From the NCBI GenBank assembly GCA_016708585.1, contig JADJFK010000014.1:53600-117599 (forward strand): a stretch of 64,000 bases of DNA. The letters run 5' to 3'. Below the pieces are notes generated by a model that saw only the letters and a list, made by a program, of their open reading frames with translations, was not told where the DNA came from and did no database searches. Both the position numbers and the translations under genes were made by a program. Positions within the stretch are counted from its first letter, which is position 1. Each line of letters begins with the position of its first letter. Source of the DNA: Sulfuritalea sp. GTDB lineage: Bacteria > Pseudomonadota > Gammaproteobacteria > Burkholderiales > Rhodocyclaceae. Below are positions 1 to 64,000 of this stretch, one piece after another.

Positions 1-739
1 GACCACGGTGCTCGCCATCGGCAATGGCCAGGACCTGGATGTCGTGAAACTCGACACTTACGCCTACCTCGACAACGAGATCGTGGCGGTCAAGGCGATC
101 AATCTGGTGGCTGGTACGGTCACGGTGGAGCGCGGCATCCTCGACACGGTACCGGCACCGCACCTGGCCTCGGCACGCATCTGGTTTGCCGATGCGTTCG
201 AGGCACTGGTCACTGAGCAATACCTATCCGGCGAGTCGCTGCAGGTCAAGATGCTGCCGGCGACTGGCCTTGGACGGCTGGAGGAATCGGCGGCACCGAC
301 GGACAGCTACACGTTTGCGAGCCGCATGATCCGCCCCTATCCACCGGGGAACGTGAAGGTGAATAACGTGATGTGGCCGACGACGATGCTCGGCCAGATG
401 GCGCTCACCTGGGCCCATCGTGACCGGATGCAGCAGACGGTCTATCTGGTGACGCAGGCCGAGGGCAACATTGGTCCGGAGGCTGGTACCACCTACACCG
501 TTCGCATCTACAACGAGAACAACGCGCTCCAGAAATCCGTGACGGGGCTCACCACGACCGCCTGGACGTATCTCACCACGGACGAGGCGACCGATAGCGG
601 GCTGGGCCGCATCAACGGCAAGTTCAAGGTCGAGATCGAAGCCGTGCGCGCCGGCTACACCAGTTGGCAGAAGCAGACCCGCAGCGTCGACCGCGCAGGG
701 TACGGCCTGAACTATGGCAAATACTACGGAGGCATCTAA
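1..739 (+). CDS. Phage tail / host-specificity-like protein, C-terminal part (N-terminus outside window)
   Basis: ORF track 8..739. The frame stays open back to nt 2. It lies directly upstream of DUF2793-like, holin and GH24 lysozyme genes, which is the tail-end/lysis order. Family call rests on context and recollection only. Confidence 0.5.
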   Translation, partial: TTVLAIGNGQDLDVVKLDTYAYLDNEIVAVKAINLVAGTVTVERGILDTVPAPHLASARIWFADAFEALVTEQYLSGESLQVKMLPATGLGRLEESAAPTDSYTFASRMIRPYPPGNVKVNNVMWPTTMLGQMALTWAHRDRMQQTVYLVTQAEGNIGPEAGTTYTVRIYNENNALQKSVTGLTTTAWTYLTTDEATDSGLGRINGKFKVEIEAVRAGYTSWQKQTRSVDRAGYGLNYGKYYGGI

Positions 740-1089
740 TGGCAAGCACTGATCCCAATCTTGGACTCACCTACGGCTGGACGCTGGGCGAGTCGGGCTG
801 GAACACCAGCATGGACGCCAACCTGAAACGGCTTGGCGCGGTGGTCGGACTCTCGGTCAAGGATCGGGATCTAACCACGCCGCCGGCAAGCCCCGTCGAC
901 GGTGACCGCTACATCATTCCTGCCGCTGCTACCGGCGTCTGGGCCGGCAAGACCAATCAGATTGCAGTCCGCGTGGCGAGCACCTGGGAGTACTACACGC
1001 CCAAGGTCGGCTGGCTCTGCTACATCGATGACGAGGCCGTGCTCTCGGCCTACAAGTCGGCGGGCTGGAGTGCCGGCATCGCCATCTGA
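739..1089 (+). CDS. DUF2793-like phage protein
   Basis: The ATG at 739 overlaps the upstream TAA (TAATG). 116 aa. The motif TPPASPVDGDRYIIPAAATGVWAGK resembles DUF2793 phage/GTA-associated proteins as I recall them. Confidence 0.55.
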   Translation: MASTDPNLGLTYGWTLGESGWNTSMDANLKRLGAVVGLSVKDRDLTTPPASPVDGDRYIIPAAATGVWAGKTNQIAVRVASTWEYYTPKVGWLCYIDDEAVLSAYKSAGWSAGIAI

Positions 1090-1109
1090 CGCCAGATCAC
1101 CAACCCCAT

Positions 1110-1134
1110 GAAACCCGCCTTTGATGCGGGTTTC
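1110..1134 (+). terminator. Hairpin, candidate intrinsic terminator
   Basis: GAAACCCGC-ctttgat-GCGGGTTTC lies 21 nt after the stop at 1089 and is followed by gcaTTTcT. The T-tract is weak. Confidence 0.4.
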
Positions 1135-1155
1135 GCATTTCTGGAGGATGAAAAC

Positions 1156-1449
1156 ATGGATGCAACTCAAGTGGAGCGCCGAAAGATGGTGACGCTGCCG
1201 CAAGAGGAGTTCGAGGAGATTCTGGAGCGCGCCGCCGAGCGAGGAGCCCGACATGCGCTGCACGGGGTCGGGCTCGATGGCGAGGATGCTGCGCACGATA
1301 TCCGTGAGTTGCGCAACTTGCTCGATGCCTTCAACGAGGCCAAGAAAACCGCCGGTCTCACCATCGTGAAAATGTTGGTCACCGGTCTGGTGATGGCGTT
1401 GTTGGCTGGTGCGTTCGTAAAACTCAAACTGTTCGGAGGTGCGCAATGA
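1156..1449 (+). CDS. Phage membrane protein (C-terminal TM helix), lysis-module associated
   Basis: ATG 1156 is preceded by GGAGGA with a 7-nt spacer and lies after the hairpin, whereas the upstream ATG at 1108 sits inside the hairpin. C-terminal TM segment IVKMLVTGLVMALLAGAFV. The stop overlaps the next start (ATGA). Confidence 0.55.
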   Translation: MDATQVERRKMVTLPQEEFEEILERAAERGARHALHGVGLDGEDAAHDIRELRNLLDAFNEAKKTAGLTIVKMLVTGLVMALLAGAFVKLKLFGGAQ

Positions 1450-1922
1450 TCGAAACGCTACTGGGCGGGCTACTCGGCGGACTCTTTCGCATGGCGCCAG
1501 AGGTTCTGAAATGGCTGGACCGCAGGGGCGAGCGCGGGCACGAACTGGCAATGCAGGACAAGGCGCTGGATTTCGAGAAGTTGCGCGGCGCACAGCGCAT
1601 GGCCGAGATCGGCGCCAGTGCGGACGCCGCCTGGAATACCGGGGCCATCGAGGCGTTGCGCGAGGCGGTCGCGGCGCAGGGGCAGCGTTCCGGCGTGCGC
1701 TGGGCCGATGCCTTGTCGATCAGCGTGCGGCCGGTGATCACCTATTGGTTCATGGCCCTGTACTGCGCGGCCAAATTGGCAGCCTTCGCAGCTGCTTTGA
1801 CCGCCGGAGCAGGGTGGGGCGTGGCCATCCTGCACGCGTGGACGGCGGCGGATCAGGCGCTATGGGCCGGGGTACTGAACTTTTGGTTCTTGGGGCGGGT
1901 GTTTGACCGGGTGCGGCCGTGA
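1446..1922 (+). CDS. Putative holin (3-TM, phage/GTA holin-like)
   Basis: 158 aa with an N-terminal LLGGLLGGLF motif and a hydrophobic C-terminal half. It is translationally coupled between the membrane protein and the lysozyme. Confidence 0.5.
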   Translation: MIETLLGGLLGGLFRMAPEVLKWLDRRGERGHELAMQDKALDFEKLRGAQRMAEIGASADAAWNTGAIEALREAVAAQGQRSGVRWADALSISVRPVITYWFMALYCAAKLAAFAAALTAGAGWGVAILHAWTAADQALWAGVLNFWFLGRVFDRVRP

Positions 1923-2380
1923 TCGAGGTGCCGCAGTCCGCAATTAAACTGGCCAAGCGGTTCGAGGGGTTTCATCGGGTGCCGAAGCTCGATCCCGGCC
2001 ACGCGCATCCGTATCTCTGTCCGGCGGGGTACTGGACGATTGGATTCGGACATCTTTGCCAGCCCGAGCACTCACCCATTACCGAGGAGGAGGGGGAGTC
2101 GTATCTGGCGCAGGATCTGCAGACGGCGCTCCGGGCGACATTGCGGTATTGCCCGGTACTGGCGACAGAAGCTGACGGGCGGCTTGCGGCGATCGTTGAT
2201 TTCACGTTCAACCTCGGTGCAGGACGGTTACAGACCTCGACATTGAGGCGGCGGATCAATCAGCGGGACTGGCAGGTGGCCGCATTTGAGCTCGGGCGGT
2301 GGGTGCGTGGCGGTGGCCGTGTGCTACCGGGACTGGTGGCTCGACGTCAGGCCGAAGTCGCCATGCTTGTCGGGTTATAG
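1919..2380 (+). CDS. GH24 phage lysozyme (endolysin)
   Basis: GTG 1919 overlaps the upstream TGA. Motifs KRFEGF, YLCPAGYWTIGFGH and FTFNLGAG are typical of glycoside hydrolase family 24 muramidases. Confidence 0.85.
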   Translation: MIEVPQSAIKLAKRFEGFHRVPKLDPGHAHPYLCPAGYWTIGFGHLCQPEHSPITEEEGESYLAQDLQTALRATLRYCPVLATEADGRLAAIVDFTFNLGAGRLQTSTLRRRINQRDWQVAAFELGRWVRGGGRVLPGLVARRQAEVAMLVGL

Positions 2381-2387
2381 TTTCGCC

Positions 2388-2903
2388 ATGAAGATCTATC
2401 TCGCCGGCCCTGATATCTTTAGACCCGATGTCCAAGACTGGATTGCGAGCGCCCGGGAACTCTGCCGCCAACATGGCTTTGAGGCGCTGACTCCGTTCGA
2501 TCATGGTGAAACCGAGCCCAGGAAAATTCTCGACGGCAACCTAGAACTGATCCGCAAGGCGCAGATCGTGGTCGCCAACCTGAATCCGTTTCGCGGATTC
2601 GAACCTGACTCAGGGACTGCATTCGAATTAGGCTATGCCCTGGCCCTCGGTAAGAAACTGAGGGCTTACATCGACTCAGCCGAGCCGTTGCTTGAGCGCA
2701 TTCGTCGTATCGAAGCGTTGTCGGAAGATGCCAAACGTGACAGCCAAGGCATGGCAATCGAGGATTTCGGTCTGCCGCTCAATCTCATGCTCGCCCTGAC
2801 CGCACAGTTGGTGGAGGGTGATTTGGCGGCGTGTATCGCAGCAATACGACCGCGAGCAAAGACACTACCACAGGCGGCTGCGGCCCTGGCAACCCAGGAA
2901 TAG
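2388..2903 (+). CDS. Nucleoside 2-deoxyribosyltransferase family protein
   Basis: MKIYLAGPDIF N-terminus and DSGTAFELGYA motif (catalytic Glu context) as in PF05014. The start is 7 nt after the lysozyme stop. Confidence 0.75.
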   Translation: MKIYLAGPDIFRPDVQDWIASARELCRQHGFEALTPFDHGETEPRKILDGNLELIRKAQIVVANLNPFRGFEPDSGTAFELGYALALGKKLRAYIDSAEPLLERIRRIEALSEDAKRDSQGMAIEDFGLPLNLMLALTAQLVEGDLAACIAAIRPRAKTLPQAAAALATQE

Positions 2904-2913
2904 AGAATGCCGC

Positions 2914-3114
2914 TCAGGCGGCTTCGAGTTCGAGTGCTTCGATTTGCGTGGTGGCCTCGTAGAGCATACGGACGGCCCCATCACCTTGTCGGACATGCGC
3001 CCAATGGCTCTGTCCGGCTGCAAAAATCTTGATGATCTGGCCACCGCCTGTCAGTGCGCCTTCCGACGTCATGACCCGAAACCGGACATGGTCGTTGATA
3101 CGAAACTGCGGCAT
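2914..3114 (-). CDS. Hypothetical small protein (66 aa)
   Basis: A strong SD (AAGGAGGAAGC) lies immediately before the ATG. No family recognised. Confidence 0.5.
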   Translation of the reverse strand: MPQFRINDHVRFRVMTSEGALTGGGQIIKIFAAGQSHWAHVRQGDGAVRMLYEATTQIEALELEAA

Positions 3115-3230
3115 GCTTCCTCCTTGCGGCGAGTAATACCCAGCTATTATTCGCCGAGGTCAGGCAGGAATGCGCAGCAAATAGCCGGCTGAATCGGGGT
3201 GTATTTCGGGTTAAGCCGGAACCGTCTCAG

Positions 3231-3485
3231 CTTGAACCTGCGATCCCAATCTCTCAGCAATGAGGTCGGTATGCTGCGATTCAACAGCGATTCATTCAGC
3301 CACCTCAACAAAACCCCATAGTCAAAAGAATGCTGACGGAAGCGTAATTTCCTGGTCACCTTCCTGTTGGTATCGGGCTCCTAAGATGGCATCACCGTCG
3401 GACGAGACATACCCGATGGAATCAACCCACCTCACAAGGAGAAGACCATGAAAACGAAATTTTCCCAACTTGCCTTGATCGCTGC
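3231..3485. repeat. Copy A of a ~255-bp inverted duplication (promoter/leader plus first signal-peptide codons)
   Basis: The reverse complement aligns with 48829..49083 at roughly 90 percent identity by eye. Similarity stops abruptly at CTTGAACCTG (3231) and fades about 35 nt into the coding region. Confidence 0.8.
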
Positions 3486-3837
3486 GATCGGCCTCGCTAC
3501 CGCTGGAACGAGCTACGCTCACGAAGATTATTCCGAAGCCGGCACCTACCATTGGCTGAGCCACGTTTCGGAAAGCCAGGGCGCTCCGACGGCCAATCAA
3601 CTGGCACCGTTCGGCTACGCCGCCACGAAAAATGCCGACCGCGAGGTCAGCCTGCCCGGCGGCAGCAAGTATCTGTACGTGACTCGACTGGAAACCGTCA
3701 AGATCAATGTCGGTGGCAAGAGCGTCGTCTGGACCTTCGATACACTCGGTGCCGCACCGTTTCCGCTCTCCAAGATCGTACCGGGAGCCGACGGCATCAC
3801 CGTTTATGTGACTGAGAACCCCGCCTCCCTGGGCTGA
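3448..3837 (+). CDS. CzcE-like periplasmic metal-binding protein
   Basis: Signal peptide MKTKFSQLALIAAIGLATAGTSYA. The mature part (KYLYVTRLETVKINVGGKSVVWTFDTL ... ITVYVTENP) resembles the CzcE family as I recall it. SD AAGGAGAAG. Confidence 0.6.
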   Translation: MKTKFSQLALIAAIGLATAGTSYAHEDYSEAGTYHWLSHVSESQGAPTANQLAPFGYAATKNADREVSLPGGSKYLYVTRLETVKINVGGKSVVWTFDTLGAAPFPLSKIVPGADGITVYVTENPASLG

Positions 3838-3942
3838 ACAACCTGACTGCGGGGTGACGGAATTGTCACCCGGCAGAAGAGGAGCTGTCAGGATCAACAC
3901 CCTAGTATTCACAATGCAGTACAACTTCTTTAGGAGATTGAA

Positions 3943-4230
3943 ATGATGAAAAAAATGCTGATGGTTGCCCTGATGAGCGCGGTCTCGGTGACTGCCTTCG
4001 CATTCGATGCGGCTCGTGAAGCGGCAAAGCAGGTCGTTGAGTTGAAGGATGGCTCGACGGTCTACATCTTCAAGGATGGGAAAATGGGCATGGAAGACAA
4101 GTACGGTCGTCCCACCCGCATGAAGAAGGACACCGTGATGGAAACCAAGGATGGCCAGAAGATCATCATGCACGGCGACGAAGTCATGCGCCTCGACGGC
4201 CTGTTGAAGCAAGGTCACCAGGGTGGTTGA
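3943..4230 (+). CDS. copK: CopK periplasmic copper-binding protein
   Basis: The mature sequence KDGSTVYIFKDGKMGMEDKYGRPTRMKKDTVMETKDGQKIIMHGDEVMRLDGLLKQGHQGG closely matches Cupriavidus CopK, including Met26/28/38/44/54 and His70 positions. Confidence 0.85.
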   Translation: MMKKMLMVALMSAVSVTAFAFDAAREAAKQVVELKDGSTVYIFKDGKMGMEDKYGRPTRMKKDTVMETKDGQKIIMHGDEVMRLDGLLKQGHQGG

Positions 4231-4239
4231 TTTCCCATG

Positions 4240-5547
4240 TCACCTGAATGCGGCGGCTCCTTCGGGGGCCGTTTTCATTTTGAAGCACCGTTCAAGCATC
4301 ACCTTCAATTCCAGTATCCATTGGGCGTGATCTCTGGACAGGCCTTGCTCGTATAGCATCGGAGCAATCTGTCGGAAGACGGCATAGATCGCCGGGTCGA
4401 AATGCTGCCCAGCTTCCCGTTCCATGATGCGCAGCGTCTCGTCCAATGACAAAGCCGGTTTGTAGGGACGAACGGAGGTCAATGCATCGAACACGTCGAC
4501 CAGGGCAAAGATTCTTGCGGCAAGCGGGATCGCCTCTCCCGAAAGTCCGTCTGGATAGCCTTTCCCGTCAAAGCGTTCGTGATGATGCCGGATGGTCTTC
4601 TCGGCACCGCCCAGCCAGGGATTGCCAGCGACAATCTCGATGCCCAGCACTGCGTGGGTCTGCATGACCTGGAGTTCTTCGCTGGTCAGCCGTCCCGGTT
4701 TCAGCAAAATTTGGTCCGGAATACCGATTTTTCCAACGTCGTGGAGAAAGGCGCCCAGCACCAGTTCGGTAACGGTTTCCTTGTCGACGCCCACCGCTTC
4801 GGCAAGTGAGACCGCATAGCAGGTAACCCGGTAGTTATGGGCGTCTGTGTCCGCGTCACGCTTGGCGATGGCATTTCCGAGAGATCGCAGCAGTGAGAGA
4901 TTGGAGTCCAGGAGTCGAGACGACAATGCCACCGTACGCCCCAGCAATCCTGACATCAGTGGATAGAGCAGCAGTGCCGCGGCGAGTACCGAAATCGTGG
5001 CTGTTAGCGCAGCCCCACGAGTCCGAAGTTTTCTCTCATGCAAGGCTGATTGGGAAACCAGGCTGATCCCCTCAACATAGCCCACAAGACGGCCATCATT
5101 CGTGGTCATCGGCAGAATGACCTGGACCAGTTCTTCTCCTGCCACGGAGATTCGCTTGCTATGGCTATTGGGCGGGATTGGCCATCGATGGCGCTGTTGT
5201 CGGGCAAACTCTTTCAATGTTTCGGGCAGTGGTCGCCAGACATCGAACAGCATCTCGGCGTTGGGTGCAAAAACTCGAATCCCGACAAACTCGTCGGTCA
5301 GCAACTGCGAAATCGCGGAATGACCATCTCCTTCCTCACCGTTGACCGCCAACTGCATCGCAGGCGACTCGAAATGCCTGACCCCCGTAATGGCGCGCTC
5401 AAGAGTACGCTGCTCGACGCGATACGATTCGACCCAGTAGGCAAGACCTCCCGCGAGACTGCCAACCAGAAGCGCACCGATGCCAAAGCGTCGTGCCAAC
5501 ATGTGGCGCAATTGCCGGGGAGTTTCAGGAAGCTCGAAGGTTCTCAT
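4240..5547 (-). CDS. Membrane-bound HD-GYP domain protein (putative c-di-GMP phosphodiesterase) with periplasmic sensor region
   Basis: Motifs HDVGKIGIP and HHERFDGKGYPDGL. Two TM segments (aa ~21-39 and ~178-202) flank about 138 aa. Confidence 0.85.
   Translation of the reverse strand: MRTFELPETPRQLRHMLARRFGIGALLVGSLAGGLAYWVESYRVEQRTLERAITGVRHFESPAMQLAVNGEEGDGHSAISQLLTDEFVGIRVFAPNAEMLFDVWRPLPETLKEFARQQRHRWPIPPNSHSKRISVAGEELVQVILPMTTNDGRLVGYVEGISLVSQSALHERKLRTRGAALTATISVLAAALLLYPLMSGLLGRTVALSSRLLDSNLSLLRSLGNAIAKRDADTDAHNYRVTCYAVSLAEAVGVDKETVTELVLGAFLHDVGKIGIPDQILLKPGRLTSEELQVMQTHAVLGIEIVAGNPWLGGAEKTIRHHHERFDGKGYPDGLSGEAIPLAARIFALVDVFDALTSVRPYKPALSLDETLRIMEREAGQHFDPAIYAVFRQIAPMLYEQGLSRDHAQWILELKVMLERCFKMKTAPEGAAAFR
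4254..4280 (+). terminator. Intrinsic terminator for copK (overlaps the 3' end of the convergent HD-GYP gene)
   Basis: A 7-bp GC-rich stem (cggctcc/ggggccg, loop ttcg) is followed by TTTTCATTTT. Confidence 0.5.
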
Positions 5548-6182
5548 CTCAAATTCTGCATAAGTTCCATGAAGTGTTTGAAATGCCCGCTGACGCGATC
5601 CAGGGAAAATTGGTACATCAGCGAATTTTCAGAAAATTTCTGTCGCTCGGCATCTATATCCACCGTATGGCCATCGGCTGCGGCTTGATACGGCACATGG
5701 TGCTTCAGCGGGAATGATGGTGCCTGCGTTCCCCTTGACAGATAGCCATTAGCGGTAGTTGCCAACGATAGCAATGCCGCCGCGCTCTTGACGACTTGGG
5801 CGGCCTCATTGATGTCGATATCGACCGCCTTGTAGCCAGGCATATCGGCATTGGCGATATTCAAGGCCAGAAGTTGCTGCCGATACGCTCGAACCCCAAG
5901 CATTTTCTGCTGAAAATCATGGCCGGCATGACCACCTTGCCCGATTGAGAGGTGGTTGGGATGGGCGGATGACGCGCTGGAGGCCGTCCCGGCAACTTGT
6001 CCGCCGTGAGCGGCGTGGCTGCCTTCGGGACTATTGGCCTTTTGAGCAATCGCCTGATTCAATGCTTGGAAAAATGCCCCGTTGTCGGCGTTGACCGGCG
6101 CCCCTCCATGCCCCTCATGACCGCCTTCAACTGAAGATAAAGGGGTGTTGGCAGCTGGGGAAATGGACGGAACTCCTGCCAT
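5544..6182 (-). CDS. FlgB-like flagellar rod-family protein with 93-aa His/Gly-rich N-terminal extension
   Basis: Residues 94-212 match FlgB hallmarks (LLALNIANADMPGYKAVDIDI; DGHTVDIDAERQKFSENSLMYQFSL). The stop overlaps the HD-GYP start. An alternative start is Met94 at 5903. Neither start has a clear SD. Confidence 0.75.
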   Translation of the reverse strand: MAGVPSISPAANTPLSSVEGGHEGHGGAPVNADNGAFFQALNQAIAQKANSPEGSHAAHGGQVAGTASSASSAHPNHLSIGQGGHAGHDFQQKMLGVRAYRQQLLALNIANADMPGYKAVDIDINEAAQVVKSAAALLSLATTANGYLSRGTQAPSFPLKHHVPYQAAADGHTVDIDAERQKFSENSLMYQFSLDRVSGHFKHFMELMQNLR

Positions 6183-6190
6183 GACGGCGA

Positions 6191-6433
6191 CTACGCGTTC
6201 ATGATCAGGATGGCCTTCACTGGATCAATTTTGCCGACGTCATGCCATTTAAATTCGTTGTCCGCAGCAACTGGCGCAGCTAGGCAACCGTGATTGCATT
6301 CGACAATCCAATGCTTCCGGAGCACTGTCCGGCAGTAGTTGTAGCTCAGCATCTTCGGGTCACAGCCAACCGCGAGCGCTAGTGTGCGACACACACATCG
6401 ATCGCCGTGCTCTGCCGGTTTGCGGATGTCCAT
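6191..6433 (-). CDS. Hypothetical Cys-rich small protein (80 aa)
   Basis: MDIRKPAEHGDRCVCRTLALAVGCDPK... contains 6 Cys. The ORF ends 8 nt before the FlgB-like start. No SD and no family recognised, and the longer 6191..6685 version overlaps the neighbouring gene. Confidence 0.35.
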   Translation of the reverse strand: MDIRKPAEHGDRCVCRTLALAVGCDPKMLSYNYCRTVLRKHWIVECNHGCLAAPVAADNEFKWHDVGKIDPVKAILIMNA

Positions 6434-6491
6434 GGCTGAAATGATGAGGCCCCGATTTCGCGGCCCCGATTTCGGGGCCTTTACTGGACGC

Positions 6492-6740
6492 TTACTTTCC
6501 ATCTCGCGGATGGTAGTGCCTGCTCCTGTCGGTGGCTGGGTTGGGCTTAACGGCCTTCGGGTCCGGCATGCTTTGCGGGATACCGGTCTTCTCCTGAACA
6601 TGAGAGTGCGGCCTGGCAGCCGCGTTGTCAGTCTGTGCTTCGGCAGCTTTCGGGGCTGTGGCCTTGTCATCAGCGTAGACGACACCCGCCGTGGCTGCTC
6701 CAGCGAACAGAACGGCGGCGATGAGGGAAGAGGTTTTCAT
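6492..6740 (-). CDS. Small secreted His-containing protein (82 aa)
   Basis: ATG 6740 with AGGAG 8 nt upstream. Signal peptide MKTSSLIAAVLFAGAATAGVVYA. The mature part is low-complexity with HSH and HYH. Confidence 0.6.
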   Translation of the reverse strand: MKTSSLIAAVLFAGAATAGVVYADDKATAPKAAEAQTDNAAARPHSHVQEKTGIPQSMPDPKAVKPNPATDRSRHYHPRDGK

Positions 6741-6834
6741 GATCGTGGCTCCTGAGTTTGGGGATTTCAACGGGCCGAATCGAGTGGACAGTTGCAGTTT
6801 GTGCTTCCGTCACTGTCAACAAGGTGACTTGCCG

Positions 6835-6850
6835 ATTACATTTCGTTGCT
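6835..6850. promoter_or_regulatory. Candidate response-regulator half-box (GATTACATTT family)
   Basis: ATTACATTTCGTTGCT lies 95 nt upstream of the 6740 start. It is adjacent to a TTGACA on the minus strand. Confidence 0.3.
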
Positions 6851-7078
6851 GTCAGGAAGCGCGGCTGAATGCGGATTCACCAAATGCCCGACTGCCTCCG
6901 CAAGCGCATCAGGCAATTGCCATTCGCAACACCCCATCAGAATTCCGTCCCCAACGCATCCTGGGCCACCTGGCGAAGTTCATCCAGGTTCTCGTTGAGC
7001 ACCTTGATTTTTCCGTACAGGCAATGAGCTTCCCGGATGAGTCTTGCCAACGCACCGGCCTTGACGACATCATCAAGT

Positions 7079-7381
7079 TCACTTTGCCGAATGTCGGGCC
7101 AGCGTCTGCAAAACTTGGTGCTGGTATTCCAAACTGTCGAGGGTGCATGCCTTCCAATACTCGATGGATGAAAAGCCGACGGCAGCCCACCATGCCCCTG
7201 TTTGCCCAGGCTCACCCAGAGAAAACGACGGTGTTCGCTCAAGGAGTTCCTTGAGCGGGGAAAACTGCGTGGAAACCATATTTTCCAGACAGTCGAGATT
7301 CACGCCAACCAACCGGGCGACCAAATCCAAATGGAGGTCGGGGGGTGCATTGAAGATAGCGAACGAATTGTGTGCGGACAT
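7079..7381 (-). CDS. Phasin-like hypothetical protein, possibly frameshifted (C-terminal part may continue to 6937 in another frame)
   Basis: SD GGGAGAG lies 4 nt before the ATG. The N-terminus FAIFNAPPDLHLDLVARLVGVNLDCLENMV has phasin-like periodicity. ORF 6937..7242 encodes a helical C-terminus (LYGKIKVLNENLDELRQVAQDAL). Confidence 0.4.
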   Translation of the reverse strand: MSAHNSFAIFNAPPDLHLDLVARLVGVNLDCLENMVSTQFSPLKELLERTPSFSLGEPGQTGAWWAAVGFSSIEYWKACTLDSLEYQHQVLQTLARHSAK

Positions 7382-7489
7382 GATTCTCTCCCTGCGGCAC
7401 GATCAAGGCCCATTGCCTTGTAGGGAGAGTTTGCCGGTGGGTGGTTGTCGCACCCATAACGGGTGCATTACAACCCAATCACCACTGCG

Positions 7490-7840
7490 TCAGCTTGTTG
7501 TCGTGCTGATCGCAGCGAGTATTACCTCTTGCGTCTGGGCGCTTAGCCCGAGAAAGACTTGTTGCCTCCGCCTCTCAAATTCGGCTGCGGAAACCCGCCA
7601 CTGTGGGTCATGAGGGCAGTTCAGTTTGTCAGCGACAATCCGACGCACATAAGCCTGCGCGGACGCCTTGCCCCGCGCAAGTCGCAACAAATCCGCCAAT
7701 GCCAAATCGAAGGCATCGCGATGATGGTCTTTCAATCCGGTGGTGAACACCACAAGAATGGCAACCGCATCCTCAAACGGTCGCAATGAATCGTCTTCTT
7801 CGGACAATTTTTTTCCCTGATAGTGCCTTGTTCGAACCAT
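7490..7840 (-). CDS. Hypothetical protein (116 aa), last gene of the cus operon
   Basis: The ATG lies 3 nt after the cytochrome c stop (TAGCGGATG). No family recognised. Confidence 0.5.
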   Translation of the reverse strand: MVRTRHYQGKKLSEEDDSLRPFEDAVAILVVFTTGLKDHHRDAFDLALADLLRLARGKASAQAYVRRIVADKLNCPHDPQWRVSAAEFERRRQQVFLGLSAQTQEVILAAISTTTS

Positions 7841-7843
7841 CCG

Positions 7844-8233
7844 CTATTGGATGCCAACCATCCGCTGCTCAGCCCGCACATAGGCGGTGACGTGGGCGAC
7901 GTCGTCCGCCGTTACCCCTTTCACAGGGGCCATGTCGCCAAATTTCCAGTGATGAGCCCGCACCCCGTTGGCCACGGCCAACTGGAATGCCGCATCGGCA
8001 TGATGGGACGGCTCATAAATCTTGTGCAGCAGGGGCGGTCCCTTTTCCGATCCCTTCAAGTCGCCGCCATGACAGCCCGCACAGTGATTGGCGAACAGCG
8101 CCTTGCCCGTGCCGGGATTGGGCATTAGGCCGGGGCCGGGTTTGGGAATGCTCCAGCCTTGAGCCAGAGCAAGGCTTGGCAGCATCGCCACAAGAAGCGA
8201 TGCCGGAATCCAAAACAAACACTTGTGCCTCAT
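7844..8233 (-). CDS. Monohaem c-type cytochrome, translationally coupled to cusA
   Basis: The start at 8233 overlaps the cusA stop (ATGA). Signal peptide MRHKCLFWIPASLLVAMLPSLALA. Haem motif CAGCH. Confidence 0.75.
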   Translation of the reverse strand: MRHKCLFWIPASLLVAMLPSLALAQGWSIPKPGPGLMPNPGTGKALFANHCAGCHGGDLKGSEKGPPLLHKIYEPSHHADAAFQLAVANGVRAHHWKFGDMAPVKGVTADDVAHVTAYVRAEQRMVGIQ

Positions 8234-11200
8234 TGCTCCATCCCACGTTTCATTCGCCACTGCTTGACCAGGGCGTAGATGGCCGGGATGACCGCGAGCG
8301 TCAGTACCGTCGAAGAGATCATCCCGCCGACCATCGGTGCCGCAATGCGGCTCATGACTTCGGAGCCTGTCCCCGTGCCCCACATGATTGGCAGCAGGCC
8401 GGCCATGATCGCCACCACCGTCATCATTTTCGGGCGTACCCGTTCCACGGCGCCTTCCATGATGGCCTCGTAGAGATCGTGCACCGTTGGCGCCTGATTT
8501 TCCGCCTGGCGTTTGGCCTTCAACGCCTCCCAGGCATGATCGAGGTAAATCAGCATGATCACCCCTGTTTCCGCCGCAACCCCGGCCAAGGCGATGAAGC
8601 CCACGGCGACGGCGACGGACAGGTTATAACCGAGCAACCACATCAACCAGACCCCGCCGACCAACGCAAACGGCACCGACAGCATGACAATCAGGGTTTC
8701 GGTCAGTCGCTTGAAGTTCAGGTAAAGCAGCAGAAAGATGATCAACAGCGTCACCGGGATGACAATCTTCATTTTCTCGATGGCCCGTTCCATGTACTCG
8801 AACTGGCCGCTCCAGGTGACGTAGTAGCCGGGTGGGAACTTGACCTGTTCGGCGACCGCCTTCTTGGCGTCGGCCACGTAGCTACCAATGTCACGGTCGC
8901 GGATGTCGACATAAATGTAGGCAGAGAGCAAGGCGTTTTCGGTGCGGATGCTGGGCGCTCCCTTGGCGACGACAACCTTGGCCAATTGACCGAGCGGAAT
9001 CATCGCCCCTTCCATGGTCGGGATCAGCACCTCGCGGGCAATTTGCTGCGGATCGGAGCGTAGTTCACGCGGATAGCGGATGGTGACGCCAAAACGTTCC
9101 CGTCCCTCGACCGTGGTTGTCACCATCTCACCGCCCAGCGCCGTGCCGATCACATCCTGCAAGTCGCCGACGGCCAACCCGTAGCGCGCCAGTTGCTCGC
9201 GATCCGGCTCGATATTGAGATAGAAGCCACCGGTGATGCGCTCGGCGAAGGCACTGGTCGTGCCGGGCACGGCCTTGACCACGGCCTCGATTTCCTTGGC
9301 CATTTTTTCCATCTCGACGAGATCCTTGCCGAAGACCTTGATGCCGACCGGCGTGCGGATGCCGGTAGACAGCATGTCGATACGCGCCTTGATCGGCATC
9401 GTCCAGGAATTGGCAACGCCGGGGAATTGCAGCGCCTTGTCGAGTTCGGCGATCAGCTTGTCTGTGGTCAGACCCGGGCGCCATTCGGATTCCGGCTTCA
9501 GATTGATCACCGTCTCGAACATCTCGGTTGGCGCCGGATCGGTTGCCGTGTTGGCGCGCCCAGCCTTGCCATAGACCGAAGCGACCTCCGGGAAGCTCTT
9601 GATGATCTTGTTTTGCGTCTGCATCAACTCGGCAGCCTTGGTGATCGACATGCCAGGCAGCGAAGCGGGCATGTAGAGCAGCGTGCCCTCGTTGAGCGTC
9701 GGCATGAACTCCGAGCCGAGTTGAGAGGCTGGGTAAATCGAGGCCACCAAGGCGACGACGGCAGCAACGATGGTCATTTTCTTCCAGCGCATGACGCCGG
9801 CGATGATCGGCCGATAGGCCCAGATCAGGAAACGATTCACCGGATTTTTCGCTTCCGGCATGACCTTGCCTCGGATGAAAAGCATCATCAGGACTGGCAC
9901 CAGCGTCACCGAAAGCAGCGCGGCGCCGGCCATCGAGAAGGTCTTGGTGAAGGCGAGCGGCGAGAACAGCCGTCCCTCCTGCCCTTCCAGGGCGAACACC
10001 GGGAGGAAGGAGACGGTGATGATGAGCAGCGAGAAGAACAGCGCCGGCCCGACCTCCTTGCAGGCAGCGAGCATGGCGTCGGCGCGCTCGGCGGTGGTGT
10101 GTTCCTCGGGCAGGCGCTCCAGGTGCTTATGGGCGTTCTCGATCATCACGATGGCGGCGTCGATCATGGCGCCAATGGCGATGGCAATGCCTCCCAGGCT
10201 CATCAGATTGGAGTTCAGGCCCAGCGATCGCATGGCAATGAAAGCGATCAGCACGCCGACCGGCAACATCAGGATGGCGACCAGCGCGCTGCGCACGTGC
10301 ATCAGGAAGACGATGCAGACCAGCGCGACGATGATCGCTTCCTCAATCAGCGTCCGTTTCAACGTATCGATGGCGCGGTGTATCAGTTCGGAACGGTCGT
10401 ACACCGTCTCGACGGTGACGCCGGCCGGCAAGCCGCCGCTGATTTCGTCGATCTTGGCTTTCAGGTTATGGATGACCTCCAGCGCATTGGCGCCATAGCG
10501 CGCCATGGCGATGCCCGACACAACTTCGCCTTCACCGTTGAGTTCGGTCAGGCCGCGCCGTTCATCAGGCACCAGTTCGACGCGAGCGATGTCGCGGATC
10601 AGCACTGGCGTGCCTTTGTCGCTTTTGACGACCAGCATTTCAAGGTCGCTTTTGCCGCGCAGGTAGCCCTTGCCGCGCACCATGTATTCGGTTTCGGCCA
10701 TCTCGACGACGCGTCCGCCGACATCGCGGTTCGAGTCACGGATGACCTGCGCCACCTTCATCAGCGGGATACCGTAGGAACGCAGCTTGACCGGGTCGAC
10801 CGTGACCTGATAGGTCTGCACGAAGCCGCCGATCGAGGCCACCTCGGCGACGCCATGGGCCTTGGTCAGTTGATAGCGGACGTACCAATCCTGAATGGTG
10901 CGCAGTTCGGCCAGGGTCTTGTCTTTGGCGAGCAAAGCGTACTGGTAAACCCAGCCGACGCCGGTGGCGTCCGGCCCAAGCGACGGCGTGACGCCACTCG
11001 GCATGCGACTGGAGGCGAAATTCAGATACTCAAGGACGCGCGAGCGCGCCCAGTAGATGTCGGTGCCATCCTCGAAAATGATGTACACGAAGGAGGCGCC
11101 GAAGAACGAAAAGCCGCGCACCACCTTTGATTTCGGCACCGACAGCATGGCTGTGGTGAGCGGATAGGTGACCTGATCCTCGACGACCTGCGGCGCCTGG

Positions 11201-11364
11201 CCGGGATACTCGGTATAGACGATGACCTGCACGTCCGAGAGGTCAGGCAAGGCATCGATCGGCGTGCGCAATACGGCATAGATGCCGGCGACAGTGATGA
11301 ATAGGGTGGCGAGCAAGACCAGGAAGCGGTTCCGGCCCGACCATTCGATGATATTGGCCAACAT
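8230..11364 (-). CDS. cusA: Cu(I)/Ag(I) efflux RND permease CusA/SilA
   Basis: 1044 aa. N-terminus MLANIIEWSGRNRFLVLLATLF and TM4 motif GGIAIAIGAMIDAAIVMIENAHKHL are typical of CusA. Confidence 0.95.
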   Translation of the reverse strand: MLANIIEWSGRNRFLVLLATLFITVAGIYAVLRTPIDALPDLSDVQVIVYTEYPGQAPQVVEDQVTYPLTTAMLSVPKSKVVRGFSFFGASFVYIIFEDGTDIYWARSRVLEYLNFASSRMPSGVTPSLGPDATGVGWVYQYALLAKDKTLAELRTIQDWYVRYQLTKAHGVAEVASIGGFVQTYQVTVDPVKLRSYGIPLMKVAQVIRDSNRDVGGRVVEMAETEYMVRGKGYLRGKSDLEMLVVKSDKGTPVLIRDIARVELVPDERRGLTELNGEGEVVSGIAMARYGANALEVIHNLKAKIDEISGGLPAGVTVETVYDRSELIHRAIDTLKRTLIEEAIIVALVCIVFLMHVRSALVAILMLPVGVLIAFIAMRSLGLNSNLMSLGGIAIAIGAMIDAAIVMIENAHKHLERLPEEHTTAERADAMLAACKEVGPALFFSLLIITVSFLPVFALEGQEGRLFSPLAFTKTFSMAGAALLSVTLVPVLMMLFIRGKVMPEAKNPVNRFLIWAYRPIIAGVMRWKKMTIVAAVVALVASIYPASQLGSEFMPTLNEGTLLYMPASLPGMSITKAAELMQTQNKIIKSFPEVASVYGKAGRANTATDPAPTEMFETVINLKPESEWRPGLTTDKLIAELDKALQFPGVANSWTMPIKARIDMLSTGIRTPVGIKVFGKDLVEMEKMAKEIEAVVKAVPGTTSAFAERITGGFYLNIEPDREQLARYGLAVGDLQDVIGTALGGEMVTTTVEGRERFGVTIRYPRELRSDPQQIAREVLIPTMEGAMIPLGQLAKVVVAKGAPSIRTENALLSAYIYVDIRDRDIGSYVADAKKAVAEQVKFPPGYYVTWSGQFEYMERAIEKMKIVIPVTLLIIFLLLYLNFKRLTETLIVMLSVPFALVGGVWLMWLLGYNLSVAVAVGFIALAGVAAETGVIMLIYLDHAWEALKAKRQAENQAPTVHDLYEAIMEGAVERVRPKMMTVVAIMAGLLPIMWGTGTGSEVMSRIAAPMVGGMISSTVLTLAVIPAIYALVKQWRMKRGMEQ

Positions 11365-11388
11365 GGGGCGACTCTCCGTGGATCTCGG

Positions 11389-13017
11389 TCAGTGACCGGC
11401 GTGCGGGTTGGCGCCGGCGGCCGGCGTGCCGGCTCCCTGGTTTGCTGGCAGCGGCTTGACAGCCGTAATCACCCATTCGCCGGGCTGCCGCTCGACGAAC
11501 TCGACGGCAACTTTGGCCCCCGGTTTCAGCCCTTGCAGCAGCGATGCGTTGGCGGCCTTGAACTCCATGGTCATGGCCGGCCATTTGAGGCTGGCGACCG
11601 GGCCGTGATTGAGACTGATCGCGCCGGCTACCGCGTCGATGCCCTCCACCGTACCTTCGGCCTGGTGGCTGGCTCCTTTGGCGGCTGCCTGTCCGGGCAC
11701 TGCCGGCTTTCCTTCCGTTGGCGCGGCGCCGTGAGCGGCGTGGCCGAAACCGCCGATCGCTGCCTTGAGGTTGCTCTCGGCATCAATCAGGAAGTTGGCG
11801 GTGACCACCACCTGTTCGCCATCTTTGACACCCTCCAGCACTTCGACATGATTGTCGCTGCGGCCACCGAGCTTGATTTCGCGTGGCTCGAAGCGACCTT
11901 CGCCTTGCTGGATCAGCACGATCTGGCGGGCACCGCTGTCGATTACGGCGGAAGTCGGTACCGTGACCACCTGGCCTTTGGCACCCACCGGCAGTTCGAC
12001 CTGGGCGAACATCGACGGCTTGAGCAGCAGCCCCGGATTGGCCAGTTCGATGCGAACCGGTACCGTGCGGGTCTGGGCGTTCAAGGTCGGATAGACATAG
12101 CTGATCGTGCCTTCGAAGGTCTTGTCCGGGTAGGCGTTGATCCTGACCTTGGCCTTGGCCCCAGTCCTGACTTGGCCGATGTCCTGCTCAAACACGTCGG
12201 CGACCACCCAGACGGCCGACAGGTCAGCCACTTGGTAAAGCGTCTCGCCCGGCATAAAACGCATGCCCTGTAGCGCCTTCTTCTCGGTGACGATGCCGGA
12301 AACCGGCGAGCGGAAAGTCAGCGTGCGCCGCGCTTCGCCGGACTTGGCCAAGGCCTTGACCTGCTCCTCCGAAATATCCCAGTTCTTCAGGCGCAACAGG
12401 CTGGAATCGGCCAGTTGCTTCATGCCATCCCGCGCCTGTCCGCCAGCTTCCTTCAGCGATTCGACACCTTGGGCGGCAATCGCGTATTCGCGCTGGGCGG
12501 AAACCAGTTCCGGGCTGTAGACCTCGAACAGCGGCTGCCCTTTGCCGACCGGCTGGCCGGTGACATTGACGTGCAGGCGCTCGACGTAGCCCTCGAATTT
12601 GGGAGAGATCGCATAGATGCGGCGCTCGTCCGGTTCGATACGGCCGGCGGCGCGGACCACCTTGTCGAGGACGCGCAATTGGGCGGCCTCCGTCCGCACG
12701 CCAAGTTTCTGCACCTTCTCGGTATTGATCTTGATCTGGTTGGCCGATGCCGGTTCGTCGTCCTGCTCTCCTTCATAGACCGCGATGTAATCCATCCCCA
12801 TTGGATCTTTCTTGGGCACCGGCGAAGTGTCGGGCAGCCCCATCGGGTTACGGTAGAAGAGCAGCTTTTTTTCTTTCTTGGCCGGTTCGGCTGGGGCGCT
12901 GGCAACCTGTGCTGCATCGCCATGGGAAGCACCGCCACGTCCGCCCAGCCAGTAACCACTACCGGCTGCCACGGCAACCGCAATAACGCCGATGGTAAGT
13001 CCCGCACCCTTGTTCAT
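11389..13017 (-). CDS. cusB: CusB/SilB periplasmic adaptor with C-terminal CusF-like domain
   Basis: MFP core, plus the C-terminal segment GTVEGIDAVAGAISLNHGPVASLKWPAMTMEFKA, which matches the CusF fold motif (as in Cupriavidus SilB). Confidence 0.9.
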   Translation of the reverse strand: MNKGAGLTIGVIAVAVAAGSGYWLGGRGGASHGDAAQVASAPAEPAKKEKKLLFYRNPMGLPDTSPVPKKDPMGMDYIAVYEGEQDDEPASANQIKINTEKVQKLGVRTEAAQLRVLDKVVRAAGRIEPDERRIYAISPKFEGYVERLHVNVTGQPVGKGQPLFEVYSPELVSAQREYAIAAQGVESLKEAGGQARDGMKQLADSSLLRLKNWDISEEQVKALAKSGEARRTLTFRSPVSGIVTEKKALQGMRFMPGETLYQVADLSAVWVVADVFEQDIGQVRTGAKAKVRINAYPDKTFEGTISYVYPTLNAQTRTVPVRIELANPGLLLKPSMFAQVELPVGAKGQVVTVPTSAVIDSGARQIVLIQQGEGRFEPREIKLGGRSDNHVEVLEGVKDGEQVVVTANFLIDAESNLKAAIGGFGHAAHGAAPTEGKPAVPGQAAAKGASHQAEGTVEGIDAVAGAISLNHGPVASLKWPAMTMEFKAANASLLQGLKPGAKVAVEFVERQPGEWVITAVKPLPANQGAGTPAAGANPHAGH

Positions 13018-14285
13018 ATATCTTCCCCTAAAAGACGTTCGATTTCGGCCAGACGCATCTGGGCGTCGACTTGGGCCTTAAGCTGGTTTTGTCTCGCCTG
13101 CCGGATTTGGCGCTGGGCATCGAGCAAGGTGGCGAAATCCACCTTGCCGGTCTCGTAGCCGGCCAGCGCCGCCTTGAAGGTCAGTTCGGCCTGCGGCAGC
13201 AGGCTGTTGGTCAGCAGGTTTTCCGTGCGACGGGCGGCTTCGATGCCGGACAAGGCCTCGGCCAGTTCGGCGGAGACCTGGTTGGTGGTGGCTTCCTTGC
13301 GCGAGCGGGCGGCATTGAGCATCGACTCGGATTCCCGCTCCTGCGACCGCCGCGAAGACTGTTGCAGCGGGATATTCAGTTCGAACATCAACTCCCATTC
13401 CTTGATGGAGTTCTGGTACTGGATGGGGGATACGCCGAACGTAAAGTCGGGATAGCGGTTTTTGTAGGTCAGGTCGCGAGATTTCTCGGCAGCCTTGATT
13501 TTCGATTCGTCGGCGAACAGTTGCGGGTTGCGGGTGCGCACGCGCTCTTCCAGCGTGGCGTAATCCAGCGTCACCGGCGCCGGCAGCTTGCGCAACTGGG
13601 TTGGCACCTGCAACGGCGCATTGTTTGGGCGGGCCAGCAAGGCGTTCAGCCGGGCATGCAGGTGGTGCTGTTCGGTTTCCAAGGCAATCAACTCGTTGCG
13701 CATGTTGGTCTGCTCGACCTGGGCTCGGATGACATCCTGCTGTGCCGCCAGGCCGCCGGAATAGCGTACCTGGGCGACTTTTTCCAGGCGGGTCATCAGG
13801 TCGAGGATTTCCCGGGTCAATTGCTCATTGCGGTGCACGTAATAAAGCTGGGCGAAATTGACTTTGATCCGCCCGGCCACATCTGCCCAGGCGCCCAGCG
13901 CACGACCCTTGGCACCGTCGGCTTCAAGCTCTGCAATCTCGCGCTTCAGGTCGCGCTTGCCAAACCAGGGAATGTCCTGCATCAGCAGGTAACGGGTGCT
14001 GCCGACGCGACTTGGGGAAAGCGTTGCGCTTTGTTCGCCCATCCGGGTGATGTCGCGCAATTCAGTACGGAATTTCGGGTCGGGCAAGGCACCGGCAGGC
14101 GTCACCCGCTCGCCCGACGCTTCGGCCTCGGCCTGCATCGCGGCGTACTCCGGATTGCGCGTCTTGGCGTAATTGATCAGGCTATCGACGTTCGCACCGA
14201 GGGCAGCCTCTTGGCCAAACACGGGTGCGCCAAAGGCGGTGCCAAGCGCCAGGATTAAAATGGGTAACGGCCTGAGTCGGCGCAT
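13014..14285 (-). CDS. cusC: Outer-membrane factor CusC/SilC (TolC family)
   Basis: 423 aa with a signal peptide and coiled-coil repeats. It overlaps the cusB start by 4 nt. Confidence 0.9.
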   Translation of the reverse strand: MRRLRPLPILILALGTAFGAPVFGQEAALGANVDSLINYAKTRNPEYAAMQAEAEASGERVTPAGALPDPKFRTELRDITRMGEQSATLSPSRVGSTRYLLMQDIPWFGKRDLKREIAELEADGAKGRALGAWADVAGRIKVNFAQLYYVHRNEQLTREILDLMTRLEKVAQVRYSGGLAAQQDVIRAQVEQTNMRNELIALETEQHHLHARLNALLARPNNAPLQVPTQLRKLPAPVTLDYATLEERVRTRNPQLFADESKIKAAEKSRDLTYKNRYPDFTFGVSPIQYQNSIKEWELMFELNIPLQQSSRRSQERESESMLNAARSRKEATTNQVSAELAEALSGIEAARRTENLLTNSLLPQAELTFKAALAGYETGKVDFATLLDAQRQIRQARQNQLKAQVDAQMRLAEIERLLGEDI

Positions 14286-14364
14286 GCGACCTCCCTGAAA
14301 GATCTATTTTGTGGAGCGTGCTGACAGCGAGATGGAATCACCCTCTCGCCGCCAGTCGATTTTG

Positions 14365-14709
14365 CTATTTGGCTGGTTCAAAATGGACGACGGTGATTGC
14401 ACCATTCACGGTGTCGGCCATGAAGCGAATCTTATTGCCGGACTTCATTTGGTCCAACCAGGCGGCATTTGAAACCTTGAAGTCCATGGTCATCGCCGGC
14501 ATGTTCAGGTTGGTCAGCGGGCCGTGCGACAAGGTCACCTTGCCGGCGGCCTTGTCCACTTTTTTGACCTGGCCGTCGACCATTTGCATTTCAGCGGACA
14601 CGGGGGCCGGTGCAGCCATGGCATGGCTGGCATGGTCTCCTGCCGCCTGGACCGAAACGGCACCGAGGGATGCAAAGGCGATCAGGGAGGCGGTGATGAG
14701 TGTTTTCAT
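14365..14709 (-). CDS. cusF: Periplasmic Cu(I)/Ag(I) chaperone CusF
   Basis: Signal peptide, then VKKVDKAAGKVTLSHGPLTNLNMPAMTMDFKV, the CusF H/M/M motif. Confidence 0.85.
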   Translation of the reverse strand: MKTLITASLIAFASLGAVSVQAAGDHASHAMAAPAPVSAEMQMVDGQVKKVDKAAGKVTLSHGPLTNLNMPAMTMDFKVSNAAWLDQMKSGNKIRFMADTVNGAITVVHFEPAK

Positions 14710-14727
14710 GGGTTTCTCCTATTGGGA

Positions 14728-15168
14728 TCAATGTTTGGCAAAAATGCTGGTTTCACCGCCGGACTGGACCAGCAGCGTGTTGTAGGGAACGGGTTTCGAA
14801 CTTTCCATGCCTGGCGAACCGGGGGGCATCGAAGGCACCGCGATGCCAAGGGCTTTCGGCTTTTCCTTGAGCAGACGCTGGATGTCGCCAGCCGGCACAT
14901 GGCCCTCGACCACATAACCGGCTACCTTGGCGGTATGGCAGGAGCCGAGGCGGTCTGGCATCCCCAGTCGCTTCCGGGTTGCCGGGACGTCCATGACATT
15001 GTGCGCGCGAACCTCGAAGCCCGCGTCCTTCAGGTGGTCAATCCACTTGCCGCAGCAATCGCAGTTCGGGCTCTTGTAGACATCGACCATTTCGCCTGCC
15101 GTTGCGACGGAGGAAAGGCCGGCACCGAAGGTTGTGATCAAGGCGAGAACAAGGACGGGGTTACGCAT
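14728..15168 (-). CDS. copG: DUF411 / CopG-family periplasmic copper protein (copy 1)
   Basis: Signal peptide. Motifs NCDCCGKW, SCHTAKV and MPPGSPGM. Confidence 0.85.
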   Translation of the reverse strand: MRNPVLVLALITTFGAGLSSVATAGEMVDVYKSPNCDCCGKWIDHLKDAGFEVRAHNVMDVPATRKRLGMPDRLGSCHTAKVAGYVVEGHVPAGDIQRLLKEKPKALGIAVPSMPPGSPGMESSKPVPYNTLLVQSGGETSIFAKH

Positions 15169-15238
15169 GGCGAGGCTCCTGTTTGAATCGAGTGGCGTCA
15201 GTATGGATAGCCAATGCCAACAATTAGCTGTCTCGTGG

Positions 15239-15254
15239 ATTACATTTTTGTAAT
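15239..15254. promoter_or_regulatory. Candidate CusR/CopR-type operator (perfect inverted repeat)
   Basis: ATTACATTTTTGTAAT lies 71 nt upstream of the copG-cusFCBA start. Confidence 0.45.
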
Positions 15255-15371
15255 GTTGGCCACCCAGTGTTTGTGGGTTCCATGGTCATGGCTGCCATGG
15301 TCGTGACTGTCGGCCTTTTTGCTTTTGCCTACCCGCTTTTTCGGCATTTCGGCGGCCGGCTTTGCTTCGTG

Positions 15372-15879
15372 TGAGGTAGGCTGGAAAAGAGGGAGTCCGA
15401 CGGATCGTGTAATTTGACGACTTGGAGAACACAGATGGAACGGACACTGAAGGGGATTTACACGCCCGAGTTTCAGGCGGAGGCAGTCAAGTTGGTCGAG
15501 GCGACAGGCATGTCGGTAAGGAGAGCGGCGAAGCGGCTATCGATGCCGAAGAGCAGCCTGGATTGCGCTCATGCCTACCAGAAGCTCCTGCGGCAGTTCG
15601 GCATGCAAGCCATCAATGAGTCGCAAGGACAACTGTTGGGACAAAGCGCCGATGGAAAGCTGCTGGGGTTCTTTGAAGACTGAACTGGTGCATCACTGTC
15701 GCTTCGCGACCCGCGAGCAGGCCAAACGCGAGATCACGGAATACATCGAGATCTTCTACAACCACATCCGAGAGCAGGCTCGACTCGGCCATCTGTCGCC
15801 CGCCGCTTTCAATCAGCAATACCATGCAATGCAGATGGCCGCTTAACCCGTCGGACTCTACGATTTGCAACCGACCTCA
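15372..15879 (+). mobile_element. Internally deleted IS3-family element (508 bp) with both terminal inverted repeats
   Basis: IRL is TGAGGTAGGCTGGAAAAGAGGGAGTCCGACGG. The reverse complement of IRR is TGAGGTCGGTTGCAAATCGTAGAGTCCGACGG, about 24/32 identical. An OrfA N-terminus (MERTLKGIYTPEFQAEAVKLVEATGMSVRRAAKRLSMPKSSL) is fused to a frameshifted OrfB C-terminus (SMSRKDNCWDKAPMESCWGSLKTELV...LSPAAF). No target-site duplication was seen. Confidence 0.8.
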
Positions 15880-15955
15880 ATATCACCGGGTACGGTTGTG
15901 CAGACGAAGTGGGGCGGATTATGTCACCCGCCCCGTTCGCCCGATTTGCCCCAGA

Positions 15956-17023
15956 TCAGAACAGGAAAGCCTGTTTTTCCGACGCAGCCGAAGGCTGATT
16001 GTCGGCCCCGAAGAACCGCAGCTGACGCGGCCGGAACCAGACCCCCTGGCCGACCGCCAGTTGCAGCGCCTCGTGGCGCTCGCGCGACAGTTCGACTTCG
16101 ACGATTTCCCTTCCATGCAGTAACTCGATACGGACCACCGGTCCGATCGGATGCACATGCTGCACAGTCGCCTCTAGGCTGCCTTCGGCAATCGAGTGGG
16201 TGATGTCGATATCGTGCGGCCGGACGAAGGCGGTGGCCCGCTCCGGCTTCTCGCGGCACTCGACTTCGGCGTAACCTCCCTGCACCCGGCTATGGAAGAC
16301 GTTCACGTTGCCGAGGAACTGGTACACGAAGGGCGAGGCGGGGCTGGAATACACCTCGTCCGGCGAGCCGATCTGCTCGATCTTGCCGTGGTTCATGACC
16401 ACCACGCGATCGGCGACTTCCAGCGCTTCTTCCTGGTCGTGGGTGACGAACACCGACGAGATGTGCATGTCGTCGTGCAGGCGGCGCAACCAGCGGCGCA
16501 GTTCCTTGCGCACCTTGGTATCAAGCGCGCCGAAGGGCTCGTCGAGCAGCAGCACCTTGGGCTCGACGGCGAGGGCACGAGCCAGTGCAATCCGCTGCCG
16601 TTGGCCACCGGAGAGTTGCGACGGATAACGATCTGCCAGCCAGTCGAGTTGCACGAGGCCGAGCAGCTCCATGACCCGGCGCTTGATCTCGGCATCGGAC
16701 GGACGCTCCTTGCGCGGCTTGACGCGCAGGCCGAAGGCGACATTCTCGAATACCGTCATGTGGCGGAACAGCGCGTAATGCTGGAAGACGAAACCAACAT
16801 TACGCTCGCGGGCGTGCAGGTGGTTCGCTTCGGCGCCGGAGAAGAGGATCTCGCCCTGATCGGCTGTCTCCATGCCGGCAATGATGCGCAGCAAGGTCGT
16901 CTTGCCGCAGCCGGACGGGCCGAGCAGCGCGACAAGCTCTCCGGTCGGGATGTCGAGGTTGATGTTGTCGAGCGCGACGAAATTGCCGAAGCGCTTGGAG
17001 ATGTTGCGGATTTCGATGCTCAT
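15956..17023 (-). CDS. cysA: Sulfate/thiosulfate ABC transporter ATPase CysA
   Basis: Start [13 protein letters not shown] at 17023 (TAATG overlap with cysW). Walker [10 protein letters not shown], signature LSGGQRQR, Walker B LLLDEPF. Confidence 0.9.
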
Positions 17024-17895
17024 TAGGTTTTCTCGCCGGGGAGTTCCGCGTTCAGCATGTCGGTCTCTGCCTTCATGCGCCATTCGACGATGGTCTTGGC
17101 CACCAGCGTCACCAGTGCCAGCAGTGCCAGCACCGAGGCGGCGGCGAAGGCGCCGATCGCGTTGTATTCGTTGTAGAGGATCTCGACGTGCAGCGGCAGC
17201 GTGTTGGTCTCGCCGCGGATGTGGCCGGAAACCACCGACACCGCGCCGAACTCGCCCATCGCCCGGGCGTTCGACAGGATCACGCCGTAGAGCAGGCCCC
17301 ACTTGATGTTGGGCAGGGTGACGCGCCAGAACATCTGCCAGCCGGAGGCGCCGAGCGAGATCGCCGCCTCTTCCTCGTCCTTGCCCTGCGACTGCATCAG
17401 CGGGATCAGCTCGCGGGCGATGAAGGGGAAGGTGATGAACAGGGTGGCGAGGATCATGCCCGGCACGGCGAAGATGATCTTGACGTCCTTGGCCGCCAGC
17501 CACTCGCCGAAATAGCCCTGCGAGCCGAACATGAGGATGAAGATCAGGCCGGCGACCACCGGCGACACCGCGAAGGGCAGGTCGATCAGCGTGATCAGCA
17601 GGCTCTTGCCCTTGAACTCGAACTTGGCGATGGCCCAGGCCGCAGCGACGCCGAACAGGATGTTGAAGGGCAGCACGGCCAGCGCAATGACGATGGTCAG
17701 CCAGATCGCCGAACGGGTTTCCGATTCCTTCAGCGCCTCAAGATAGATCGGCAGGCCCTGCGCCAGCGCTTCGACGAAAACCGCGACCAGCGGCAACCCG
17801 AGGAAGAAGAACAGGAAGCCGAGGCCAACCGTCAGCAGCGTGTAACGCACCCAGGCCGGTTCCTGCGTGGCGCGTGTCAGTTTGTTGCTACTCAT
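17023..17895 (-). CDS. cysW: Sulfate ABC transporter permease CysW
   Basis: 290-aa multi-TM permease positioned between cysT and cysA. Confidence 0.9.
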
Positions 17896-18767
17896 GCCGC
17901 ACCCGCCTTGGTCTTGCCGGCAGCCACTTCCAGCGGCTCACTGTTTTTGTGCCGATTGGCTGCCCACCATTGCAGCGCATTGATGACCAGCAGCAGCACG
18001 AAGGAAATGGCCAGCATGACCACGGCCAGCGCCGTGGCGCCGAGCACGTCGTACTGCTCCAGCTTGGAGATGATCAGCAGCGGCACGATTTCGGAAATCA
18101 GCGGCAGGTTGCCGGCGATGAAGATGACCGAGCCGAATTCGCCGAGCGCCCGGGCAAAGGCCAGCGCGAAGCCGGTGAGCAAGGCCGGGCCGATGGCCGG
18201 GAAAATCGCTTTTACGAAGGTCTGCCAGCGCGAGGCGCCGAGCGAGGCGGCTGCCTCCTCGACTTCGGTTTCGATATCCTCGATCACCGGCTGCAAGGTG
18301 CGGACGACGAAGGGCAGGGTAATGAAGGTCAGGGCGACGATGATGCCGAGCGGCGTATAGGCCACCTTGACCCCCAGTGGCTCAAGGTACTGCCCCAACC
18401 AGCCGTTGCCGGCGTAAAGCGTGGCCAGCGTGATGCCGGCCACCGCTGTCGGCAGCGCGAATGGCAGATCGACCAGCGCATCGACGAAGCGCTTGCCGGG
18501 AAAAGAATAGCGAACGAGGATCCAGGCTACGATCAGCCCGAAGAAGGCATTGATCGACGCGGCCAGCAACGACGACACGAAGGTGACACGAAAGGCCGCC
18601 AGCGAGCGTTCGCCGAGCGCGATGTCGAGAATCTGGCCGAAACCGAGTTCGGACGCCTTGAGTATCATGCCGCCGAGGGGCAGCAGGATCAGTAACGAGA
18701 GATAGACCAGCGTATAGCCCAGCGCCAGACCGAAGCCAGGCAACACGCGTTGGGATTTTGCGGACAT
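17892..18767 (-). CDS. cysT: Sulfate ABC transporter permease CysT
   Basis: The start was chosen at MSAKSQRVLPGFGLALGYTL, a typical CysT N-terminus. The ORF extends to 18791. Confidence 0.85.
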   Translation of the reverse strand: MSAKSQRVLPGFGLALGYTLVYLSLLILLPLGGMILKASELGFGQILDIALGERSLAAFRVTFVSSLLAASINAFFGLIVAWILVRYSFPGKRFVDALVDLPFALPTAVAGITLATLYAGNGWLGQYLEPLGVKVAYTPLGIIVALTFITLPFVVRTLQPVIEDIETEVEEAAASLGASRWQTFVKAIFPAIGPALLTGFALAFARALGEFGSVIFIAGNLPLISEIVPLLIISKLEQYDVLGATALAVVMLAISFVLLLVINALQWWAANRHKNSEPLEVAAGKTKAGAA

Positions 18768-18862
18768 GAGTATTCTTGTTTTTTTGGCCAAATTCTCCGG
18801 TCGACCGCAGCAAAGCCTCAGGCCGGGCAGAACCCGGCCGGCTTTGGCGGGCGGGCGAACGC

Positions 18863-19861
18863 TTACTTGGCGACGTAAATCTGGTCGAAAGTGCCGCCAT
18901 CCTTGAAGTGGGTGGCAAATGCCTTGTTGGCACCGCCGAACACCTCATCGACGGTGAATGTCTTCACCGGCGGGAAGAACGCCGCATACTTCTTCAGCAG
19001 CTCGGCGTCACGCGGCCGCAGGTAGTTCTGCGCGGCGTTCTCCTGGCCTTCTTTGGACCACAGGTACTCCAGGTAAGCCGTGGCCTGCTTGCGCGTTCCC
19101 TTCTTGTCCACCACCTTCTCGACGACAGCGACCGGGAACTCGGTCTGCATGGTCAGGCTGGGATGAATCACCTCGAAATTGCCCTTGCCGAATTCCTTGG
19201 CGATCATTTCGGCTTCGGATTCAAAGGTGATCAACGCATCGCCCATGCCACGCTGCATGAAGGTCGTTGTCGCGTCACGGCCACCGGCGGCGAACAGCGG
19301 AGCGTTCTTCAACAGCTTGCCGACGAATTCCTGCGCCGTTTTGTCGCTGCCGCCCGGTTGCTTGAGCGCCCAAGCCCAGGCCGACAGATAGGTATTGCGG
19401 CCGTTGCCGGTGTTCTTCGGGTGCGGCATGATGACCTGAACACCCGGCGCTGCCAGGTCGGCCCAATCCTTCAGGGCCTTGGGATTGCCCTTGCGCACGA
19501 TGAAGACCATCGCCGATGTGTAGGGCGAAGCGTTGTTCGGGAACTTCTTTGCCCAGTCCTTGGCGACCAGACCTTTCTCGGCCAAGAACTCGATATCGTT
19601 GGCCTGATTCATCGTCACCACGTCGGCCTCCAGCCCGTCGGCCACGGCCCGCACCTGCTTGGTCGAGCCGCCGTGCGACTGCTTCAACTCCACGCTTTCG
19701 CCAGCGTTGGCTTTCCAGTGCTTCTGGAACATCGGGTTGTAGTCCTTGTAGACATCGCGCGCGACGTCGTAGGACGCGTTGAGCAGCGTGGCATCTGCCA
19801 GGGCGGCCCCGGCAACCAGGCTGAGCAGAACGGTAGCTATCGATTTACGGAAATGGGTCAT
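18863..19861 (-). CDS. sbp: Periplasmic sulfate-binding protein
   Basis: 332 aa with a signal peptide and Sbp/CysP-like sequence (LLNASYDVARDVYKDYNPMFQKHW). Confidence 0.9.
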   Translation of the reverse strand: MTHFRKSIATVLLSLVAGAALADATLLNASYDVARDVYKDYNPMFQKHWKANAGESVELKQSHGGSTKQVRAVADGLEADVVTMNQANDIEFLAEKGLVAKDWAKKFPNNASPYTSAMVFIVRKGNPKALKDWADLAAPGVQVIMPHPKNTGNGRNTYLSAWAWALKQPGGSDKTAQEFVGKLLKNAPLFAAGGRDATTTFMQRGMGDALITFESEAEMIAKEFGKGNFEVIHPSLTMQTEFPVAVVEKVVDKKGTRKQATAYLEYLWSKEGQENAAQNYLRPRDAELLKKYAAFFPPVKTFTVDEVFGGANKAFATHFKDGGTFDQIYVAK

Positions 19862-20056
19862 GATTCACCTCGCTATGGATGGCCGCTAATCTAGCGGAGT
19901 CACTTATAACCACAAAGACGGTTTTTGAATTTGCTTATAACCCGGCAATCAAATAGCCGGTAATGCTGCATATTGGACGGCGGAATGTTTGAAATAAGCC
20001 ATAACCCGTTCCGGTGTTTTGCTGAGGCACTCCATGAATCGGCTCGCCTTTTGCAA

Positions 20057-20119
20057 TGAGGCAGGTTGGAAAAGATGGAGTCCGACGGATCGTGTAATTT
20101 GACGATTAGGAGGACACAG
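20057..20119 (+). mobile_element. Solo left end (63 bp) of the same IS3-family element
   Basis: TGAGGCAGGTTGGAAAAGATGGAGTCCGACGGATCGTGTAATTTGACGATTAGGAGGACACAG matches 15372..15434 nearly base for base. Similarity stops at 20119. Confidence 0.75.
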
Positions 20120-20131
20120 GCTTACCCAGAA

Positions 20132-20560
20132 TCAGTCGAAGCGAACAGCAATCTGCTTCCCATCAGATTTTGTACAAACCCCGGCGGGGTCTTGGCCCGG
20201 CCCCCAAGTCAGTAGGCATCGAATCGTCTCCCCATTGGGGGCACGTAGTACCGGCGATGCCGAACTCCTTAGGTGATCTCTATCCACGCCGCTGGCAATT
20301 CGGTCGTAATGTTTGCCAGGGCCATACAACTTACGCATTTCTGCTAGGTCTTGATGACGCCTAATCTCAAATCCTCGCCCCTCATATCGTGCTCCTTCGA
20401 TTTCCAGAACCATGACCGGCACCTGTGTGCCTTCGTGGCTAAAGGAGCCAGTGACGGGTGAGGACTCGTTCACCGATTCCAGCTGATGGGTATGCCCGGC
20501 ACAACCGGAAAGTGTCACGCCCAAGATACAAGTGGGGAGTATTTTTGCAACCGCAGACAT
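20132..20560 (-). CDS. Hypothetical lipoprotein (last gene of RND operon 1)
   Basis: Lipobox LSGC after MSAVAKILPTCILGVT. It starts 12 nt after the upstream stop. Confidence 0.55.
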   Translation of the reverse strand: MSAVAKILPTCILGVTLSGCAGHTHQLESVNESSPVTGSFSHEGTQVPVMVLEIEGARYEGRGFEIRRHQDLAEMRKLYGPGKHYDRIASGVDRDHLRSSASPVLRAPNGETIRCLLTWGPGQDPAGVCTKSDGKQIAVRFD

Positions 20561-20572
20561 GCGACCCTCCTT

Positions 20573-20956
20573 CTATTTCAACACGAAGCGAACCGTTGCT
20601 GTGGCTTTGCCCGGCACGGATACCAACGCGACAATCTTGCTGTTGGCAAATTTGAAACTGCCTGTGGCTTCCAGTTGCTGGCCTACCGGTTTCAACTCGA
20701 CTTCCTGCTTATCAGCACCGACGAGGATGGTCAGCTTGGCGTTGGACTTCGAGACATCCACCGGCTTGCCATGATCGCGCAAATGCAACTGAATCAAATC
20801 CGGCTTGACCACCAGTTCGTAATCCACATCCTTGACCTCGCTGACGACGCCGCCGTGAAGCGGCTTGCGTTCGTGGCCATGGTCGTGACCACCGGCGGCG
20901 AAGGCAAGGCCGGACATGGAGAAGGCAAAAGCGGCGAGAAAATAAATCGGTTTCAT
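20573..20956 (-). CDS. Periplasmic accessory protein Y1 (His-rich N-terminus, beta-rich; family unassigned)
   Basis: Start MKPIYFLAAFAFSMSGLAFA. The mature N-terminus is AGGHDHGHERKPLHGG. Paralog of 39543..40025. Confidence 0.6.
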   Translation of the reverse strand: MKPIYFLAAFAFSMSGLAFAAGGHDHGHERKPLHGGVVSEVKDVDYELVVKPDLIQLHLRDHGKPVDVSKSNAKLTILVGADKQEVELKPVGQQLEATGSFKFANSKIVALVSVPGKATATVRFVLK

Positions 20957-20981
20957 GGGATTTCCTTTCGTAGAGCAATAA

Positions 20982-23900
20982 TTAGAGCGCACCGGCATCG
21001 CTATCGTTCATCAGGCGTTCCGCATCCTTGCGGCCGAACAGCCAGAACATGGCGGGTGTCAGGAAGGTGTCGAGCAGGGTTGAGCTGATCAGGCCCGAAA
21101 AGATGACCACTGCGACCGGATGCAGGATTTCCGTACCCGGCCGCTCGGCCTCGAACAACAACGGTGCCAGCGCGAAGGCCGTCACCAGCGCCGTCATCAA
21201 GACGGGTGCAAGACGTTCCAGAGAGCCGCGCAGGATCATCTTGTGGTCGAAGTTCTCGCCTTCGATGCGCATCAGGTTGATGTAATGGCTGACCTTGAGG
21301 ATGCCGTTGCGTACCGAGATGCCAGCCAACGTGATGAAGCCGACCAGCGCGGCGACCGATAGCGGCTGCCCGGAAAGCCACAAACCGAGCACTGCGCCAA
21401 CCAGTGCCAGCGGAATGTTGGCCATGATCAGCGCCGACAGCACGACCGACTTGTAGCGACTGAAGAGCACCACAAACATCAGCACCAGCGAGACGATGGA
21501 GAGCAGACCAACCAGCCGCGAAGCCTCTTCTTGCGCCTGGAACTGTCCGCCCAGGGTGATGAAGTAGCCTTCAGGCAGTTTGCTGTCGCCGACCACCTTG
21601 CGGATGTCCTCGATAATCTCGGACAATGCCCGCCCTTGGGCGTTGGCCGAAATCACGATGCGCCGCTTGCCATCGTCGCGGCTGACCTGATTCGGCCCGT
21701 CGCCATCCTCGATGGTGGCGATTTTTGACAGGGGAATCGGGCCGCCGGGCGTTTCCAGCAATATCCGCCCCAGCCCTTGCAACGAGCGGGACGATTCGGG
21801 CAAACGCACGACCAGCGCAAAGCGCCGGCCGCCCTCGACCACTTGCGTTACTTTTTCACCTTCGACCAGGCTTTGCAGCGTCGCCAGAATCTGTGGCGTC
21901 GGCACGCCGTACTGTGCGGCCGTCGCGTAGTTGACACTGACCTTGATCTGCGGGGCCAGTACCTGCTTCTCAATTTCCAGATCGACAACGCCGGGAATAC
22001 CGGCCAACCTGCCGCGCAGCACATCGGCCTGACCACGTAGCGTGTCCAGGTCGTCGCCAAAAATCTTGATAGCGATCTGCGAGCGCACGCCGGACAGCAT
22101 ATGATCGATGCGGTGCGAGATGGGCTGGCCGATAGCAACCGCTGCCGGCAGGTTGATCAGGCGGGCGCGAATGTCGGCCGAAATTTCGCCCATCGAGCGC
22201 GTCATTTCGGACGCCGGCTTCAGGCCGACATCCAGTTCACTGACGTGAACGCCTTCCGCATGCTCGTCGAGTTCCGCCCGGCCGCTGCGCCGCCCGACGT
22301 GCACAACTTCCGGCACTGCCTTGACTAGCACCTCGGCCTGTTGCGCCAGGGCCGACGACTCGGCCAGCGTGACGCCGGGATTAAGGCGCATGCCAATCAG
22401 TAGCGTTCCCTCATTGAAGGGCGGCAGGAAGGTTTTTGGGAAGAAGGGCACCGCGACCGCTGCCACCAGAACGGCAACAGCACCGGCCGCCAACGCCGAT
22501 TTAGGCCGGTTGAGCACCGCCTGCAAACTGCGGCCATAGCTGGCTTTTAGCCAGGCCAGCAGTTTCGTATCGCCATGATCGAGCGACTTCATGCTTGGCA
22601 GCAGGTAGAAGGAGAGCACCGGCGTCACCGTCACCGACACCACCAGCGAGGCCAGCGTCGAAACGATGAAAGCGATGCCGAGCGGCACGAACAGCCGACC
22701 TTCCATACCGGGCAGTGCGAACAGCGGCAGGAAAACCAGCACGATAATAATCGTTGCGTAGAGGATGGCCGAACGCACTTCCATCGTCGCATGGGCCACT
22801 AGTTCAATCGGGTGCATTCGATGATCGTGGTGCTTGGCCCGGTCTTCCTTCAGGCGCCGCAGCACGTTCTCGACGCCGACCACTGCGTCATCGACCAGGC
22901 CGCCGATGGCGATGGCCAGACCACCCAGGGTCATGGTGTTGATCGACAGGCCGTAATAGTCGAAGACCAGCGCCGTAATGAAAATTGACACCGGTATCGC
23001 GGTCAGCGCGATCACCGTCGGGCGCAAGGTGCCCAGGAAGAAGAACAGGATGACGGCGACGAAGACCGACGCCCCGATCAGCTTGCCTTGCAGCGTGCTG
23101 ATCGACGACTCGATGAAACTGGCCTGGCGGAAGGTTACCTTGGGCGCCTCCATGCCGGCCGGCAGCGATTTTTTCAGATCCTCCACGGCGGCCTCAATGC
23201 TCCGGGTCAGATGGATGGTGTCCGCCGTTGGCTGCTTCTGGATGCCGAGAATGACCGCCGGCTTGCCCTCGAAACCGGCATCGCCCCGCTTGATGGCCGG
23301 CGCGAAGGTCACGTCGGCGATTTGCCGCAATAAAACGGGTTGACCGTGGCGGGCCGTCAGCGCCAGATTTTTCAGGTCGTCCAGACGCGACGTGCGGCCG
23401 AGATGGCGAATCAGGTATTCGCGCCCGTTGAGTTCGAGGAAACCGCCGGAGGTGTTGGCCGAGTATCCCTTGAGCGCCCCGGTCAGCTGTTCGTGCGAAA
23501 TGCCCAGTTCCGCCATGCGCGTCGTGTTCGGCTGCACCTGGAACTGCCGTACTTCGCCGCCGATGGGAATGACCTGCGCCACGCCGGCGATGGCCATCAA
23601 ACGCGGACGCAGCACCCAGTCGGCGTATTCGCGCACCTGCATCGGCGAAATCTTCGCTGTGTCGATGGGAATGGCGATCTGCATGATTTCGCCCATGATC
23701 GAACTGATCGGCCCCATGCGCGGCGTGACGCCCGTCGGCAGCCCTTCCTCCATCGAGGAAAGACGTTCCGACACCATCTGTCGCGCCCGGAAAATCTCTG
23801 TTCTCCAGTTAAAGGTCACATAAATGAACGAGAGGCCGGCACTGGAAACCGACCGTACGCTTTCCACCCCTGGCAGACCGTTCATGGTCGTTTCCAGCGG

Positions 23901-24101
23901 GAAGGTGATCAGTTGTTCAACTTCCTCGGCGGCCATGCCGCCGGATTCGGTCATGATGGTGACCGTCGGCTTGTTGAGGTCTGGAAACACATCGACCGGC
24001 GTGCGCGAGAGCGTGAATGCCCCATACGCCATCAGCACCAGGCTGGCGATGATGACCAGCAGGCGGTTGGCAAGGCTGTTGTCGAGAAGCCACTTGAACA
24101 T
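20982..24101 (-). CDS. Heavy-metal efflux RND permease (CusA/CzcA superfamily), paralog 1
   Basis: 1039 aa. N-terminus PVDVFPDLNKPTVTIMTESGGMAAEEVEQLITFPLE. TM4 motif GGLAIAIGGLVDDAVVGVENVLRRL. Confidence 0.95.
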   Translation of the reverse strand: MFKWLLDNSLANRLLVIIASLVLMAYGAFTLSRTPVDVFPDLNKPTVTIMTESGGMAAEEVEQLITFPLETTMNGLPGVESVRSVSSAGLSFIYVTFNWRTEIFRARQMVSERLSSMEEGLPTGVTPRMGPISSIMGEIMQIAIPIDTAKISPMQVREYADWVLRPRLMAIAGVAQVIPIGGEVRQFQVQPNTTRMAELGISHEQLTGALKGYSANTSGGFLELNGREYLIRHLGRTSRLDDLKNLALTARHGQPVLLRQIADVTFAPAIKRGDAGFEGKPAVILGIQKQPTADTIHLTRSIEAAVEDLKKSLPAGMEAPKVTFRQASFIESSISTLQGKLIGASVFVAVILFFFLGTLRPTVIALTAIPVSIFITALVFDYYGLSINTMTLGGLAIAIGGLVDDAVVGVENVLRRLKEDRAKHHDHRMHPIELVAHATMEVRSAILYATIIIVLVFLPLFALPGMEGRLFVPLGIAFIVSTLASLVVSVTVTPVLSFYLLPSMKSLDHGDTKLLAWLKASYGRSLQAVLNRPKSALAAGAVAVLVAAVAVPFFPKTFLPPFNEGTLLIGMRLNPGVTLAESSALAQQAEVLVKAVPEVVHVGRRSGRAELDEHAEGVHVSELDVGLKPASEMTRSMGEISADIRARLINLPAAVAIGQPISHRIDHMLSGVRSQIAIKIFGDDLDTLRGQADVLRGRLAGIPGVVDLEIEKQVLAPQIKVSVNYATAAQYGVPTPQILATLQSLVEGEKVTQVVEGGRRFALVVRLPESSRSLQGLGRILLETPGGPIPLSKIATIEDGDGPNQVSRDDGKRRIVISANAQGRALSEIIEDIRKVVGDSKLPEGYFITLGGQFQAQEEASRLVGLLSIVSLVLMFVVLFSRYKSVVLSALIMANIPLALVGAVLGLWLSGQPLSVAALVGFITLAGISVRNGILKVSHYINLMRIEGENFDHKMILRGSLERLAPVLMTALVTAFALAPLLFEAERPGTEILHPVAVVIFSGLISSTLLDTFLTPAMFWLFGRKDAERLMNDSDAGAL

Positions 24102-24113
24102 GATTGGCTCCGC

Positions 24114-25136
24114 TCAGCGTATCTGGTTGATCAGAGTGGCCGCGCGGACGGCAACCCGATCCCCGGCTTTCAGTCCGCTGGTCACCGCCACGTGGGTGCC
24201 GTCCAGCGGCTCGGCGGTTACCGTGCGCGGCTCAAAGCGTTCCGGCGCCGTCTTGACCCAGACGATGCTCTGGTTGGCCGGGTTCTTCATCAGCGCCGCC
24301 GCCGGCACACGGATTCCTGGCACCGTGCTGCGCGTCTGCACGAAGACCCGCACCGGCTGGCCGACGGCCAATCCCGCCAAAGCGCTACCTTCACCCCGGA
24401 AGGTCAGCGGCAGGGCCTGTTCGCGCAGGCTGCGGGCAACGCCGACCAGGCGTAGCGGCAACTTCTGCTCGCCAACGGCAACAAAGGCCCCGGCCACATC
24501 GCTGGCGACGGCCATATCGAAAGCCAGCGCCTCGATCAGCAGGCGTTCCGGATTGACGATCTCGAACAGGATTTCGCGGGCTTCGAGCACCTGACCAGAG
24601 ACGACGTTGGCCGAGGCAATAACGCCACTGACCGGCGCCACCAGTTGCTCGTTGGCCACGGCAGCTTCGGCTTCCTCGATGACCTTGCGCGGCACGGTGT
24701 CGGACAGTTCTCGCAGGCGGCGCAGGCGACTTTCAGCCAGGGAGCGGCTGTTGCCGCCGACTTCCGGCGTCACGTAAGCCAGCACCTCGCCTTTCTTGAC
24801 CTGCTGGCCGGGCAATGGCAGACCGCGTGGTCCCGGCGTGACACGACCGGCAACGATGGCCTGCACTTTGCCGCCGGCATTCGGGTCCATGACCACCTTG
24901 CCGGCCAGTTCATGGGTACGGGGCAGTTCGCCTGGCTCAACCAGCAGGGTGCGAACGCCGATCTGGCGTTGCGCCGGTTTGGGCAGGAAGACGCTGCCGT
25001 CCGGCTGGCGTTTGGGGCCGCTGCCGCTGGCAGCGGGCGGGGCGTCACCGTGGTCATGGCCGTCGCCGGCCACTGCCGGCATTGCAGAAAACGACAAGGA
25101 AAGACAAAAAGCGCTCAATAACAGCCGGGGCCTCAT
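24114..25136 (-). CDS. RND periplasmic adaptor (MFP/HlyD family), paralog 1
   Basis: The start at 25136 overlaps the X1 stop (ATGA). Signal peptide, then GDGHDHGDAPP. The ORF-track version extends upstream. Confidence 0.85.
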   Translation of the reverse strand: MRPRLLLSAFCLSLSFSAMPAVAGDGHDHGDAPPAASGSGPKRQPDGSVFLPKPAQRQIGVRTLLVEPGELPRTHELAGKVVMDPNAGGKVQAIVAGRVTPGPRGLPLPGQQVKKGEVLAYVTPEVGGNSRSLAESRLRRLRELSDTVPRKVIEEAEAAVANEQLVAPVSGVIASANVVSGQVLEAREILFEIVNPERLLIEALAFDMAVASDVAGAFVAVGEQKLPLRLVGVARSLREQALPLTFRGEGSALAGLAVGQPVRVFVQTRSTVPGIRVPAAALMKNPANQSIVWVKTAPERFEPRTVTAEPLDGTHVAVTSGLKAGDRVAVRAATLINQIR

Positions 25137-25702
25137 GCGGCACCTCCGAAATGCGGGTTGCGGGAAGCGCGCAGGCGGCGCAATAGGGCGGCGAGGAGTA
25201 GCAGCGCCCCGCCGGCGGCACCACCCCACAGGGCGTATTCCTTCCAGCCATGGGTGTGGGCGCTCGTTTCTCCATGCGCCTCTTCGTGGATGTCGAGTTC
25301 ACCAGCCAGCAAGTCGGTTTCCTCGCCGGCGATGACGGTAGCCACGACCGACACGACCCCCGGCTTGAGTTCCTGCGCCAGCGTTGCCTCGAACTCGCCC
25401 TCGGCATGCGCTTCGACGGGGACTTTGACGCCGCCCAGTTCGAGTTCGAGCCTGGCGTTTTTGACTGGGCTGCCGTCGGCATAGCGGTCGAGATAGAGCG
25501 TCAGTTGCTTGCCATTGACGACGCCGACCAGTTCAAAGGTTTCGGACGTTGCCGCAAAAAGCGGCGAGGTGGGACCAGCCGATGATGCCGGCGCCTCGCC
25601 ATGGTCGCCACCGGCCCAGGCCAGTGGAGTCGCCAGGACGATCCAGGCGGCCCATCCCAAAGCGACCAGCGTGTTTGTTGTTCTCATGTTCGGATTCCTC
25701 AT
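25133..25702 (-). CDS. Bitopic accessory protein X1 (signal peptide, His motif, beta-rich domain, C-terminal TM anchor; family unassigned)
   Basis: GGDHGE after the signal peptide. C-terminal HTHGWKEYALWGGAAGGALLLLAALLRRLR. The start overlaps the OMF stop, and an alternative ATG at 25687 has a GAGGAA SD. Paralog of 44316..44834. Confidence 0.6.
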   Translation of the reverse strand: MRNPNMRTTNTLVALGWAAWIVLATPLAWAGGDHGEAPASSAGPTSPLFAATSETFELVGVVNGKQLTLYLDRYADGSPVKNARLELELGGVKVPVEAHAEGEFEATLAQELKPGVVSVVATVIAGEETDLLAGELDIHEEAHGETSAHTHGWKEYALWGGAAGGALLLLAALLRRLRASRNPHFGGAA

Positions 25703-26997
25703 TTTTGTTCGGGGAGCAGGCCCAGGGCCTGACGCAGGGCGGAGATGGCGGCGGCCAGGTCAATCCGGGCGCGAGCGTTTTGCCGTTCGGCTTCGACGGA
25801 TTCGAGTTCGATACGCAGGCGGGTCGGCAGGTCACTTTCGCCCAGGCGGAAGGACTTGTCGAAAAAGCCCCGCGACTCACGCGCCAGTTGGGTGCGCTTC
25901 TCGGCGGCCGCCAGTTGCGTGCGACTCGATTCGACGCGCACGCGCGCCGCTTCCAGATCAGCCGCCAGGCGCTCGCGCTCGAGGCGAAGTTGCCCCTCGG
26001 TTTCGAGGGCTTCAGCGCGGGCAAGGCCGAGTTTGGCGCGATTGCGGCTCTCCGAACCAAAAGGGATGCGCACGCCTAGTGTGACGGTCTGCTGATAGTC
26101 GTCGCCGAAAGCGCCTCGCTCGCGGGTAGTCGCCAGCAGCAGTTCGGGATTGCTCCTCGTCTGCACGCTGGCCAGATCGGCACTACGGCGAGCAACCTCG
26201 GCCCGGTCGAACAGTTCGACGACCGCTGGGTGGGTCGAATCCAGGGCGGTGAAGTCGGCAGGCACCGCCGGCGGGGTTTCCGGGCCGTCGGCTGCTGCCA
26301 CATCCGGCAGCTTGCCGATCAAGGCGCGCAGCTGCTGGGTGGCTGCGGCCAGCAGGCTGGCGCTTTCCGCCAGGGTCACCTCGGCGCTTGCCGCCACGCC
26401 ATCGGCCTGATGCTGGTCCGATCGTGCCAGGTCGCCGGCCTTGACCCGGCGGCGGACATCTTCTGCCAGTTTTTGCGCGCTGACCAAGCGCTCGCGGGCC
26501 AGTGACTGTTCGCCGCGTGCCCGCTGCCAGTTCCACCAGGCATCACGCACGGCGGCGGCTGTGCGCAATTGGGCAGCCGTCACCCGGCTGTCCACGGCTT
26601 TGGATTCGGCGTCTGCCAAGGCACCCTGACGGGAGCGCTCGCCCGGCAGCCACAGGGGCAAGACCACACCGGCCGCGTATTCGCGGCTGCCTTGATTCTT
26701 GCTCAGTTGGTCGGTCTTGCCGTACAAATCCAGCGAAGGCGCTTGGGCCGTCCAACTGCCGGCAACCTGCCGACGCGCCTCGGCAGCATCGCGCCGCAGA
26801 TCAAGGGATTGCGCTTCCGGTTGTCGCTCCCAAGCGGCCGCAAAGGCTTGCGACAGGGTAATCACGGCACCAGCGGGGGCTGACGTCGATTGCGCCCACA
26901 GGTCCCCGGTCGCTATTGCAGCGAGCGAGCACAGCCCGGCAACGACTAGGCGGGCCGGTAAAAAGGTAGTTCGTGAAATTGATTTGCTTCGAGACAT
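25699..26997 (-). CDS. Outer-membrane factor (TolC family), paralog 1
   Basis: 432 aa with a signal peptide and the typical OMF repeat structure. Confidence 0.9.
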   Translation of the reverse strand: MSRSKSISRTTFLPARLVVAGLCSLAAIATGDLWAQSTSAPAGAVITLSQAFAAAWERQPEAQSLDLRRDAAEARRQVAGSWTAQAPSLDLYGKTDQLSKNQGSREYAAGVVLPLWLPGERSRQGALADAESKAVDSRVTAAQLRTAAAVRDAWWNWQRARGEQSLARERLVSAQKLAEDVRRRVKAGDLARSDQHQADGVAASAEVTLAESASLLAAATQQLRALIGKLPDVAAADGPETPPAVPADFTALDSTHPAVVELFDRAEVARRSADLASVQTRSNPELLLATTRERGAFGDDYQQTVTLGVRIPFGSESRNRAKLGLARAEALETEGQLRLERERLAADLEAARVRVESSRTQLAAAEKRTQLARESRGFFDKSFRLGESDLPTRLRIELESVEAERQNARARIDLAAAISALRQALGLLPEQK

Positions 26998-27131
26998 CCG
27001 ATTCTCCAGTGATTAAAAGACACACGGGGAATCGGCGAGGTGCGACCGGGAAGTGTCGCAATGCGTCAGGGCGGATCAGTCCACCGCAGCCACAAGGGAG
27101 AAGCGCAGAAAAGTGCTATCCACCCCGCCGA

Positions 27132-27488
27132 TTAGGCGAGGACGGACCAGTTGGGGCGTTCGGGGTGCGCGAGAGGCGGCGCGGTCAGATTTCCCGGTGA
27201 CCAGGGAATCGCAATGGACGCGCTGCTTGAAGCCGGCAAGGAGGCCATGCTGAAGATCGCCGCCGCACAACTCGCATGACAGGCGACGCAATCGCTGTCG
27301 ATGCCACCACCCAGTGCTTTGGCATCCGGCGTGCCCTCCTGATCGGCAGCGGCCTGATGCTGGTGGTCATGATGGCCAAAGTGCTGCGCAGCAGCCCCGG
27401 ACTCGTGCTGGCAATAGCCGGCCACCGCCGCCCAGGAGAACTGGAACGGCAGAAAAACGAGAAGAAGGATTGAGAGCCAGCGGCGCAT
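27132..27488 (-). CDS. CzcI-like small Cys/His periplasmic protein
   Basis: MRRWLSILLLVFLPFQFSWAAVAGYCQHE...HFGHHDHQH...DCVACHASC resembles small proteins encoded upstream of czc-type operons. An alternative start is at 27515. Confidence 0.5.
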   Translation of the reverse strand: MRRWLSILLLVFLPFQFSWAAVAGYCQHESGAAAQHFGHHDHQHQAAADQEGTPDAKALGGGIDSDCVACHASCAAAIFSMASLPASSSASIAIPWSPGNLTAPPLAHPERPNWSVLA

Positions 27489-27501
27489 TGGTCGGATTGT
27501 A

Positions 27502-27621
27502 TCAGCGAAAATCATTTCCGGAAGCCCACCGCAAGATGCGCACGCCGTTGCCCACCACCAGCAGACTCGCGCCCATGTCGGCGAAGGCTGCCATCCACAT
27601 GGACGCATTGCCAAAATTTCC
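27502..27621 (-). pseudogene. Relic 3' end (about 38 codons) of a P1B-2-type ATPase gene
   Basis: It translates to GNFGNASMWMAAFADMGASLLVVGNGVRILRWASGNDFR*. This parallels the C-terminus of the intact ATPase at 30067 (FGNATMWMAVFADMGASLLVVANGLRLLRV). Nothing upstream of it is ATPase-like. Confidence 0.65.
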
Positions 27622-27646
27622 CCAACCGCACTTTCGGGAATCGGCG

Positions 27647-28084
27647 CTATTCGACCGAGTAGAGGCGCGACGACTCACCCTCTTTGGGCAAGGTATATAC
27701 CTTCAGCGTTCCCACGATGTGCGGCCCCATGCCGGGGGCATTGGTCGGCATGCCCGGAATGGTCAGGCCCCGAACCGACGGCTGCTCGGTCAGCATTTTC
27801 TTGACAGCGGAGGCGGGCACATGGCCTTCCACGGTGTAGCCGCCAACTTTCGCGGTATGGCAACTAGCCAAATGCGGGGGCACCCCAAACCGTTGCCGTT
27901 CCACGTCCATGGCACGGGTATTGACCTGTTTCACCTGAAAGCCGGACTCTTGCATGTGCTTGACCCACTCGGTGCAGCAGTCGCAATCAGGATTCTTGTA
28001 GACGGTCACTTCGGGCAGTTGTGCCGCAAGGGCACCCTGTAGTGCGGTGGTCACTAACAGGCAGGCAATGAGCTTTTTCAACAT
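27647..28084 (-). CDS. copG: DUF411 / CopG-family periplasmic copper protein (copy 2)
   Basis: ATG 28084 with AGGA 9 nt upstream. Motifs DCDCCTEW, SCHTAKV and IPGMPTNAPGM. Confidence 0.85.
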   Translation of the reverse strand: MLKKLIACLLVTTALQGALAAQLPEVTVYKNPDCDCCTEWVKHMQESGFQVKQVNTRAMDVERQRFGVPPHLASCHTAKVGGYTVEGHVPASAVKKMLTEQPSVRGLTIPGMPTNAPGMGPHIVGTLKVYTLPKEGESSRLYSVE

Positions 28085-28154
28085 GAAAATAAATCCTTTC
28101 AATAAAATGGGAGATGGGCTAAACGCTAGTAATGGAAAAATGTGATACCCGGCG

Positions 28155-28646
28155 TCAATCGAACTTCATGTCAACGGTTTTCTCAATCGGCGGATAACAG
28201 ATGCCGAGTGTCTCATTGCACCCCTGATAAGACGCATAAAGGGTGACGGCTTTAGACTTGGGAGCGCGTTCCACAACGATTTCCGCGACGACCGGCGACT
28301 TATAGACTTCAATCAGCCCAAAATAGGGGTCGTTCTTCATCTCGCCGGAAGGTAGCCTCACCTCCTTAATCATGACGCCGCTGGCGTTCTTCAAGGCGAA
28401 GCGGACCTTGTTCTTGTAGAGGTAGTGCTTCTTGGCAGGAATGATTTCAGCCACCACCGTATCGCTACCCTTCAGGGATGCCTTGAGCCGAAACGCCTGA
28501 TCAGGAGGCAAGGGTTCCTCGGCTGCCGAAGTGCAATGGACCAGGCCCATGAGCATCAAGGCAGACAACGTGCGACGGTCAAATAGGGAGAAGGATCGTT
28601 GAGCCAATTTGTGTTCCTCGTTTTGGTTTATAGCCAGGATTTGCAT
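28155..28646 (-). CDS. Stand-alone DsbD N-terminal (alpha) domain-like periplasmic protein
   Basis: HYLYKNKVRF ... YQGCNETLGICYPP resembles the nDsbD/ScsB N-domain. Start choice is uncertain because the ORF runs to 28736. Confidence 0.6.
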   Translation of the reverse strand: MQILAINQNEEHKLAQRSFSLFDRRTLSALMLMGLVHCTSAAEEPLPPDQAFRLKASLKGSDTVVAEIIPAKKHYLYKNKVRFALKNASGVMIKEVRLPSGEMKNDPYFGLIEVYKSPVVAEIVVERAPKSKAVTLYASYQGCNETLGICYPPIEKTVDMKFD

Positions 28647-28666
28647 CGAGATTTCCTGCGCACTTG

Positions 28667-29149
28667 CTAAGTGGGCGCCTTGCTTTGAGCTGACGACAGC
28701 AAGGTTCCCAAAAGAAGAATCAAGGCGCTCAGACAAAGCGCCGTATCGGCGAGATTGAAGGCTGGCCAGTGCCAGCCGCCGGCATGGAAGTCCAGATAAT
28801 CCACGACCGCTCCCCGGCCCAAGCGATCTACCAGGTTGCCGACGGCACCGCCGAGGAGCAGGCTATACCCCCACCCTTCCCACCGGTTCGCCACGCCTTT
28901 CAGCAACATGATGGTCAGCCCCACCGAGACGGCCAAGGCAAGGGCAATCAAGACATAGCGTTGCCAACCGCCGGCATTCGCGAGAAAACTGAAGGCTGCG
29001 CCGCTATTCAGGATGTGGACGAGATTGAAAAACGGTAACACCGTTTCGCCTGCGCCCAAGGGGAAGGTACCCGCGATCCAATGCTTGGCCCCTTGGTCCG
29101 CCAAGGCCACACCGATGGCCAACCCCAGCCAGCGGTACCGGTCCATCAT
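28667..29149 (-). CDS. lspA: Lipoprotein signal peptidase II (extra copy)
   Basis: Motifs LADQGAKHW, NSGAAFSF, GGAVGNLVDR and FNLAD. The start was taken at the MM pair (29149/29146). Confidence 0.85.
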   Translation of the reverse strand: MMDRYRWLGLAIGVALADQGAKHWIAGTFPLGAGETVLPFFNLVHILNSGAAFSFLANAGGWQRYVLIALALAVSVGLTIMLLKGVANRWEGWGYSLLLGGAVGNLVDRLGRGAVVDYLDFHAGGWHWPAFNLADTALCLSALILLLGTLLSSAQSKAPT

Positions 29150-29390
29150 GGGCTTGCGCGGGATTATTTGCGGAGCACTCGCCCTATCGCCAGAACCCTG
29201 TTGCGCGGTCTCTGCTCTCGGGAGCGCCGCGAGGGCGGTCATGGTCACTATGAGACGAGTCCTGTCCATGTCATCTCTCCTTGGTTGAATCAGCTATCAA
29301 TGCGAGGCATGGCCTCGCGTCGCTACAGGAGCACGCCCACGACGAGCGCGCCTCTGCACTTCTAAAGGTGGCATCGGCGTCGAGACGGTG

Positions 29391-29729
29391 TCACCAGCAA
29401 TTGCCCCACGTCGGCTGCTTGACGGTCAGCCCGGCCTGCGCCGCGTAGTACGCGGCGAGCTTCCCCATATCCTCATCGGACAACCCTTCCACCTGAGGCT
29501 TCATCACCGGATCGATTCGTCTGCCGTCGCGATATGCCCGCAGCGCACCCACGAGATAAGCCTCTCGTTGACCTGCAATCCGGGGAAACTGGTCGGTGGC
29601 GCTGTTGCCGTCGGTCCCATGGCATGCGGCGCAGACCTGCTGCGCCTTGCCCGGTGGCCTGACCTCGGCCGCGAGGACCGCTCCTGCGGCCAGTAAAGCG
29701 GTCAGGCCGCTTATCCAGGCATATCTCAT
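29391..29729 (-). CDS. Monohaem cytochrome c (c4-domain-like)
   Basis: Signal peptide, CAACH, then PRIAGQREAYLVGALRAYRDGRR...M. The start overlaps the upstream stop (ATGA). Confidence 0.75.
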   Translation of the reverse strand: MRYAWISGLTALLAAGAVLAAEVRPPGKAQQVCAACHGTDGNSATDQFPRIAGQREAYLVGALRAYRDGRRIDPVMKPQVEGLSDEDMGKLAAYYAAQAGLTVKQPTWGNCW

Positions 29730-30070
29730 TTGTTGTCCTTTCTGGCATAGAAGGCGGCGATCTCGGCAATTTCCCTATCGTCGAGCATCGAGGCCATGCG
29801 ATTCATCAAGGGATGGCGGCGTTCGCCGCTGCGATAAGCCCTCAGGGATTTTTCGAGGTAAGCGGCGTGTTGTCCGCCCAACTTCGGCGCCGTCTCGCCG
29901 GGACCCATGCGAATTCCCATACCCATACCGCCGCGCATAGCCATGTCGTGGCAGCCGTGGCACATCTCGACCTTGTTCCAGCCCCCGTCGGCGCGGCCCA
30001 TGCCCCAGTTCTGTGCGTGTGCCGATGTGCCGGTCATGAGGAACAAGGCCATCATTGCCAGATATTTCAT
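29726..30070 (-). CDS. Monohaem cytochrome c (c4-domain-like) with Met-rich insert
   Basis: The start at 30070 overlaps the ATPase stop (ATGA). CHGCH is followed by DMAMRGGMGMGIRMGPGE, then PKLGGQHAAYLEKSLRAYRSGERR. Confidence 0.7.
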   Translation of the reverse strand: MKYLAMMALFLMTGTSAHAQNWGMGRADGGWNKVEMCHGCHDMAMRGGMGMGIRMGPGETAPKLGGQHAAYLEKSLRAYRSGERRHPLMNRMASMLDDREIAEIAAFYARKDNK

Positions 30071-32313
30071 GCAGCTGTCTCCTTCCCTGGACCGGTAACT
30101 CGCAGCAAACGCAAGCCGTTCGCCACCACGAGCAGGCTTGCACCCATATCGGCAAACACCGCCATCCACATGGTCGCATTACCGAAAACGGCGAGTCCGA
30201 GAAAGATCGCCTTGATGCCCAGGGCCAGCCCGATGTTTTGCCAGAGCACCGCATGGGTGCGCCGGGACAGGCGAATGGTCTCGGGAATGCGCCGCAGGTC
30301 GTCGTTCATAATCACCACATCGGCCGCTTCCATCGCCGTGTCCGTGCCGGCAGCGCCCATGGCCACGCCGATGTCGGCACGTGCCAGGGCCGGTGCGTCG
30401 TTGATGCCGTCGCCGGTCATCGCGGTCTGACCATAGCGACGTTGCAAATCTTCGATGGCCGCCAGTTTGTCCTCTGGAAGAAGATTGCCCCGGACGTCGT
30501 CGATGCCGGCTTCCCTGGCGATGCTCGCGGCCGTAGCCACATTGTCGCCGGTCAGCATGGCCGAGGCGACACCGAGACGGTGCAGATCGGCCACCGCCTC
30601 ACGCGAACTTTCCTTGATCGTGTCCGCCACCGCAAAAATCGCCAGCACCTGCTGTGCCGACGCCAGCATGGTGACCGTCCGGCCTTGCGTCTCATGCAAC
30701 TGAAGGCGAGCCTCGATCTCGGCACTACACAGGTTGCGCTCCTCAACCAGGCGATGATTGCCGAGGACGATGAGTTGGCCATCCGTGCGAGCTTCAACAC
30801 CTCGTCCGGCGAGGGCGACAAAATCGGTCAAGCCGTTCTCCGGAAGCTTGAGACCGGTCGCAATCGCTTTTGAGACCGGATGGTCCGAGTGCCCGGCCAG
30901 GCTGGCCGCCCAGGCCAGCACCTGGGATTCGGGGACCGCTGAGGGAAGGATCTCCATGGCGACCAGACGGGGTTTGCCTTCGGTAATGGTGCCGGTCTTG
31001 TCGAGGGCAATGACCCGCAGTTTGCGGGCCTCCTCAAGATAGACACCGCCCTTGATCAGGATGCCGCGTCGGGCCGCCGCCGCTAGGCCGCTGACCACCG
31101 TCACCGGCGTGGCAATCACCAGCGCGCAGGGGCAGGCGATGACCAGCAGCACCAAGGCTTTGTAGAGCGCCTGCGTCCAGGACCAACCGAGAAGCAAGGG
31201 TGTCAGAACCGCCACGGCAACCGCAATGGCAAACACGGTCGGGGTGTAGATTGCGGCAAAGCGATCCACGAAGCGCTGGGTTGGCGCTTGCGTCCCCTGC
31301 GCCTGTTCGACCGCGTGGATGATGCGGGCCAGCGTGGTATTGTCGGCAGCGGCGGTCACACGAAACTCCAGAATGCCGGTTTCGTTGATCGTGCCGGCGA
31401 ACACCGGGTCGCCTGCCGCTTTGTCAATCGGGATGCTTTCGCCGGTGACCGGCGCCTGATTGACTGCACTGCTTCCTGCCGTCACCTGACCATCGAGCGG
31501 TATCCGAGCGCCTGGTTTGACCCGCACACTGGCTTCCAGCTTTACCTCAGCGGCTGGTACTTCCAGCCACGTCCCATCATCCTGCCGCACTTCCGCCGTC
31601 TCCGGCGTCAGGTCGAGCAGGCCCTTGATGGCGTTACGCGCCCGATCCACGGACCGGGCCTCAATCAGTTCGGCAATGGCATACAAGGCCATGACCATCG
31701 CCGCCTCGGGCCACTGTCCAATGAGGAAGGCACCAGTCACCGCCACACCCATCAGCGCGTTCATGTTCAACTGCCCGCGCCGCAATGCCGCCAGTCCCTT
31801 GCTATAGGTGGAAATGCCGGACAACCAAATAGCGACGACGGCCAACGCCATACCGAAGCCCTTGAAAGGCAGTGTGTCGGGCGCGAAATAATCCACCGCT
31901 TCCGCACCGATGGCCAGTACCAGCGCCAGAACACTTCGCCACAGCTCACTGACGCCAGCGTTTTTTGTCGCCGCCTGTTCTGCCGACACCGCCTTGGGGC
32001 TGAACCCCGCTTTGCGGATGGCGGCCAAGGCTGCATCGAGGGACTCCGTCGTCGCATCTATCGACACGGTGCGGGCCGACAGCTGGAACCGCAGGGAACG
32101 GATGCCGTCGATACCGGCCACCGCACGACGGATATCATTCTCCTCGTTCGGGCAGTCCATGGTTGGAATCAAGAAGACGGGCACGCCATCGCTTTGAACG
32201 AGACCAGAGGCTGCCGGGATTTCTGCGGCTGTGGTCACTGCTGCGGAACAGCCGCCCGCACATCCGCAATGGGCAGTTTCCGGAAGGGGCTTCGGATTGG
32301 GATCAAGACTCAT
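30067..32313 (-). CDS. cadA: Zn/Cd/Pb-type (P1B-2) heavy-metal P-type ATPase
   Basis: N-terminal HMA-like [25 protein letters not shown], and C-terminal ADMGASLLVVANGLRLL (DxG type). It lies next to cadR. Confidence 0.9.
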   Translation of the reverse strand: MSLDPNPKPLPETAHCGCAGGCSAAVTTAAEIPAASGLVQSDGVPVFLIPTMDCPNEENDIRRAVAGIDGIRSLRFQLSARTVSIDATTESLDAALAAIRKAGFSPKAVSAEQAATKNAGVSELWRSVLALVLAIGAEAVDYFAPDTLPFKGFGMALAVVAIWLSGISTYSKGLAALRRGQLNMNALMGVAVTGAFLIGQWPEAAMVMALYAIAELIEARSVDRARNAIKGLLDLTPETAEVRQDDGTWLEVPAAEVKLEASVRVKPGARIPLDGQVTAGSSAVNQAPVTGESIPIDKAAGDPVFAGTINETGILEFRVTAAADNTTLARIIHAVEQAQGTQAPTQRFVDRFAAIYTPTVFAIAVAVAVLTPLLLGWSWTQALYKALVLLVIACPCALVIATPVTVVSGLAAAARRGILIKGGVYLEEARKLRVIALDKTGTITEGKPRLVAMEILPSAVPESQVLAWAASLAGHSDHPVSKAIATGLKLPENGLTDFVALAGRGVEARTDGQLIVLGNHRLVEERNLCSAEIEARLQLHETQGRTVTMLASAQQVLAIFAVADTIKESSREAVADLHRLGVASAMLTGDNVATAASIAREAGIDDVRGNLLPEDKLAAIEDLQRRYGQTAMTGDGINDAPALARADIGVAMGAAGTDTAMEAADVVIMNDDLRRIPETIRLSRRTHAVLWQNIGLALGIKAIFLGLAVFGNATMWMAVFADMGASLLVVANGLRLLRVTGPGKETAA

Positions 32314-32342
32314 GGCGTTCTCCTTGTTTCCCGCATTAGAAA

Positions 32343-32376
32343 CCCTTGAGTGACTACAGAGTCAAGGGATTACAAT
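32343..32376. promoter_or_regulatory. MerR-family (CadR/PbrR-type) operator within overlapping divergent 19-bp-spacer promoters
   Basis: Dyad CCCTTGA-N12-TCAAGGG. The plus strand reads TTGAGT-19 nt-TACAAT (ynfA-cadR). The minus strand reads TTGACT-19 nt-TCTAAT (ATPase). Confidence 0.6.
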
Positions 32377-32402
32377 GAAAAAAACTATGCGGAGCCAAAG
32401 CG

Positions 32403-32741
32403 ATGCTTGAGTTCGTCAAAGTTCTGGGATTGTTCGCCATAACCGCGCTGGCCGAGATTGTCGGCTGCTATCTGCCGTGGCTGGTCCTGACCCAGCAGCG
32501 TCCAGTTTGGCTTTTGATCCCCGCCGCCGTCTCCTTGGGGCTGTTTGCCTGGCTGCTGACCCTGCACCCCGGTGCCGCCGGGCGAATCTACGCTGCCTAC
32601 GGAGGTGTCTACGTGGCAATTGCCTTGATCTGGCTATGGCGGATCGATGGCGTTGTGCCCACCAGTTGGGATTATGTCGGCAGTGCGGTCTCGCTGGCCG
32701 GTATGGCTATTATCATGCTCCAACCGGCCCGATCCGTTTGA
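32403..32741 (+). CDS. ynfA: YnfA/UPF0060 family small membrane protein
   Basis: The 112-aa sequence [15 protein letters not shown]...[20 protein letters not shown] is typical of YnfA. Confidence 0.8.
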
Positions 32742-32757
32742 ACGTCAGGAGGCGAAG

Positions 32758-33234
32758 ATGAAAATCGGCGAACTGGCCCGCCTTGCCGGGACGAACGTGG
32801 AAACGATCCGCTATTACGAGCGTGATGGGCTGCTGCCAGTACCTGCCCGCAGCGAAGGCAACTACCGTATCTATGGGGATGCCCATGTCCAGCGACTGTC
32901 TTTTATTCGGCGTTGTCGCAGTTTGGACATGACGCTGGATGAGATTCGTGTCTTGCTGCACTTCAAGGAGTCACCCCAGGAGAACTGCGCGGATGTGAAT
33001 CGACTGCTTGACCGACACATTGGGCACGTTGCCCAACGGATGCAGGAGCTCCAGGAACTGGAGAGCCAATTAAAAGACCTGCGTGAGCGATGTGACGAGG
33101 GGCGGGACGCTGCCCACTGCGGCATTCTTGACGGGTTGTCTCAAGCGATTGTGCACAGCGAAAAGACGGTATCCCACGTTCAGGGAACGCATCGGAGCAG
33201 TTTGGCGAAGGGTAATCAAGGTAACCAAGTTTGA
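32758..33234 (+). CDS. cadR: MerR-family Cd(II)/Pb(II)-responsive regulator
   Basis: ATG 32758 after AGGAGG. MKIGELARLAGTNVETIRYYERDGLLP...NYRIYGDAHVQRLSFIRRCRSLDMTLDEIR, and C-terminal Cys residues (ENCADV, HCGIL). Confidence 0.85.
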   Translation: MKIGELARLAGTNVETIRYYERDGLLPVPARSEGNYRIYGDAHVQRLSFIRRCRSLDMTLDEIRVLLHFKESPQENCADVNRLLDRHIGHVAQRMQELQELESQLKDLRERCDEGRDAAHCGILDGLSQAIVHSEKTVSHVQGTHRSSLAKGNQGNQV

Positions 33235-33529
33235 TGGCATTAGCTTAGCGTATGAATTGTCCCAGTTTCCGTGATGCCCCTTGATACAAACCACAATTCA
33301 ACATCAATGTCGGCAACCTTCGCAAAAACGATCATTCAATCCAGCCAATGCCACGGGCTGCTTTGGCAGAGCACCAGCGTCATGTCATCAGCAATAGACA
33401 GCGTTTCGGCCTTATGTGGAGCTCCACAGGGCCGATTATGTAGATGCCACGATTATGTTGAGCCAAGGCAGACGCCGTGCGCCAACCACCCATCTGGAGC
33501 GGCAGGCGCCGATTTTGAGCTCCACATAA

Positions 33530-34549
33530 TCAGAGCGTCCGCAGGAAGTCGATCAGCGAGTCGGGTGCCCGATAGCGACGAAGCTTGGTCTCTGGCTCTT
33601 GGAGCCGGGCCAGCGCCCGTTCCTTCATGGCCAGATCGGCCTCGACGTATTGGTGCGTCGTTGCCGGACTCTCATGGCCAAGCCAAAGCGCAATGACGCT
33701 GATATCGACGCCGGCCTGCAGCAGGTGCATTGCCGTCGTGTGGCGAATCACATGCGGCGAGATGTGGCGTGTTGCCAACTCAGGGCAGGATTCTGTGGCA
33801 ACCTGGACGGCGCGATCCAGTCGCTGCATCACGTTCCATCGCGACATTGCTTGGCCATCGCGATTGTGCAGCAGTGGCGAGTCGGAATCGAACTGCGGAT
33901 TTCGTTTGATCCAGGCCCGGATTGCCCTGATGGTTGAACGCCACAGTGGCACGCTGCGCTGCTTGCGTCCCTTGCCGTGCAGATGAACGCAGGCGGCCCC
34001 ATCGTCGAGCACCACCTCGCCGACCTTCACGCCGACGATCTCTGAAACCCGCGCACCGGTGTTGTAGAGCAACAGCAGCAACACATGATCCCGTTGGCTG
34101 AACCATGTTCCATCCGGCGTGCCGATCACAGCGAGCATTTCTTCCCGGGACAGATAGCCAAGCATCGGCCGCTCGAAGCGCTTTGCCGGAACGCCGAGCG
34201 CGTGCTCGATCACCTGCAGCGATGTCACGTCGCGGTGCGCCGCGAACTTCAGGAACGAACGCAGCGCCGCGAGACGGCCATTCCGGCTGCGCACGCTGTT
34301 GTGCCGCTTGCGTTCCAGATGATCGAGGAAGGCCGTGATCAGGTCCGGCGTGATGTCGGCCAGCGTGATCAGCGCTGGCGAACGGCCAAGTCGCACCTCG
34401 GCAAAGCCCAGGAAGAGCACGAAGGCATCCCGGTAGGCGGCAACCGTCTGTGGACTGAGTGCGCGTTGTTGCGTCAGGTGCTCAACGAAGAAGGCTTGCA
34501 CGAGTGCGGGAAACGATGGCGCTGGTTTGGGTTGTCTACGCATCATCAT
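33530..34549 (-). CDS. ritC: Tyrosine recombinase, third of trio
   Basis: HVIRHTTAMHLLQAGVDISVIALWLGHESPATTHQYV. The stop abuts the left inverted repeat. Confidence 0.85.
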   Translation of the reverse strand: MMMRRQPKPAPSFPALVQAFFVEHLTQQRALSPQTVAAYRDAFVLFLGFAEVRLGRSPALITLADITPDLITAFLDHLERKRHNSVRSRNGRLAALRSFLKFAAHRDVTSLQVIEHALGVPAKRFERPMLGYLSREEMLAVIGTPDGTWFSQRDHVLLLLLYNTGARVSEIVGVKVGEVVLDDGAACVHLHGKGRKQRSVPLWRSTIRAIRAWIKRNPQFDSDSPLLHNRDGQAMSRWNVMQRLDRAVQVATESCPELATRHISPHVIRHTTAMHLLQAGVDISVIALWLGHESPATTHQYVEADLAMKERALARLQEPETKLRRYRAPDSLIDFLRTL

Positions 34550-35510
34550 CTCCCGCGAGATCGGCGAATTGCTCGAACCGGCTGGCAGCGATTGCCATCA
34601 ACTCGGGAACGGCGGTGAGGTACCAGTACGTGTAGAAGATCTCGGCATGCCCCATATAGGTCGACAGCGCCAGCATCTTCTGGTCAACATCAGCACCGTC
34701 GGCGTACCAGCGCACCAGCCGCCGCACAGCGAAGGTGTGGCGCAGGTCGTGCAGGCGCGGGGCATCGTGTCCACCGCGATTGACCCAGCCAAGACCGTCG
34801 CGCAGGCTGGTAAAGACGCGGTGCGCCTGTCGCTCGCCGAGTGGTAGCCCCAGTCGGCAACCGCGACTGCCGATCAGGAACGGCATGCCCGTCGTCATCG
34901 GAAGATGCCGCTCACGTTGTTTCCGGTAGCGCACCAGCGCCTTGACCGTGCTGGGATGGATCGGAAGTTGCCGGGACTTGGCGAACTTGGTCTGCCGGAT
35001 CGTCAGCATTCCGCGTTTGAGGTCGACATCAGTATCGCGCAGGTGAATGGCTTCGGAAACGCGCAATCCGGTCGAGGCCATCAGGCCGAACAGGGTTTCG
35101 TAGGTGAATGGCCGAAGACTGCCGGATGGGCCGAGTGTGCGTGCCGCCGCGAGCAAGTCGACGACCTCATCGTCACGGTAAATGTGGGGTGCCACGCGAC
35201 CGGGTTCCGGGCCGAAGAGCGATGCCTCAGAAATCTCAGTGTCCGGCTCAAACTGCCGCAGGTAGCAGATGAAGTGTCGCAGCCGTCCCCAACTGCGCGC
35301 CCAGGTGCCCACATCGCCATGGCCATCCTTGCCGGCACGTACCCATTCGACCATGAGTTCCGCAGTCAGCGGACCGTGATGGCCCTTTGTCTCCACGAAG
35401 CGTGCAAAACCGGAGAGGAAGGTGTCACGGGAGCGCAGGTGGAAACCCTGGCGGCGACGCTCAGCCAGATAGTCGTCGATTCTGGCCTGCAGGCTTTGGC
35501 GCCGGCTCAT
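34536..35510 (-). CDS. ritB: Tyrosine recombinase, second of trio
   Basis: LHDLRHTFAVRRL...LSTYMGHAEIFYTYWYL. It overlaps both neighbours. Confidence 0.85.
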   Translation of the reverse strand: MSRRQSLQARIDDYLAERRRQGFHLRSRDTFLSGFARFVETKGHHGPLTAELMVEWVRAGKDGHGDVGTWARSWGRLRHFICYLRQFEPDTEISEASLFGPEPGRVAPHIYRDDEVVDLLAAARTLGPSGSLRPFTYETLFGLMASTGLRVSEAIHLRDTDVDLKRGMLTIRQTKFAKSRQLPIHPSTVKALVRYRKQRERHLPMTTGMPFLIGSRGCRLGLPLGERQAHRVFTSLRDGLGWVNRGGHDAPRLHDLRHTFAVRRLVRWYADGADVDQKMLALSTYMGHAEIFYTYWYLTAVPELMAIAASRFEQFADLAGDDDA

Positions 35511-36490
35511 GATTCGCTCCCCGGCCAGGGCAACGGAACCCCGGCGAGATTTGGTGTGTCGAGCTTGGCGTAGATCCGAGTGGTTTCCAGAGACCGGTGC
35601 CGCAAGACATCGGCAACTTCCTTGAGTGAACTGCCGTTCCCGACCAGGCGACAGGCCAGCGTGTGACGCAGCAGGTGCGAACCGGAATCGGGAAGGCCAG
35701 CCCGTCGGCAGGCACGGCGGATTACGTTCTCAACCGCATAAGTTGTGATCGGGATGTCACGCGATTCGCGGCGGCACAGAAAGAGTGCCCTGCTTGGGTT
35801 TGCCAGGCGCTCATGCTGCAGGTAGTCTGCCAATGCTTGTCCGGTCGCCATCGGCAACGGCAGGATGTCCTGCCGTCGCGACTTTGTGCCCTTCAGGGTG
35901 ACCGTACCTTCGCGCCAGTCAATGGCGTCGATCGACAGGTTCGCGATCTCGCCAGCGCGCAGCCCCATGTCCAGCGCACAGCGGACGATGGCATAGCCAC
36001 GCCGGGGCTTTCGTCCGTAAGGGAGTGCAGCAAGCAGCCGTTGAACCTCGTCCGGCTTGAGAGCGCGTGGCAGCGATGCAAGCTTCCACTGCACCGGCGA
36101 GGAAATCGCCGCGCTCAGCCGGACAACCGAATCACCGCAGACGGTCCGGTAGCGGAGGTAACTTCGCAAGGCTGTCGCGACTTGAGCGGCAGCCGAATGC
36201 GATGGGCTATCCCCCAGTTGCCGAGCGATAAAGCGGCGAACGTCGGCTGCACGTAGCTTGGCCATGTTGACGACGCCACCGGCGAACTTCTTTCCCAACA
36301 ACTGCGCGACGATGCGGCAATGGTTGCGACGCGTGCCTGCCGCAAGGCCGCGTACGTCACGTAGGTGGTCGTCGTACCGGTGCAGTTCGTCGGCGATGGG
36401 GTCGGGGATTTCTGCAGAAGAGCGCACATGCTGCGCGCTCCGGGGCGGTGAGATTCGGTTCATGAGCGTCTCCTTGAGTGGAAACTCCAC
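35507..36490 (-). CDS. ritA: Tyrosine recombinase, first of trio
   Basis: SHLLRHTLACRLVGNGSSLKEVADVLRHRSLETTRIYAKLD. Confidence 0.85.
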   Translation of the reverse strand: MEFPLKETLMNRISPPRSAQHVRSSAEIPDPIADELHRYDDHLRDVRGLAAGTRRNHCRIVAQLLGKKFAGGVVNMAKLRAADVRRFIARQLGDSPSHSAAAQVATALRSYLRYRTVCGDSVVRLSAAISSPVQWKLASLPRALKPDEVQRLLAALPYGRKPRRGYAIVRCALDMGLRAGEIANLSIDAIDWREGTVTLKGTKSRRQDILPLPMATGQALADYLQHERLANPSRALFLCRRESRDIPITTYAVENVIRRACRRAGLPDSGSHLLRHTLACRLVGNGSSLKEVADVLRHRSLETTRIYAKLDTPNLAGVPLPWPGSES

Positions 36491-36758
36491 TTCAGGAGAA
36501 CGCTGAAATTATGTCGAGCTCAAAATGCCATCAGCCGCCCGAATGGTCCACGGCTACGCGCTCCAGCAAGCTACGTCGAGGAAAGCTCAACATAATCGAA
36601 TCATCTACATAATCGGCCAGAGTTGCCGGTGGCAAATCGAACGATGTCGGGCAGCAACGAGGCGGATAGCCGCCCTTCAACTGATGGAGTGTAAGAGGGC
36701 AACAGACCTCATGGGCATATTGAGTGATGGCGTGTGTCAGGCAAGGCTGTCCTGATCC

Positions 36759-39071
36759 TCAGCTACCCCGCAGCCGCAATGCATTGCCGACCACGCTCAC
36801 CGACGACAAGCTCATGGCAGCAGCGGCGATGATCGGCGACAGAACCAATCCAAAGCTCGGGTACAGCACACCCGCAGCGATCGGCACGCCCAGCGCGTTG
36901 TAGAGGAAGGCGAAGGCAAGGTTTTGGCGCATGTTGCCGACTGTCGCCGCCGAGAGCAGGCGAGCACGGGCGATGCCGCGCAGGTCGCCCTTGACCAGCG
37001 TGACCTGGGCACTGTTCATGGCTACATCGGTGCCGGTGCCCATGGCGATACCGACGTCCGCCCTGGCAAGTGCCGGGGCGTCGTTGATGCCGTCTCCGGC
37101 CATGGCCACGATATGCCCTTCCTTTTGCAGGCGCTCGACGAGTGCCAGTTTGTCGGCCGGTTTGACCTCGCCGTGCACCTCGTCGATGCCGAGCCGCTGT
37201 CCGACGGCGCGCGCCGTCGTCTCGCCATCGCCGGTGGCCATGATCACTCGCAGTCCTGCTTGGCGCAGCGCGGCCAGAGCCTCAGGCGTGCTTGCCTTAA
37301 CCGGATCAGCGACAGCCAACAGGCCCAGTAGCTGGCCGTCGGCGGCCAGGTGCATGACGCTCGCCCCCTCGCGCCGCAGTTCCTCGGCCTGAGCCGCCAA
37401 GGGCGACACGTCCGCGCCTTCCTGTTCCATCAGCACGGTATTGCCCAGCGCAAGGCGGCGTCCGCCGACGCTGCCGCGCACGCCGATGCCGCTGGAGGAC
37501 TCGAAGCCCTCGGCCTTGTCCAGCGTCAGCCCCTTTTCCCGGGCCGCCCGGACGATGGCGTCGGCGAGCGGATGCTCGCTGCCCTGATCGAGACTGGCCG
37601 CCAGCCGCAGCACCTCGTCTTCGGCAAGCCCCGGCGCCGCGACCGCGCGCTCGAAGGCCGGGCGGCCTTCCGTCAGCGTGCCGGTCTTGTCCACGATCAG
37701 GGTGTCGATCTCGCGCAGGCGCTCGATGGCCGCCGCATCGCGGAACAATATCCCCTGCGTCGCGGCCTTGCCGGTGGCGACCATGATCGACATGGGCGTG
37801 GCCAGGCCCAGCGCGCAGGGGCAGGCGATGATCAGGACCGAGACGGCGTTGATGAGGCCGAACAGCCAGCCGCGCTCGCCGCCGAAGATCCCCCAGCCGA
37901 AGAAGGAGAGCAGTGCGATCCCGACCACCGCCACCACGAAATAACCGGCCACGACGTCGGCCAGACGCTGCATCGGTGCTTTGGAACGCTGTGCCTGGGC
38001 GACCATCTGGACGATCTGGGCGAGCACGGTCTGGGCACCGACCTTCTCGGAGCGAATCACCAGGCTGCCCGAGGTGTTCAGCGTCGCACCGATCACCTTG
38101 TCGCCGGGCCGCTTCGTCACGGGCAGGGATTCGCCGGTCAGCATGGATTCGTCAACCGCGCTGGCACCTTCCGTGACTTCGCCATCCACCGGCACCTTCT
38201 CGCCTGGCCGCACACGCAGGATGTCACCGACGTGAACGTGCGTCAGCGGCACGTCCTCCTCGCCGCCGTCCGGCCGGATGCGCCGGGCGGTCTTGGGAGT
38301 GAGGCCGAGCAGGGACTTGATCGCCGCCGAGGTTTTAGAGCGCGCGCGCAGCTCCAGCATCTGCCCGAGCAGGGTCAGAGAGACGATCACCGCTGCCGCC
38401 TCGAAATAGACACCGATGCGGCCGTGGGCTTCGAAGGAGGCCGGGAATAGGCCGGGCGCGAAGGCCGCCACGACACTGTAGACAAAAGCGGCACCGGTGC
38501 CGATGCCGATCAGGGTCCACATGTTCGGGCTGCGCCGAATGATGGACTCCCAGCCGCGCACGAAGAATGGCCCGCCCGCCCAAAGGACAACAGGAGCGCT
38601 GAGCAGCAACTCGGCCCAGGTCCGTGCCGCCGGGGTCAACCCAGTGATGAGGTGTCCGGCCATGGCCAGCAGGACCACAACGACGGTAAGTGGCAGACTG
38701 CCCCAGAAGCGTCGTCGGAAATCCCGATACTCGCTGTCATCTTCTTCATCCAGTTCGGGCAGGACTGGTTCCAGTGCCATGCCGCACTTTGGGCAGGTTC
38801 CCGGCCCGATCTGGTGCACCTCGGGATGCATCGGGCAGATGTATTCCGCGCCCGCCGGCGCGGCCTCCACTTCCGCCGGTGTGGGAGAGAGATAGCGCTG
38901 CGGGTTCGCAACGAACTTGTCGTGGCATTTCTGCGAGCAGAAGTGATAGACCGTGCCCGCGTGTTCTCCGGTCGGTTTGCCGGCATCCAGCGACACATCC
39001 ATTCCACATACTGGATCTTTCGCGCTCGTGGCATGGTGGGCGTGGCCATGAATACCGTGATCGTGACTCAT
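36759..39071 (-). CDS. copA: Cu(I)/Ag(I)-type (P1B-1) P-type ATPase with His-rich, YHS/TRASH and zinc-ribbon-like N-terminal domains
   Basis: [13 protein letters not shown]; DPVCGMDV...[12 protein letters not shown]; CPMHPEV...[10 protein letters not shown]; [10 protein letters not shown]; DKTGTLT; YN...[15 protein letters not shown]. Confidence 0.9.
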
Positions 39072-39075
39072 GCGG

Positions 39076-39402
39076 TCAACTCCTTGACGACGTCTGGTTC
39101 TGTCCGTCGTTCCAACGTGGAAAGAAGGCTGGCGTCATGTGGGCATTGTGTGTCCATGCCTCGCCAATGGCGGCAGCGGAATCGCGCTCCTCGCGCCGGG
39201 CGAGACGCACATACACGACGAGCAGGATGGGGAACATCGCCAGCGTAATCAGCGTCGGCGATTGAAGCAGGAACCCGACCATGATCAGGACGAAGGCGAC
39301 GTACTGCGGGAGGCGCACACGCGTGTGAGGGCCGCTGGTCGCCAGCCGCCCCAGGCGGCGGGAGTGAACAGTGCAAACAGGACGGCGACGCGGATTGCAG
39401 GA
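39076..39402 (-). pseudogene. 5'-truncated ICMT-family (CzcN-like) methyltransferase gene
   Basis: The open frame from the TAA at 39403 reads ...RLATSGPHTRVRLPQYVAFVLIMVGFLL...VYVRLARREERDSAAAIGEAW. This is the C-terminal third of isoprenylcysteine carboxyl methyltransferase-like proteins. There is no room for the N-terminal TM helices. Confidence 0.5.
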
Positions 39403-39475
39403 TTAATGCTGGACCCCTTTCTGATTTGACGAATCCAGTATGAAGTGCGGACACCAACGCCAGCCTGACTGCCGG

Positions 39476-39491
39476 ATTACATTTCTGCCAT
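39476..39491. promoter_or_regulatory. Candidate response-regulator half-box (GATTACATTT family)
   Basis: ATTACATTTCTGCCAT lies upstream of the CzcN-like remnant and copA. Confidence 0.3.
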
Positions 39492-39542
39492 CTTGACTGC
39501 CAGAGATGAAAAGTCCTCCGCCGCTGTCTCGATGCTGGAACT

Positions 39543-40025
39543 TCAGTGCTTGTGGTCCGCATGGCCGTCCTGCGCCATCGCCTTAGGCATCGCCAGCGGG
39601 GTAAAGCGGGCCTGTTCCGCCGTTTTGCCCGCCAGCGTCACCGACACGACCGCTTTCATGTCGGACGTCGACGCATAGGTGCCCGAACCCTTCAGTCGGT
39701 TGTCGCCATCCGGCGTCAGGTTCACCGTAGTCTTGGTTTTGTCGCCAAGAATGGTGACCGTGCCTTTGGCGCCCGCCGTCGATACCTTGGTTCCTGCGTG
39801 TTCGGTGACAAAGACGATCACCGGATTGTTCTTCGCCTCCTTGCTGTCCTTGGCAACCACCAGTTCGAAATGGTATACGCCGGCCATGCGCAGTTGTCCC
39901 CCGTTGGGTGCCTGCTGCGTATCCAGGTATTCGTCGGTATGGGCCATGGCATTGATGGATGCCAGCGCGAACAGGCCGGCAACGGTTGCAGCCACTGTGG
40001 TGGTCAATATCTTGCGGAACTTCAT
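39543..40025 (-). CDS. Periplasmic accessory protein Y2 (paralog of Y1; C-terminal His-rich tail)
   Basis: Signal peptide. NGGQLRMAGVYHFELVV...KGTVTILGDK...; C-terminus AQDGHADHKH. Confidence 0.6.
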   Translation of the reverse strand: MKFRKILTTTVAATVAGLFALASINAMAHTDEYLDTQQAPNGGQLRMAGVYHFELVVAKDSKEAKNNPVIVFVTEHAGTKVSTAGAKGTVTILGDKTKTTVNLTPDGDNRLKGSGTYASTSDMKAVVSVTLAGKTAEQARFTPLAMPKAMAQDGHADHKH

Positions 40026-40061
40026 GGGTATCTCCTTTTTTGCGTTGAGCAGTACTTCGGG

Positions 40062-43000
40062 TCAGAAACTTTCGGTGTTGCGGTCCGCGAGAAGCCGCTG
40101 GAGCGGCTTCTCGCCCCATAGCCAGAACATCACCGGGGTCAGCAGGGTATCGAGAAAAGTGGAGCTGATAAGGCCACCGAAGATCACCACCGCCACCGGA
40201 TGCAGCACCTCTTTGCCCGGAGCATCGGCCGAGAGCAGCAGCGGCATCAGCGCGAAGGCGGCGACCAGCGCGGTCATCAGCACCGGGGTGAGCCGCTCCA
40301 GCGATCCGCGCACGATCATGTGCTGACCGAAGGTTTCGCCTTCGAAGGCGCACAGATTGATGTAATGACTGATCTTGAGGATGCCATTGCGCGTGGCGAT
40401 GCCGGTTAAGGTGATGAAGCCGACCAGCGCAGCGACCGACAGCGGCTGGCCGGAAATCCACAAGGCGATCACGCTGCCGATCAGCGCCAGCGGGATGTTG
40501 CCCATGATGATCAGTGTCAGCGCCATCGAGCGGTAGCGGCTGTAGAGCACCATGAAGATCATCGTCAGCGACACCAGCGCAAGCAAGGTGATCAGTTTGG
40601 CCGCCTGCTCCTGCGCCTGGAACTGTCCTTCGAGCGCGGTGAAATAGCCCTCGGGCAAAGGCTTGGCGGCCAACTCGGCGCGGATGTCGGCGATCACCTT
40701 CGACATGTCTCGGCCATCTGTGTTGGCCGAGAGCACAATACGGCGGCGCGAGTTCTCGCGGCTGACCTGGTTGGGGCCGTCGCTTTCCTCGACGCTGGCG
40801 ATCTTGGACAAGGGGACGTAGCCGGTCGGCGTCTCGATCAGCAGGTCGGCCAAGGCCTGCGGCCCGCGCGCGGACTCCGGCAGGCGCACCAGAAGATCGA
40901 AGCGGCGGTTACCCTCGATGATCTGGGTGATTTTCTCGCCCTCGATCATCTGCTCCAGCCCGCGCAGCAGGCTGCCGGGCGCCACGCCGTAGCGTGCCGC
41001 CTGCTCGTAGTCGAGGCGAATCTTGATCTGCGGGATCAGCACCTGCTTTTCGATCTGCAGATCGGCGACGCCGGGAATCCGTGCCAGCCGGTCGCGCATC
41101 TCGGCCGCCAGGCCGCGCAGGGTATCGAGATCGTCGCCGTAGATCTTCAGCGCAATCTGGGCGCGCACGCCGGAAAGGAGGTGATCAAGTCGGTGCGAAA
41201 TCGGCTGGCCGACGTTGGAGGCGGCCGGCAGGCTGGCAAGACGCTGCCGGATGTCGGCAATGATCTCTTCACGGCTGCGCGCCGAGGCTTTCAGGTCGAC
41301 GTCCATTTCGGTGTAATGCACGCCTTCCGCATGCTCATCGAGCTCCGCGCGGCCGGTGCGGCGTCCGAGCTGCGTGACCTCGGGCACTTGCATCACCAGT
41401 TGCTCGGCCAGGGTGGCGATGCTGTTGGATTCGGCGAGCGAGGTACCGGGATTGAGCAGGACATTGACCGTCAGCGTGCCCTCGTTGAAAGGCGGCAGGA
41501 AGGAGCGCGGAAAGAAGGGCACGCTCGCCGCGACGATGATGACCAGCGCCGCGGCCCCGGCCAGCAGGCGGCGTGCATGACCGAACGACCAATGCAGAAG
41601 CTTGGCATCCCAGCGCTTGAGCCAGATCACCAACGGGCTGTCCCCGGCGTGGAGCTGCTTCATCTGCGGCAGCAGGTAGTAGGCCATCACCGGCGTCAGC
41701 GTTACCGAAACGATCATGCTGGCGAGAATCGAGACGATGTAGGCGACGCCGAGCGGGGTAAACAGCCGGCCCTCGATGCCCGGCAGCACGAACAGCGGCA
41801 CGAACACCAGGACGATGATCACGGTCGCATAGACGATGGCGGAACGCACTTCCAGCGTCGCGGCGGCGATGACTTCCGCCACCGGACGCGGCGAATCGGT
41901 GGCCCGGTTCAGCTTCAGACGTCGCAACACGTTCTCCACGCCGACCACCGCGTCATCCACCAACTCGCCGATGGCAATGGCCAAACCGCCCAGCGTCATG
42001 GTGTTGATCGACAGGCCGAAATAGTGGAACACCAGCGCCGTAACGAGCAGCGACACCGGTATCGCCATCAGCGAAATCAGCGTGGTGCGCACATTGAGCA
42101 GGAACATGAAGAGGATCAGGGCCACCAGGATGGCGCCGTCGCGTAGTGCCTCTTCAACGTTGTTTACCGAATGCTCGATGAAGTCGGCCTGCTTGAACAG
42201 GAAGGACGGCGTATCGAATCCCTTTGGCAGGCTCTTGCCAAGCTCGGCCATTGCTTTCTCGACTTCGCGGGTCAGCTGGACGCTGTCGGCAGCCGGCTGT
42301 TTCTGCACCGACAAGATCACCGCCGGCTTGCCCTTGTAGCTGCCGTCGCCGCGCTTGATGGCCGGGGCGAGTTTCACGTCCGCCACCTGCTTGAGCAGGA
42401 TCGGCTGGCCATTCTTGGTCGCCACAACGAGATTTTGCAGGTCTTCAATGCGCGAGCTGCGGCCGATCTGGCGGATCAGGTATTCGCGGCCCTGGGCTTC
42501 AAGAAAGCCGCCGCTGGTGTTGGCGCCGAAGTCCTTCAGGGCAGTCTCCAGCTTCTCGCGCTCGATGCCCAGCGCCTGGAGCTGCGCCGGCTTGATCTCC
42601 ACCCGGTATTGCCGCACCTCGCCACCGATCGGGATGACCTGGGCGACACCGGGAATCGTCAGCAGACGCGGACGCATCACCCAGTCCGCGTATTCTCGGA
42701 CGGTCATCGGACTGATCTTGTCGGGATCGGCCGGGAGCGCAATCAGCAAAATCTCGCCCATGATCGACGAGATCGGCCCGAGCTGCGGCACGATGCCGGG
42801 CGGCAGGGCCTCGCGCACCAGATTCAGGCGCTCGGCAATCTGCTGGCGGTTGCGATAGATGTCCGAACCCCATTCGAACTCGACGTAGATGATCGACAGA
42901 CCGATGCCCGACACCGAGCGGACGCGCGTCACGCCCGGCATGCCGTTCATGCTCGACTCGATCGGGAAGGTCACCAGTTGCTCGACCTCCTCCGGGGCCA

Positions 43001-43166
43001 TGCCGCCGGCCTCGGTCATCAGCGTCACCGTCGGCTTGTTGAGGTCGGGGAAGACGTCGACCGGCATCTGGCGCAGCGTGATCGCGCCGTAGATGATCAG
43101 CAGCAGCGAGATGCCGAGGACGATCAGCCGCTGCTTGAGCGCGGCGTGAATGATGTAGTCGAACAT
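40062..43166 (-). CDS. Heavy-metal efflux RND permease, paralog 2
   Basis: 1034 aa. PVDVFPDLNKPTVTLMTEAGGMAPEEVEQLVTFPIE; TM4 motif GGLAIAIGELVDDAVVGVENVLRRL. Confidence 0.95.
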   Translation of the reverse strand: MFDYIIHAALKQRLIVLGISLLLIIYGAITLRQMPVDVFPDLNKPTVTLMTEAGGMAPEEVEQLVTFPIESSMNGMPGVTRVRSVSGIGLSIIYVEFEWGSDIYRNRQQIAERLNLVREALPPGIVPQLGPISSIMGEILLIALPADPDKISPMTVREYADWVMRPRLLTIPGVAQVIPIGGEVRQYRVEIKPAQLQALGIEREKLETALKDFGANTSGGFLEAQGREYLIRQIGRSSRIEDLQNLVVATKNGQPILLKQVADVKLAPAIKRGDGSYKGKPAVILSVQKQPAADSVQLTREVEKAMAELGKSLPKGFDTPSFLFKQADFIEHSVNNVEEALRDGAILVALILFMFLLNVRTTLISLMAIPVSLLVTALVFHYFGLSINTMTLGGLAIAIGELVDDAVVGVENVLRRLKLNRATDSPRPVAEVIAAATLEVRSAIVYATVIIVLVFVPLFVLPGIEGRLFTPLGVAYIVSILASMIVSVTLTPVMAYYLLPQMKQLHAGDSPLVIWLKRWDAKLLHWSFGHARRLLAGAAALVIIVAASVPFFPRSFLPPFNEGTLTVNVLLNPGTSLAESNSIATLAEQLVMQVPEVTQLGRRTGRAELDEHAEGVHYTEMDVDLKASARSREEIIADIRQRLASLPAASNVGQPISHRLDHLLSGVRAQIALKIYGDDLDTLRGLAAEMRDRLARIPGVADLQIEKQVLIPQIKIRLDYEQAARYGVAPGSLLRGLEQMIEGEKITQIIEGNRRFDLLVRLPESARGPQALADLLIETPTGYVPLSKIASVEESDGPNQVSRENSRRRIVLSANTDGRDMSKVIADIRAELAAKPLPEGYFTALEGQFQAQEQAAKLITLLALVSLTMIFMVLYSRYRSMALTLIIMGNIPLALIGSVIALWISGQPLSVAALVGFITLTGIATRNGILKISHYINLCAFEGETFGQHMIVRGSLERLTPVLMTALVAAFALMPLLLSADAPGKEVLHPVAVVIFGGLISSTFLDTLLTPVMFWLWGEKPLQRLLADRNTESF

Positions 43167-43167
43167 G

Positions 43168-44316
43168 TCAGCGCACCTGCGAGAGCAGCCCGGCGCCGAT
43201 GGTCACCACGCGGTCGCCGTCATGCAGGCCGTCGAGGATGGCGACGTTGGCCGCATCGAGCGACTGGTGGCGAATCCGGCGGGCAACGAAGCGCTCGGCC
43301 TCGGTATGCACCCAGACCGCCGTCTCGCCAGCGCCGACTTTTGTCAGTGCCGTCCTCGGCACGGCCGCACCCTTGACGCCTTGCTCGGTGCGGACGATCA
43401 CCTTGACCGGCTGACCGACGGCCACTGCCGCGTTGCGGTTGGTGATGCGAAACAGCAGGGGCAAGGCCTGCTCGCGCAGTTGCTGACCGCCGCCGACAAA
43501 CTTGAGGTCCAGCGCCGTTTGATCTGCCAAGGCGCTGGCGGAAACCAGTGTCTTGGCGATGCCGACATCGTAAGCCAGCGCCTCCACGGCGAGGCGGGCG
43601 GGATCGACGATTTCAAACAGCACTTCCTTGGCATCGACCACCTGCCCGGCCAGCAAGTGATGCGAGGCGCTGATGATGCCGGCTGCCGGTGCCACGAGGG
43701 GTTCGGCGGAGTCGATGCTGGCCCGGACATAGGCCCGCCGTTGCTGCAAGGCGGAATGCTCGATGCGGGCCGCCTCGATCTCCTTCTGCGGCACGGCGCC
43801 TTCGAGTTGCTCAAAACGCTTCATCTTGCCCTTGGCGATGGCCAGTTGCGCTTCGAGTTCTGCGAGGCTGGCTTTCTGGTTGCCACGCTCGATGGCACCG
43901 CTGATCGGTCGCAGGTAGACCAGGACTTCGCCCTTGGCGACCTTTCTACCGGCCGTCGGCATGCCCATTGGGCCAGGGATGACGCTGCCGGCGAACATGG
44001 CCTGCACCCGTCCGCTGGTTTCCGGATCGGGAATAATCTGGCCGTTTAATTCAACCGTCGCCGCTAGTTCGGCGATGTGCACCGGCTGGGTACGCAAGCC
44101 GAGCTGGCGTTGCACCGGCTTCGGCACGAACAAGCTGCCGTCGGCCAAGCGCTGCGCTGCAGTCACCCCGGTTGTGCCTACCGCCGACACAGCGGCCGGC
44201 GCCTTCTTCTTGGCGTCCTGACTGTGATCTTCGTCCCCGTGAGCCAAGGCTGCCCCCGTGACCATACTTAATGCCAGTGCGGTCACCAGTACATGCAAAT
44301 CGATCTTGCGCATCAT
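43168..44316 (-). CDS. RND periplasmic adaptor (MFP), paralog 2
   Basis: Start at the MM pair (44316/44313), overlapping the X2 stop. Signal peptide, then HGDEDHSQD. Confidence 0.85.
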   Translation of the reverse strand: MMRKIDLHVLVTALALSMVTGAALAHGDEDHSQDAKKKAPAAVSAVGTTGVTAAQRLADGSLFVPKPVQRQLGLRTQPVHIAELAATVELNGQIIPDPETSGRVQAMFAGSVIPGPMGMPTAGRKVAKGEVLVYLRPISGAIERGNQKASLAELEAQLAIAKGKMKRFEQLEGAVPQKEIEAARIEHSALQQRRAYVRASIDSAEPLVAPAAGIISASHHLLAGQVVDAKEVLFEIVDPARLAVEALAYDVGIAKTLVSASALADQTALDLKFVGGGQQLREQALPLLFRITNRNAAVAVGQPVKVIVRTEQGVKGAAVPRTALTKVGAGETAVWVHTEAERFVARRIRHQSLDAANVAILDGLHDGDRVVTIGAGLLSQVR

Positions 44317-44834
44317 CAAATTCCCTTCTTGGCGCGTCTGTGACGCCGAACGGCAATCAATATTCCGGTGACCAGCAGCGCTCCGGATAAAGCCCTGACG
44401 ACCCACTCGCTCCAGCCGCGGGTATGCACCTCAGTGGTCACGGAGGCGGAGGTGTCCAGTGTGGTGGTGAGGAGATCGATACTGTCGCCGGCCTCGACGC
44501 TGATGGTCAGCGGGTGCTTGGCCGGCGGCAGGGGCGTGGCGACATCGAGCACGTAGGTTCCGGGGGCGGTTTCGCTGGCCACGCCCTTCAGCCCCGCACC
44601 CTCGATTTCCACCTTGGCCTGCGCCACGGGTTCGTTACTGGCGAAACGATCCACATACACCACCAGTTTCTTGCCTTCGAGCGACGTGACGACCTCGAAT
44701 TCCTGGGTCGCTGTGGCGGCGCGCGGCTCGACCGCCTGGGTGACCGGGGGCGGCGGTGCGCCGTGATCTTCCCCGCCGTGGCCGAAAGCCGAGAAGGCCA
44801 TGGAAAATAGAACAACGGCAACGGCATGTCTCAC
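44316..44834 (-). CDS. Bitopic accessory protein X2 (paralog of X1)
   Basis: HGGEDHG after the signal peptide; FEVVTSLEGKKLVVYVDRFASNEPVAQAKVEIE; C-terminal HTRGWSEW plus a TM segment and RRHRRAKK. Confidence 0.6.
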   Translation of the reverse strand: MRHAVAVVLFSMAFSAFGHGGEDHGAPPPPVTQAVEPRAATATQEFEVVTSLEGKKLVVYVDRFASNEPVAQAKVEIEGAGLKGVASETAPGTYVLDVATPLPPAKHPLTISVEAGDSIDLLTTTLDTSASVTTEVHTRGWSEWVVRALSGALLVTGILIAVRRHRRAKKGI

Positions 44835-46090
44835 GGCAGCACCCCCATGGATTGGTTCAAACGCGATATCGCAGCGGCGCGGGCCACGCGCTGGCGATCA
44901 GAAAAGGCATCGGCATCGAAGGCGGCAGAGCGAATGCGCAGCAAGGTCGTCAGATCGGATTCGCCTAGCACAAAGGCTTTCTCGGCAAGGCGCAGGTTCT
45001 CGGCGGAAAGCTGGCGGCGCTCCTGCGCCATGGCGAACTGGCGTTCGGCCGATTGCAGGTTGCGCTGCGCGCGCTCGGCGTCGAGCCGGACCCGGGTTTG
45101 GGTACGCAGCAAATCGGCATCTGACTGATTCGCCTCGGCCTGTGCCGCCGACGTTTCCCGACGTACTTGCGAACCGGACGAGAACGGGATCTTGAGTTTG
45201 ATGCCTACGTTGTTGGAATAGGAGTCGGCAAAGTCGTCCCGCCCGCGCACGACCCGCAGCGTCAGTTCCGGCGCGGCACGACGCGACTCATCCGCGACCT
45301 TGACGCGCGCACGGGCGCTGCGCGCGGCGGCGGCGGTAACAGCCAGCAGGGGATGAGATGGGGCTGAATCGCCGGTTTCATCCGTCAGTCGTCGCGTTTT
45401 CGGCGACTCTTCGTCCAGATCCTTCGGGGCAGGAGAACCAGTAAGGACTTGTACGGCCTGCTCGGCCTGGAGCAGGTTTGCTTCCGCTTCGATCAATTCG
45501 GCATTGGCGGCATGGGTCTCGGATTGCGCGAGGTTGGCATCGATGCGCGACAGTTCGCCAACCTTGTAGCGCCGCATGACGTCGGTTTCCAAAGCGCGGG
45601 CGGTTTCCAGGCGACGCGATGCCAGAACCTTGGCACTGCGGGCCGCGGCCAACGCCCACCATGCCTCCCGCAGTTCGCCGCTGACCTCCAGACGCACGGC
45701 AGTGCGCCTGGCAACGGCTTCGTCAATGCGACTGGTTGCCTCGGCTTCGCGCGCCGCTTTCTGGCCGGGCAGCCACAACGGAACCGCCAGTTCGACCTCG
45801 TATTCCTGCTCGCCCTTATTGCGGTTGAACCGGTCATTCAGGCTGCCGATACTGACCGAACCGGGCTCGGGCGTCAGTCCGGTCGCGACATCCTGCGCCG
45901 CGCGAGCTTCGGCCTCGCGGGCATCCAATCCGGCGGCTTGCGGGTTCAAGCGCCAAGCCTGTTCCACGGCTGTCGCCAGTCCGGATTTTGGCGTTTCTGC
46001 CGCCTGCACGGATAAACCGGCAAGCAGAACAGTGGCGCAAACTGCCGCTCGCCTCAGTTGGTGGAATTGATGAAACCTGTCAGGTTTCAT
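44831..46090 (-). CDS. Outer-membrane factor (TolC family), paralog 2
   Basis: The start was taken at MKPDRFHQFHQLRRAAVCATVLLAGLSVQA (46090). The ORF runs to 46210. Confidence 0.9.
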   Translation of the reverse strand: MKPDRFHQFHQLRRAAVCATVLLAGLSVQAAETPKSGLATAVEQAWRLNPQAAGLDAREAEARAAQDVATGLTPEPGSVSIGSLNDRFNRNKGEQEYEVELAVPLWLPGQKAAREAEATSRIDEAVARRTAVRLEVSGELREAWWALAAARSAKVLASRRLETARALETDVMRRYKVGELSRIDANLAQSETHAANAELIEAEANLLQAEQAVQVLTGSPAPKDLDEESPKTRRLTDETGDSAPSHPLLAVTAAAARSARARVKVADESRRAAPELTLRVVRGRDDFADSYSNNVGIKLKIPFSSGSQVRRETSAAQAEANQSDADLLRTQTRVRLDAERAQRNLQSAERQFAMAQERRQLSAENLRLAEKAFVLGESDLTTLLRIRSAAFDADAFSDRQRVARAAAISRLNQSMGVLP

Positions 46091-46232
46091 GACTGCCGGG
46101 AAGAAAGAAGCAGGTATAGGCGACGGCCCGCGACTTCCTGACGATTTCGAGTATGAGTTTCCACAGCGTTCGCTCCTGTTCGACGATGAGTGAATTCTGC
46201 GCAACTCCACCTAACGGCATGCTGACCTTCAG

Positions 46233-46248
46233 ATTACATTTCGGTAAT
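46233..46248. promoter_or_regulatory. Candidate autoregulatory operator of the heavy-metal two-component system
   Basis: ATTACATTTCGGTAAT is a near-perfect inverted repeat, 62 nt upstream of the regulator ATG and about 25 nt upstream of a CAGAAT -10-like hexamer. Confidence 0.45.
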
Positions 46249-46309
46249 CTTGGAAGATTGCCTAAGTTGCCGGCGCAGAATGGCGCAAATCGCAACACGG
46301 GAGATGCAC

Positions 46310-46987
46310 ATGAAAATTCTGGTGGTCGAAGACGAAATCAAAACCGGGGATTACCTGCGACAAGGCCTGACCGAGGCCGGGTTCGTTGTCGACCTGGCGC
46401 GTGATGGCCTTGATGGGTTGCATCTCGCTCAGACCGATGCCTATGACCTGGCGATACTGGATGTCATGCTGCCCGGTATCGACGGCTGGGCGGTGCTACA
46501 GGGCATTCGCAGGGCCGGCAAGGACATGCCGGTATTGTTCCTGACGGCCCGCGATCAGGTACAGGATCGTGTGCACGGCCTGGAGTTAGGGGCGGACGAT
46601 TACATGGTGAAGCCCTTCGCTTTCGCCGAACTGTTGGCGCGCGTGCGTATCCATCTGCGGCGCGGCAGCAAGGCGAAGGAGTCCGAGTATCTGCGCGCAG
46701 CCGATCTGGAACTCGACCTGATGCGGCGGCGCGTCACCCGCGCCGGCAGGCGAATCGACCTGACGGTGAAGGAGTTCGCTCTGCTCGAATTGCTGTTGCG
46801 ACGGCAGGGCGAAGTGCTGCCGCGCTCGCTGATCGCCTCTCAGGTCTGGGACATGAACTTCGATAGTGACACCAACGTTATCGAGGTGGCGATCAAGCGT
46901 TTGCGGCTCAAGATCGACGAAGACTTCGAACTCAAGCTGATCCGCACCGTTCGTGGAATGGGGTATGTGTTGGAGATCGCCGAGTGA
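46310..46987 (+). CDS. Heavy-metal response regulator (CusR/CopR/CzcR, OmpR family)
   Basis: [25 protein letters not shown]...[15 protein letters not shown]...winged-helix C-terminus [11 protein letters not shown]. Confidence 0.9.
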
Positions 46988-48372
46988 AATCAGCCGGACG
47001 CAAATCCATCGTTTTCCGCCTGACGCTGCTATTCGCTTCGGCATCGACCGCCGTCCTGCTTGTGCTTGGGCTTTTGATCGGCAATTCAGTCGAGCACCAT
47101 TTCGAAGTGCAGGACATGGAGGTACTGACCGGCAAACTGGAACTGACCCGGCACGCGCTGGAAAAGGTTCGTTCGCAAAGCGACCTAGATGCTTTGCCTC
47201 AGCAACTGGATGACTCCCTGGTGGGGCATCATGGCTTGGCGGTCATTGTGGTTGCGCCTTCAGGACAAACCCTGTTTGTTACCAGTGGTGCCGAGTTTCC
47301 ACAGGTCTTGCTTGCGCGAAGCGCTGATATGACCAACTCGCGTCCGATCATCTGGAAATCGAAGGATCGCATACCGCTGCGCGGGATTTCGGCGATGGTC
47401 AATACCGGCATCGAGGGGGCGAAACCTGCCATTGTTGCCGTAGCGACGGACATATCCATGCACGAACACTTCATGAGTTCGTTTCGATTCACATTATGGT
47501 CTGTCGTGATTCTGGCTGCACTCATCACCGGATTTCTCGGCTGGATGGCTGTCAGACGCGGGTTGGCGCCATTGCACGCGATCAAGCTGGAGGCAGCGGC
47601 CATTACAGCGGATCGCCTGTACTCCAGGTTGCCTACCGAATCGATCCCGATCGAACTGGTGGATCTTGCCGAGACTCTGAACCAGATGCTGGCCCGTCTG
47701 GAGGATTCTTTCCGGCGGTTGTCGGATTTCTCCTCGGATATTGCCCACGAACTGCGAACGCCGGTCAGCAATCTGCTGACGCAGACCCAAGTCATGCTTT
47801 TGCGTGCCAGGACGATTGACGAATATCAGGATGTACTTGCGTCAAACGCGGAGGAACTGGAGCGCATGGCGAAAATGATCGCCGACATGCTGTTCCTCGC
47901 CAAGGCCGACAATGACCTCGTGGTACCAAATTTCGAGGCCGTTGATCTTCGGGCAGAGGTGGAAGGACTGGCCTCTTTCTACGAGGCTGTCGCCGAGGAA
48001 AACAGCGTTACTCTGACTGTAGACGGGAGCGCCACTGTAACCGGAGACCGGTTGATGTTGCGTAGAGCCATCGGCAACTTGCTGTCGAATGCCTTTGGGC
48101 ATACCCCCCGAGGAGGTTACGTAAGAATTCAGATCGGCAAGAATGAAGACCGAATGGCAACGATCCAGGTTGAAAACTCCGGCGAGACGATCTCGCCAGA
48201 ACATCTGCCGCGTCTCTTTGACCGTTTCTACCGGGCAGACCCCTCAAGGAAACGTCTTGCCGACGGAGTTGGTCTGGGGCTGGCGATCACACGCTCGATC
48301 ATTCAAGCGCATGGAGGATCCGTATCAGTTCAGTCGGCCGACGGGGTCACCATATTTAAGCTGCAAATGTAG
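46984..48372 (+). CDS. Heavy-metal sensor histidine kinase (CusS/CopS/CzcS family)
   Basis: Overlaps the regulator stop. Two TM segments, HAMP, H-box [13 protein letters not shown] and G boxes. Confidence 0.9.
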
Positions 48373-48572
48373 CCAAAACCGCCTTTGATACAGACTTCTG
48401 GGTTATGGCCGGTGTGTCGACCGCATACCGGGCGTTTGTGCAGTTGGGGAGGCGTTGTTTACCCCTGGGCTTTGTTCGGGGGAGGGGTGCTGCGGCGTTC
48501 GGGGCCGGGTGTTCGCCAAGGGGGGCGCGGCGAGCACGTTCCCCTGGGCCGGGGGGGGCCCGGGGGACAGCG

Positions 48573-48866
48573 TTAGTCCCGCCGGCCGTTGATCAGGGAA
48601 TTCAGACGCGCGACCTCGTCACTCTGCGTCGTGATTTTCCGTCCATCACTGGTCTCTACCACGGTGTCCGGAGTCGTTCGAGTCGCACGACCGTACCGGT
48701 CCTCAATCGCCATTTTCCCATCATTGAAGATGTGAAGGGTTACCCCGTTTTTCAGATCGACAACCTGTTTCGCTTCGGCACGGGCAGCATCATCGGCAAA
48801 CGCGGTTGTCGCACCTGAGGTGCTCAAGACCGCAATCAGGGCCAGTTTGGCAAGCTTGGTTTTCAT
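48573..48866 (-). CDS. CopK-fold paralog lacking the Cu(I) Met ligands
   Basis: KQVVDLKNGVTLHIFNDGKMAIEDRYGRATRTTPDTVVETSDGRKITTQSDEVARL aligns with CopK, but with M28I, M38T, M44V and M54T, and no His70 equivalent. Confidence 0.7.
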   Translation of the reverse strand: MKTKLAKLALIAVLSTSGATTAFADDAARAEAKQVVDLKNGVTLHIFNDGKMAIEDRYGRATRTTPDTVVETSDGRKITTQSDEVARLNSLINGRRD

Positions 48867-49083
48867 GGTTTACTCCTTGTGAGATGGGTTGATTCCATCG
48901 GGCATATCTCGTCCGACGGTGATGCCATCTTAGGAGACGCATACCAACAGGGAGGTGACCAGGAAATCACGTTTCAGTCAGCATTCGTTTGGCTATGAGG
49001 TTTTGTTGAGGTGGCTGAATGAATCGCCGTTGAATGACAGCATACCGACCTCATTGCTGACAGATTGGGATCGCAGGTTCAAG
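48829..49083. repeat. Copy B of the ~255-bp inverted duplication
   Basis: See 3231..3485. It drives the CopK-like gene instead of the czcE-like gene. Confidence 0.8.
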
Positions 49084-49439
49084 GTCAGCTCCGGCCGAGC
49101 TGCAGCCGGCGCCCAGGTCACAGTGTCCGTCAGCTTGCGGATCAGGAAGCCGCCAAAGAGTCAAAACATCATCAGGCAGCAATGGGTCGTTATGCAAAGC
49201 GACCCTTATGGAAAGCTTTGCATAAGGGTCGGTGGCAGCCGGTGGCCCAAAAAATGTGAACGACTGCTTCCCGTCTGACCCGGCCGGTGATGCTCGGCCT
49301 CGGCGGTTTCCCATCGAGCTGGTCGCTCCAGGACCACAAGCGGCCACTGAGTTTTCGTGGCTTGCTGTCGGCAACCGCCCCATCTCCAGCCGAATGACCG
49401 GTTACGGTTGATCGCCCGAGGTCGGCAGGCCGCAGCTCG

Positions 49440-49907
49440 TGCCGCATAGCTACCCAGGCGATGGCGAACGGTCTGAAGCAGCGCTTCCCGTTCGTTGAGG
49501 CAATCGTGCGGGGCACGAGCACGCTGGACTTGGCCTGGACCGGCGCTGGCGAGCCAACCGCTGGGGAAATGGAAGCACGCTGCGATCTCCCACGTGTCGG
49601 CGACCTCGCCGAGTTGGGCGAGAACACCGGCAATCACCGGCAGCGGTTGCAACGCTTCGCTGAACTGGTGGGCAGGGAAATACTCTCTCCCGTCCTAGCT
49701 TACGGCGTAGATCTTGCCTGCCTTGAAAGGGGAAACTGCGGAGAGCATGCTGCGTGCGCATCGATCGATGCTGTCGTGAAAGCCGGGATGTGCCGTGCAA
49801 TGGAGGAAACCGGTCATGGTTCTCATCATCTGAAGTGTCAGCCATGGCTGTTGGGCAAGGCAATGTGACTGGCAATTGGTCATGTCCTCGCCCAGTCGGG
49901 GCATCAT
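49440..49907 (-). pseudogene. Unidentified ORF interrupted by a single in-frame TAG
   Basis: ORFs 49695..(49907) and 49206..49652 are in the same frame and are separated only by the TAG at 49695-49697. GC3 is high on both sides. No family recognised. Confidence 0.3.
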
Positions 49908-49949
49908 CCACTCATGGTTTTCCGCATTCGAGAAGGTAGAATCACCGCC

Positions 49950-50261
49950 ATGATACGCTCTGACCTCATCACCGTTCTCGCTTCGCGCTTCCCCAGTCTT
50001 GTGGCGAAGGATGCCGAAATCGCGGTTAAAGAGATCCTCGACGCCATCGGGATTGCTCTGGCACAAGGTGATCGCGTCGAAATCCGTGGTTTCGGAAGCT
50101 TCCGTTTGAACTACCGCCCGGCACGAACAGGGCGCAACCCGAAAAGCGGAGAGCCCGTGTCGGTTGCCGAGAAATATGTGCCGCACTTCCAGGCCGGCAA
50201 GGAAATGCGCGAACGCGTTGAACAGTCGGTCAAGCCCGCGCCACTCCAGCGGGCTGCCTGA
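49950..50261 (+). CDS. ihfB: Integration host factor beta-like (HU/IHF family) protein
   Basis: [87 protein letters not shown]. Confidence 0.8.
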
Positions 50262-50408
50262 TGCGCGTCCAGCGGTTGTTTGCGCTGATCGTGTTGAGCG
50301 GAGGCCTGGCTTTCCAGTGACGGCCAAGCGCCGATCGCCATGCCACCGGCGCGGCCTGTTTTCGCAAAACGTGGCCATCGCTGTCGCCGCCGACTTTGAG
50401 CGTGTTGC

Positions 50409-51032
50409 TCATGGCCGTCCGCCGATGATGACTTTTCGCGGGACATATCCGGAGGTATTCCACGCAACCGTTGCCGCCGGCGTTTGCGCCGGCGTCGCGG
50501 TGACCTTCGTTGCCGCCTTCGTCGTCTGCGCCGAGCTAGGCTGCACCGTTGCCAGCGCCACAGGCATCGACGAGGGCAGGGCCCCCACTTTCGTCACGTC
50601 CACCGTGACAAAGCGGGCCTCCAGCCAATCCGCCCACCTTCCGGCCTTGACGAGCAGATCCGCCCGGTACACCGCGTTGTACTGCGGCGTCCGAGAGTGA
50701 TAGTTGGCGGCCCGCGTCCAGAGGTCGCCCCTGTCCTTCTTGATGTGCTGCCGCAGCCGCCAGGCAGCGAGGTCGAAGGCATAGCAGCCGGCCGCCGCTA
50801 CGTCATCGGGCGTGATGCCGTAGCCGGCCAGGTCGCGCAGGTACGCCGTGTTGAACTGCATCGGCCCCACGTCGTGCGTGCCGTTGGTGTTGCGCACCCA
50901 CTGGCCCGGCTTGCCGGCTTCCTTTTCCGCCACCGCAAGCACGATGTTCGCGGGAACCTGGTACTTCACGGCGGCCGCGATCGAGCAGACGACGCGTTCC
51001 TGAAGCTGGGGCGGAAGATCGGCAACAGGCAT
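50409..51032 (-). CDS. trbN: TrbN lytic transglycosylase (IncP Tra2)
   Basis: The SLT-like core is AVAEKEAGKPGQWVRNTNGTHDVGPMQFNT. Position in the operon follows trbM. Confidence 0.8.
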   Translation of the reverse strand: MPVADLPPQLQERVVCSIAAAVKYQVPANIVLAVAEKEAGKPGQWVRNTNGTHDVGPMQFNTAYLRDLAGYGITPDDVAAAGCYAFDLAAWRLRQHIKKDRGDLWTRAANYHSRTPQYNAVYRADLLVKAGRWADWLEARFVTVDVTKVGALPSSMPVALATVQPSSAQTTKAATKVTATPAQTPAATVAWNTSGYVPRKVIIGGRP

Positions 51033-51050
51033 GAGCTTTCTGCTTTCCTC

Positions 51051-51635
51051 CTACCGATACCACTCGTCATTCCTGCGCCGGCTATCTTCGGCAGCAATCC
51101 GATCGTTGTACCGAGCCACGGCAGCGTTATAGTCGCGCGCATCGACCCAATAGCCGCCTCTTTCCGGCGTCCCGACATAGCGGGGAGCCAGGTCGCCGAG
51201 GTCGGTGTACTGGTGCCCGGTGTAGGCCGCGCAATAGCCCGGCATCTGGTTGTTGATCAACACCCTGCCACCGTCAGCGTCCCAGCTGTTCCACACGAGA
51301 AGCGTCACATTCAGTGAAGCCGCGTCGCAGCGGCCCGCGCCGTTCGCCATGGCGTTCACCAGCGAGCGCATTTCCGGAGTCTGATCCGACACCGGGCACA
51401 GGCTCAGGAAGTTGGCGCGTGCTCGCACGGTGTCCGACCACTTCCGCTTGTTGATACCGAAATAGCGCGAGAGCGACGGCGCGCACTCGCCCGGCCGGGT
51501 GCCTGTCGCCAGGCATAGGGTGGCCTCGCACGCCAGGCGGGTATCGCCGGTCAGTACCTCCTGGGCACCGGCGGGGGCCGCGGTTACGGCGGCGATCGCC
51601 AGGGCGAACGGAGCGAAAACGCAGTGGTTTTTCAT
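51051..51635 (-). CDS. trbM: TrbM
   Basis: ATG 51635 after AAGGAG. Signal peptide. LTGDTRLACEATLCLATGTRPGECAPSLSRYFGI is typical of TrbM. Confidence 0.75.
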   Translation of the reverse strand: MKNHCVFAPFALAIAAVTAAPAGAQEVLTGDTRLACEATLCLATGTRPGECAPSLSRYFGINKRKWSDTVRARANFLSLCPVSDQTPEMRSLVNAMANGAGRCDAASLNVTLLVWNSWDADGGRVLINNQMPGYCAAYTGHQYTDLGDLAPRYVGTPERGGYWVDARDYNAAVARYNDRIAAEDSRRRNDEWYR

Positions 51636-51649
51636 CGGGGAGGCTCCTT

Positions 51650-53191
51650 TCAAGAAGATCGGGCGGCGCGGTCACGGAATGCGGCGATTTCCGATTCTGC
51701 GTCCACCGATTGGTCGTCTGCCTTTGCCAGGCTGTCGCTGCCGAATACGGGCTTCTGATCGCCCCTGGCCTTGATGGCCGCAGCGATCTTGCCGCCCGTC
51801 GTCTCGCCGATGCGATCCATCGCGGCATCCCCCATTTCGCCGGCTTTGGCCTTTGCCACGTCCCAGGTGCCTTGCGCCAGATTCGCCGCGGTACCTGCCG
51901 CGACCTTGCCGACCTTGGCCACTACCGAAGCTCTGCCGCCTGACTGCACTTCACCCGACGTTCCACCCCGCTTGGCGCTTGCCTGCCTGGCGTCCGATCT
52001 GCCGGAATGTGAACTGCTGCCACCAGACGACCCGCCGCTGGCTGAACTGCTGTCCATCGCCGCCGCCAACGGGCTTGCGTCGCCACCCGCCGACGATCGG
52101 CGACCGTCCGACGAACTGCCGCCAGCCAGGTTGGCAAGCATGTCGCTACCACCGGCCACGTCCTGCGACGCCTTGGAGAACGCTGCCATCAAGGCTTGCG
52201 CGCCACCGGCCATGCCTGTTGCACCTGCGGCAATGGCTGCGCCGGCGACACCAACGGCCGCACTGGCCATGCCGACCGCCGCCATCGCCGCGCCCGTACC
52301 GAGGCCGCTGCCCATGGTGTGCACGCTGCCACCCATCGCCAGGCCGCCGATCAACGAGGGCAGCTTGGTGACGAGGGCAAACAGCACCACTGCGACGATC
52401 ATCATCACGCCCAACTCCTTCAGGCTGATGCCCGCGCTCATTCCGGCGTAGTACTGGTCGACGAAGGATTTGCCGATGCCGACCAGCAGGACCATGGTAA
52501 AGAGCTGCGCGGCAATGTTCAGAACGGTCTTGTAGTAGCCGATGGCCATGTCGGACGTCCAGCGCGATCCACCGAAGCCAAGGAAGAACACGCCGGCGTA
52601 AGACAGGATCCAGCCGCTCACCAGGAGCACCAGCATGTTCACGCCGATCAACGCCAGGATGATGAGGATAGCGGCGCTGATGAGGATGCCGACCGCACTG
52701 TCGACGGGCGACCACAGCGACGACTGGTCGAGCACCTTGAAGAAGATGTCGAAGCCAATATCGACAATGCCCGACGGGGTCAGCGTGGCGCCCGCCCCGG
52801 TGGCCATGCCGCCGAGGGTGCGCAGGGAATCCATGATGTCGGTGGCGAAGCGCGGGCCGTTGGTGAGCAGCCACCAGAAGAAACCCGTGAACACCGTGAA
52901 CCGAAAGAACTCGGCATAGAAGTCGCCGAGGTCGGCCTTGCGCAAGGCCAGCATGCCGAAGGTCCAGACCATCGAGATCACGGCAAGCGTCCAGAACAGA
53001 AAGCTGGCTCGCGCCGTGATGACACCTGCCCAGGCGCTGGCCGCGGCCGCATAGCGCGCCAGGACGTTATCGAGGATGCCCGCATTGTCGATCGCTGCCT
53101 GGGCGTCGATGGAGAAGAGCACCAGCCACAACAGCGTCGGAACGATGGCAACCTTACCGACGGCGGCCATGCTCATCGGCGAGCTCACCAT
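51650..53191 (-). CDS. trbL: TrbL (VirB6-like) with Gly/Ser/Ala-rich C-terminal extension
   Basis: Multi-TM core, then a low-complexity tail. The start is uncertain among 53236, 53191 and 53176. Confidence 0.85.
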   Translation of the reverse strand: MVSSPMSMAAVGKVAIVPTLLWLVLFSIDAQAAIDNAGILDNVLARYAAAASAWAGVITARASFLFWTLAVISMVWTFGMLALRKADLGDFYAEFFRFTVFTGFFWWLLTNGPRFATDIMDSLRTLGGMATGAGATLTPSGIVDIGFDIFFKVLDQSSLWSPVDSAVGILISAAILIILALIGVNMLVLLVSGWILSYAGVFFLGFGGSRWTSDMAIGYYKTVLNIAAQLFTMVLLVGIGKSFVDQYYAGMSAGISLKELGVMMIVAVVLFALVTKLPSLIGGLAMGGSVHTMGSGLGTGAAMAAVGMASAAVGVAGAAIAAGATGMAGGAQALMAAFSKASQDVAGGSDMLANLAGGSSSDGRRSSAGGDASPLAAAMDSSSASGGSSGGSSSHSGRSDARQASAKRGGTSGEVQSGGRASVVAKVGKVAAGTAANLAQGTWDVAKAKAGEMGDAAMDRIGETTGGKIAAAIKARGDQKPVFGSDSLAKADDQSVDAESEIAAFRDRAARSS

Positions 53192-53412
53192 TCTTTCTTT
53201 GGACTCGGTTGGAATCCGGGGCCGCGACGCAGACACGCCGAGGCGAACTGCTCGCGCGCGCCTTTGTCCTCGACCTGGGCGATTCTTTCCGGCTTGCAGT
53301 TTTCGTCATTCACGGCCGGCATCTCCTGCTTGGGAGGCTCCGGCGAGCAGGCGCTGATCAAGGTGGCGACGAGGGCGGCGAGGGTCAGAAGGGCAGGGCG
53401 GCTGGTGGTCAT
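53185..53412 (-). CDS. trbK: TrbK-like entry-exclusion lipoprotein
   Basis: Lipobox LISAC. ENCKPERIAQVEDKGAREQFASACLRRG resembles TrbK-alt proteins. Confidence 0.6.
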   Translation of the reverse strand: MTTSRPALLTLAALVATLISACSPEPPKQEMPAVNDENCKPERIAQVEDKGAREQFASACLRRGPGFQPSPKKEW

Positions 53413-53427
53413 GTCTGTTCCTTTCGT

Positions 53428-54237
53428 TTACCAGTTGCGGACCGGGCTGGCGACGTAGCGCCCCTGACGCAGTTGCTCGCCGGCAGCGGCTTGTTGTGCT
53501 TCCCGATCGGCAAGCACCTGATTGCGGGTGGCGATGGCGTTTTGCTCGGCTACCAGCAGGGCGCGAATCTGCAGTAGTTGGTTGGCCTGCTGGCTGGCCA
53601 GCTGGTTCGCGTAGCTGATCGCCTGCATCTGGCCGGTCGCGCTCTGCGCACTCGCCTGGAGGCGCTGCAATGTCCTGGCGTCCGCTTCCAGAGCAGCCTG
53701 TTGCTGGTCCAGACCCCTGAACAGCGCATCGGTGGCTCTCTTCTGTGCTTCGGAGCCGAAGCGCTGGTTCTCCTTGATCGCGGCCCACTCCGCGTCGGTG
53801 CAACCGCCCTGCCTGAAGCAGGGCGAGCCGCGGTAATAGGACGCGTCCTGGAACTTGCCGAGGTAGGCGTCGATGCTCCCCAGGTTGGTCTTGTAGTAAT
53901 TCAGCGTGTCGATCGCACTGCGCAGCTGGTTCATCGTGCCGGTGGCCGAGTCCCAGATGTAGGCTGCCGGCGCCAGCGTGTTCTGCAGCATGTTTTCGTA
54001 CTGCTGCAGTTGCGTCTGGTACTGCTGAATCTGCTTCAGCGTCTGGGCGACCGCTTCGATCGAACTGATCACGGTCTGCGAGAGGTTCGCGGTGTCGATG
54101 ACCGGGATACCTGCTGCATGCGTCGGCGTCGTCATTGCCGGGCCGGCGAACAGTGCCAGAAGCAGGGCCCGAAGCAGGGTGCCTGTGGCAGTTACCTTCA
54201 TGGCGGTGGGTTTGCGGGTCAAGACTTTCATGCTCAC
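53428..54237 (-). CDS. trbJ: TrbJ (VirB5-like)
   Basis: Signal peptide. GIPVIDTANLSQTVISSIEAVAQTLKQIQQYQTQLQQYENMLQN. Confidence 0.85.
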   Translation of the reverse strand: MSMKVLTRKPTAMKVTATGTLLRALLLALFAGPAMTTPTHAAGIPVIDTANLSQTVISSIEAVAQTLKQIQQYQTQLQQYENMLQNTLAPAAYIWDSATGTMNQLRSAIDTLNYYKTNLGSIDAYLGKFQDASYYRGSPCFRQGGCTDAEWAAIKENQRFGSEAQKRATDALFRGLDQQQAALEADARTLQRLQASAQSATGQMQAISYANQLASQQANQLLQIRALLVAEQNAIATRNQVLADREAQQAAAGEQLRQGRYVASPVRNW

Positions 54238-54249
54238 TGCTCCTTGGCG

Positions 54250-55596
54250 TCAGTAGTCAAACGATTGGTACGGCTTGGAAAACGTCATGTCCCTGGCGAC
54301 AATGACATTGAAGCGATACCCCGGCCGGATCTCCAGAGTTGGTGCGATGTTCATGTTCTTGGCGATCAATTGCGCGGTGACCTGGCCGAGTTGCTGGCCC
54401 AGCGCTTCGCTCATCGCGCTGCTGGCGGTTGGTGCGCCATAGACACTGTTGCCCTGGTTCTGGCCCTGGCTGTAGGTGATCCCGGCGGTCACGGCAGACA
54501 TCAGCAGGGCCGATCCGAACAGGCGCAGGTAATGATTATTCACCTGGTCGGTGAAGCCGGCATAGCCGACACCATCCGCGCCCGGCATGGCGCCGATGTC
54601 GATCGCTTTCCCATCGGGGAAGACGATGCGCTGCCAGGCGACGAGCACGCGCGCCTGGCCGTAGGCGACATCACTCGAGTACCTGCCGACCAGGCGCGAG
54701 CCTTGCGGGATCAACAGATGTTTGCCGGTCGGCGTGTCGTACACGTTTTGCGCGACCTGGGCCATGATCTGGCCGGGTAGTTGGGAGTTGATCCCGGAAA
54801 TCAGCGTTCCCGGGATGACGAATCCGGCCCGCAGCTCAAACGGCGAGCGCGGCGCTTCCAGCCTGGAGTCCAGCTTCCAGCGATCGCCTGGCTCGCCGCT
54901 GCCGAACTGCGCGACGTTGTTCCTGCCGCCCACAGGCGCGGTGGGCAGCAACTGGGGAGATGACGAGGCGGCACCGCCGCCGGCGCCCCCGATGCCGGCA
55001 CCCTGCAGTGTCGCCAGCCGGGCCTTGTAGGCTGCCGTCGGGTCGTCGTGGACCGCGGCCTCGCTTTGCTGTCGTAGGGCGGCCAGACGCGCCAGTGTTT
55101 CTTCCCGGCTACCCGGTGCGCCGGCATAGCCCGCAGCGCCGGGCGCCGAGCCCGCGCTACGCGGGGCAACCATCTGCACCGTGGTCCTGGCCTTCACCGC
55201 CTCTTCGAGCTGCTGCATCTTCGCCATACGGATGCGATTCAGTTCCTCGTCACGGGAGCCGCTCTGGGGCGTGCCACCGCCGGCCGAGGTCGGTGGCTTT
55301 GGCGGTGTGTCGAGGTTGTCCGGGCGTGCAATCAGCACGGCGCCGTCGGTGGTCGCGGGCGGGGAGAGTTCCGGAACTTGCAGCGGCTTCGCGGCTGCCG
55401 GTGGAATGATTCCATCCTTCTGTGTGCCGGCGATCTCGCTGGCGAACAGGCTGGTATTGCCACCCTTCTCCTTCGGCCCGCCGTTGGGCTTGTTCTGCTG
55501 GGCAGCACGGTCCGCAGCCACCAGCACCATGATGCCCAGGAACACGGTCATGACGCCGCCGACGAGGTACATCGGCAGGTTATTCACCCGGCGCAC
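54250..55596 (-). CDS. trbI: TrbI (VirB10-like)
   Basis: GTG start, N-terminal TM segment, Pro-rich linker, and a conserved C-terminal domain (RLEAPRSPFELRAGFVIPGTLISGINSQLPGQI). Confidence 0.85.
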   Translation of the reverse strand: MRRVNNLPMYLVGGVMTVFLGIMVLVAADRAAQQNKPNGGPKEKGGNTSLFASEIAGTQKDGIIPPAAAKPLQVPELSPPATTDGAVLIARPDNLDTPPKPPTSAGGGTPQSGSRDEELNRIRMAKMQQLEEAVKARTTVQMVAPRSAGSAPGAAGYAGAPGSREETLARLAALRQQSEAAVHDDPTAAYKARLATLQGAGIGGAGGGAASSSPQLLPTAPVGGRNNVAQFGSGEPGDRWKLDSRLEAPRSPFELRAGFVIPGTLISGINSQLPGQIMAQVAQNVYDTPTGKHLLIPQGSRLVGRYSSDVAYGQARVLVAWQRIVFPDGKAIDIGAMPGADGVGYAGFTDQVNNHYLRLFGSALLMSAVTAGITYSQGQNQGNSVYGAPTASSAMSEALGQQLGQVTAQLIAKNMNIAPTLEIRPGYRFNVIVARDMTFSKPYQSFDY

Positions 55597-55673
55597 GCCG
55601 GATTTTCTGGAGAGTTCGCCGGGCGACGCCTCGGGGACGTCTGGTCTTCGGTCACGTGGTCAACCATCGCCGG

Positions 55674-56105
55674 TCACTCCTTGCGAACCCAGGCACCGGC
55701 CGGCGCCACGCGGTCATTCTGTGCCAGGTAGGCGCGGCTGAGCGATTTCTGCCCCACCATCACCGTGACGCGGTAAAGATTCGGACTGGCCACTGCGTCG
55801 AGCACGTAGTGCAGGCTCAGCCCTGGCGCAGTTGCCGGCGCGGCTTCCTTGACCTCCACGAGCGCGTAGCCCTTGGCCCGCAGCGCTTCCACCAGGGCGC
55901 TGCCATAGGCATCCGGCGTCGGCTGGCCGAGATGGAAGCGCGTTCTTGCCGGCGGGTACAGGGCGACCAGCTGCTTCACCGTGTCGGCAGCGATCCTTTC
56001 CTCGAGGCCGGCCGGGGGCTCGGTCGCGAAGTTGCCGTAGGGCGCGGTCGACGCGCAACCGGCCAGAGCCATCACCAGGAACGCGGAGAGGGCGAACTGG
56101 CGCAT
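55674..56105 (-). CDS. trbH: TrbH lipoprotein
   Basis: Lipobox LAGC. It lies between trbG and trbI, as in RP4. Confidence 0.65.
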   Translation of the reverse strand: MRQFALSAFLVMALAGCASTAPYGNFATEPPAGLEERIAADTVKQLVALYPPARTRFHLGQPTPDAYGSALVEALRAKGYALVEVKEAAPATAPGLSLHYVLDAVASPNLYRVTVMVGQKSLSRAYLAQNDRVAPAGAWVRKE

Positions 56106-56107
56106 GG

Positions 56108-56999
56108 CTATTTCCCCCTTTGAATTGTCACGCGATCCTGTGACGAGCCGACGCCGGCGATCAGGATTGCCTTGTCGAACACGCTATCGACGATGTAGCG
56201 GTCGCCCTGAACGCGGTAATTGACCATCACGGTTTCATCGTCGGTGAACACGCCGCCGTCCTTGCGCACCACCAGCAGCGCCGGCGCTTCGGTCTGGGCC
56301 ATCGTCGACGGCATCTGAATGATGGTCTTGCGGCCATCGTTGTAGACCCGCACCGGTTTCCAGGCCGCGCTGCCCGATACCTCGTACTCGAAGCTCAGGT
56401 TGCCCATGTACTCGCGGGTTTCCGGCATCGTCCGGTCTTCGCGATCCCTCCCTTCGCGGATCTTGAGCGCTTCCCACTTCGCCATCGCCTCCTCGGGGTA
56501 GGTGAAGGCCACCTGCGGCATGTACTGGGTGCGATGCGAGCGCAGCCGCAGGTGGTACGTGCGGCGGTTGGTGGTCACGACCATCGACGTTTCCAGGCCG
56601 ACGTCCAGCGGCTTGATGATCAGGTGCTGCACTTCGCCGCCACCGCTGCCGGTGACGGCCGGTTCGCCCGTCCAGCGGGCGGTATCGCCGAGGTTGATCG
56701 AGTTGACCTGCTCGCCGGCCTGCAGGGCGACGTCGCACACTTGCAGCACCGCGCAGACGATACTCGGTTGCTGCGCGCCGTACAGGAACTTGATCGAACC
56801 GTTGGGCCCGGTCACCGGGGCAATGCCCTTTGGCCCTCGGGTTCTTCCACTTCTCGGCGATGGCAATGGCCGCCTTCTCCTGCGGCGTCAGGGTCGGGTT
56901 CTTGTCCGAAAAATACAGCTCGGTCAGGTGGTCGCCCGGGGCTGCCAGGACAATGGCGGAAGCGACGCCAGGGAGCAGGGCGAAGAGCGGTTTTTTCAT
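56108..56999 (-). pseudogene. trbG: TrbG (VirB9-like) with a frameshift
   Basis: The N-terminal part (MKKPLFALLPG...AIAIAEKWKNP, AAGGAG SD) and the C-terminal part (GIAPVTGPNGSIKFLYGAQQPSIVCAVLQVCDV...) are in different frames. They are joined by 10 nt (56837-56846). Confidence 0.7.
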
Positions 57000-57012
57000 G
57001 AGGGCTCCTTTC

Positions 57013-57786
57013 TTAAAGCTGCTTCGCCCAGGAGAAGTCACGGACGTACAGGCCGATCGGATTGTTGCGGATCTGTTCTTCGCTGGTGCTGGTGGTCGGT
57101 TCGGCGACATAGACCGTCACCAGGGCGCGCATGCGGAAGGGCTGGCCCTTCAGGATCCCCTGGCGGTCGCGGCTGGTCTCGACCCAGTCGACCTGCCAGG
57201 TTTCCGGCGTTTGCGGCAGCACCGAGGCGATCTCGATGCTGACCGTCTCCTTGGCGGCCCGCTTGAACGGGCTGGATTCTTCGGCGCCGTTCAGCCATTC
57301 GTTCATCCTGGCCGTGGCCGGGTCGTTCGGTGCCAGCATCGAGTACACGCGGAACACCGCCTTGCGCTGCAGGGCCACGTCGGGTGTCACCAGGCGGGCG
57401 TCGGCGATGAAGGAAGCCACCGACGCTTCGATCACCCGGGCATCGGCCGGCGCGGCGCGATCGGCCGGCGCCACGGCCACGGCCTGCCCGAGCCTGTCGA
57501 CCTGGACGACATACGGCACGAACTTCGATTGGCTGCCGATGTGGATGATGCCGCCGACGCCCGCCAGCGCGATCAACAGCGACAGGATGCCGATCACCTG
57601 CCAGGTCTGGCGCGACGACACGACGCCGCCGACATGGTCGTTCCAGGTCCGGCGAGCAGCCAGGTAGGGGTTCTCGCTTTCGTCCTGGCGGAACCCCCAG
57701 GTCGTCGGTTCATTGGCGCTTTGGCGATCGGCGTCCGCTGCGGGCTTCCGGCCGATCAGGCGCTTGATCTGGTCTGCGAAGTTCAT
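57013..57786 (-). CDS. trbF: TrbF (VirB8-like)
   Basis: Start MNFADQIKRL at 57786 overlaps the trbE stop (ATGA). One TM segment plus a VirB8-like domain. Confidence 0.85.
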   Translation of the reverse strand: MNFADQIKRLIGRKPAADADRQSANEPTTWGFRQDESENPYLAARRTWNDHVGGVVSSRQTWQVIGILSLLIALAGVGGIIHIGSQSKFVPYVVQVDRLGQAVAVAPADRAAPADARVIEASVASFIADARLVTPDVALQRKAVFRVYSMLAPNDPATARMNEWLNGAEESSPFKRAAKETVSIEIASVLPQTPETWQVDWVETSRDRQGILKGQPFRMRALVTVYVAEPTTSTSEEQIRNNPIGLYVRDFSWAKQL

Positions 57787-60341
57787 GTGGTCACTCCATA
57801 GGTGTCCAGCGTCAATCCCCGCCCGGCCAGCCACTCGTGCACCCAGCCATCGCCCAGCTTGCTTTCCAGATGCTGGATGGTGGCCAGCGATTCCTTGTCG
57901 GAGGCACCGACGAAGGCGAGCGCCAGGGGGCCGAGGGCGAGGTCGTACAGGCGGCGGCCGTTCTCCGAGACGTAGTAGTACTGACGCTTGGGAACGGCCG
58001 TCGCCAGAATCTCGATCTGCCGGGTGTTGAGGCCCATGCGGCGGTAGAGGGCTGCGGTGTCCTCGTCGCGGGCATAGAGGTTGGGCAGGAAGATCTTGGT
58101 CGCCGTCGATTCGACGATCACATCCAGAATGCCTGAATTGGCGGCGTCGGAGAGACTTTGCGTGGCCATCAGCACCAGGCAGTTGGCCTTGCGCAAGGTC
58201 TTGAGCCATTCCCTGATCTTGGCGCGAAAGGCCGGGTGCCCGAGCATCAACCAGGCCTCGTCCAGCATGATCACGGCCGGCTGGCCGTGCAGCGCGCGCT
58301 CGATGCGCCGGAAGAGGTAGAGCAGCACCGGCAGCGCGTACTTCTCGCCGAGGTTCATCAACTCGTCGATCTCGAAGACGGTGAAATCGGAGAACGACAA
58401 GCCATCCTCTTCGGCGTCCAGCAGGTGCCCCATGGCGCCATCGACGGTGTACTGACGGATCGCGTCGCGGATCGCTTCGTCCTGGATGGTGACCGAGAAT
58501 TCGGACAGGGTGCGGCCGCCGCTGGCGTGCAGGCTGAGGATCGCATGGCCGATCTCGTTGCGCTGCGCCGGCGTGGTGTGCAGGTCGTTCAAGGCCAGGA
58601 GGGTGTCGATCCACTCCATCGCCCAGGCGCGGTCGCCCTTGGTTTCGAGGAACTGCAGCGGGCAGAAGGCCAGCTGATCATCGTCGGCTGCCACCGTGAA
58701 GTGCAGACCACTGGCGCCTCGGGTCTGGGCGCGGATGGCGGCAGCGAGCGGGTACATTGCCATGCCCTTGTCGAAGGCGAAGATCGACATGCCGGCGTAG
58801 CGGCGAAGCTGCGCGGCGAGGATGCCGAGGTGCGTCGATTTGCCGGTACCGGTCGGGCCGAATAGGAAGGTATGGCCGAGGTCACGCACGTGCAGGTTGA
58901 GGCGGAACGGCGTCGCGCCGTGGGTGACGCAGTGCATCAGCGCCGGCGCGAGTGGCGGGTACATCGGGCAAGGGGCGGCGTTGCTGCCGGTCCAGATGGT
59001 GCTCGTCGGCAGCAGATCGGCCAGGTTCAGGGTGTTGATCAGCGGCCGGCGGACGTTTTCCACGCCGTGGCCGGGCAGGCTGCCGAGGTAGGCGTCCATG
59101 GTGTTGATGGTCTCGATGCGGGCGGCGAAGCCGAGGCGGTTGACGGCCTTTTCCACCTGGCGGGCAGACGCTTCCAGGCGGCTGCGATCCTCGTCCATGA
59201 GCACGACGACGCTGGTGTAGTAGCCTTGCGCCACCAGGCCGCTATTGACTTCAGCGATCGCCGCTTCGGCGTCGGCGACCATCGACAGCGCGTCCTGATC
59301 GATCGGCCCGAGGTGAGTGTTGAAGACCTGGTCGAAGAAGCCACGGATCTTCTGCCGCCACTTCTTGCGGAACTTGTCGAGGTGCTTCACCGCCTCGTGC
59401 GTGTCCATGAAGAGGAAACGCGACGACCAGCGATATTCGCAGGCCAGCTCGCCGAGGGCGGTCAACATGCCCGGCGTCGATTCCAGCGGGAAGCCTTCGA
59501 TGGCGACGACCTGGATGAACTTGCGGCCGACCTTCGGCACGACGCCGGTCCACAGTTCCTGCCCACCGATGAGCGCGTCCAGGTACATCGGGTTGCTCGG
59601 CAACTGCAGCGGATGATTCATGCCGGTGACGCAGAACTGCAGCCAGCGCAGGAAGTCATCGTGGGTGACTTCCGATCCGTCCTCGTTGACCACCTGGTGG
59701 CCGCGTAGCCGCTGCAGCTCCACCGCCGACGACAGGCGCGACTCGATGCTGACGCACTCGCGCTTGAAGAACTCGATCAAGCCGCGGGTGTGGGCCTTGT
59801 GGTCGGGTGCCTTGGCGTCATCGTCGAACATCAGCTCGACGAACTTGCGCTGCGCGAGCAGCGCCGGGAACCAGGTCAGCGTCAGCACGTAGTAGCCTTC
59901 GTACATCGTGCCCAGACCCTCGAACAGTTGCCGCCGCTCCTCGTCGATCGCTGCCGATACCCCGTCGGGAAAATGGGAGGTGCCACGATCGAGATAGTTG
60001 GGTGCTGGCAGCCGTGCTGCATCGACGTGCACCATCCAGCCATTGCCGAGCCCGGACAGCGCCTGGTTGATGCGCAACGAAACGGCCTCGCGTTGCTCGT
60101 CGGTGCTGCTGGCGTTGTCGGCGCCCTTGTACAGCCAGGCGGCCATGAAGGCGCCGTTCTTGCCGACCATCACGCCATCATCGACCAGCGCGGCGTAGTT
60201 GAGCAGATCGGCCAGCCCGGCATCCCGCGAGCGGTGCTTTTTGAGCTTCAGTTCCTCGTCGACCGCACGGATGCGGGCGTAGAGGACGAGCAGCAGCAGG
60301 GCGCCGAGGGTGGCAATGGCGAAGGCAATGCCGGCGATCAT
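57783..60341 (-). CDS. trbE: TrbE (VirB4 ATPase)
   Basis: 852 aa. Walker A GPTGTGKST and Walker B VIMLDEAW. Confidence 0.95.
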   Translation of the reverse strand: MIAGIAFAIATLGALLLLVLYARIRAVDEELKLKKHRSRDAGLADLLNYAALVDDGVMVGKNGAFMAAWLYKGADNASSTDEQREAVSLRINQALSGLGNGWMVHVDAARLPAPNYLDRGTSHFPDGVSAAIDEERRQLFEGLGTMYEGYYVLTLTWFPALLAQRKFVELMFDDDAKAPDHKAHTRGLIEFFKRECVSIESRLSSAVELQRLRGHQVVNEDGSEVTHDDFLRWLQFCVTGMNHPLQLPSNPMYLDALIGGQELWTGVVPKVGRKFIQVVAIEGFPLESTPGMLTALGELACEYRWSSRFLFMDTHEAVKHLDKFRKKWRQKIRGFFDQVFNTHLGPIDQDALSMVADAEAAIAEVNSGLVAQGYYTSVVVLMDEDRSRLEASARQVEKAVNRLGFAARIETINTMDAYLGSLPGHGVENVRRPLINTLNLADLLPTSTIWTGSNAAPCPMYPPLAPALMHCVTHGATPFRLNLHVRDLGHTFLFGPTGTGKSTHLGILAAQLRRYAGMSIFAFDKGMAMYPLAAAIRAQTRGASGLHFTVAADDDQLAFCPLQFLETKGDRAWAMEWIDTLLALNDLHTTPAQRNEIGHAILSLHASGGRTLSEFSVTIQDEAIRDAIRQYTVDGAMGHLLDAEEDGLSFSDFTVFEIDELMNLGEKYALPVLLYLFRRIERALHGQPAVIMLDEAWLMLGHPAFRAKIREWLKTLRKANCLVLMATQSLSDAANSGILDVIVESTATKIFLPNLYARDEDTAALYRRMGLNTRQIEILATAVPKRQYYYVSENGRRLYDLALGPLALAFVGASDKESLATIQHLESKLGDGWVHEWLAGRGLTLDTYGVTT

Positions 60342-60649
60342 TGGTACTGCTTCCCCTGGCTGGCCGGGTTTTCCCGGAACGGCGTGCTGCGCGCCGGGTA
60401 ATACGGCTTGTAGCGACGGTGCCGCAGGTACACGTGGCGCATCCGGGGATCTGCCTTGGCCATGATCCGCAGCGCGTAGAGCGCGCCGAACCAGAGCAGC
60501 AGGCCGACGACCGTGGCCCGCAGCTCCTGCGCGCTGAAGACCAGCGCGAAGGCCAGCAGACCCGAGAACATGACCAGTTCACGATCGCCGCCCATGAACA
60601 GGTTGTCCCGATTGCCGGCCCGCCGAATGGGGATCTTGCGCAGCGCCAT
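60338..60649 (-). CDS. trbD: TrbD (VirB3-like)
   Basis: 103 aa. RAGNRDNLFMGGDRELVMFSGLLAFALVF. Confidence 0.85.
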   Translation of the reverse strand: MALRKIPIRRAGNRDNLFMGGDRELVMFSGLLAFALVFSAQELRATVVGLLLWFGALYALRIMAKADPRMRHVYLRHRRYKPYYPARSTPFRENPASQGKQYQ

Positions 60650-60651
60650 GC

Positions 60652-61074
60652 TCAGGCGAGCCTTCCCGGAGCGATCCCGCCGGAGAGCTTGACCGCGTCG
60701 AACGCGCCTTCACCGAGGGCGGCGATTTCCGCGCCACGGCCGAAGAAGCTGCTCATCATGTTTTGCGCGCCAACCAGCAGGGCCATGACGAGAACGACGA
60801 AGATCAAGGTGCGGAAGAAGCCGTTCAGGTCGCCACCGAAGATCAGCACGCCACCCGCCACGACGATGCCGATCATCGCCAGCGCGAACGCGACCGGGCC
60901 GGTGACCGAGTTGCGGAGGTTGGTCAGCCAGCTTTCATAGGGCAGCGACCCGCCGGTGCCTTCCGCTGCGAAGACGTGTTGCGGGACCAGCAAGAACACC
61001 AGCAGCAGGATCGCCAGTCCGCAATAGAACAGGGTCGAACGGGCGAGCGGGTAGGGAAGGGCGGACGAGTGCAT
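60652..61074 (-). CDS. trbC: TrbC pilin precursor (VirB2-like)
   Basis: 140 aa with a long signal peptide, two hydrophobic helices and a C-terminal AEIA processing-like region. Confidence 0.8.
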
Positions 61075-61087
61075 GGGGCTGGCTCCT

Positions 61088-62050
61088 TTACAGAGGACGA
61101 GTGAGGTAAGCGCCGTCGGCGTAGCCGGCCACTTCCAGGATCTCCTGAACGCAGCGGCCTTCGGGGGTGCGGGCGATATGGACGATGACGTGCACCGCTT
61201 CGCCGATCAGCGGTTCGATCGGCCGGGGTGATTCCGGGTGCATGCTGATCAGCATGGCGAGGCGGTCCAGCCCCGACCTCGCGTTGTTGGCGTGGAGGGT
61301 GGCGGCACCGCCTTCGTGGCCGGTGTTCCAGGCCATCAGCAGGTCCAGCGCTTCGGGGCCGCGCACTTCGCCGACCAGGATCCGGTCGGGCCGCATGCGC
61401 AGGGTGGTCTTGAGAAGCATGGTCATCGTGACTTCGAGCGAGGTGTGGTACTGCACGAAGTTCTCGGCGGCACACTGGATCTCGCCGGTGTCCTCGATGA
61501 TGAAAACGCGCTCGGCCGGATCGAACTCGACCATGGCATTGATGATCGCGTTGACCAGCGTGGTCTTGCCGGAGCCGGTGCCACCGATCACCAGGATGTT
61601 CCGGTGCGCCTTGATGGCGGCCGTCAGGGTCGCCTGCTGCGCGGCGGTCATGATCCCGGCCGCGACGTACTGGTCGAGTGTGAAGATGGCCACGGCCTTC
61701 TTGCGGATGGCGAAAGTCGGCGCGGGGACGACCGGCGGAAGCTGGCCGGCGAAGCGCGAGCCATCAATCGGCAGCTCGCCTTCGAGAATCGGCTTGTGCC
61801 GCGTCACTTCCTTGCTGTGATAGCCGGCAACGGTCTTGATGATCGCTTCGGCGCGCGCGAAGGGAATGCTGCCAATGCAGCGCATCTTCTCGCCCAGCCG
61901 CTCCTGCCACAGCCTGCCGTCGGCATTGAGCATCATCTCGACGGTCCTGGGGTCGGCCAGGGCGTCCATCATGAGCGGTCCCAGATCACGCTCCAGCTTC
62001 CTCTTCGCCCGATCCTTGAGGGAAGAAACGGATTCTTCGATGTCTGTCAT
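61088..62050 (-). CDS. trbB: TrbB (VirB11-family traffic ATPase)
   Basis: Walker [10 protein letters not shown]. Motifs [13 protein letters not shown] and [14 protein letters not shown]. Confidence 0.9.
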
Positions 62051-62348
62051 GTATCGATCCCGGTTTGCTTCGGTTGAATGTCAACCTTCGACCTGCTAGA
62101 TACGATATAACGAATTGCAGAATTGCGCAAGACAACGATTATGGTGAACAAGAACGCGGCCGTGTGCAACTACCAGGCGACGTCGACGGGGCGGATAGCG
62201 GGTACTGGCGTTGAGGATGTGTTTCTACGTGGTTCTTTGTGACAAGCCGAGGCGCTCGTCAGGCGTGGATCATGGAATCCGGAACTGGGCGTGGTCGGCG
62301 CGGAATGCGCCTTTGCGGGGGAGGAGACAGCGAGGGGGTAGGGAGGGC

Positions 62349-62361
62349 TTCAGCGGCTAAA
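62349..62361. promoter_or_regulatory. KorB operator-like site (one mismatch)
   Basis: TTCAGCGGCTAAA versus the consensus TTTAGCSGCTAAA. It lies about 300 bp upstream of trbB. Confidence 0.45.
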
Positions 62362-62376
62362 GGCCCTCACCTGGCG

Positions 62377-62706
62377 TCAGGACGGTTTGCGCAACTTGCT
62401 CCGTGCCGCTTCGTCCCACTTCTTGACGATGAACGCCTGATGTTCCGGCAGGACTGCCGACACCCGCACAACGCCTTCGGGAAGGCTTCGCGGGGCGCTC
62501 CCGCCCGCCAGGGCATCCAGGCTCTCGCGGTCAAGGTCGGTCGATTCCAGGAGAGTCTGCAGCGGCGTTTCCAGGGCTTCCGCGATCGCCTCCATGATCT
62601 TCAAGGAAGGGTTCGCCTTGCCATTGGTCAGGTCGGACAGGAAAGAGATGGAGATGTCGGCCTTTGCGGCCAGTTCGTTCTTCGTCATGCCGCGTTCGTC
62701 GAGCAA
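62377..62706 (-). CDS. trbA: TrbA-like XRE-family HTH repressor
   Basis: LLDERGMTKNELAAKADISISFLSDLTNGKANPSLKIMEAIAEAL. It lies upstream of trbB in the same orientation as in RP4. TTG start, with an alternative ATG at 62688. Confidence 0.65.
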   Translation of the reverse strand: MLDERGMTKNELAAKADISISFLSDLTNGKANPSLKIMEAIAEALETPLQTLLESTDLDRESLDALAGGSAPRSLPEGVVRVSAVLPEHQAFIVKKWDEAARSKLRKPS

Positions 62707-62779
62707 GCGAAGGATGTTCGTGAAAAGATTTGGTTGTGCACAGTGCCCGTCGCCATCCGGTGGTGCGGCTTCTCTGAAA

Positions 62780-62792
62780 TTTAGCCGCTAAA
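62780..62792. promoter_or_regulatory. KorB operator (OB)
   Basis: TTTAGCCGCTAAA is an exact match to the IncP-1 consensus TTTAGCSGCTAAA. Confidence 0.65.
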
Positions 62793-62812
62793 GTTCTTGA
62801 TCTTGGGATACG

Positions 62813-62824
62813 GTTTAGCTAAAT
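62813..62824. promoter_or_regulatory. KorA operator (OA)-like site
   Basis: GTTTAGCTAAAT versus the consensus GTTTAGCTAAAC (one mismatch). Confidence 0.55.
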
Positions 62825-63167
62825 CGCGGTTTGATGCCATCAGGAGAAGTTGGTTTCCAGCCCACGCAGGCCACTCAATCAGCAACCCGGCCTGTCGACA
62901 TGACAGGCCGACAGCCGACAATGATCGGCGTCGTATGTGCCCTTCACGATCCCCCGAAAAATCGAAAGCAAAAATCACGCCGTATTACCGCGTACGCTTA
63001 AAATCAATGACTTGCTTCTGGTTTCTGGAAAAAGAAAAAGCCAACTGTAAAAATAGTCGACAGTCATTCGCAATCCTCTGGCGGTGCTGGGGGTTGGGCG
63101 TGACCAGTGCTTTTGGGTATTTTGGGTTGCAGGCGGCCGGCATATCCACTGCGGAGTGTGCATTGCT

Positions 63168-64000
63168 TCAGTGATCGGGTTCGAGATCGTCCTGGTCGTC
63201 GTTCTGAAGCGCTCGAAGTTCCTCGGTCAGCGCCTCGATGCTCGGCAGGACGCCCGCCATGGCGTCGGGCAGGGCGGTGCGGTAGGTGGAGACCCCCATC
63301 GGCGTATGGATGTCACGCAGTGCATACTCGACGACCGTCCCCTTCTTGCTCTTGCAGAGCACGAGGCCGATCGTTGGCGCATCGACAGTCTGGTTGCGCA
63401 CCAGCTCATCGACGGCGGCGAGGTAGAAATTGAGCTTGCCGACGTACTCGGGCCGGAAGGCGGTATTCTTGAGTTCGATCACCACGTAGCAGTGCAGGCG
63501 GGTGTGATAGAAGAGCAAGTCCATGAAGAACTCGTCGCCGTCGACCTCAAGACGGTACTGACTTCCCACAAACGCGAAACCGACGCCGAGCTCGATCAGG
63601 AAGTCTCGCAGCCGCAGCAGGAGCGCCTTTTCGATGGTGCGCTCATTGGACGAATCCGTAATCCCGAGGAAGTCGAAAGTGTACGGGTCCTTGAGGATGT
63701 CGCGAGCCAGGTCGGACTGTGGCGACGGCAGCGCACGATCGAAGTTGGTTTGCGCGGCGCCCACGCGCCGGTGAGCGGCCGTCTCGATCTGGAGTTCGAG
63801 CACCGACCGGCTCCAGCCGTTTTCGATGGTCTTGCGGATGTACCACTCGCGCGTCGGCCGGTCCTTGACCTGGTCGAGAAGAATGCAGTTGTGGAACCAC
63901 GGCACTTGTGCAGCAGCTTGCTGCACAAATTCTTCTTCAGGCCAGGCCTCGGCGAACGCCCGCATGTACTTCATGTTGCGAGGGGAAAGCCCGCGCATGT
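63168..64000 (-). CDS. DUF1016 / YhcG-family PDDEXK nuclease-like protein (N-terminus outside window)
   Basis: GLSPRNMKYMRAFAEAWP...DPYTFDFLG...GVGFAFVGSQYRLEVDGDEFFMDLLFYHTRLHCYVVIELK is typical of DUF1016. The frame runs to the window edge. Confidence 0.8.
   Translation of the reverse strand, partial: MRGLSPRNMKYMRAFAEAWPEEEFVQQAAAQVPWFHNCILLDQVKDRPTREWYIRKTIENGWSRSVLELQIETAAHRRVGAAQTNFDRALPSPQSDLARDILKDPYTFDFLGITDSSNERTIEKALLLRLRDFLIELGVGFAFVGSQYRLEVDGDEFFMDLLFYHTRLHCYVVIELKNTAFRPEYVGKLNFYLAAVDELVRNQTVDAPTIGLVLCKSKKGTVVEYALRDIHTPMGVSTYRTALPDAMAGVLPSIEALTEELRALQNDDQDDLEPDH

Follow-up and report, generated by a model that had tools for sequence, protein, structure and literature searches.

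An FlgB-family protein with a His-rich N-extension, coupled to a predicted HD-GYP phosphodiesterase in a conserved cassette of copper/silver-resistance islands

The locus described here lies in a 64-kb stretch of DNA, referred to below as the window, and comprises genes for a secreted protein ('sec'), a Cys-rich protein, an FlgB-like protein, and a membrane HD-GYP protein (Table 1). The gene for the periplasmic copper-binding protein CopK is convergent with this operon and is present in most related loci, and the CzcE-like gene is another constant neighbor. All open reading frames described in an earlier note on this DNA exist, and the block is of lower GC content, as claimed there (0.53-0.59 across positions 3000-8000 versus 0.60-0.66 in the flanks). 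The stop codon of the Cys-rich gene is separated by 8 nt from the start codon of the FlgB-like gene, as in the note, and the HD-GYP start overlaps the FlgB-like stop (ATGA). No flagellar genes are nearby, again in agreement with the note: homologues of flgC-G are absent from the window and, in 22 related loci, from the surrounding 10 kb, whereas flgC-G lie directly downstream of flgB in 60/60 canonical loci. Metal-resistance genes adjoin the FlgB-like gene and its relatives instead, including cusCBA, cytochrome c, CopK, CzcE, and P-type ATPases. Megablast of positions 3400-7900 against plasmids gave no match, and a simple promoter/terminator scan gave nothing above chance. A suspected frameshifted gene at 6937-7381 was ruled out because distant orthologues of the 100-aa open reading frame stop at the same place.

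Table 1. Features of the locus and the candidate regulator, with window positions
Feature	Position	Strand	Length	Evidence or character
CzcE-like periplasmic metal-binding protein	3448..3837	+		PF16986, 2.5e-20
CopK, periplasmic copper-binding protein	3943..4230	+		PF11525, 1.4e-30; NF033793, 138 bits
Membrane HD-GYP phosphodiesterase (predicted)	4240..5547	-	435 aa	PF13487; AF2; Foldseek; PmGH alignment
FlgB-like protein	5544-6182	-	212 aa	TIGR01396 match
FlgB core (residues 94-212)	5544..5903	-		TIGR01396; Salmonella FlgB; comparison with 60 canonical FlgBs
N-extension (residues 1-93)	5904..6182	-		Alignment; dN/dS; no Pfam family
Cys-rich cytoplasmic protein	6191..6433	-	80 aa	Cys4His2
Secreted protein ('sec')	6492..6740	-	82 aa	Signal peptide; good Shine-Dalgarno (SD)
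Heavy-metal response-regulator-type box	6835..6854	-		TGACA-N9-TGTAAT in the window
Heavy-metal two-component system, candidate regulator of the box	46250..48372	+		TIGR01387/TIGR01386
Response regulator	46250-46987	+		TIGR01387, 345.8 bits
Sensor kinase	46984-48372	+		TIGR01386, 500.2 bits

The two small upstream genes encode proteins that returned nothing from Pfam or NCBIfam, even at E<=10. The sec protein, which the earlier note had considered a well-supported secreted His-containing product, does possess a signal peptide and is preceded by a good Shine-Dalgarno sequence; its conserved motifs are KPHSHxxEKTGxP and KHYHPRDxK, and its identity ranges from 38 to 78% across loci L001-L008 and L013. 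It does not belong to the CzcJ/CopQ type. The Cys-rich protein has six invariant residues (H9, C13, C15, C34, C46, and H48) and probably carries a metal-binding site. Its family comprises 96 clusters at 50% identity, all of them short proteins without a known domain. The family profile yielded chance-level matches only against PDB sequences, and the AF2 model of the protein is poor (pLDDT 57.7). The closer alignment A2 was used in the locus scan for this family, the broad alignment A4 being too diverse.

The HD-GYP protein is arranged as TM1, a PAS/PDC-like periplasmic domain (approximately residues 41-175), TM2, and the HD-GYP domain (224-387). The two transmembrane helices proposed earlier correspond to hydrophobic segments at about residues 21-40 and 176-204, and in the AF2 model two long helices flank an alpha/beta domain, with pLDDT 84-92 in the periplasmic part. 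The HD-GYP domain matches PF13487 (HD_5) at E=6.8e-40 and is supported by Foldseek at E=1.8e-14; the model matches the fold of PmGH (4mcw), PA4781 (4r8z), and DvhD (9rbz). In the alignment to PmGH, the HD, H, HHE, and D ligands and the GYP motif are all kept, with D in place of the first Glu; the catalytic site is thus intact, and phosphodiesterase activity is predicted. A match to the 3'3'-cGAMP phosphodiesterase 5z7c (126 bits) means that the substrate could be either c-di-GMP or 3'3'-cGAMP. PmGH, PA4781, and DvhD (9rbz/9rc0/9rc2) share the HD-GYP fold and metal ligands with the window protein, and DvhD likewise joins a periplasmic domain to the HD-GYP domain. By contrast, the N-terminal sensor domain of the window protein is specific to its family, with 28 proteins in the database and nothing in Pfam/NCBIfam even at E<=10, its similarity to the sensor domains of LuxQ, WalK, and CitA in Foldseek is weak (E=0.02-0.1, TM 0.45-0.5), and the gene sits in a copper island, translationally coupled to an FlgB paralogue.

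The assignment of the FlgB-like open reading frame to the FlgB family, originally proposed by comparison with E. coli, was borne out by NCBIfam TIGR01396 (80.3 bits against a cut-off of 59.05, E=1.4e-22), in which residues 89-206 align with model positions 6-128 of 131. Salmonella FlgB structures (7bin and others) are matched with E=5.6e-22 (residues 89-209 versus 10-135 of 138). The earlier claim that the whole of FlgB is matched needs correction in that the first ~9 canonical residues are unmatched and the extension takes their place. Of the two rod-protein profiles that the note had named, TIGR01396 exceeds its curated cut-off; PF00460 (Flg_bb_rod) alone falls below its gathering threshold on the FlgB-like protein (13.9 bits versus 20.7, hmmscan). 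The N-terminal Flg_bb_rod motif LNIANADMPGYKA is found in this protein, and the PF00460 match is precomputed for most homologues. The product is a genuine member of the FlgB family, encoded away from flagellar clusters.

Relatives of this kind, i.e., FlgB-like genes without flgCDEFG, number 23; all lie outside flagellar clusters and mostly adjoin metal-resistance genes. Their core was compared column by column with 60 canonical FlgBs. The FlgB-like protein has in common with canonical FlgB (Salmonella 7bin/7cgo; TIGR01396) the two terminal helices, the 58-82 insertion, and a 12-residue rod motif and DGxTVxxDxER; this rod motif and DGNTVxMDxER are equally invariant in the 23 orphans and the 60 canonical proteins. 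The equivalent of the secretion-required residues 9-18 is also kept in the FlgB-like protein, whereas its last 20 C-terminal residues differ from canonical FlgB. Phe45 of Salmonella FlgB is the gate-recognition residue for FlhB, and all substitutions there impaired secretion (PMC9307174). This position is Phe in 60/60 canonical FlgBs, whereas it is Ile124 in the window protein and I10/F7/V4/L2 across the orphans. Furthermore, His72, within the 58-82 insertion, contacts FliF (bioRxiv 10.1101/2020.12.05.413195); it is His in 59/60 canonical FlgBs and 18/23 orphans, and Tyr in the window protein. Residues peculiar to the orphans are Y21, K86, K108, M115, F118, and D121-R122. The rod helices are kept in the orphan FlgBs, but the constraint on the secretion-critical Phe45 is relaxed.

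The N-extension contains His/Gly-rich repeats, as noted earlier, although the count is four conserved HxxH motifs (HEGH, HAAH, HPNH, and HAGH) and not three GH-type motifs. A helix motif, F-x-x-A-L-x-Q-A-I (F37/F38...L41), is also conserved. The extension is probably disordered, and Pfam/NCBIfam gave no family for it, even at E<=10. In close pairs, its dN/dS is 0.12-0.22, which supports its translation; since the extension is under purifying selection, translation starts at Met1 and not at Met94. The motif F37xxxL41 was considered as a speculative stand-in for the relaxed Phe45 in gate recognition, but no anticorrelation was found: relatives that bear Phe45 have the motif too.

Upstream of sec lies a heavy-metal response-regulator-type box. 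The earlier observation that it is shared with other promoters held: the exact 10-mer GATTACATTT occurs four times in the window (6834, 15238, 39475, and 46232), each time in an intergenic region, and the copy at 46232 stands upstream of the two-component pair itself. The form found in relatives is CTGACA-N4-TGTAAT. It is present in 8/8 genome loci and 49/65 metagenome loci, about 95-104 nt ahead of the sec start codon, and its position and sequence are conserved down to about 40% protein identity. The TGACA/TGTAAT box is presumably a CopR/CusR-type site. A -35-like hexamer, TTGACA, is situated at 6814-6819, 15 nt downstream of the box. The operon thus sits behind a conserved box of this type and is putatively controlled by it, although such regulation of the window copy is uncertain because its spacer is N9 instead of N4.

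Sec, the Cys4His2 80-aa protein, the FlgB-like protein, and the HD-GYP protein, together with CopK/CzcE in convergent orientation, form a block that is found again at 9 genome loci, including those of the cultured Azonexus caeni and Denitratisoma oestradiolicum, and in 61 informative metagenome loci. The linkage to HD-GYP, for which the note had proposed a database check, is accordingly conserved and not accidental. HD-GYP is kept in 61/61 metagenome loci, and the Cys-rich gene is linked to it in 61/61; the FlgB-like core is intact in 53/61, the gene being absent in five and truncated in three. The order is Cys>FlgB>HD-GYP in 47 and FlgB>Cys>HD-GYP in six; L134 has FlgB>sec>Cys>HD-GYP. Protein identity among cassettes drops to about 45%, and in several genera the FlgB-like protein keeps the same neighbors even where its identity is only 43-49%. 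In Rhodocyclales-type and related Betaproteobacteria, the cassette is a conserved operon that forms an accessory part of copper/silver-resistance islands. A literature search found no paper on a pairing of a rod-family protein with HD-GYP, in line with the earlier note, and the His-rich, HD-GYP-coupled cassette appears to be undescribed so far. It is very improbable that the FlgB-like gene is a decaying leftover of a former flagellar cluster, stranded in the island, or that it resembles flgB by chance. The lack of flagellar genes nearby and the truncated copies in some cassettes would fit such an origin, but evidence of selection and conservation refutes it: the dN/dS values (0.05-0.26 in the core, besides that of the extension), a profile score that exceeds the curated cut-off, the existence of about 156 clusters of full-length homologues, and the recurring neighbors.

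Orphan FlgBs of metal islands have already been annotated, since the 'flgB' of Cupriavidus metallidurans plasmid pMOL30 is among the 23. The plasmid carries Rmet_5971, in a flgB-czcP operon, and an flgB next to mmrQ; these genes are metal-induced, and their function has been stated as unknown (PMC9045368, PMC11647585). The pMOL30 flgB was up-regulated by a metal mix (PMC11647585), whereas proteome analysis of CH34 did not detect FlgB (PMC11647595). The pMOL30 protein also belongs to the FlgB family, lies in a metal-resistance region outside any flagellar cluster, and shares 33% identity with the window protein over the core; its host, C. metallidurans CH34, has a canonical flgBCDEFG cluster in addition. 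Unlike the window protein, it is 140 aa in length with a short N-extension without HxxH repeats and retains Phe at position 45, and its gene precedes a PIB4 ATPase and not an HD-GYP gene, without Cys-rich or sec partners. Other orphans without HD-GYP adjoin P-type ATPases, CDF transporters, or two-component systems. In a neighbor-joining tree, the window protein falls on the pMOL30 side, apart from canonical FlgBs, with this split in only 23/100 bootstraps; the signature residues common to orphans agree with it. The nine HD-GYP-linked FlgB-like proteins are not monophyletic.

The putative role of the gene set is probably to link copper stress to motility. We tentatively suggest, as the likeliest of the readings considered here though with less than even odds, that the operon retunes motility versus sessility under copper via c-di-GMP and the flagellar machinery. 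Copper stress would switch on the operon through the heavy-metal two-component system of the island; the HD-GYP protein would respond to a signal in the periplasm and then lower c-di-GMP, perhaps assisted by the secreted protein in sensing and by the Cys-rich protein on the cytoplasmic side. The FlgB paralogue, because its rod-type helices are preserved, as is the FliF-contact loop in most relatives, may act on the host flagellar export gate or basal body, either as an inhibitor or as an alternative proximal-rod subunit, and the HxxH repeats would make its behavior metal-dependent. Several observations speak for such a flagellar model (the metal induction of pMOL30 flgB, PMC11647585; the coexisting canonical cluster in CH34), and several against it: the FlgB-like gene is absent or truncated in 8/61 cassettes and is found without HD-GYP elsewhere, Phe45 is I/V/L in 16/23 orphans, the canonical N-terminus is replaced, the window copy has Tyr for His72 and a box with the N9 spacer, and FlgB escaped detection in the CH34 proteome (PMC11647595).

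A more specific version of the flagellar model is unlikely: the paralogue would be a copper-induced export-gate effector that docks as an early rod subunit and stalls or caps the FliE/FlgB layer while HD-GYP resets c-di-GMP. New flagellar assembly would be halted and an ion-leaky export channel perhaps sealed while copper is high, amounting to a metal-gated switch, borne on a mobile element, directly on flagellar assembly. Engineered FlgE-short variants stalling at FlhB (PMC10936197) are likewise rod/hook-family proteins with altered N-terminal signals, and both they and the FlgB-like protein could obstruct export by docking at the gate; however, the variants are laboratory constructs, whereas blocking by the FlgB-like protein is inferred and its FlhB-docking Phe is altered.

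Alternatively, the FlgB fold may have been co-opted for metal handling without a flagellar role, an explanation that is rather unlikely. The helical core would then be no more than an oligomerizing scaffold, the HxxH-rich extension would bind cytoplasmic Cu, Zn, or Ni and serve neighboring pumps as a buffer, chaperone, or sensor, and HD-GYP would be an independent signaling gene of the operon. The variety of metal determinants with which FlgB-like genes associate (HD-GYP, P-type ATPase, CDF, and two-component systems), the four conserved HxxH motifs, the relaxed Phe45 and lost canonical N-terminus, and the orphans' own signature residues are all in keeping with this explanation. However, the rod-family motifs and the FlgB-specific FliF-contact loop vary no more than they do in true rod proteins, which is difficult to account for unless the partners are the same. 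Moreover, the extension, although present, has few His residues in the CDF-linked and Achromobacter subclades, and a solitary Dechloromonas copy kept the core but not the His motifs.

It is less likely still that the FlgB-like protein regulates HD-GYP as its partner, tuning the phosphodiesterase in response to cytoplasmic metal, possibly by docking on the GYP surface or the cytoplasmic helices, with no flagellar interaction. The tight junction (ATGA or 1-25 nt in most loci) and the retention of both genes in 53/61 cassettes would fit such a partnership. However, the invariable partner of HD-GYP is the Cys-rich protein, whose gene separates the pair in six cassettes, and the five cassettes without the FlgB-like gene, together with orphans lacking any HD-GYP, indicate that the FlgB-like protein and HD-GYP are not obligate partners.

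The pMOL30 orphan 'flgB' has stood for years without explanation in the best-studied metal-resistance plasmid. Such genes are now placed in a wider set of paralogues borne by metal islands, and one orphan branch is tied to a copper-box cassette that also encodes a predicted HD-GYP phosphodiesterase along with two uncharacterized metal-ligand-rich proteins. An annotation oddity thereby becomes a testable system, with Azonexus caeni KACC 11481, Denitratisoma oestradiolicum, and C. metallidurans CH34 (the last with the pMOL30-type orphan flgB) as cultured carriers. If the paralogue does act on the flagellar export apparatus, it would constitute a new route by which a mobile resistance island controls host motility, and copper would be a new input into c-di-GMP signaling.

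The four minus-strand ORFs of the block are present as the earlier note described, as are the ATGA overlap between the FlgB-like stop and the HD-GYP start, the 8 nt between the Cys-rich gene stop and the FlgB-like ATG, and a GC content lower than that of the surroundings (0.53-0.59 vs. 0.60-0.66). Flagellar flgC/D/E/F/G are indeed absent from the window, where tblastn with the five corresponding proteins gave no match.

Coordinates of the block and of other features in the window
Feature	Position	Strand	Size	Remark
HD-GYP protein	4240-5547	(-)	435 aa	
FlgB-like protein	5544-6182	(-)	212 aa	
Cys-rich gene	6191-6433	(-)	80 aa	upstream of FlgB-like gene
Secreted-protein gene	6492-6740	(-)	82 aa	signal peptide, good ribosome-binding site
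Operon box	6835-6854			TGACA-N9-TGTAAT
Conserved hypothetical gene	7079-7381	(-)	100 aa	between cytochrome c gene and operon promoter
Conserved hypothetical gene	7490-7840	(-)	116 aa	between cytochrome c gene and operon promoter
Box copy	15238			ahead of DUF411 gene
Box copy	39475			ahead of P-type ATPase region
Box copy	46232			ahead of heavy-metal two-component/RND divergent promoter
Phage-like genes	8-2900			tail-fibre-like, holin-like, lysozyme-like, judged by appearance; adjoin metal island
Nucleoside 2-deoxyribosyltransferase (PF05014)	2286-2903			adjoins metal island
Three tandem tyrosine recombinase genes	33530-36490	(-)		recombinase-in-trio-like arrangement, between metal-resistance blocks
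Conjugative transfer genes	~50-62 kb			

Neither conserved hypothetical gene gave a family in Pfam or NCBIfam; the 100-aa one is conserved to ~30% identity and has the same end position in distant loci.

The FlgB identity proposed in the earlier note was upheld by profile search: residues 89-206 match positions 6-128 of the 131 in NCBIfam TIGR01396 with 80.3 bits against a curated cut-off of 59.05, and the protein aligns with the solved Salmonella FlgB at E=5.6e-22; the short Pfam model Flg_bb_rod by itself gives 13.9 bits, below its threshold of 20.7. The 93-residue N-extension, in which HxxH occurs four times and an F-x-x-A-L-x-Q-A-I segment is conserved, aligns across full-length homologues, and its dN/dS in a codon comparison of close orthologues is 0.12-0.22 (core, 0.05-0.26). 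Constraint on the extension thereby settles the choice between Met1 and Met94 in favour of Met1.

When one genome per species was scanned, 80 relatives of FlgB were found, with flgCDEFG immediately downstream in 60 and missing in 20; the latter, with those of pMOL30, a Janthinobacterium plasmid, and the window, form a set of 23 orphans. The secreted/Cys-rich/FlgB-like/HD-GYP block is repeated in the related loci L001-L008 (Azonexus, Dechloromonas, Sulfuritalea, Thiobacillus, Zoogloea, and others), flanked on one side by cusCBA and cytochrome c and on the other by CopK and CzcE in convergent orientation, with protein identities down to 43-56%, and the same six genes occur in a different wider context on the Denitratisoma oestradiolicum chromosome. 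Furthermore, the Cys-rich protein as seed retrieved 80 metagenome loci, 61 of them long enough to judge, in which HD-GYP is always present (61/61) and the FlgB-like core is intact in 53, truncated in 3, and absent in 5. The FlgB-like/HD-GYP pair is therefore conserved in genome and metagenome loci alike, and this recurrence shows that selection keeps the genes of the module linked. Within the cassette, the FlgB-like gene is the least constant member. Three gene orders occur among the metagenome cassettes. In L124 and L127-L130, the Cys-rich gene leads straight to HD-GYP with the FlgB-like gene missing, and in L100, L102, and L103 the latter is truncated. The branch with L006 (8168-9408) and L004 carries insertions of a YHS/TRASH-type protein and a lipoprotein, which separate the secreted-protein gene from the FlgB-like gene, and the Cys-rich gene is relocated between the FlgB-like and HD-GYP genes.

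Orphan FlgBs are also found without HD-GYP, either after czcCBA-CDF genes, ahead of two-component systems, or ahead of P-type ATPases (Achromobacter, Duganella, and pMOL30). Dechloromonas sp. ARDL1 carries a lone full-length copy amid unrelated chromosomal housekeeping genes (L084, 6001-6642), with degenerate HxxH motifs (e.g., GGHEGHGG to SEQELQGD), and a second, plasmid-borne copy following czcCBA-CDF genes (L010). On pMOL30 of C. metallidurans CH34, genes annotated as "flgB" lie within the czc region, as part of the flgB-czcP operon, and close to mmrQ; a metal mix raises the expression of these genes, the function of which is stated as unknown (PMC9045368, PMC11647585), and a proteomic study did not detect the protein (PMC11647595). 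The CH34 chromid also harbors a canonical flgBCDEFG cluster. A literature search found no paper on the HD-GYP/FlgB pairing or on the cassette, which appears to be an undescribed variant of an already annotated, unexplained kind of gene.

The 23 orphans were compared with 60 canonical FlgBs, which head flgBCDEFG. A 12-residue motif, DGNTVxMDxER, and most of the region equivalent to Salmonella residues 9-18 are as strictly conserved in the orphans as in the canonical proteins. His72, which touches the FliF collar (bioRxiv 10.1101/2020.12.05.413195), is retained in 18/23 orphans and is Tyr in the window protein. By contrast, Phe45, at which every substitution in Salmonella FlgB impaired secretion and which FlhB recognizes through a hydrophobic patch (PMC9307174), is present in 60/60 canonical proteins and replaced by I/V/L in 16/23 orphans (Ile124 in the window protein); moreover, the N-terminus is replaced by the extension, and the last ~20 residues follow another consensus. 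Signature residues common to the orphans are Y21, K86, K108, M115, F118, and D121-R122, and the orphans cluster together in a neighbour-joining tree with weak bootstrap (23/100). Because rod subunits place their N-terminal helix on the outer face of the rod (bioRxiv 10.1101/2020.12.05.413195), the extension would not necessarily lie in the channel.

The HD-GYP protein matches PF13487 (E=6.8e-40), and has hydrophobic segments at residues ~21-40 and 176-204. All of its catalytic ligands align with PmGH; it also matches a 3'3'-cGAMP phosphodiesterase, so its substrate is not certain. Its AF2 model (mean pLDDT 78; periplasmic part, 84-92) matches 4mcw, 4r8z, and 9rbz, and the predicted periplasmic alpha/beta domain weakly resembles the sensor domains of LuxQ, WalK, and CitA. 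This domain has conserved His at positions ~58, 75, and 128, gives no Pfam match, and is confined to its own family of 28 database proteins. Public gene calls often start at Met64 (372 aa), losing the first transmembrane helix; the independent Denitratisoma call is full length, and conservation from residue 1 in all loci (tblastn) shows the 435-aa form to be real. The Cys-rich family (96 clusters of short proteins) has invariant H9, C13, C15, C34, C46, and H48, with no known domain or structure found, and the secreted protein has conserved KPHSH and KHYHPRD motifs.

The sequence GATTACATTT, noted earlier as shared among promoters, occurs in four exact copies in the window, each between genes and one in the promoter of the heavy-metal two-component pair TIGR01387/TIGR01386. 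Likeness between the sites spans ~45 nt, with AAATGTAATC-N5-GTCAG...GTTGG around the box in the three copies outside the block, which suggests one regulon. Upstream of the secreted-protein ATG by ~95-104 nt, CTGACA-N4-TGTAAT followed by TTGAC(A/G) is found in 8/8 genome and 49/65 metagenome loci; the box is a putative CopR/CusR site. A 5-nt spacer insertion (CGAAA), found only in the window's lineage (also L087 and L088), may weaken control of the window's copy.

These comparisons establish, at the sequence level, a conserved copper-island operon with a conserved metal-regulator-type box, in which an intact HD-GYP bearing a putative periplasmic sensor domain is joined by two small metal-ligand-rich proteins and by a FlgB paralogue that is under selection and has a His-rich extension. 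As alternatives to the mechanism favoured below, the paralogue might bind metal by way of a co-opted fold or might regulate HD-GYP; a decaying flagellar remnant is excluded. In the favoured mechanism, copper would induce the operon, a periplasmic cue would cause HD-GYP to lower c-di-GMP, and the FlgB paralogue, since it keeps the rod-assembly surfaces, would act on the export gate or the basal body of the flagellum.

Follow-up and report, generated by a model that had tools for sequence, protein, structure and literature searches.

The operon described here is a plasmid-borne nie-type heavy-metal efflux system of a little-studied, histidine-lined class, and two small proteins encoded in it, X and Y, look like candidate metal chaperones, an assignment that is well motivated and yet unproven. 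The window, i.e., the whole 64,000-nt stretch of DNA that was analyzed, matches plasmid pAph01 of Candidatus Accumulibacter phosphatis at ~99.4% identity. An ORF check recovered all seven minus-strand ORFs claimed for positions 20132-27488 in the preliminary description, and the motifs quoted there (GGDHGE, HTHGW with a TM helix and RRLRASR, GGHDHGHERKPLHGG, and AIGGLVDDAVVGVEN) were all found in the sequence. The genes, in their order on the minus strand, are as follows.

27132..27488, minus strand: czcI-like gene (118 aa), with a signal peptide, HFGHHDHQH (27357-27383), and CVACH; NF045614
25699..26997, minus strand: OMF gene, nieC-like (432 aa), OEP/TolC-type; Pfam OEP, E 7.5e-26
25133..25702 (probable start 25687), minus strand: X1 (= "cep"); no Pfam or NCBIfam match
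24114..25136, minus strand: MFP gene, nieB-like (340 aa), HlyD/CzcB-type; HlyD_3 and TIGR00999 matches
20982..24101, minus strand: HME-RND pump gene (RND1), NieA-type (1039 aa); TIGR00914
20573..20956, minus strand: Y1 (127 aa); no Pfam or NCBIfam match
20132..20560, minus strand: lipoprotein gene (142 aa), lipobox LSGC (20501-20512); no family match

Although all seven genes are real, the conserved unit comprises six of them (czcI-like, OMF, X, MFP, RND, and Y). A homologue of the lipoprotein follows Y in only 11 of 56 loci, and the lipoprotein is an occasional, variable passenger outside the core unit. At the other end, the czcI-like product scores 104.9 against the NCBIfam CzcI model (NF045614), above the cut-off of 100. 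ATGA overlaps had been proposed to tie X1 into the core on both sides. The one at 25133-25136, formed by the X stop and the MFP start and accompanied by a GGAGG Shine-Dalgarno sequence, is real; ATGA is also present at 25699-25702, but X1 more likely starts downstream, at its second ATG (25687), because this codon has a GAGGA Shine-Dalgarno sequence and homologues begin at the equivalent site. The OMF gene would therefore be followed by an 11-nt spacer instead of an overlap.

RND1 belongs to the CusA/CzcA family (801.1 bits against TIGR00914, above the cut-off of 701.45). The signatures of NieA-type pumps, a class labeled "HME5?/class 6," are AIGX3DDAX3VEN, HAEGVH, and HRLDH (Klonowska et al. 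2020, PMC7060636). TM4 of RND1, AIGGLVDDAVVGVEN (22866-22910), fits this consensus, as does TMH IV of RND2 (AIGELVDDAVVGVEN), the pump of a second operon in the window. RND1 carries HAEGVH at 22245-22262 and HRIDH, a conservative L/I change, at 22101-22115; RND2 carries HAEGVH and HRLDH. HAEGVH was present in 56 and HR(I/L)DH in 55 of 57 distinct RND orthologues. By these signatures, both RND1 and RND2 are NieA/HME5-like pumps.

In an alignment to the three-methionine site of CusA, M573 is replaced by G/N, M623 by V/Y, and M672 by His. The positions of D617 and N668 are likewise His in the pump, another His adjoins M623, and the transmembrane Met pairs of CusA are absent from the aligned nie-type pump, whereas a true CusA elsewhere in the window retains all three site Met residues. 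A CusA/HME4 (Cu(I)/Ag(I)) identity was rejected because the three-Met site is missing and TM4 reads DDA...VEN rather than A(V/I)GX3DAAX3IEN; a CzcA/HME1-2 identity was rejected because TM4 is AIG...DDA...VEN and not DFGX3DGAX3VEN. The TM4 motif had been considered unlike the CzcA type, with which we agree, and similar to the CusA type, which did not hold: it is NieA/HME5-like, with His in place of the CusA Met site.

X and Y had been described as family unassigned, and they remain so by profile: neither X1 nor Y1 has a match in Pfam (E up to 0.1) or NCBIfam, and annotated records read "hypothetical protein," a label borne by all of the >1300 homologue clusters of the X family. The Y family comprises 1304 clusters at 50% identity. 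FixH/YtkA, CusF, and CopC had been suggested for profile searches, and none matches X or Y by sequence. X1 and Y1 gave no Pfam match to CusF (PF11604), E. coli CusF scored E >0.9 and a Defluviicoccus FixH-family protein no better than E 0.3 when compared with the HMMs of X and Y, and the CopC profile (PF04234) was matched by 0 of 100 Y-family members. Nor did either profile find a sequence in the PDB. PmcY (PA3962/YiiP), described in a preprint, is unrelated to X/Y, and no link to the X/Y system was found in a Mesorhizobium Zn/Cd transcriptome paper.

The two proteins share a general layout. X1 consists of a signal peptide, GGDHGE (25595-25612), a beta-sandwich (residues ~46-140), HTHGW (25244-25258), a TM helix (25181-25237), and a basic tail with RRLRASR (25160-25180). 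Y1 consists of a signal peptide, the His-rich GGHDHGHERKPLHGG (20849-20893), and a soluble beta-sandwich, with the motifs YELV (20810-20821) and RDHGK (20765-20779). Both are confidently predicted as Ig-like beta-sandwiches, with pLDDT >90 for the beta-domain of X1 and from residue 31 on for Y1, and the AF2 models, with a C-terminal helix at residues 153-180 in X1, agree with the earlier proposal of one tethered and one soluble protein. Foldseek hints at a CopC/CrdA-type fold. The top match of X is CrdA (9ll2, E 6e-5, TM 0.62), and the list also includes FetP/P19 and CopC, the latter at E ~1e-2; for Y, CrdA (9ll4) ranks 3 to 4 (E 2e-3, TM ~0.6), and many generic Ig/FN3 domains match at scores close to those of CrdA, above all for Y. 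Since the Met-rich Cu loop of CrdA is absent from X and Y, the fold match transfers no binding site. More generally, neither of the copper sites known from the CopC family occurs in X or Y: a Met-rich loop is missing, and so is an N-terminal His1 paired with another His, the first His lying near position 4 of the mature protein rather than at position 1 if the signal peptide is cut where cleavage is most likely.

The N-terminal motif of X1 (GGDHGE, with a single His) is a shortened version of the family consensus GDGHDHGE, and its His is invariant and conserved in both X subfamilies, as are E57, D72, D130, and D137 of the beta-domain. A core motif shared by X and Y had been noted, and their relatedness is weak but real at the profile level. 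With deeper alignments restricted to the beta-domains, hhalign aligned X and Y at E 2.2e-5 (probability 76%, score 31.5), against a maximum score of 16.9 in 40 column shuffles. A trimmed comparison with shallow alignments (probability 9%) and pairwise BLASTP of X1 and Y1 were not significant, and a full-length hhalign result (94.9%) was set aside because the signal peptide and His motif had inflated it. No X-like protein was among the best 150 hits when 1.84 billion representatives were searched with the Y profile, which is neutral on homology. The modest profile signal suggests that X and Y are distantly related, with Y as a probable soluble paralogue of the same fold.

The co-occurrence of X and Y with this RND clade is strictly syntenic and far beyond chance. 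Among loci retrieved through X, a sample that includes redundant MAGs, the OMF gene is directly upstream of X in 72 of 72 and an MFP gene is present in 72 of 72; Y directly follows RND in 59 of 60, and a CzcI-like gene lies upstream of OMF in 66 of 67. In plasmid records selected instead by an RND at least 53% identical, X is present in 30 of 33. In metatranscriptomes, one 6.0- to 6.4-kb contig spans the lipoprotein gene, Y, RND, MFP, X, and the 3' part of OMF. The czcI and OMF 5' region is much deeper, and the czcI-like gene has the highest contig depth, although RNA contigs can contain DNA and depth is a poor gauge of expression. A reading in which X and Y play no part in the pump, being conserved hitch-hikers or wrongly called frames, has the missing annotation as its sole support; it is exceedingly improbable and effectively refuted by conservation and synteny: each family has >1300 homologue clusters, the folds are confidently predicted, starts and stops are coupled with those of neighboring genes, both positions are fixed across Beta-, Gamma-, and Alphaproteobacteria, X is fused to MFP in some genomes, and the RNA contigs cover both genes.

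The same architecture, of which a single instance had been described, recurs in the window as a diverged paralogous copy at 39543..46135 on the minus strand (operon 2, OMF2-X2-MFP2-RND2-Y2; identities to operon 1 by tblastn).

44831-46135, minus strand: OMF2, 33% identical
44316-44834, minus strand: X2, with a GTG start and a GTGA overlap with OMF2, 35% identical to X1
43168-44316, minus strand: MFP2, 41% identical
40062-43166, minus strand: RND2, 62% identical
39543-40025, minus strand: Y2, with a C-terminal DGHADHKH tail, 28% identical to Y1

X2 lacks several acidic and His residues conserved in X1-type proteins. Some X2 homologues are labeled "LPXTG cell wall anchor," a mis-annotation of the C-terminal TM helix and basic tail, because the hosts are Gram-negative and the segment runs on into MFP in fusion proteins. 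The tandem layout of the two operons recurs in loci L005-L007 and L012. Both operon 2 and the Thauera copy are bordered by heavy-metal two-component systems.

An HxH tail immediately following the signal peptide is common to the X, Y, MFP, and CzcI families. The MFP has a cleavable AxA-type signal peptide and the mature N-terminus GDGHDHGD (25044-25067); G[HE]DH[GSD] occurs in 65 of 70 distinct MFP orthologues and, equally, in 65 of 70 distinct X orthologues, and HxH occurs in 50 of 52 Y and 61 of 62 CzcI proteins. Further, X-MFP fusion proteins are found in three alphaproteobacterial genera (Methylobacterium, Peteryoungia, and Defluviicoccus), with a consistent topology of periplasmic X, TM, RRR, TM, and periplasmic MFP. 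These natural fusions and the identical His motif on X and MFP are in keeping with a hand-over of metal to the adaptor.

The fusions also bear on a different role for X, that of mainly a structural tether or assembly factor whose TM helix and beta-domain, comparable to small TM partners like AcrZ, would keep the adaptor at the inner membrane or stabilize the pump there, and which does not deliver metal. The MFP has no lipid or TM anchor, its AxA-type signal peptide being followed directly by the His motif, and X provides the membrane anchor of MFP in the fusion proteins; few features of X are better conserved than its TM helix, W153, and the RR cluster. However, the motif His and the four acidic residues are conserved across both X subfamilies, the fold of X best matches metal-binding proteins, and a pure anchor would need no conserved 95-residue periplasmic domain with an MFP-like His tail, so we consider this role unlikely.

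We give about even chances to the prediction that this is a nie-type HME-RND system with a His metal path in which X and Y feed metal to the MFP and pump. X would be a beta-sandwich of the CopC/CrdA-like kind, anchored in the inner membrane through a single C-terminal TM helix and positioned next to the MFP and pump, with Y as a diffusible collector. In the periplasm, both may bind a divalent cation of borderline character (which we infer to be Ni2+/Co2+, Zn2+, or Cu2+). Exchange of ligands between similar His sites would then bring the metal to the tail of the MFP, presumably in that direction, and also to the pump's HAEGVH/HRxDH histidine cluster, which lies in its periplasmic cleft; the pump would expel the cation through the OMF.

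Members of the Y family occur more widely. They are also found at the end of other operons of the CusA/CzcA type, another member comes after a CDF gene, and a Novosphingobium DUF4198-Y-HupE/UreJ cluster contains a Y-family gene and no pump. We tentatively suggest, as a possibility below even chances, that X and Y are two related, unnamed families forming a putative His-based periplasmic metallochaperone system in which Y is general and X is a membrane-docked adaptor loader; Y might then serve many HME-RND pumps and perhaps HupE/UreJ-type uptake systems as well. The same occurrences beyond nie pumps, including the pump-less cluster, would suit a periplasmic metal buffer or signaling accessory resembling CzcE, CopK, or SilE instead of a protein that feeds the pump, a role that we find doubtful for Y and possibly X; the His-rich tails of the Y family differ in length, as in buffer proteins. 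Such a protein would sequester metal or report its periplasmic load to CzcI or two-component regulators, and the heavy-metal two-component systems beside operon 2 and the Thauera copy also speak for this role. Against it, Y is last, right after RND, in nearly all of the X-retrieved loci and holds the same place in other pump classes; it is also one small domain with few potential ligands and therefore of low buffering capacity.

The periplasmic substrate supply of divalent-metal RND pumps is much less clear than that of the Cu(I) pump CusCFBA with CusF. Nie-type pumps are widely distributed, occurring on plasmids and in Betaproteobacteria from wastewater and soil, and have two obligate small unnamed partners, for which the shared His tails and natural X-adaptor fusions provide a concrete hand-over model. 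If true, the His-chaperone reading would give divalent-cation HME pumps a so-far undescribed counterpart of CusF; if the annotation alone is settled, two large "hypothetical protein" families gain a name and context.

The architecture, described earlier as absent from canonical czcCBA and cusCFBA operons, has been published as nieIC-cep-nieBA of Cupriavidus neocaledonicus STM 6070 in a purely bioinformatic description, in which nickel efflux was proposed for NieA from motifs only, "cep" was assigned neither a fold nor a function, and Y, the gene that follows nieA, went unreported (Klonowska et al. 2020, PMC7060636). The gene order (CzcI-like, OMF, exported protein, MFP, RND) and NieA motifs are alike, and since the pump signatures are those of NieA, X is the published "cep." A plasmid-borne orthologue from Cupriavidus (L087) has the same N-terminus as NieA together with X- and Y-family genes. 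In C. pauculus, a plasmid operon arranged I-C-X-B-A-Y encodes the NieA N-terminus and is followed by chrBA, just as in STM 6070; Y follows nieA in Cupriavidus as well. The RND described here is 59 to 62% and X ~35% identical to the Cupriavidus-type and operon-2-type versions.

ZneCAB and CzcCBA are likewise tripartite HME-RND systems for divalent cations, CzcI is common to czc, and ZneA is the second-closest solved structure to the RND pump (471 bits, versus 509 for CusA). However, their TM4 motif DFGX3DGAX3VEN is not in the pump described here, their proximal-site residues are Asp/Glu rather than His, and their described forms lack X and Y. CrdA of H. pylori (CopC family, PDB 9LL2/9LL4), the best or near-best structural match of the X and Y models (TM ~0.6), is likewise periplasmic, a beta-sandwich metal protein whose gene accompanies that of an HME-RND pump (the CrdAB-CzcBA system). 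His and Cys are both missing from it, and copper is bound by a Met-rich loop, whereas X and Y lack the loop and carry His tails; its sequence identity to X/Y is 11 to 17%, and it has no TM anchor.

CusCFBA of E. coli also encodes a small periplasmic protein between the OMF and MFP genes. CusF itself is small and soluble, a beta-barrel whose Cu(I) site is of the Met/His/Trp type, whereas X is a predicted membrane-anchored Ig-like sandwich with His and acidic residues, and no sequence relation between the two was found; the nie-type pump lacks the Met cluster of CusA, and Cus lacks a trailing Y. Nevertheless, CusB, the adaptor, receives metal from CusF at its N-terminal tail, with the same ligand type on donor and acceptor, a transfer paralleled here by the His tails common to X and MFP.

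ORF calling across 20132-27488 yielded seven closely packed ORFs on the minus strand, and together with profile searches this confirmed, with corrections, the seven-gene operon of the preliminary description (operon 1).

Genes of operon 1, in minus-strand order
27132-27488, minus strand, CzcI-family protein (NCBIfam NF045614, 104.9 against a cut-off of 100)
25699-26997, minus strand, OEP/TolC outer-membrane factor (OMF; profile searches)
25133-25702, minus strand, X1, predicted membrane-anchored periplasmic accessory protein (zero Pfam or NCBIfam matches)
24114-25136, minus strand, HlyD/CzcB-type adaptor (MFP; profile searches)
20982-24101, minus strand, CusA/CzcA-family HME-RND pump (TIGR00914, 801 against a cut-off of 701)
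20573-20956, minus strand, Y1, predicted soluble periplasmic accessory protein (zero Pfam or NCBIfam matches)
20132-20560, minus strand, lipoprotein (zero Pfam or NCBIfam matches)

The MFP start overlaps the X stop in an ATGA (25133-25136) preceded by a GGAGG Shine-Dalgarno sequence, as had been proposed. The second proposed tie, an ATGA at 25699-25702, exists, but X1 probably starts at its second ATG (25687), 11 nt past the OMF stop, since a GAGGA Shine-Dalgarno sequence is found there and most homologues start there; X1 would then have 184 aa. AAGGAA precedes the Y1 start (20956), and the lipoprotein gene starts 12 nt beyond the Y1 stop. Plasmid pAph01 of Candidatus Accumulibacter phosphatis (NC_013193.1) is 99.4% identical to the window across 20 kb. 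In this otherwise 99.4% identical stretch, a small variable patch in the MFP signal-peptide region (25038-25095), which reads CLSLSFSAMPAVAG in the window, differs by about ten bases from the CLSFLLSPMPALAG shared by NC_013193.1 and RNA contigs from four runs.

Searching the window with the seven proteins (tblastn), we identified a diverged paralogous set, operon 2, at 39543-46135, with OMF2, X2, MFP2, RND2, and Y2 in unchanged order and identities of 33% (OMF), 35% (X), 41% (MFP), 62% (RND), and 28% (Y). OMF2 and X2 overlap in a GTGA, and MFP2 and X2 overlap by one base. Operon 2 lies between a Cu-type P1B ATPase (passing TIGR01511) and a heavy-metal two-component system.

The architecture had been set apart from canonical czcCBA and cusCFBA operons. 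It is already in print as nieIC-cep-nieBA of Cupriavidus neocaledonicus STM 6070, in which a "conserved exported protein" gene breaks the CBA order (Klonowska et al. 2020, PMC7060636). The published table row for NieA lists a distinctive TMH IV (AIGX3DDAX3VEN) along with HAEGVH(A/S)SE and HRLDH, and a new HME class for nickel was proposed from sequence alone (PMC7060636). RND1 carries AIGGLVDDAVVGVEN, HAEGVHVSE, and HRIDH, and RND2 carries AIGELVDDAVVGVEN, HAEGVH, and HRLDH. A C. pauculus plasmid has the order I, TolC, X (4-nt overlap), HlyD, RND, Y, chrBA; the N-terminus of its RND almost matches the one published for NieA, and its small genes match the X and Y HMMs. From these motifs, gene order, N-terminus, and HMM matches, X is identified at the sequence level as "cep" and Y as a sixth nie operon gene, previously unreported. 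Besides Klonowska et al. 2020, no paper with the HAEGVH, HRLDH, and TMH IV motifs turned up in a full-text literature search. Outside the window, pAph01 (167.6 kb) encodes a third X2-like protein (P0413, CAP2UW1_4706; 181 aa, 77% identical to X2), and the plasmid therefore probably carries a third nie-type operon.

Searching one genome per species with X-derived patterns, we obtained at least 285 confirmed loci, of which the best 80 were kept. In this sample, which was collected via X and includes redundant MAGs, and counting only loci whose contig reaches far enough, the OMF gene lies immediately upstream of X in 72/72 loci and the MFP gene immediately downstream in 72/72, Y follows the RND gene immediately in 59/60, a CzcI-like gene is upstream in 66/67, and a lipoprotein homologue is present in 11/56. 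The proposed unit thus stands for the genes from czcI through Y, which are conserved together, and the lipoprotein gene falls outside it. A pump-first search gave 33 plasmid records with an RND at least 53% identical, and 30 of the 33 also have an X match. Among the best 80 of at least 285 loci, the hosts are mostly Rhodocyclales, Burkholderiales, and Thiobacillus-like Betaproteobacteria, across which identity is 84 to 98% for RND, 45 to 90% for X, and 53 to 87% for Y, a pattern consistent with a mobile operon. Y was detected by tblastn in Beta- and Gammaproteobacterial plasmid records, and in three alphaproteobacterial operons (Methylobacterium, Peteryoungia, and Defluviicoccus) the small gene after RND belongs to the Y family (HMM, beta-domain only, E 4e-12 to 2.5e-20). 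In annotated records, both X and Y are labelled "hypothetical protein."

In line with the initial placement of X1 and Y1 outside named families, X and Y each have more than 1300 homologue clusters, all of them unnamed and lacking a Pfam domain. Among 1.84 billion representatives, a profile search gave 1304 Y clusters at 50% identity (540 with E ≤1e-10), and no consistent Pfam match was found among 100 diverse Y members. Several X2-type proteins (P0399, P0467, P0498, and P0500) bear the NCBI name "LPXTG cell wall anchor domain-containing protein," which is probably wrong and prompted by the TM helix and basic tail at the C-terminus. In the AlphaFold2 models, X and Y both have a signal peptide and a beta-sandwich (pLDDT >90), separated by a disordered His segment in X and a His-rich segment in Y; X also has a C-terminal TM helix (153-180). 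With Foldseek against the PDB, X ranks Helicobacter pylori CrdA first (E 6e-5, TM 0.62), followed by FetP/P19, DUF4426, and CopC; the Y model has CrdA in third and fourth place (E 2e-3, TM 0.6), amid CBM56 and FN3-like domains. CrdA is a copper protein of the CopC family, from the CrdAB-CzcBA system.

Pairwise BLAST detected no significant similarity between X and Y, and a full-length profile comparison favoured a relationship (94.9%), a figure inflated by the signal peptide and His motif. When only the beta-domains were compared from deeper alignments, hhalign gave E 2.2e-5, a probability of 76%, and a score of 31.5, against 11.4 for the reversed profile and 16.9 for the best of 40 column shuffles. 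The aligned core, (F/Y)ELV ... L(Y/H)L ... PV, is the same one noticed by eye, and its Glu is invariant throughout both families. X and Y are probable distant homologues.

The motif G[HE]DH[GSD] past the signal peptide occurs in 65/70 distinct X orthologues and 65/70 distinct MFP orthologues, which are also similar over a dozen residues beyond it; MFP1 residues 10-39 match the X HMM (E 9e-6). X1 of the window plasmid has a shortened His motif with one His. An HxH is present in 50/52 Y and 61/62 CzcI-like proteins. The adaptor gene product is an X-MFP fusion of 558 to 604 aa in Methylobacterium aquaticum, Peteryoungia desertarenae, and Defluviicoccus vanus, and an annotation points to such a fusion in M. 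oryzae. After the signal peptide, the fusions run from a His motif through the X beta-domain, a TM helix, an Arg cluster, and a second hydrophobic segment to a normal MFP, with a second His motif ahead of the MFP part in Defluviicoccus, and their predicted topology is self-consistent. The fusions are the strongest evidence here for a putative action of X beside the adaptor.

Y-family genes are also found immediately behind different types of CusA/CzcA-family pump (Thauera sp. K11, Roseomonas, and Variovorax WDL1), and the one on an Enterobacter cloacae IncF plasmid comes after a CDF gene downstream of the pump. On plasmid p1 of Novosphingobium sp. ES2-1 (L090, 5189-7096), a Y-family member (HMM E 1e-19) lies between DUF4198 and HupE/UreJ genes, and no RND pump was found in the 12-kb stretch examined; this setting suggests a further role for the Y fold in metal uptake systems.

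We aligned RND1 and RND2 to Escherichia coli CusA. In both pumps CusA D617, N668, and M672 are replaced by His, E939 by R, and K984 by V; M573 is G in RND1 and N in RND2, and M623 is V in RND1 and Y in RND2, preceded by His. The transmembrane Met pairs of CusA are missing from both. A histidine path may thus replace the CusA methionine path in the nie-type pump. The closest solved structures, CusA (509 bits) and ZneA (471 bits), are roughly equally distant. HupE/UreJ proteins are Ni/Co permeases, and the one beside a Y-family gene hints, short of proof, at Ni/Co as substrate. The His motifs and the nickel proposal of Klonowska et al. (PMC7060636) point the same way. Copper is also a candidate, as neighbours are often copper genes (e.g., the Cu-ATPase beside operon 2 or, in Peteryoungia, a multicopper oxidase) and the HME5 relatives include a Synechocystis copper pump (PMC7060636). 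Zn/Cd is possible too, with a Cd/Zn/Pb-type P1B ATPase (passing TIGR01512) and a divergent CadR/PbrR-family regulator (passing TIGR02047) near operon 1 at 30067-33234.

The window also holds a genuine CusCBA operon at 8230-14285 (OMF, 13014-14285; MFP of 542 aa, 11389-13017; RND3, 8230-11364), whose CusA-like pump RND3 retains all three Met (M573, M623, and M672). It is followed by a small CxxC protein (14728-15168) resembling one at 27647-28102 (NCDCC versus DCDCC), neither with an NCBIfam match. A sulfate/thiosulfate ABC importer (binding protein, two permeases, and ATPase; 15956-19861) lies between the cus and nie operons on this metal-resistance plasmid. Upstream of czcI, on the same strand, are the second CxxC protein and a DsbD-N-terminal-like protein (28155-28646), and further upstream, within 27647-30070, a probable signal peptidase II (28667-29269) and two small cytochromes c. 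Three successive tyrosine-recombinase-like ORFs (339, 324, and 318 aa; 33530-36463) between the two metal islands look like a recombinase trio element.

At least eight wastewater metatranscriptomes contain at least 70% of the operon words, and in four of them a single contig of 6.0 to 6.4 kb spans the lipoprotein gene, Y, RND, MFP, X, and the 3' part of OMF. Depth over czcI and the 5' region of OMF is ~5 to 50 times higher, a pattern compatible with a single promoter ahead of czcI and polarity down the operon. Assembled contigs are a poor guide to expression levels. Within OMF, the contigs break at 26076-26079 in all four metatranscriptomes, with a ~5-fold depth jump, and the loose ends are mutual reverse complements (CAGCCTGTCGGACTT and AAGTCCGACAGGCTG); the break could be a hairpin assembler artefact, a strain variant, or an RNA processing site. 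RNA contigs run unbroken from the 5' part of OMF through czcI into the 27647-30070 region.

The chaperone relay proposed for X and Y is a reasonable, putative model, to which the predicted structures, motifs, fusions, and synteny add support. The nie operon type and "cep" have been known since 2020; new here are the Y family and its kinship with X, the CopC/CrdA-like predicted folds, the His tails shared among the proteins, the fusion of X to MFP, and His in place of the CusA Met site. CrdA has a Met-rich loop and no His, whereas X and Y carry His tails.
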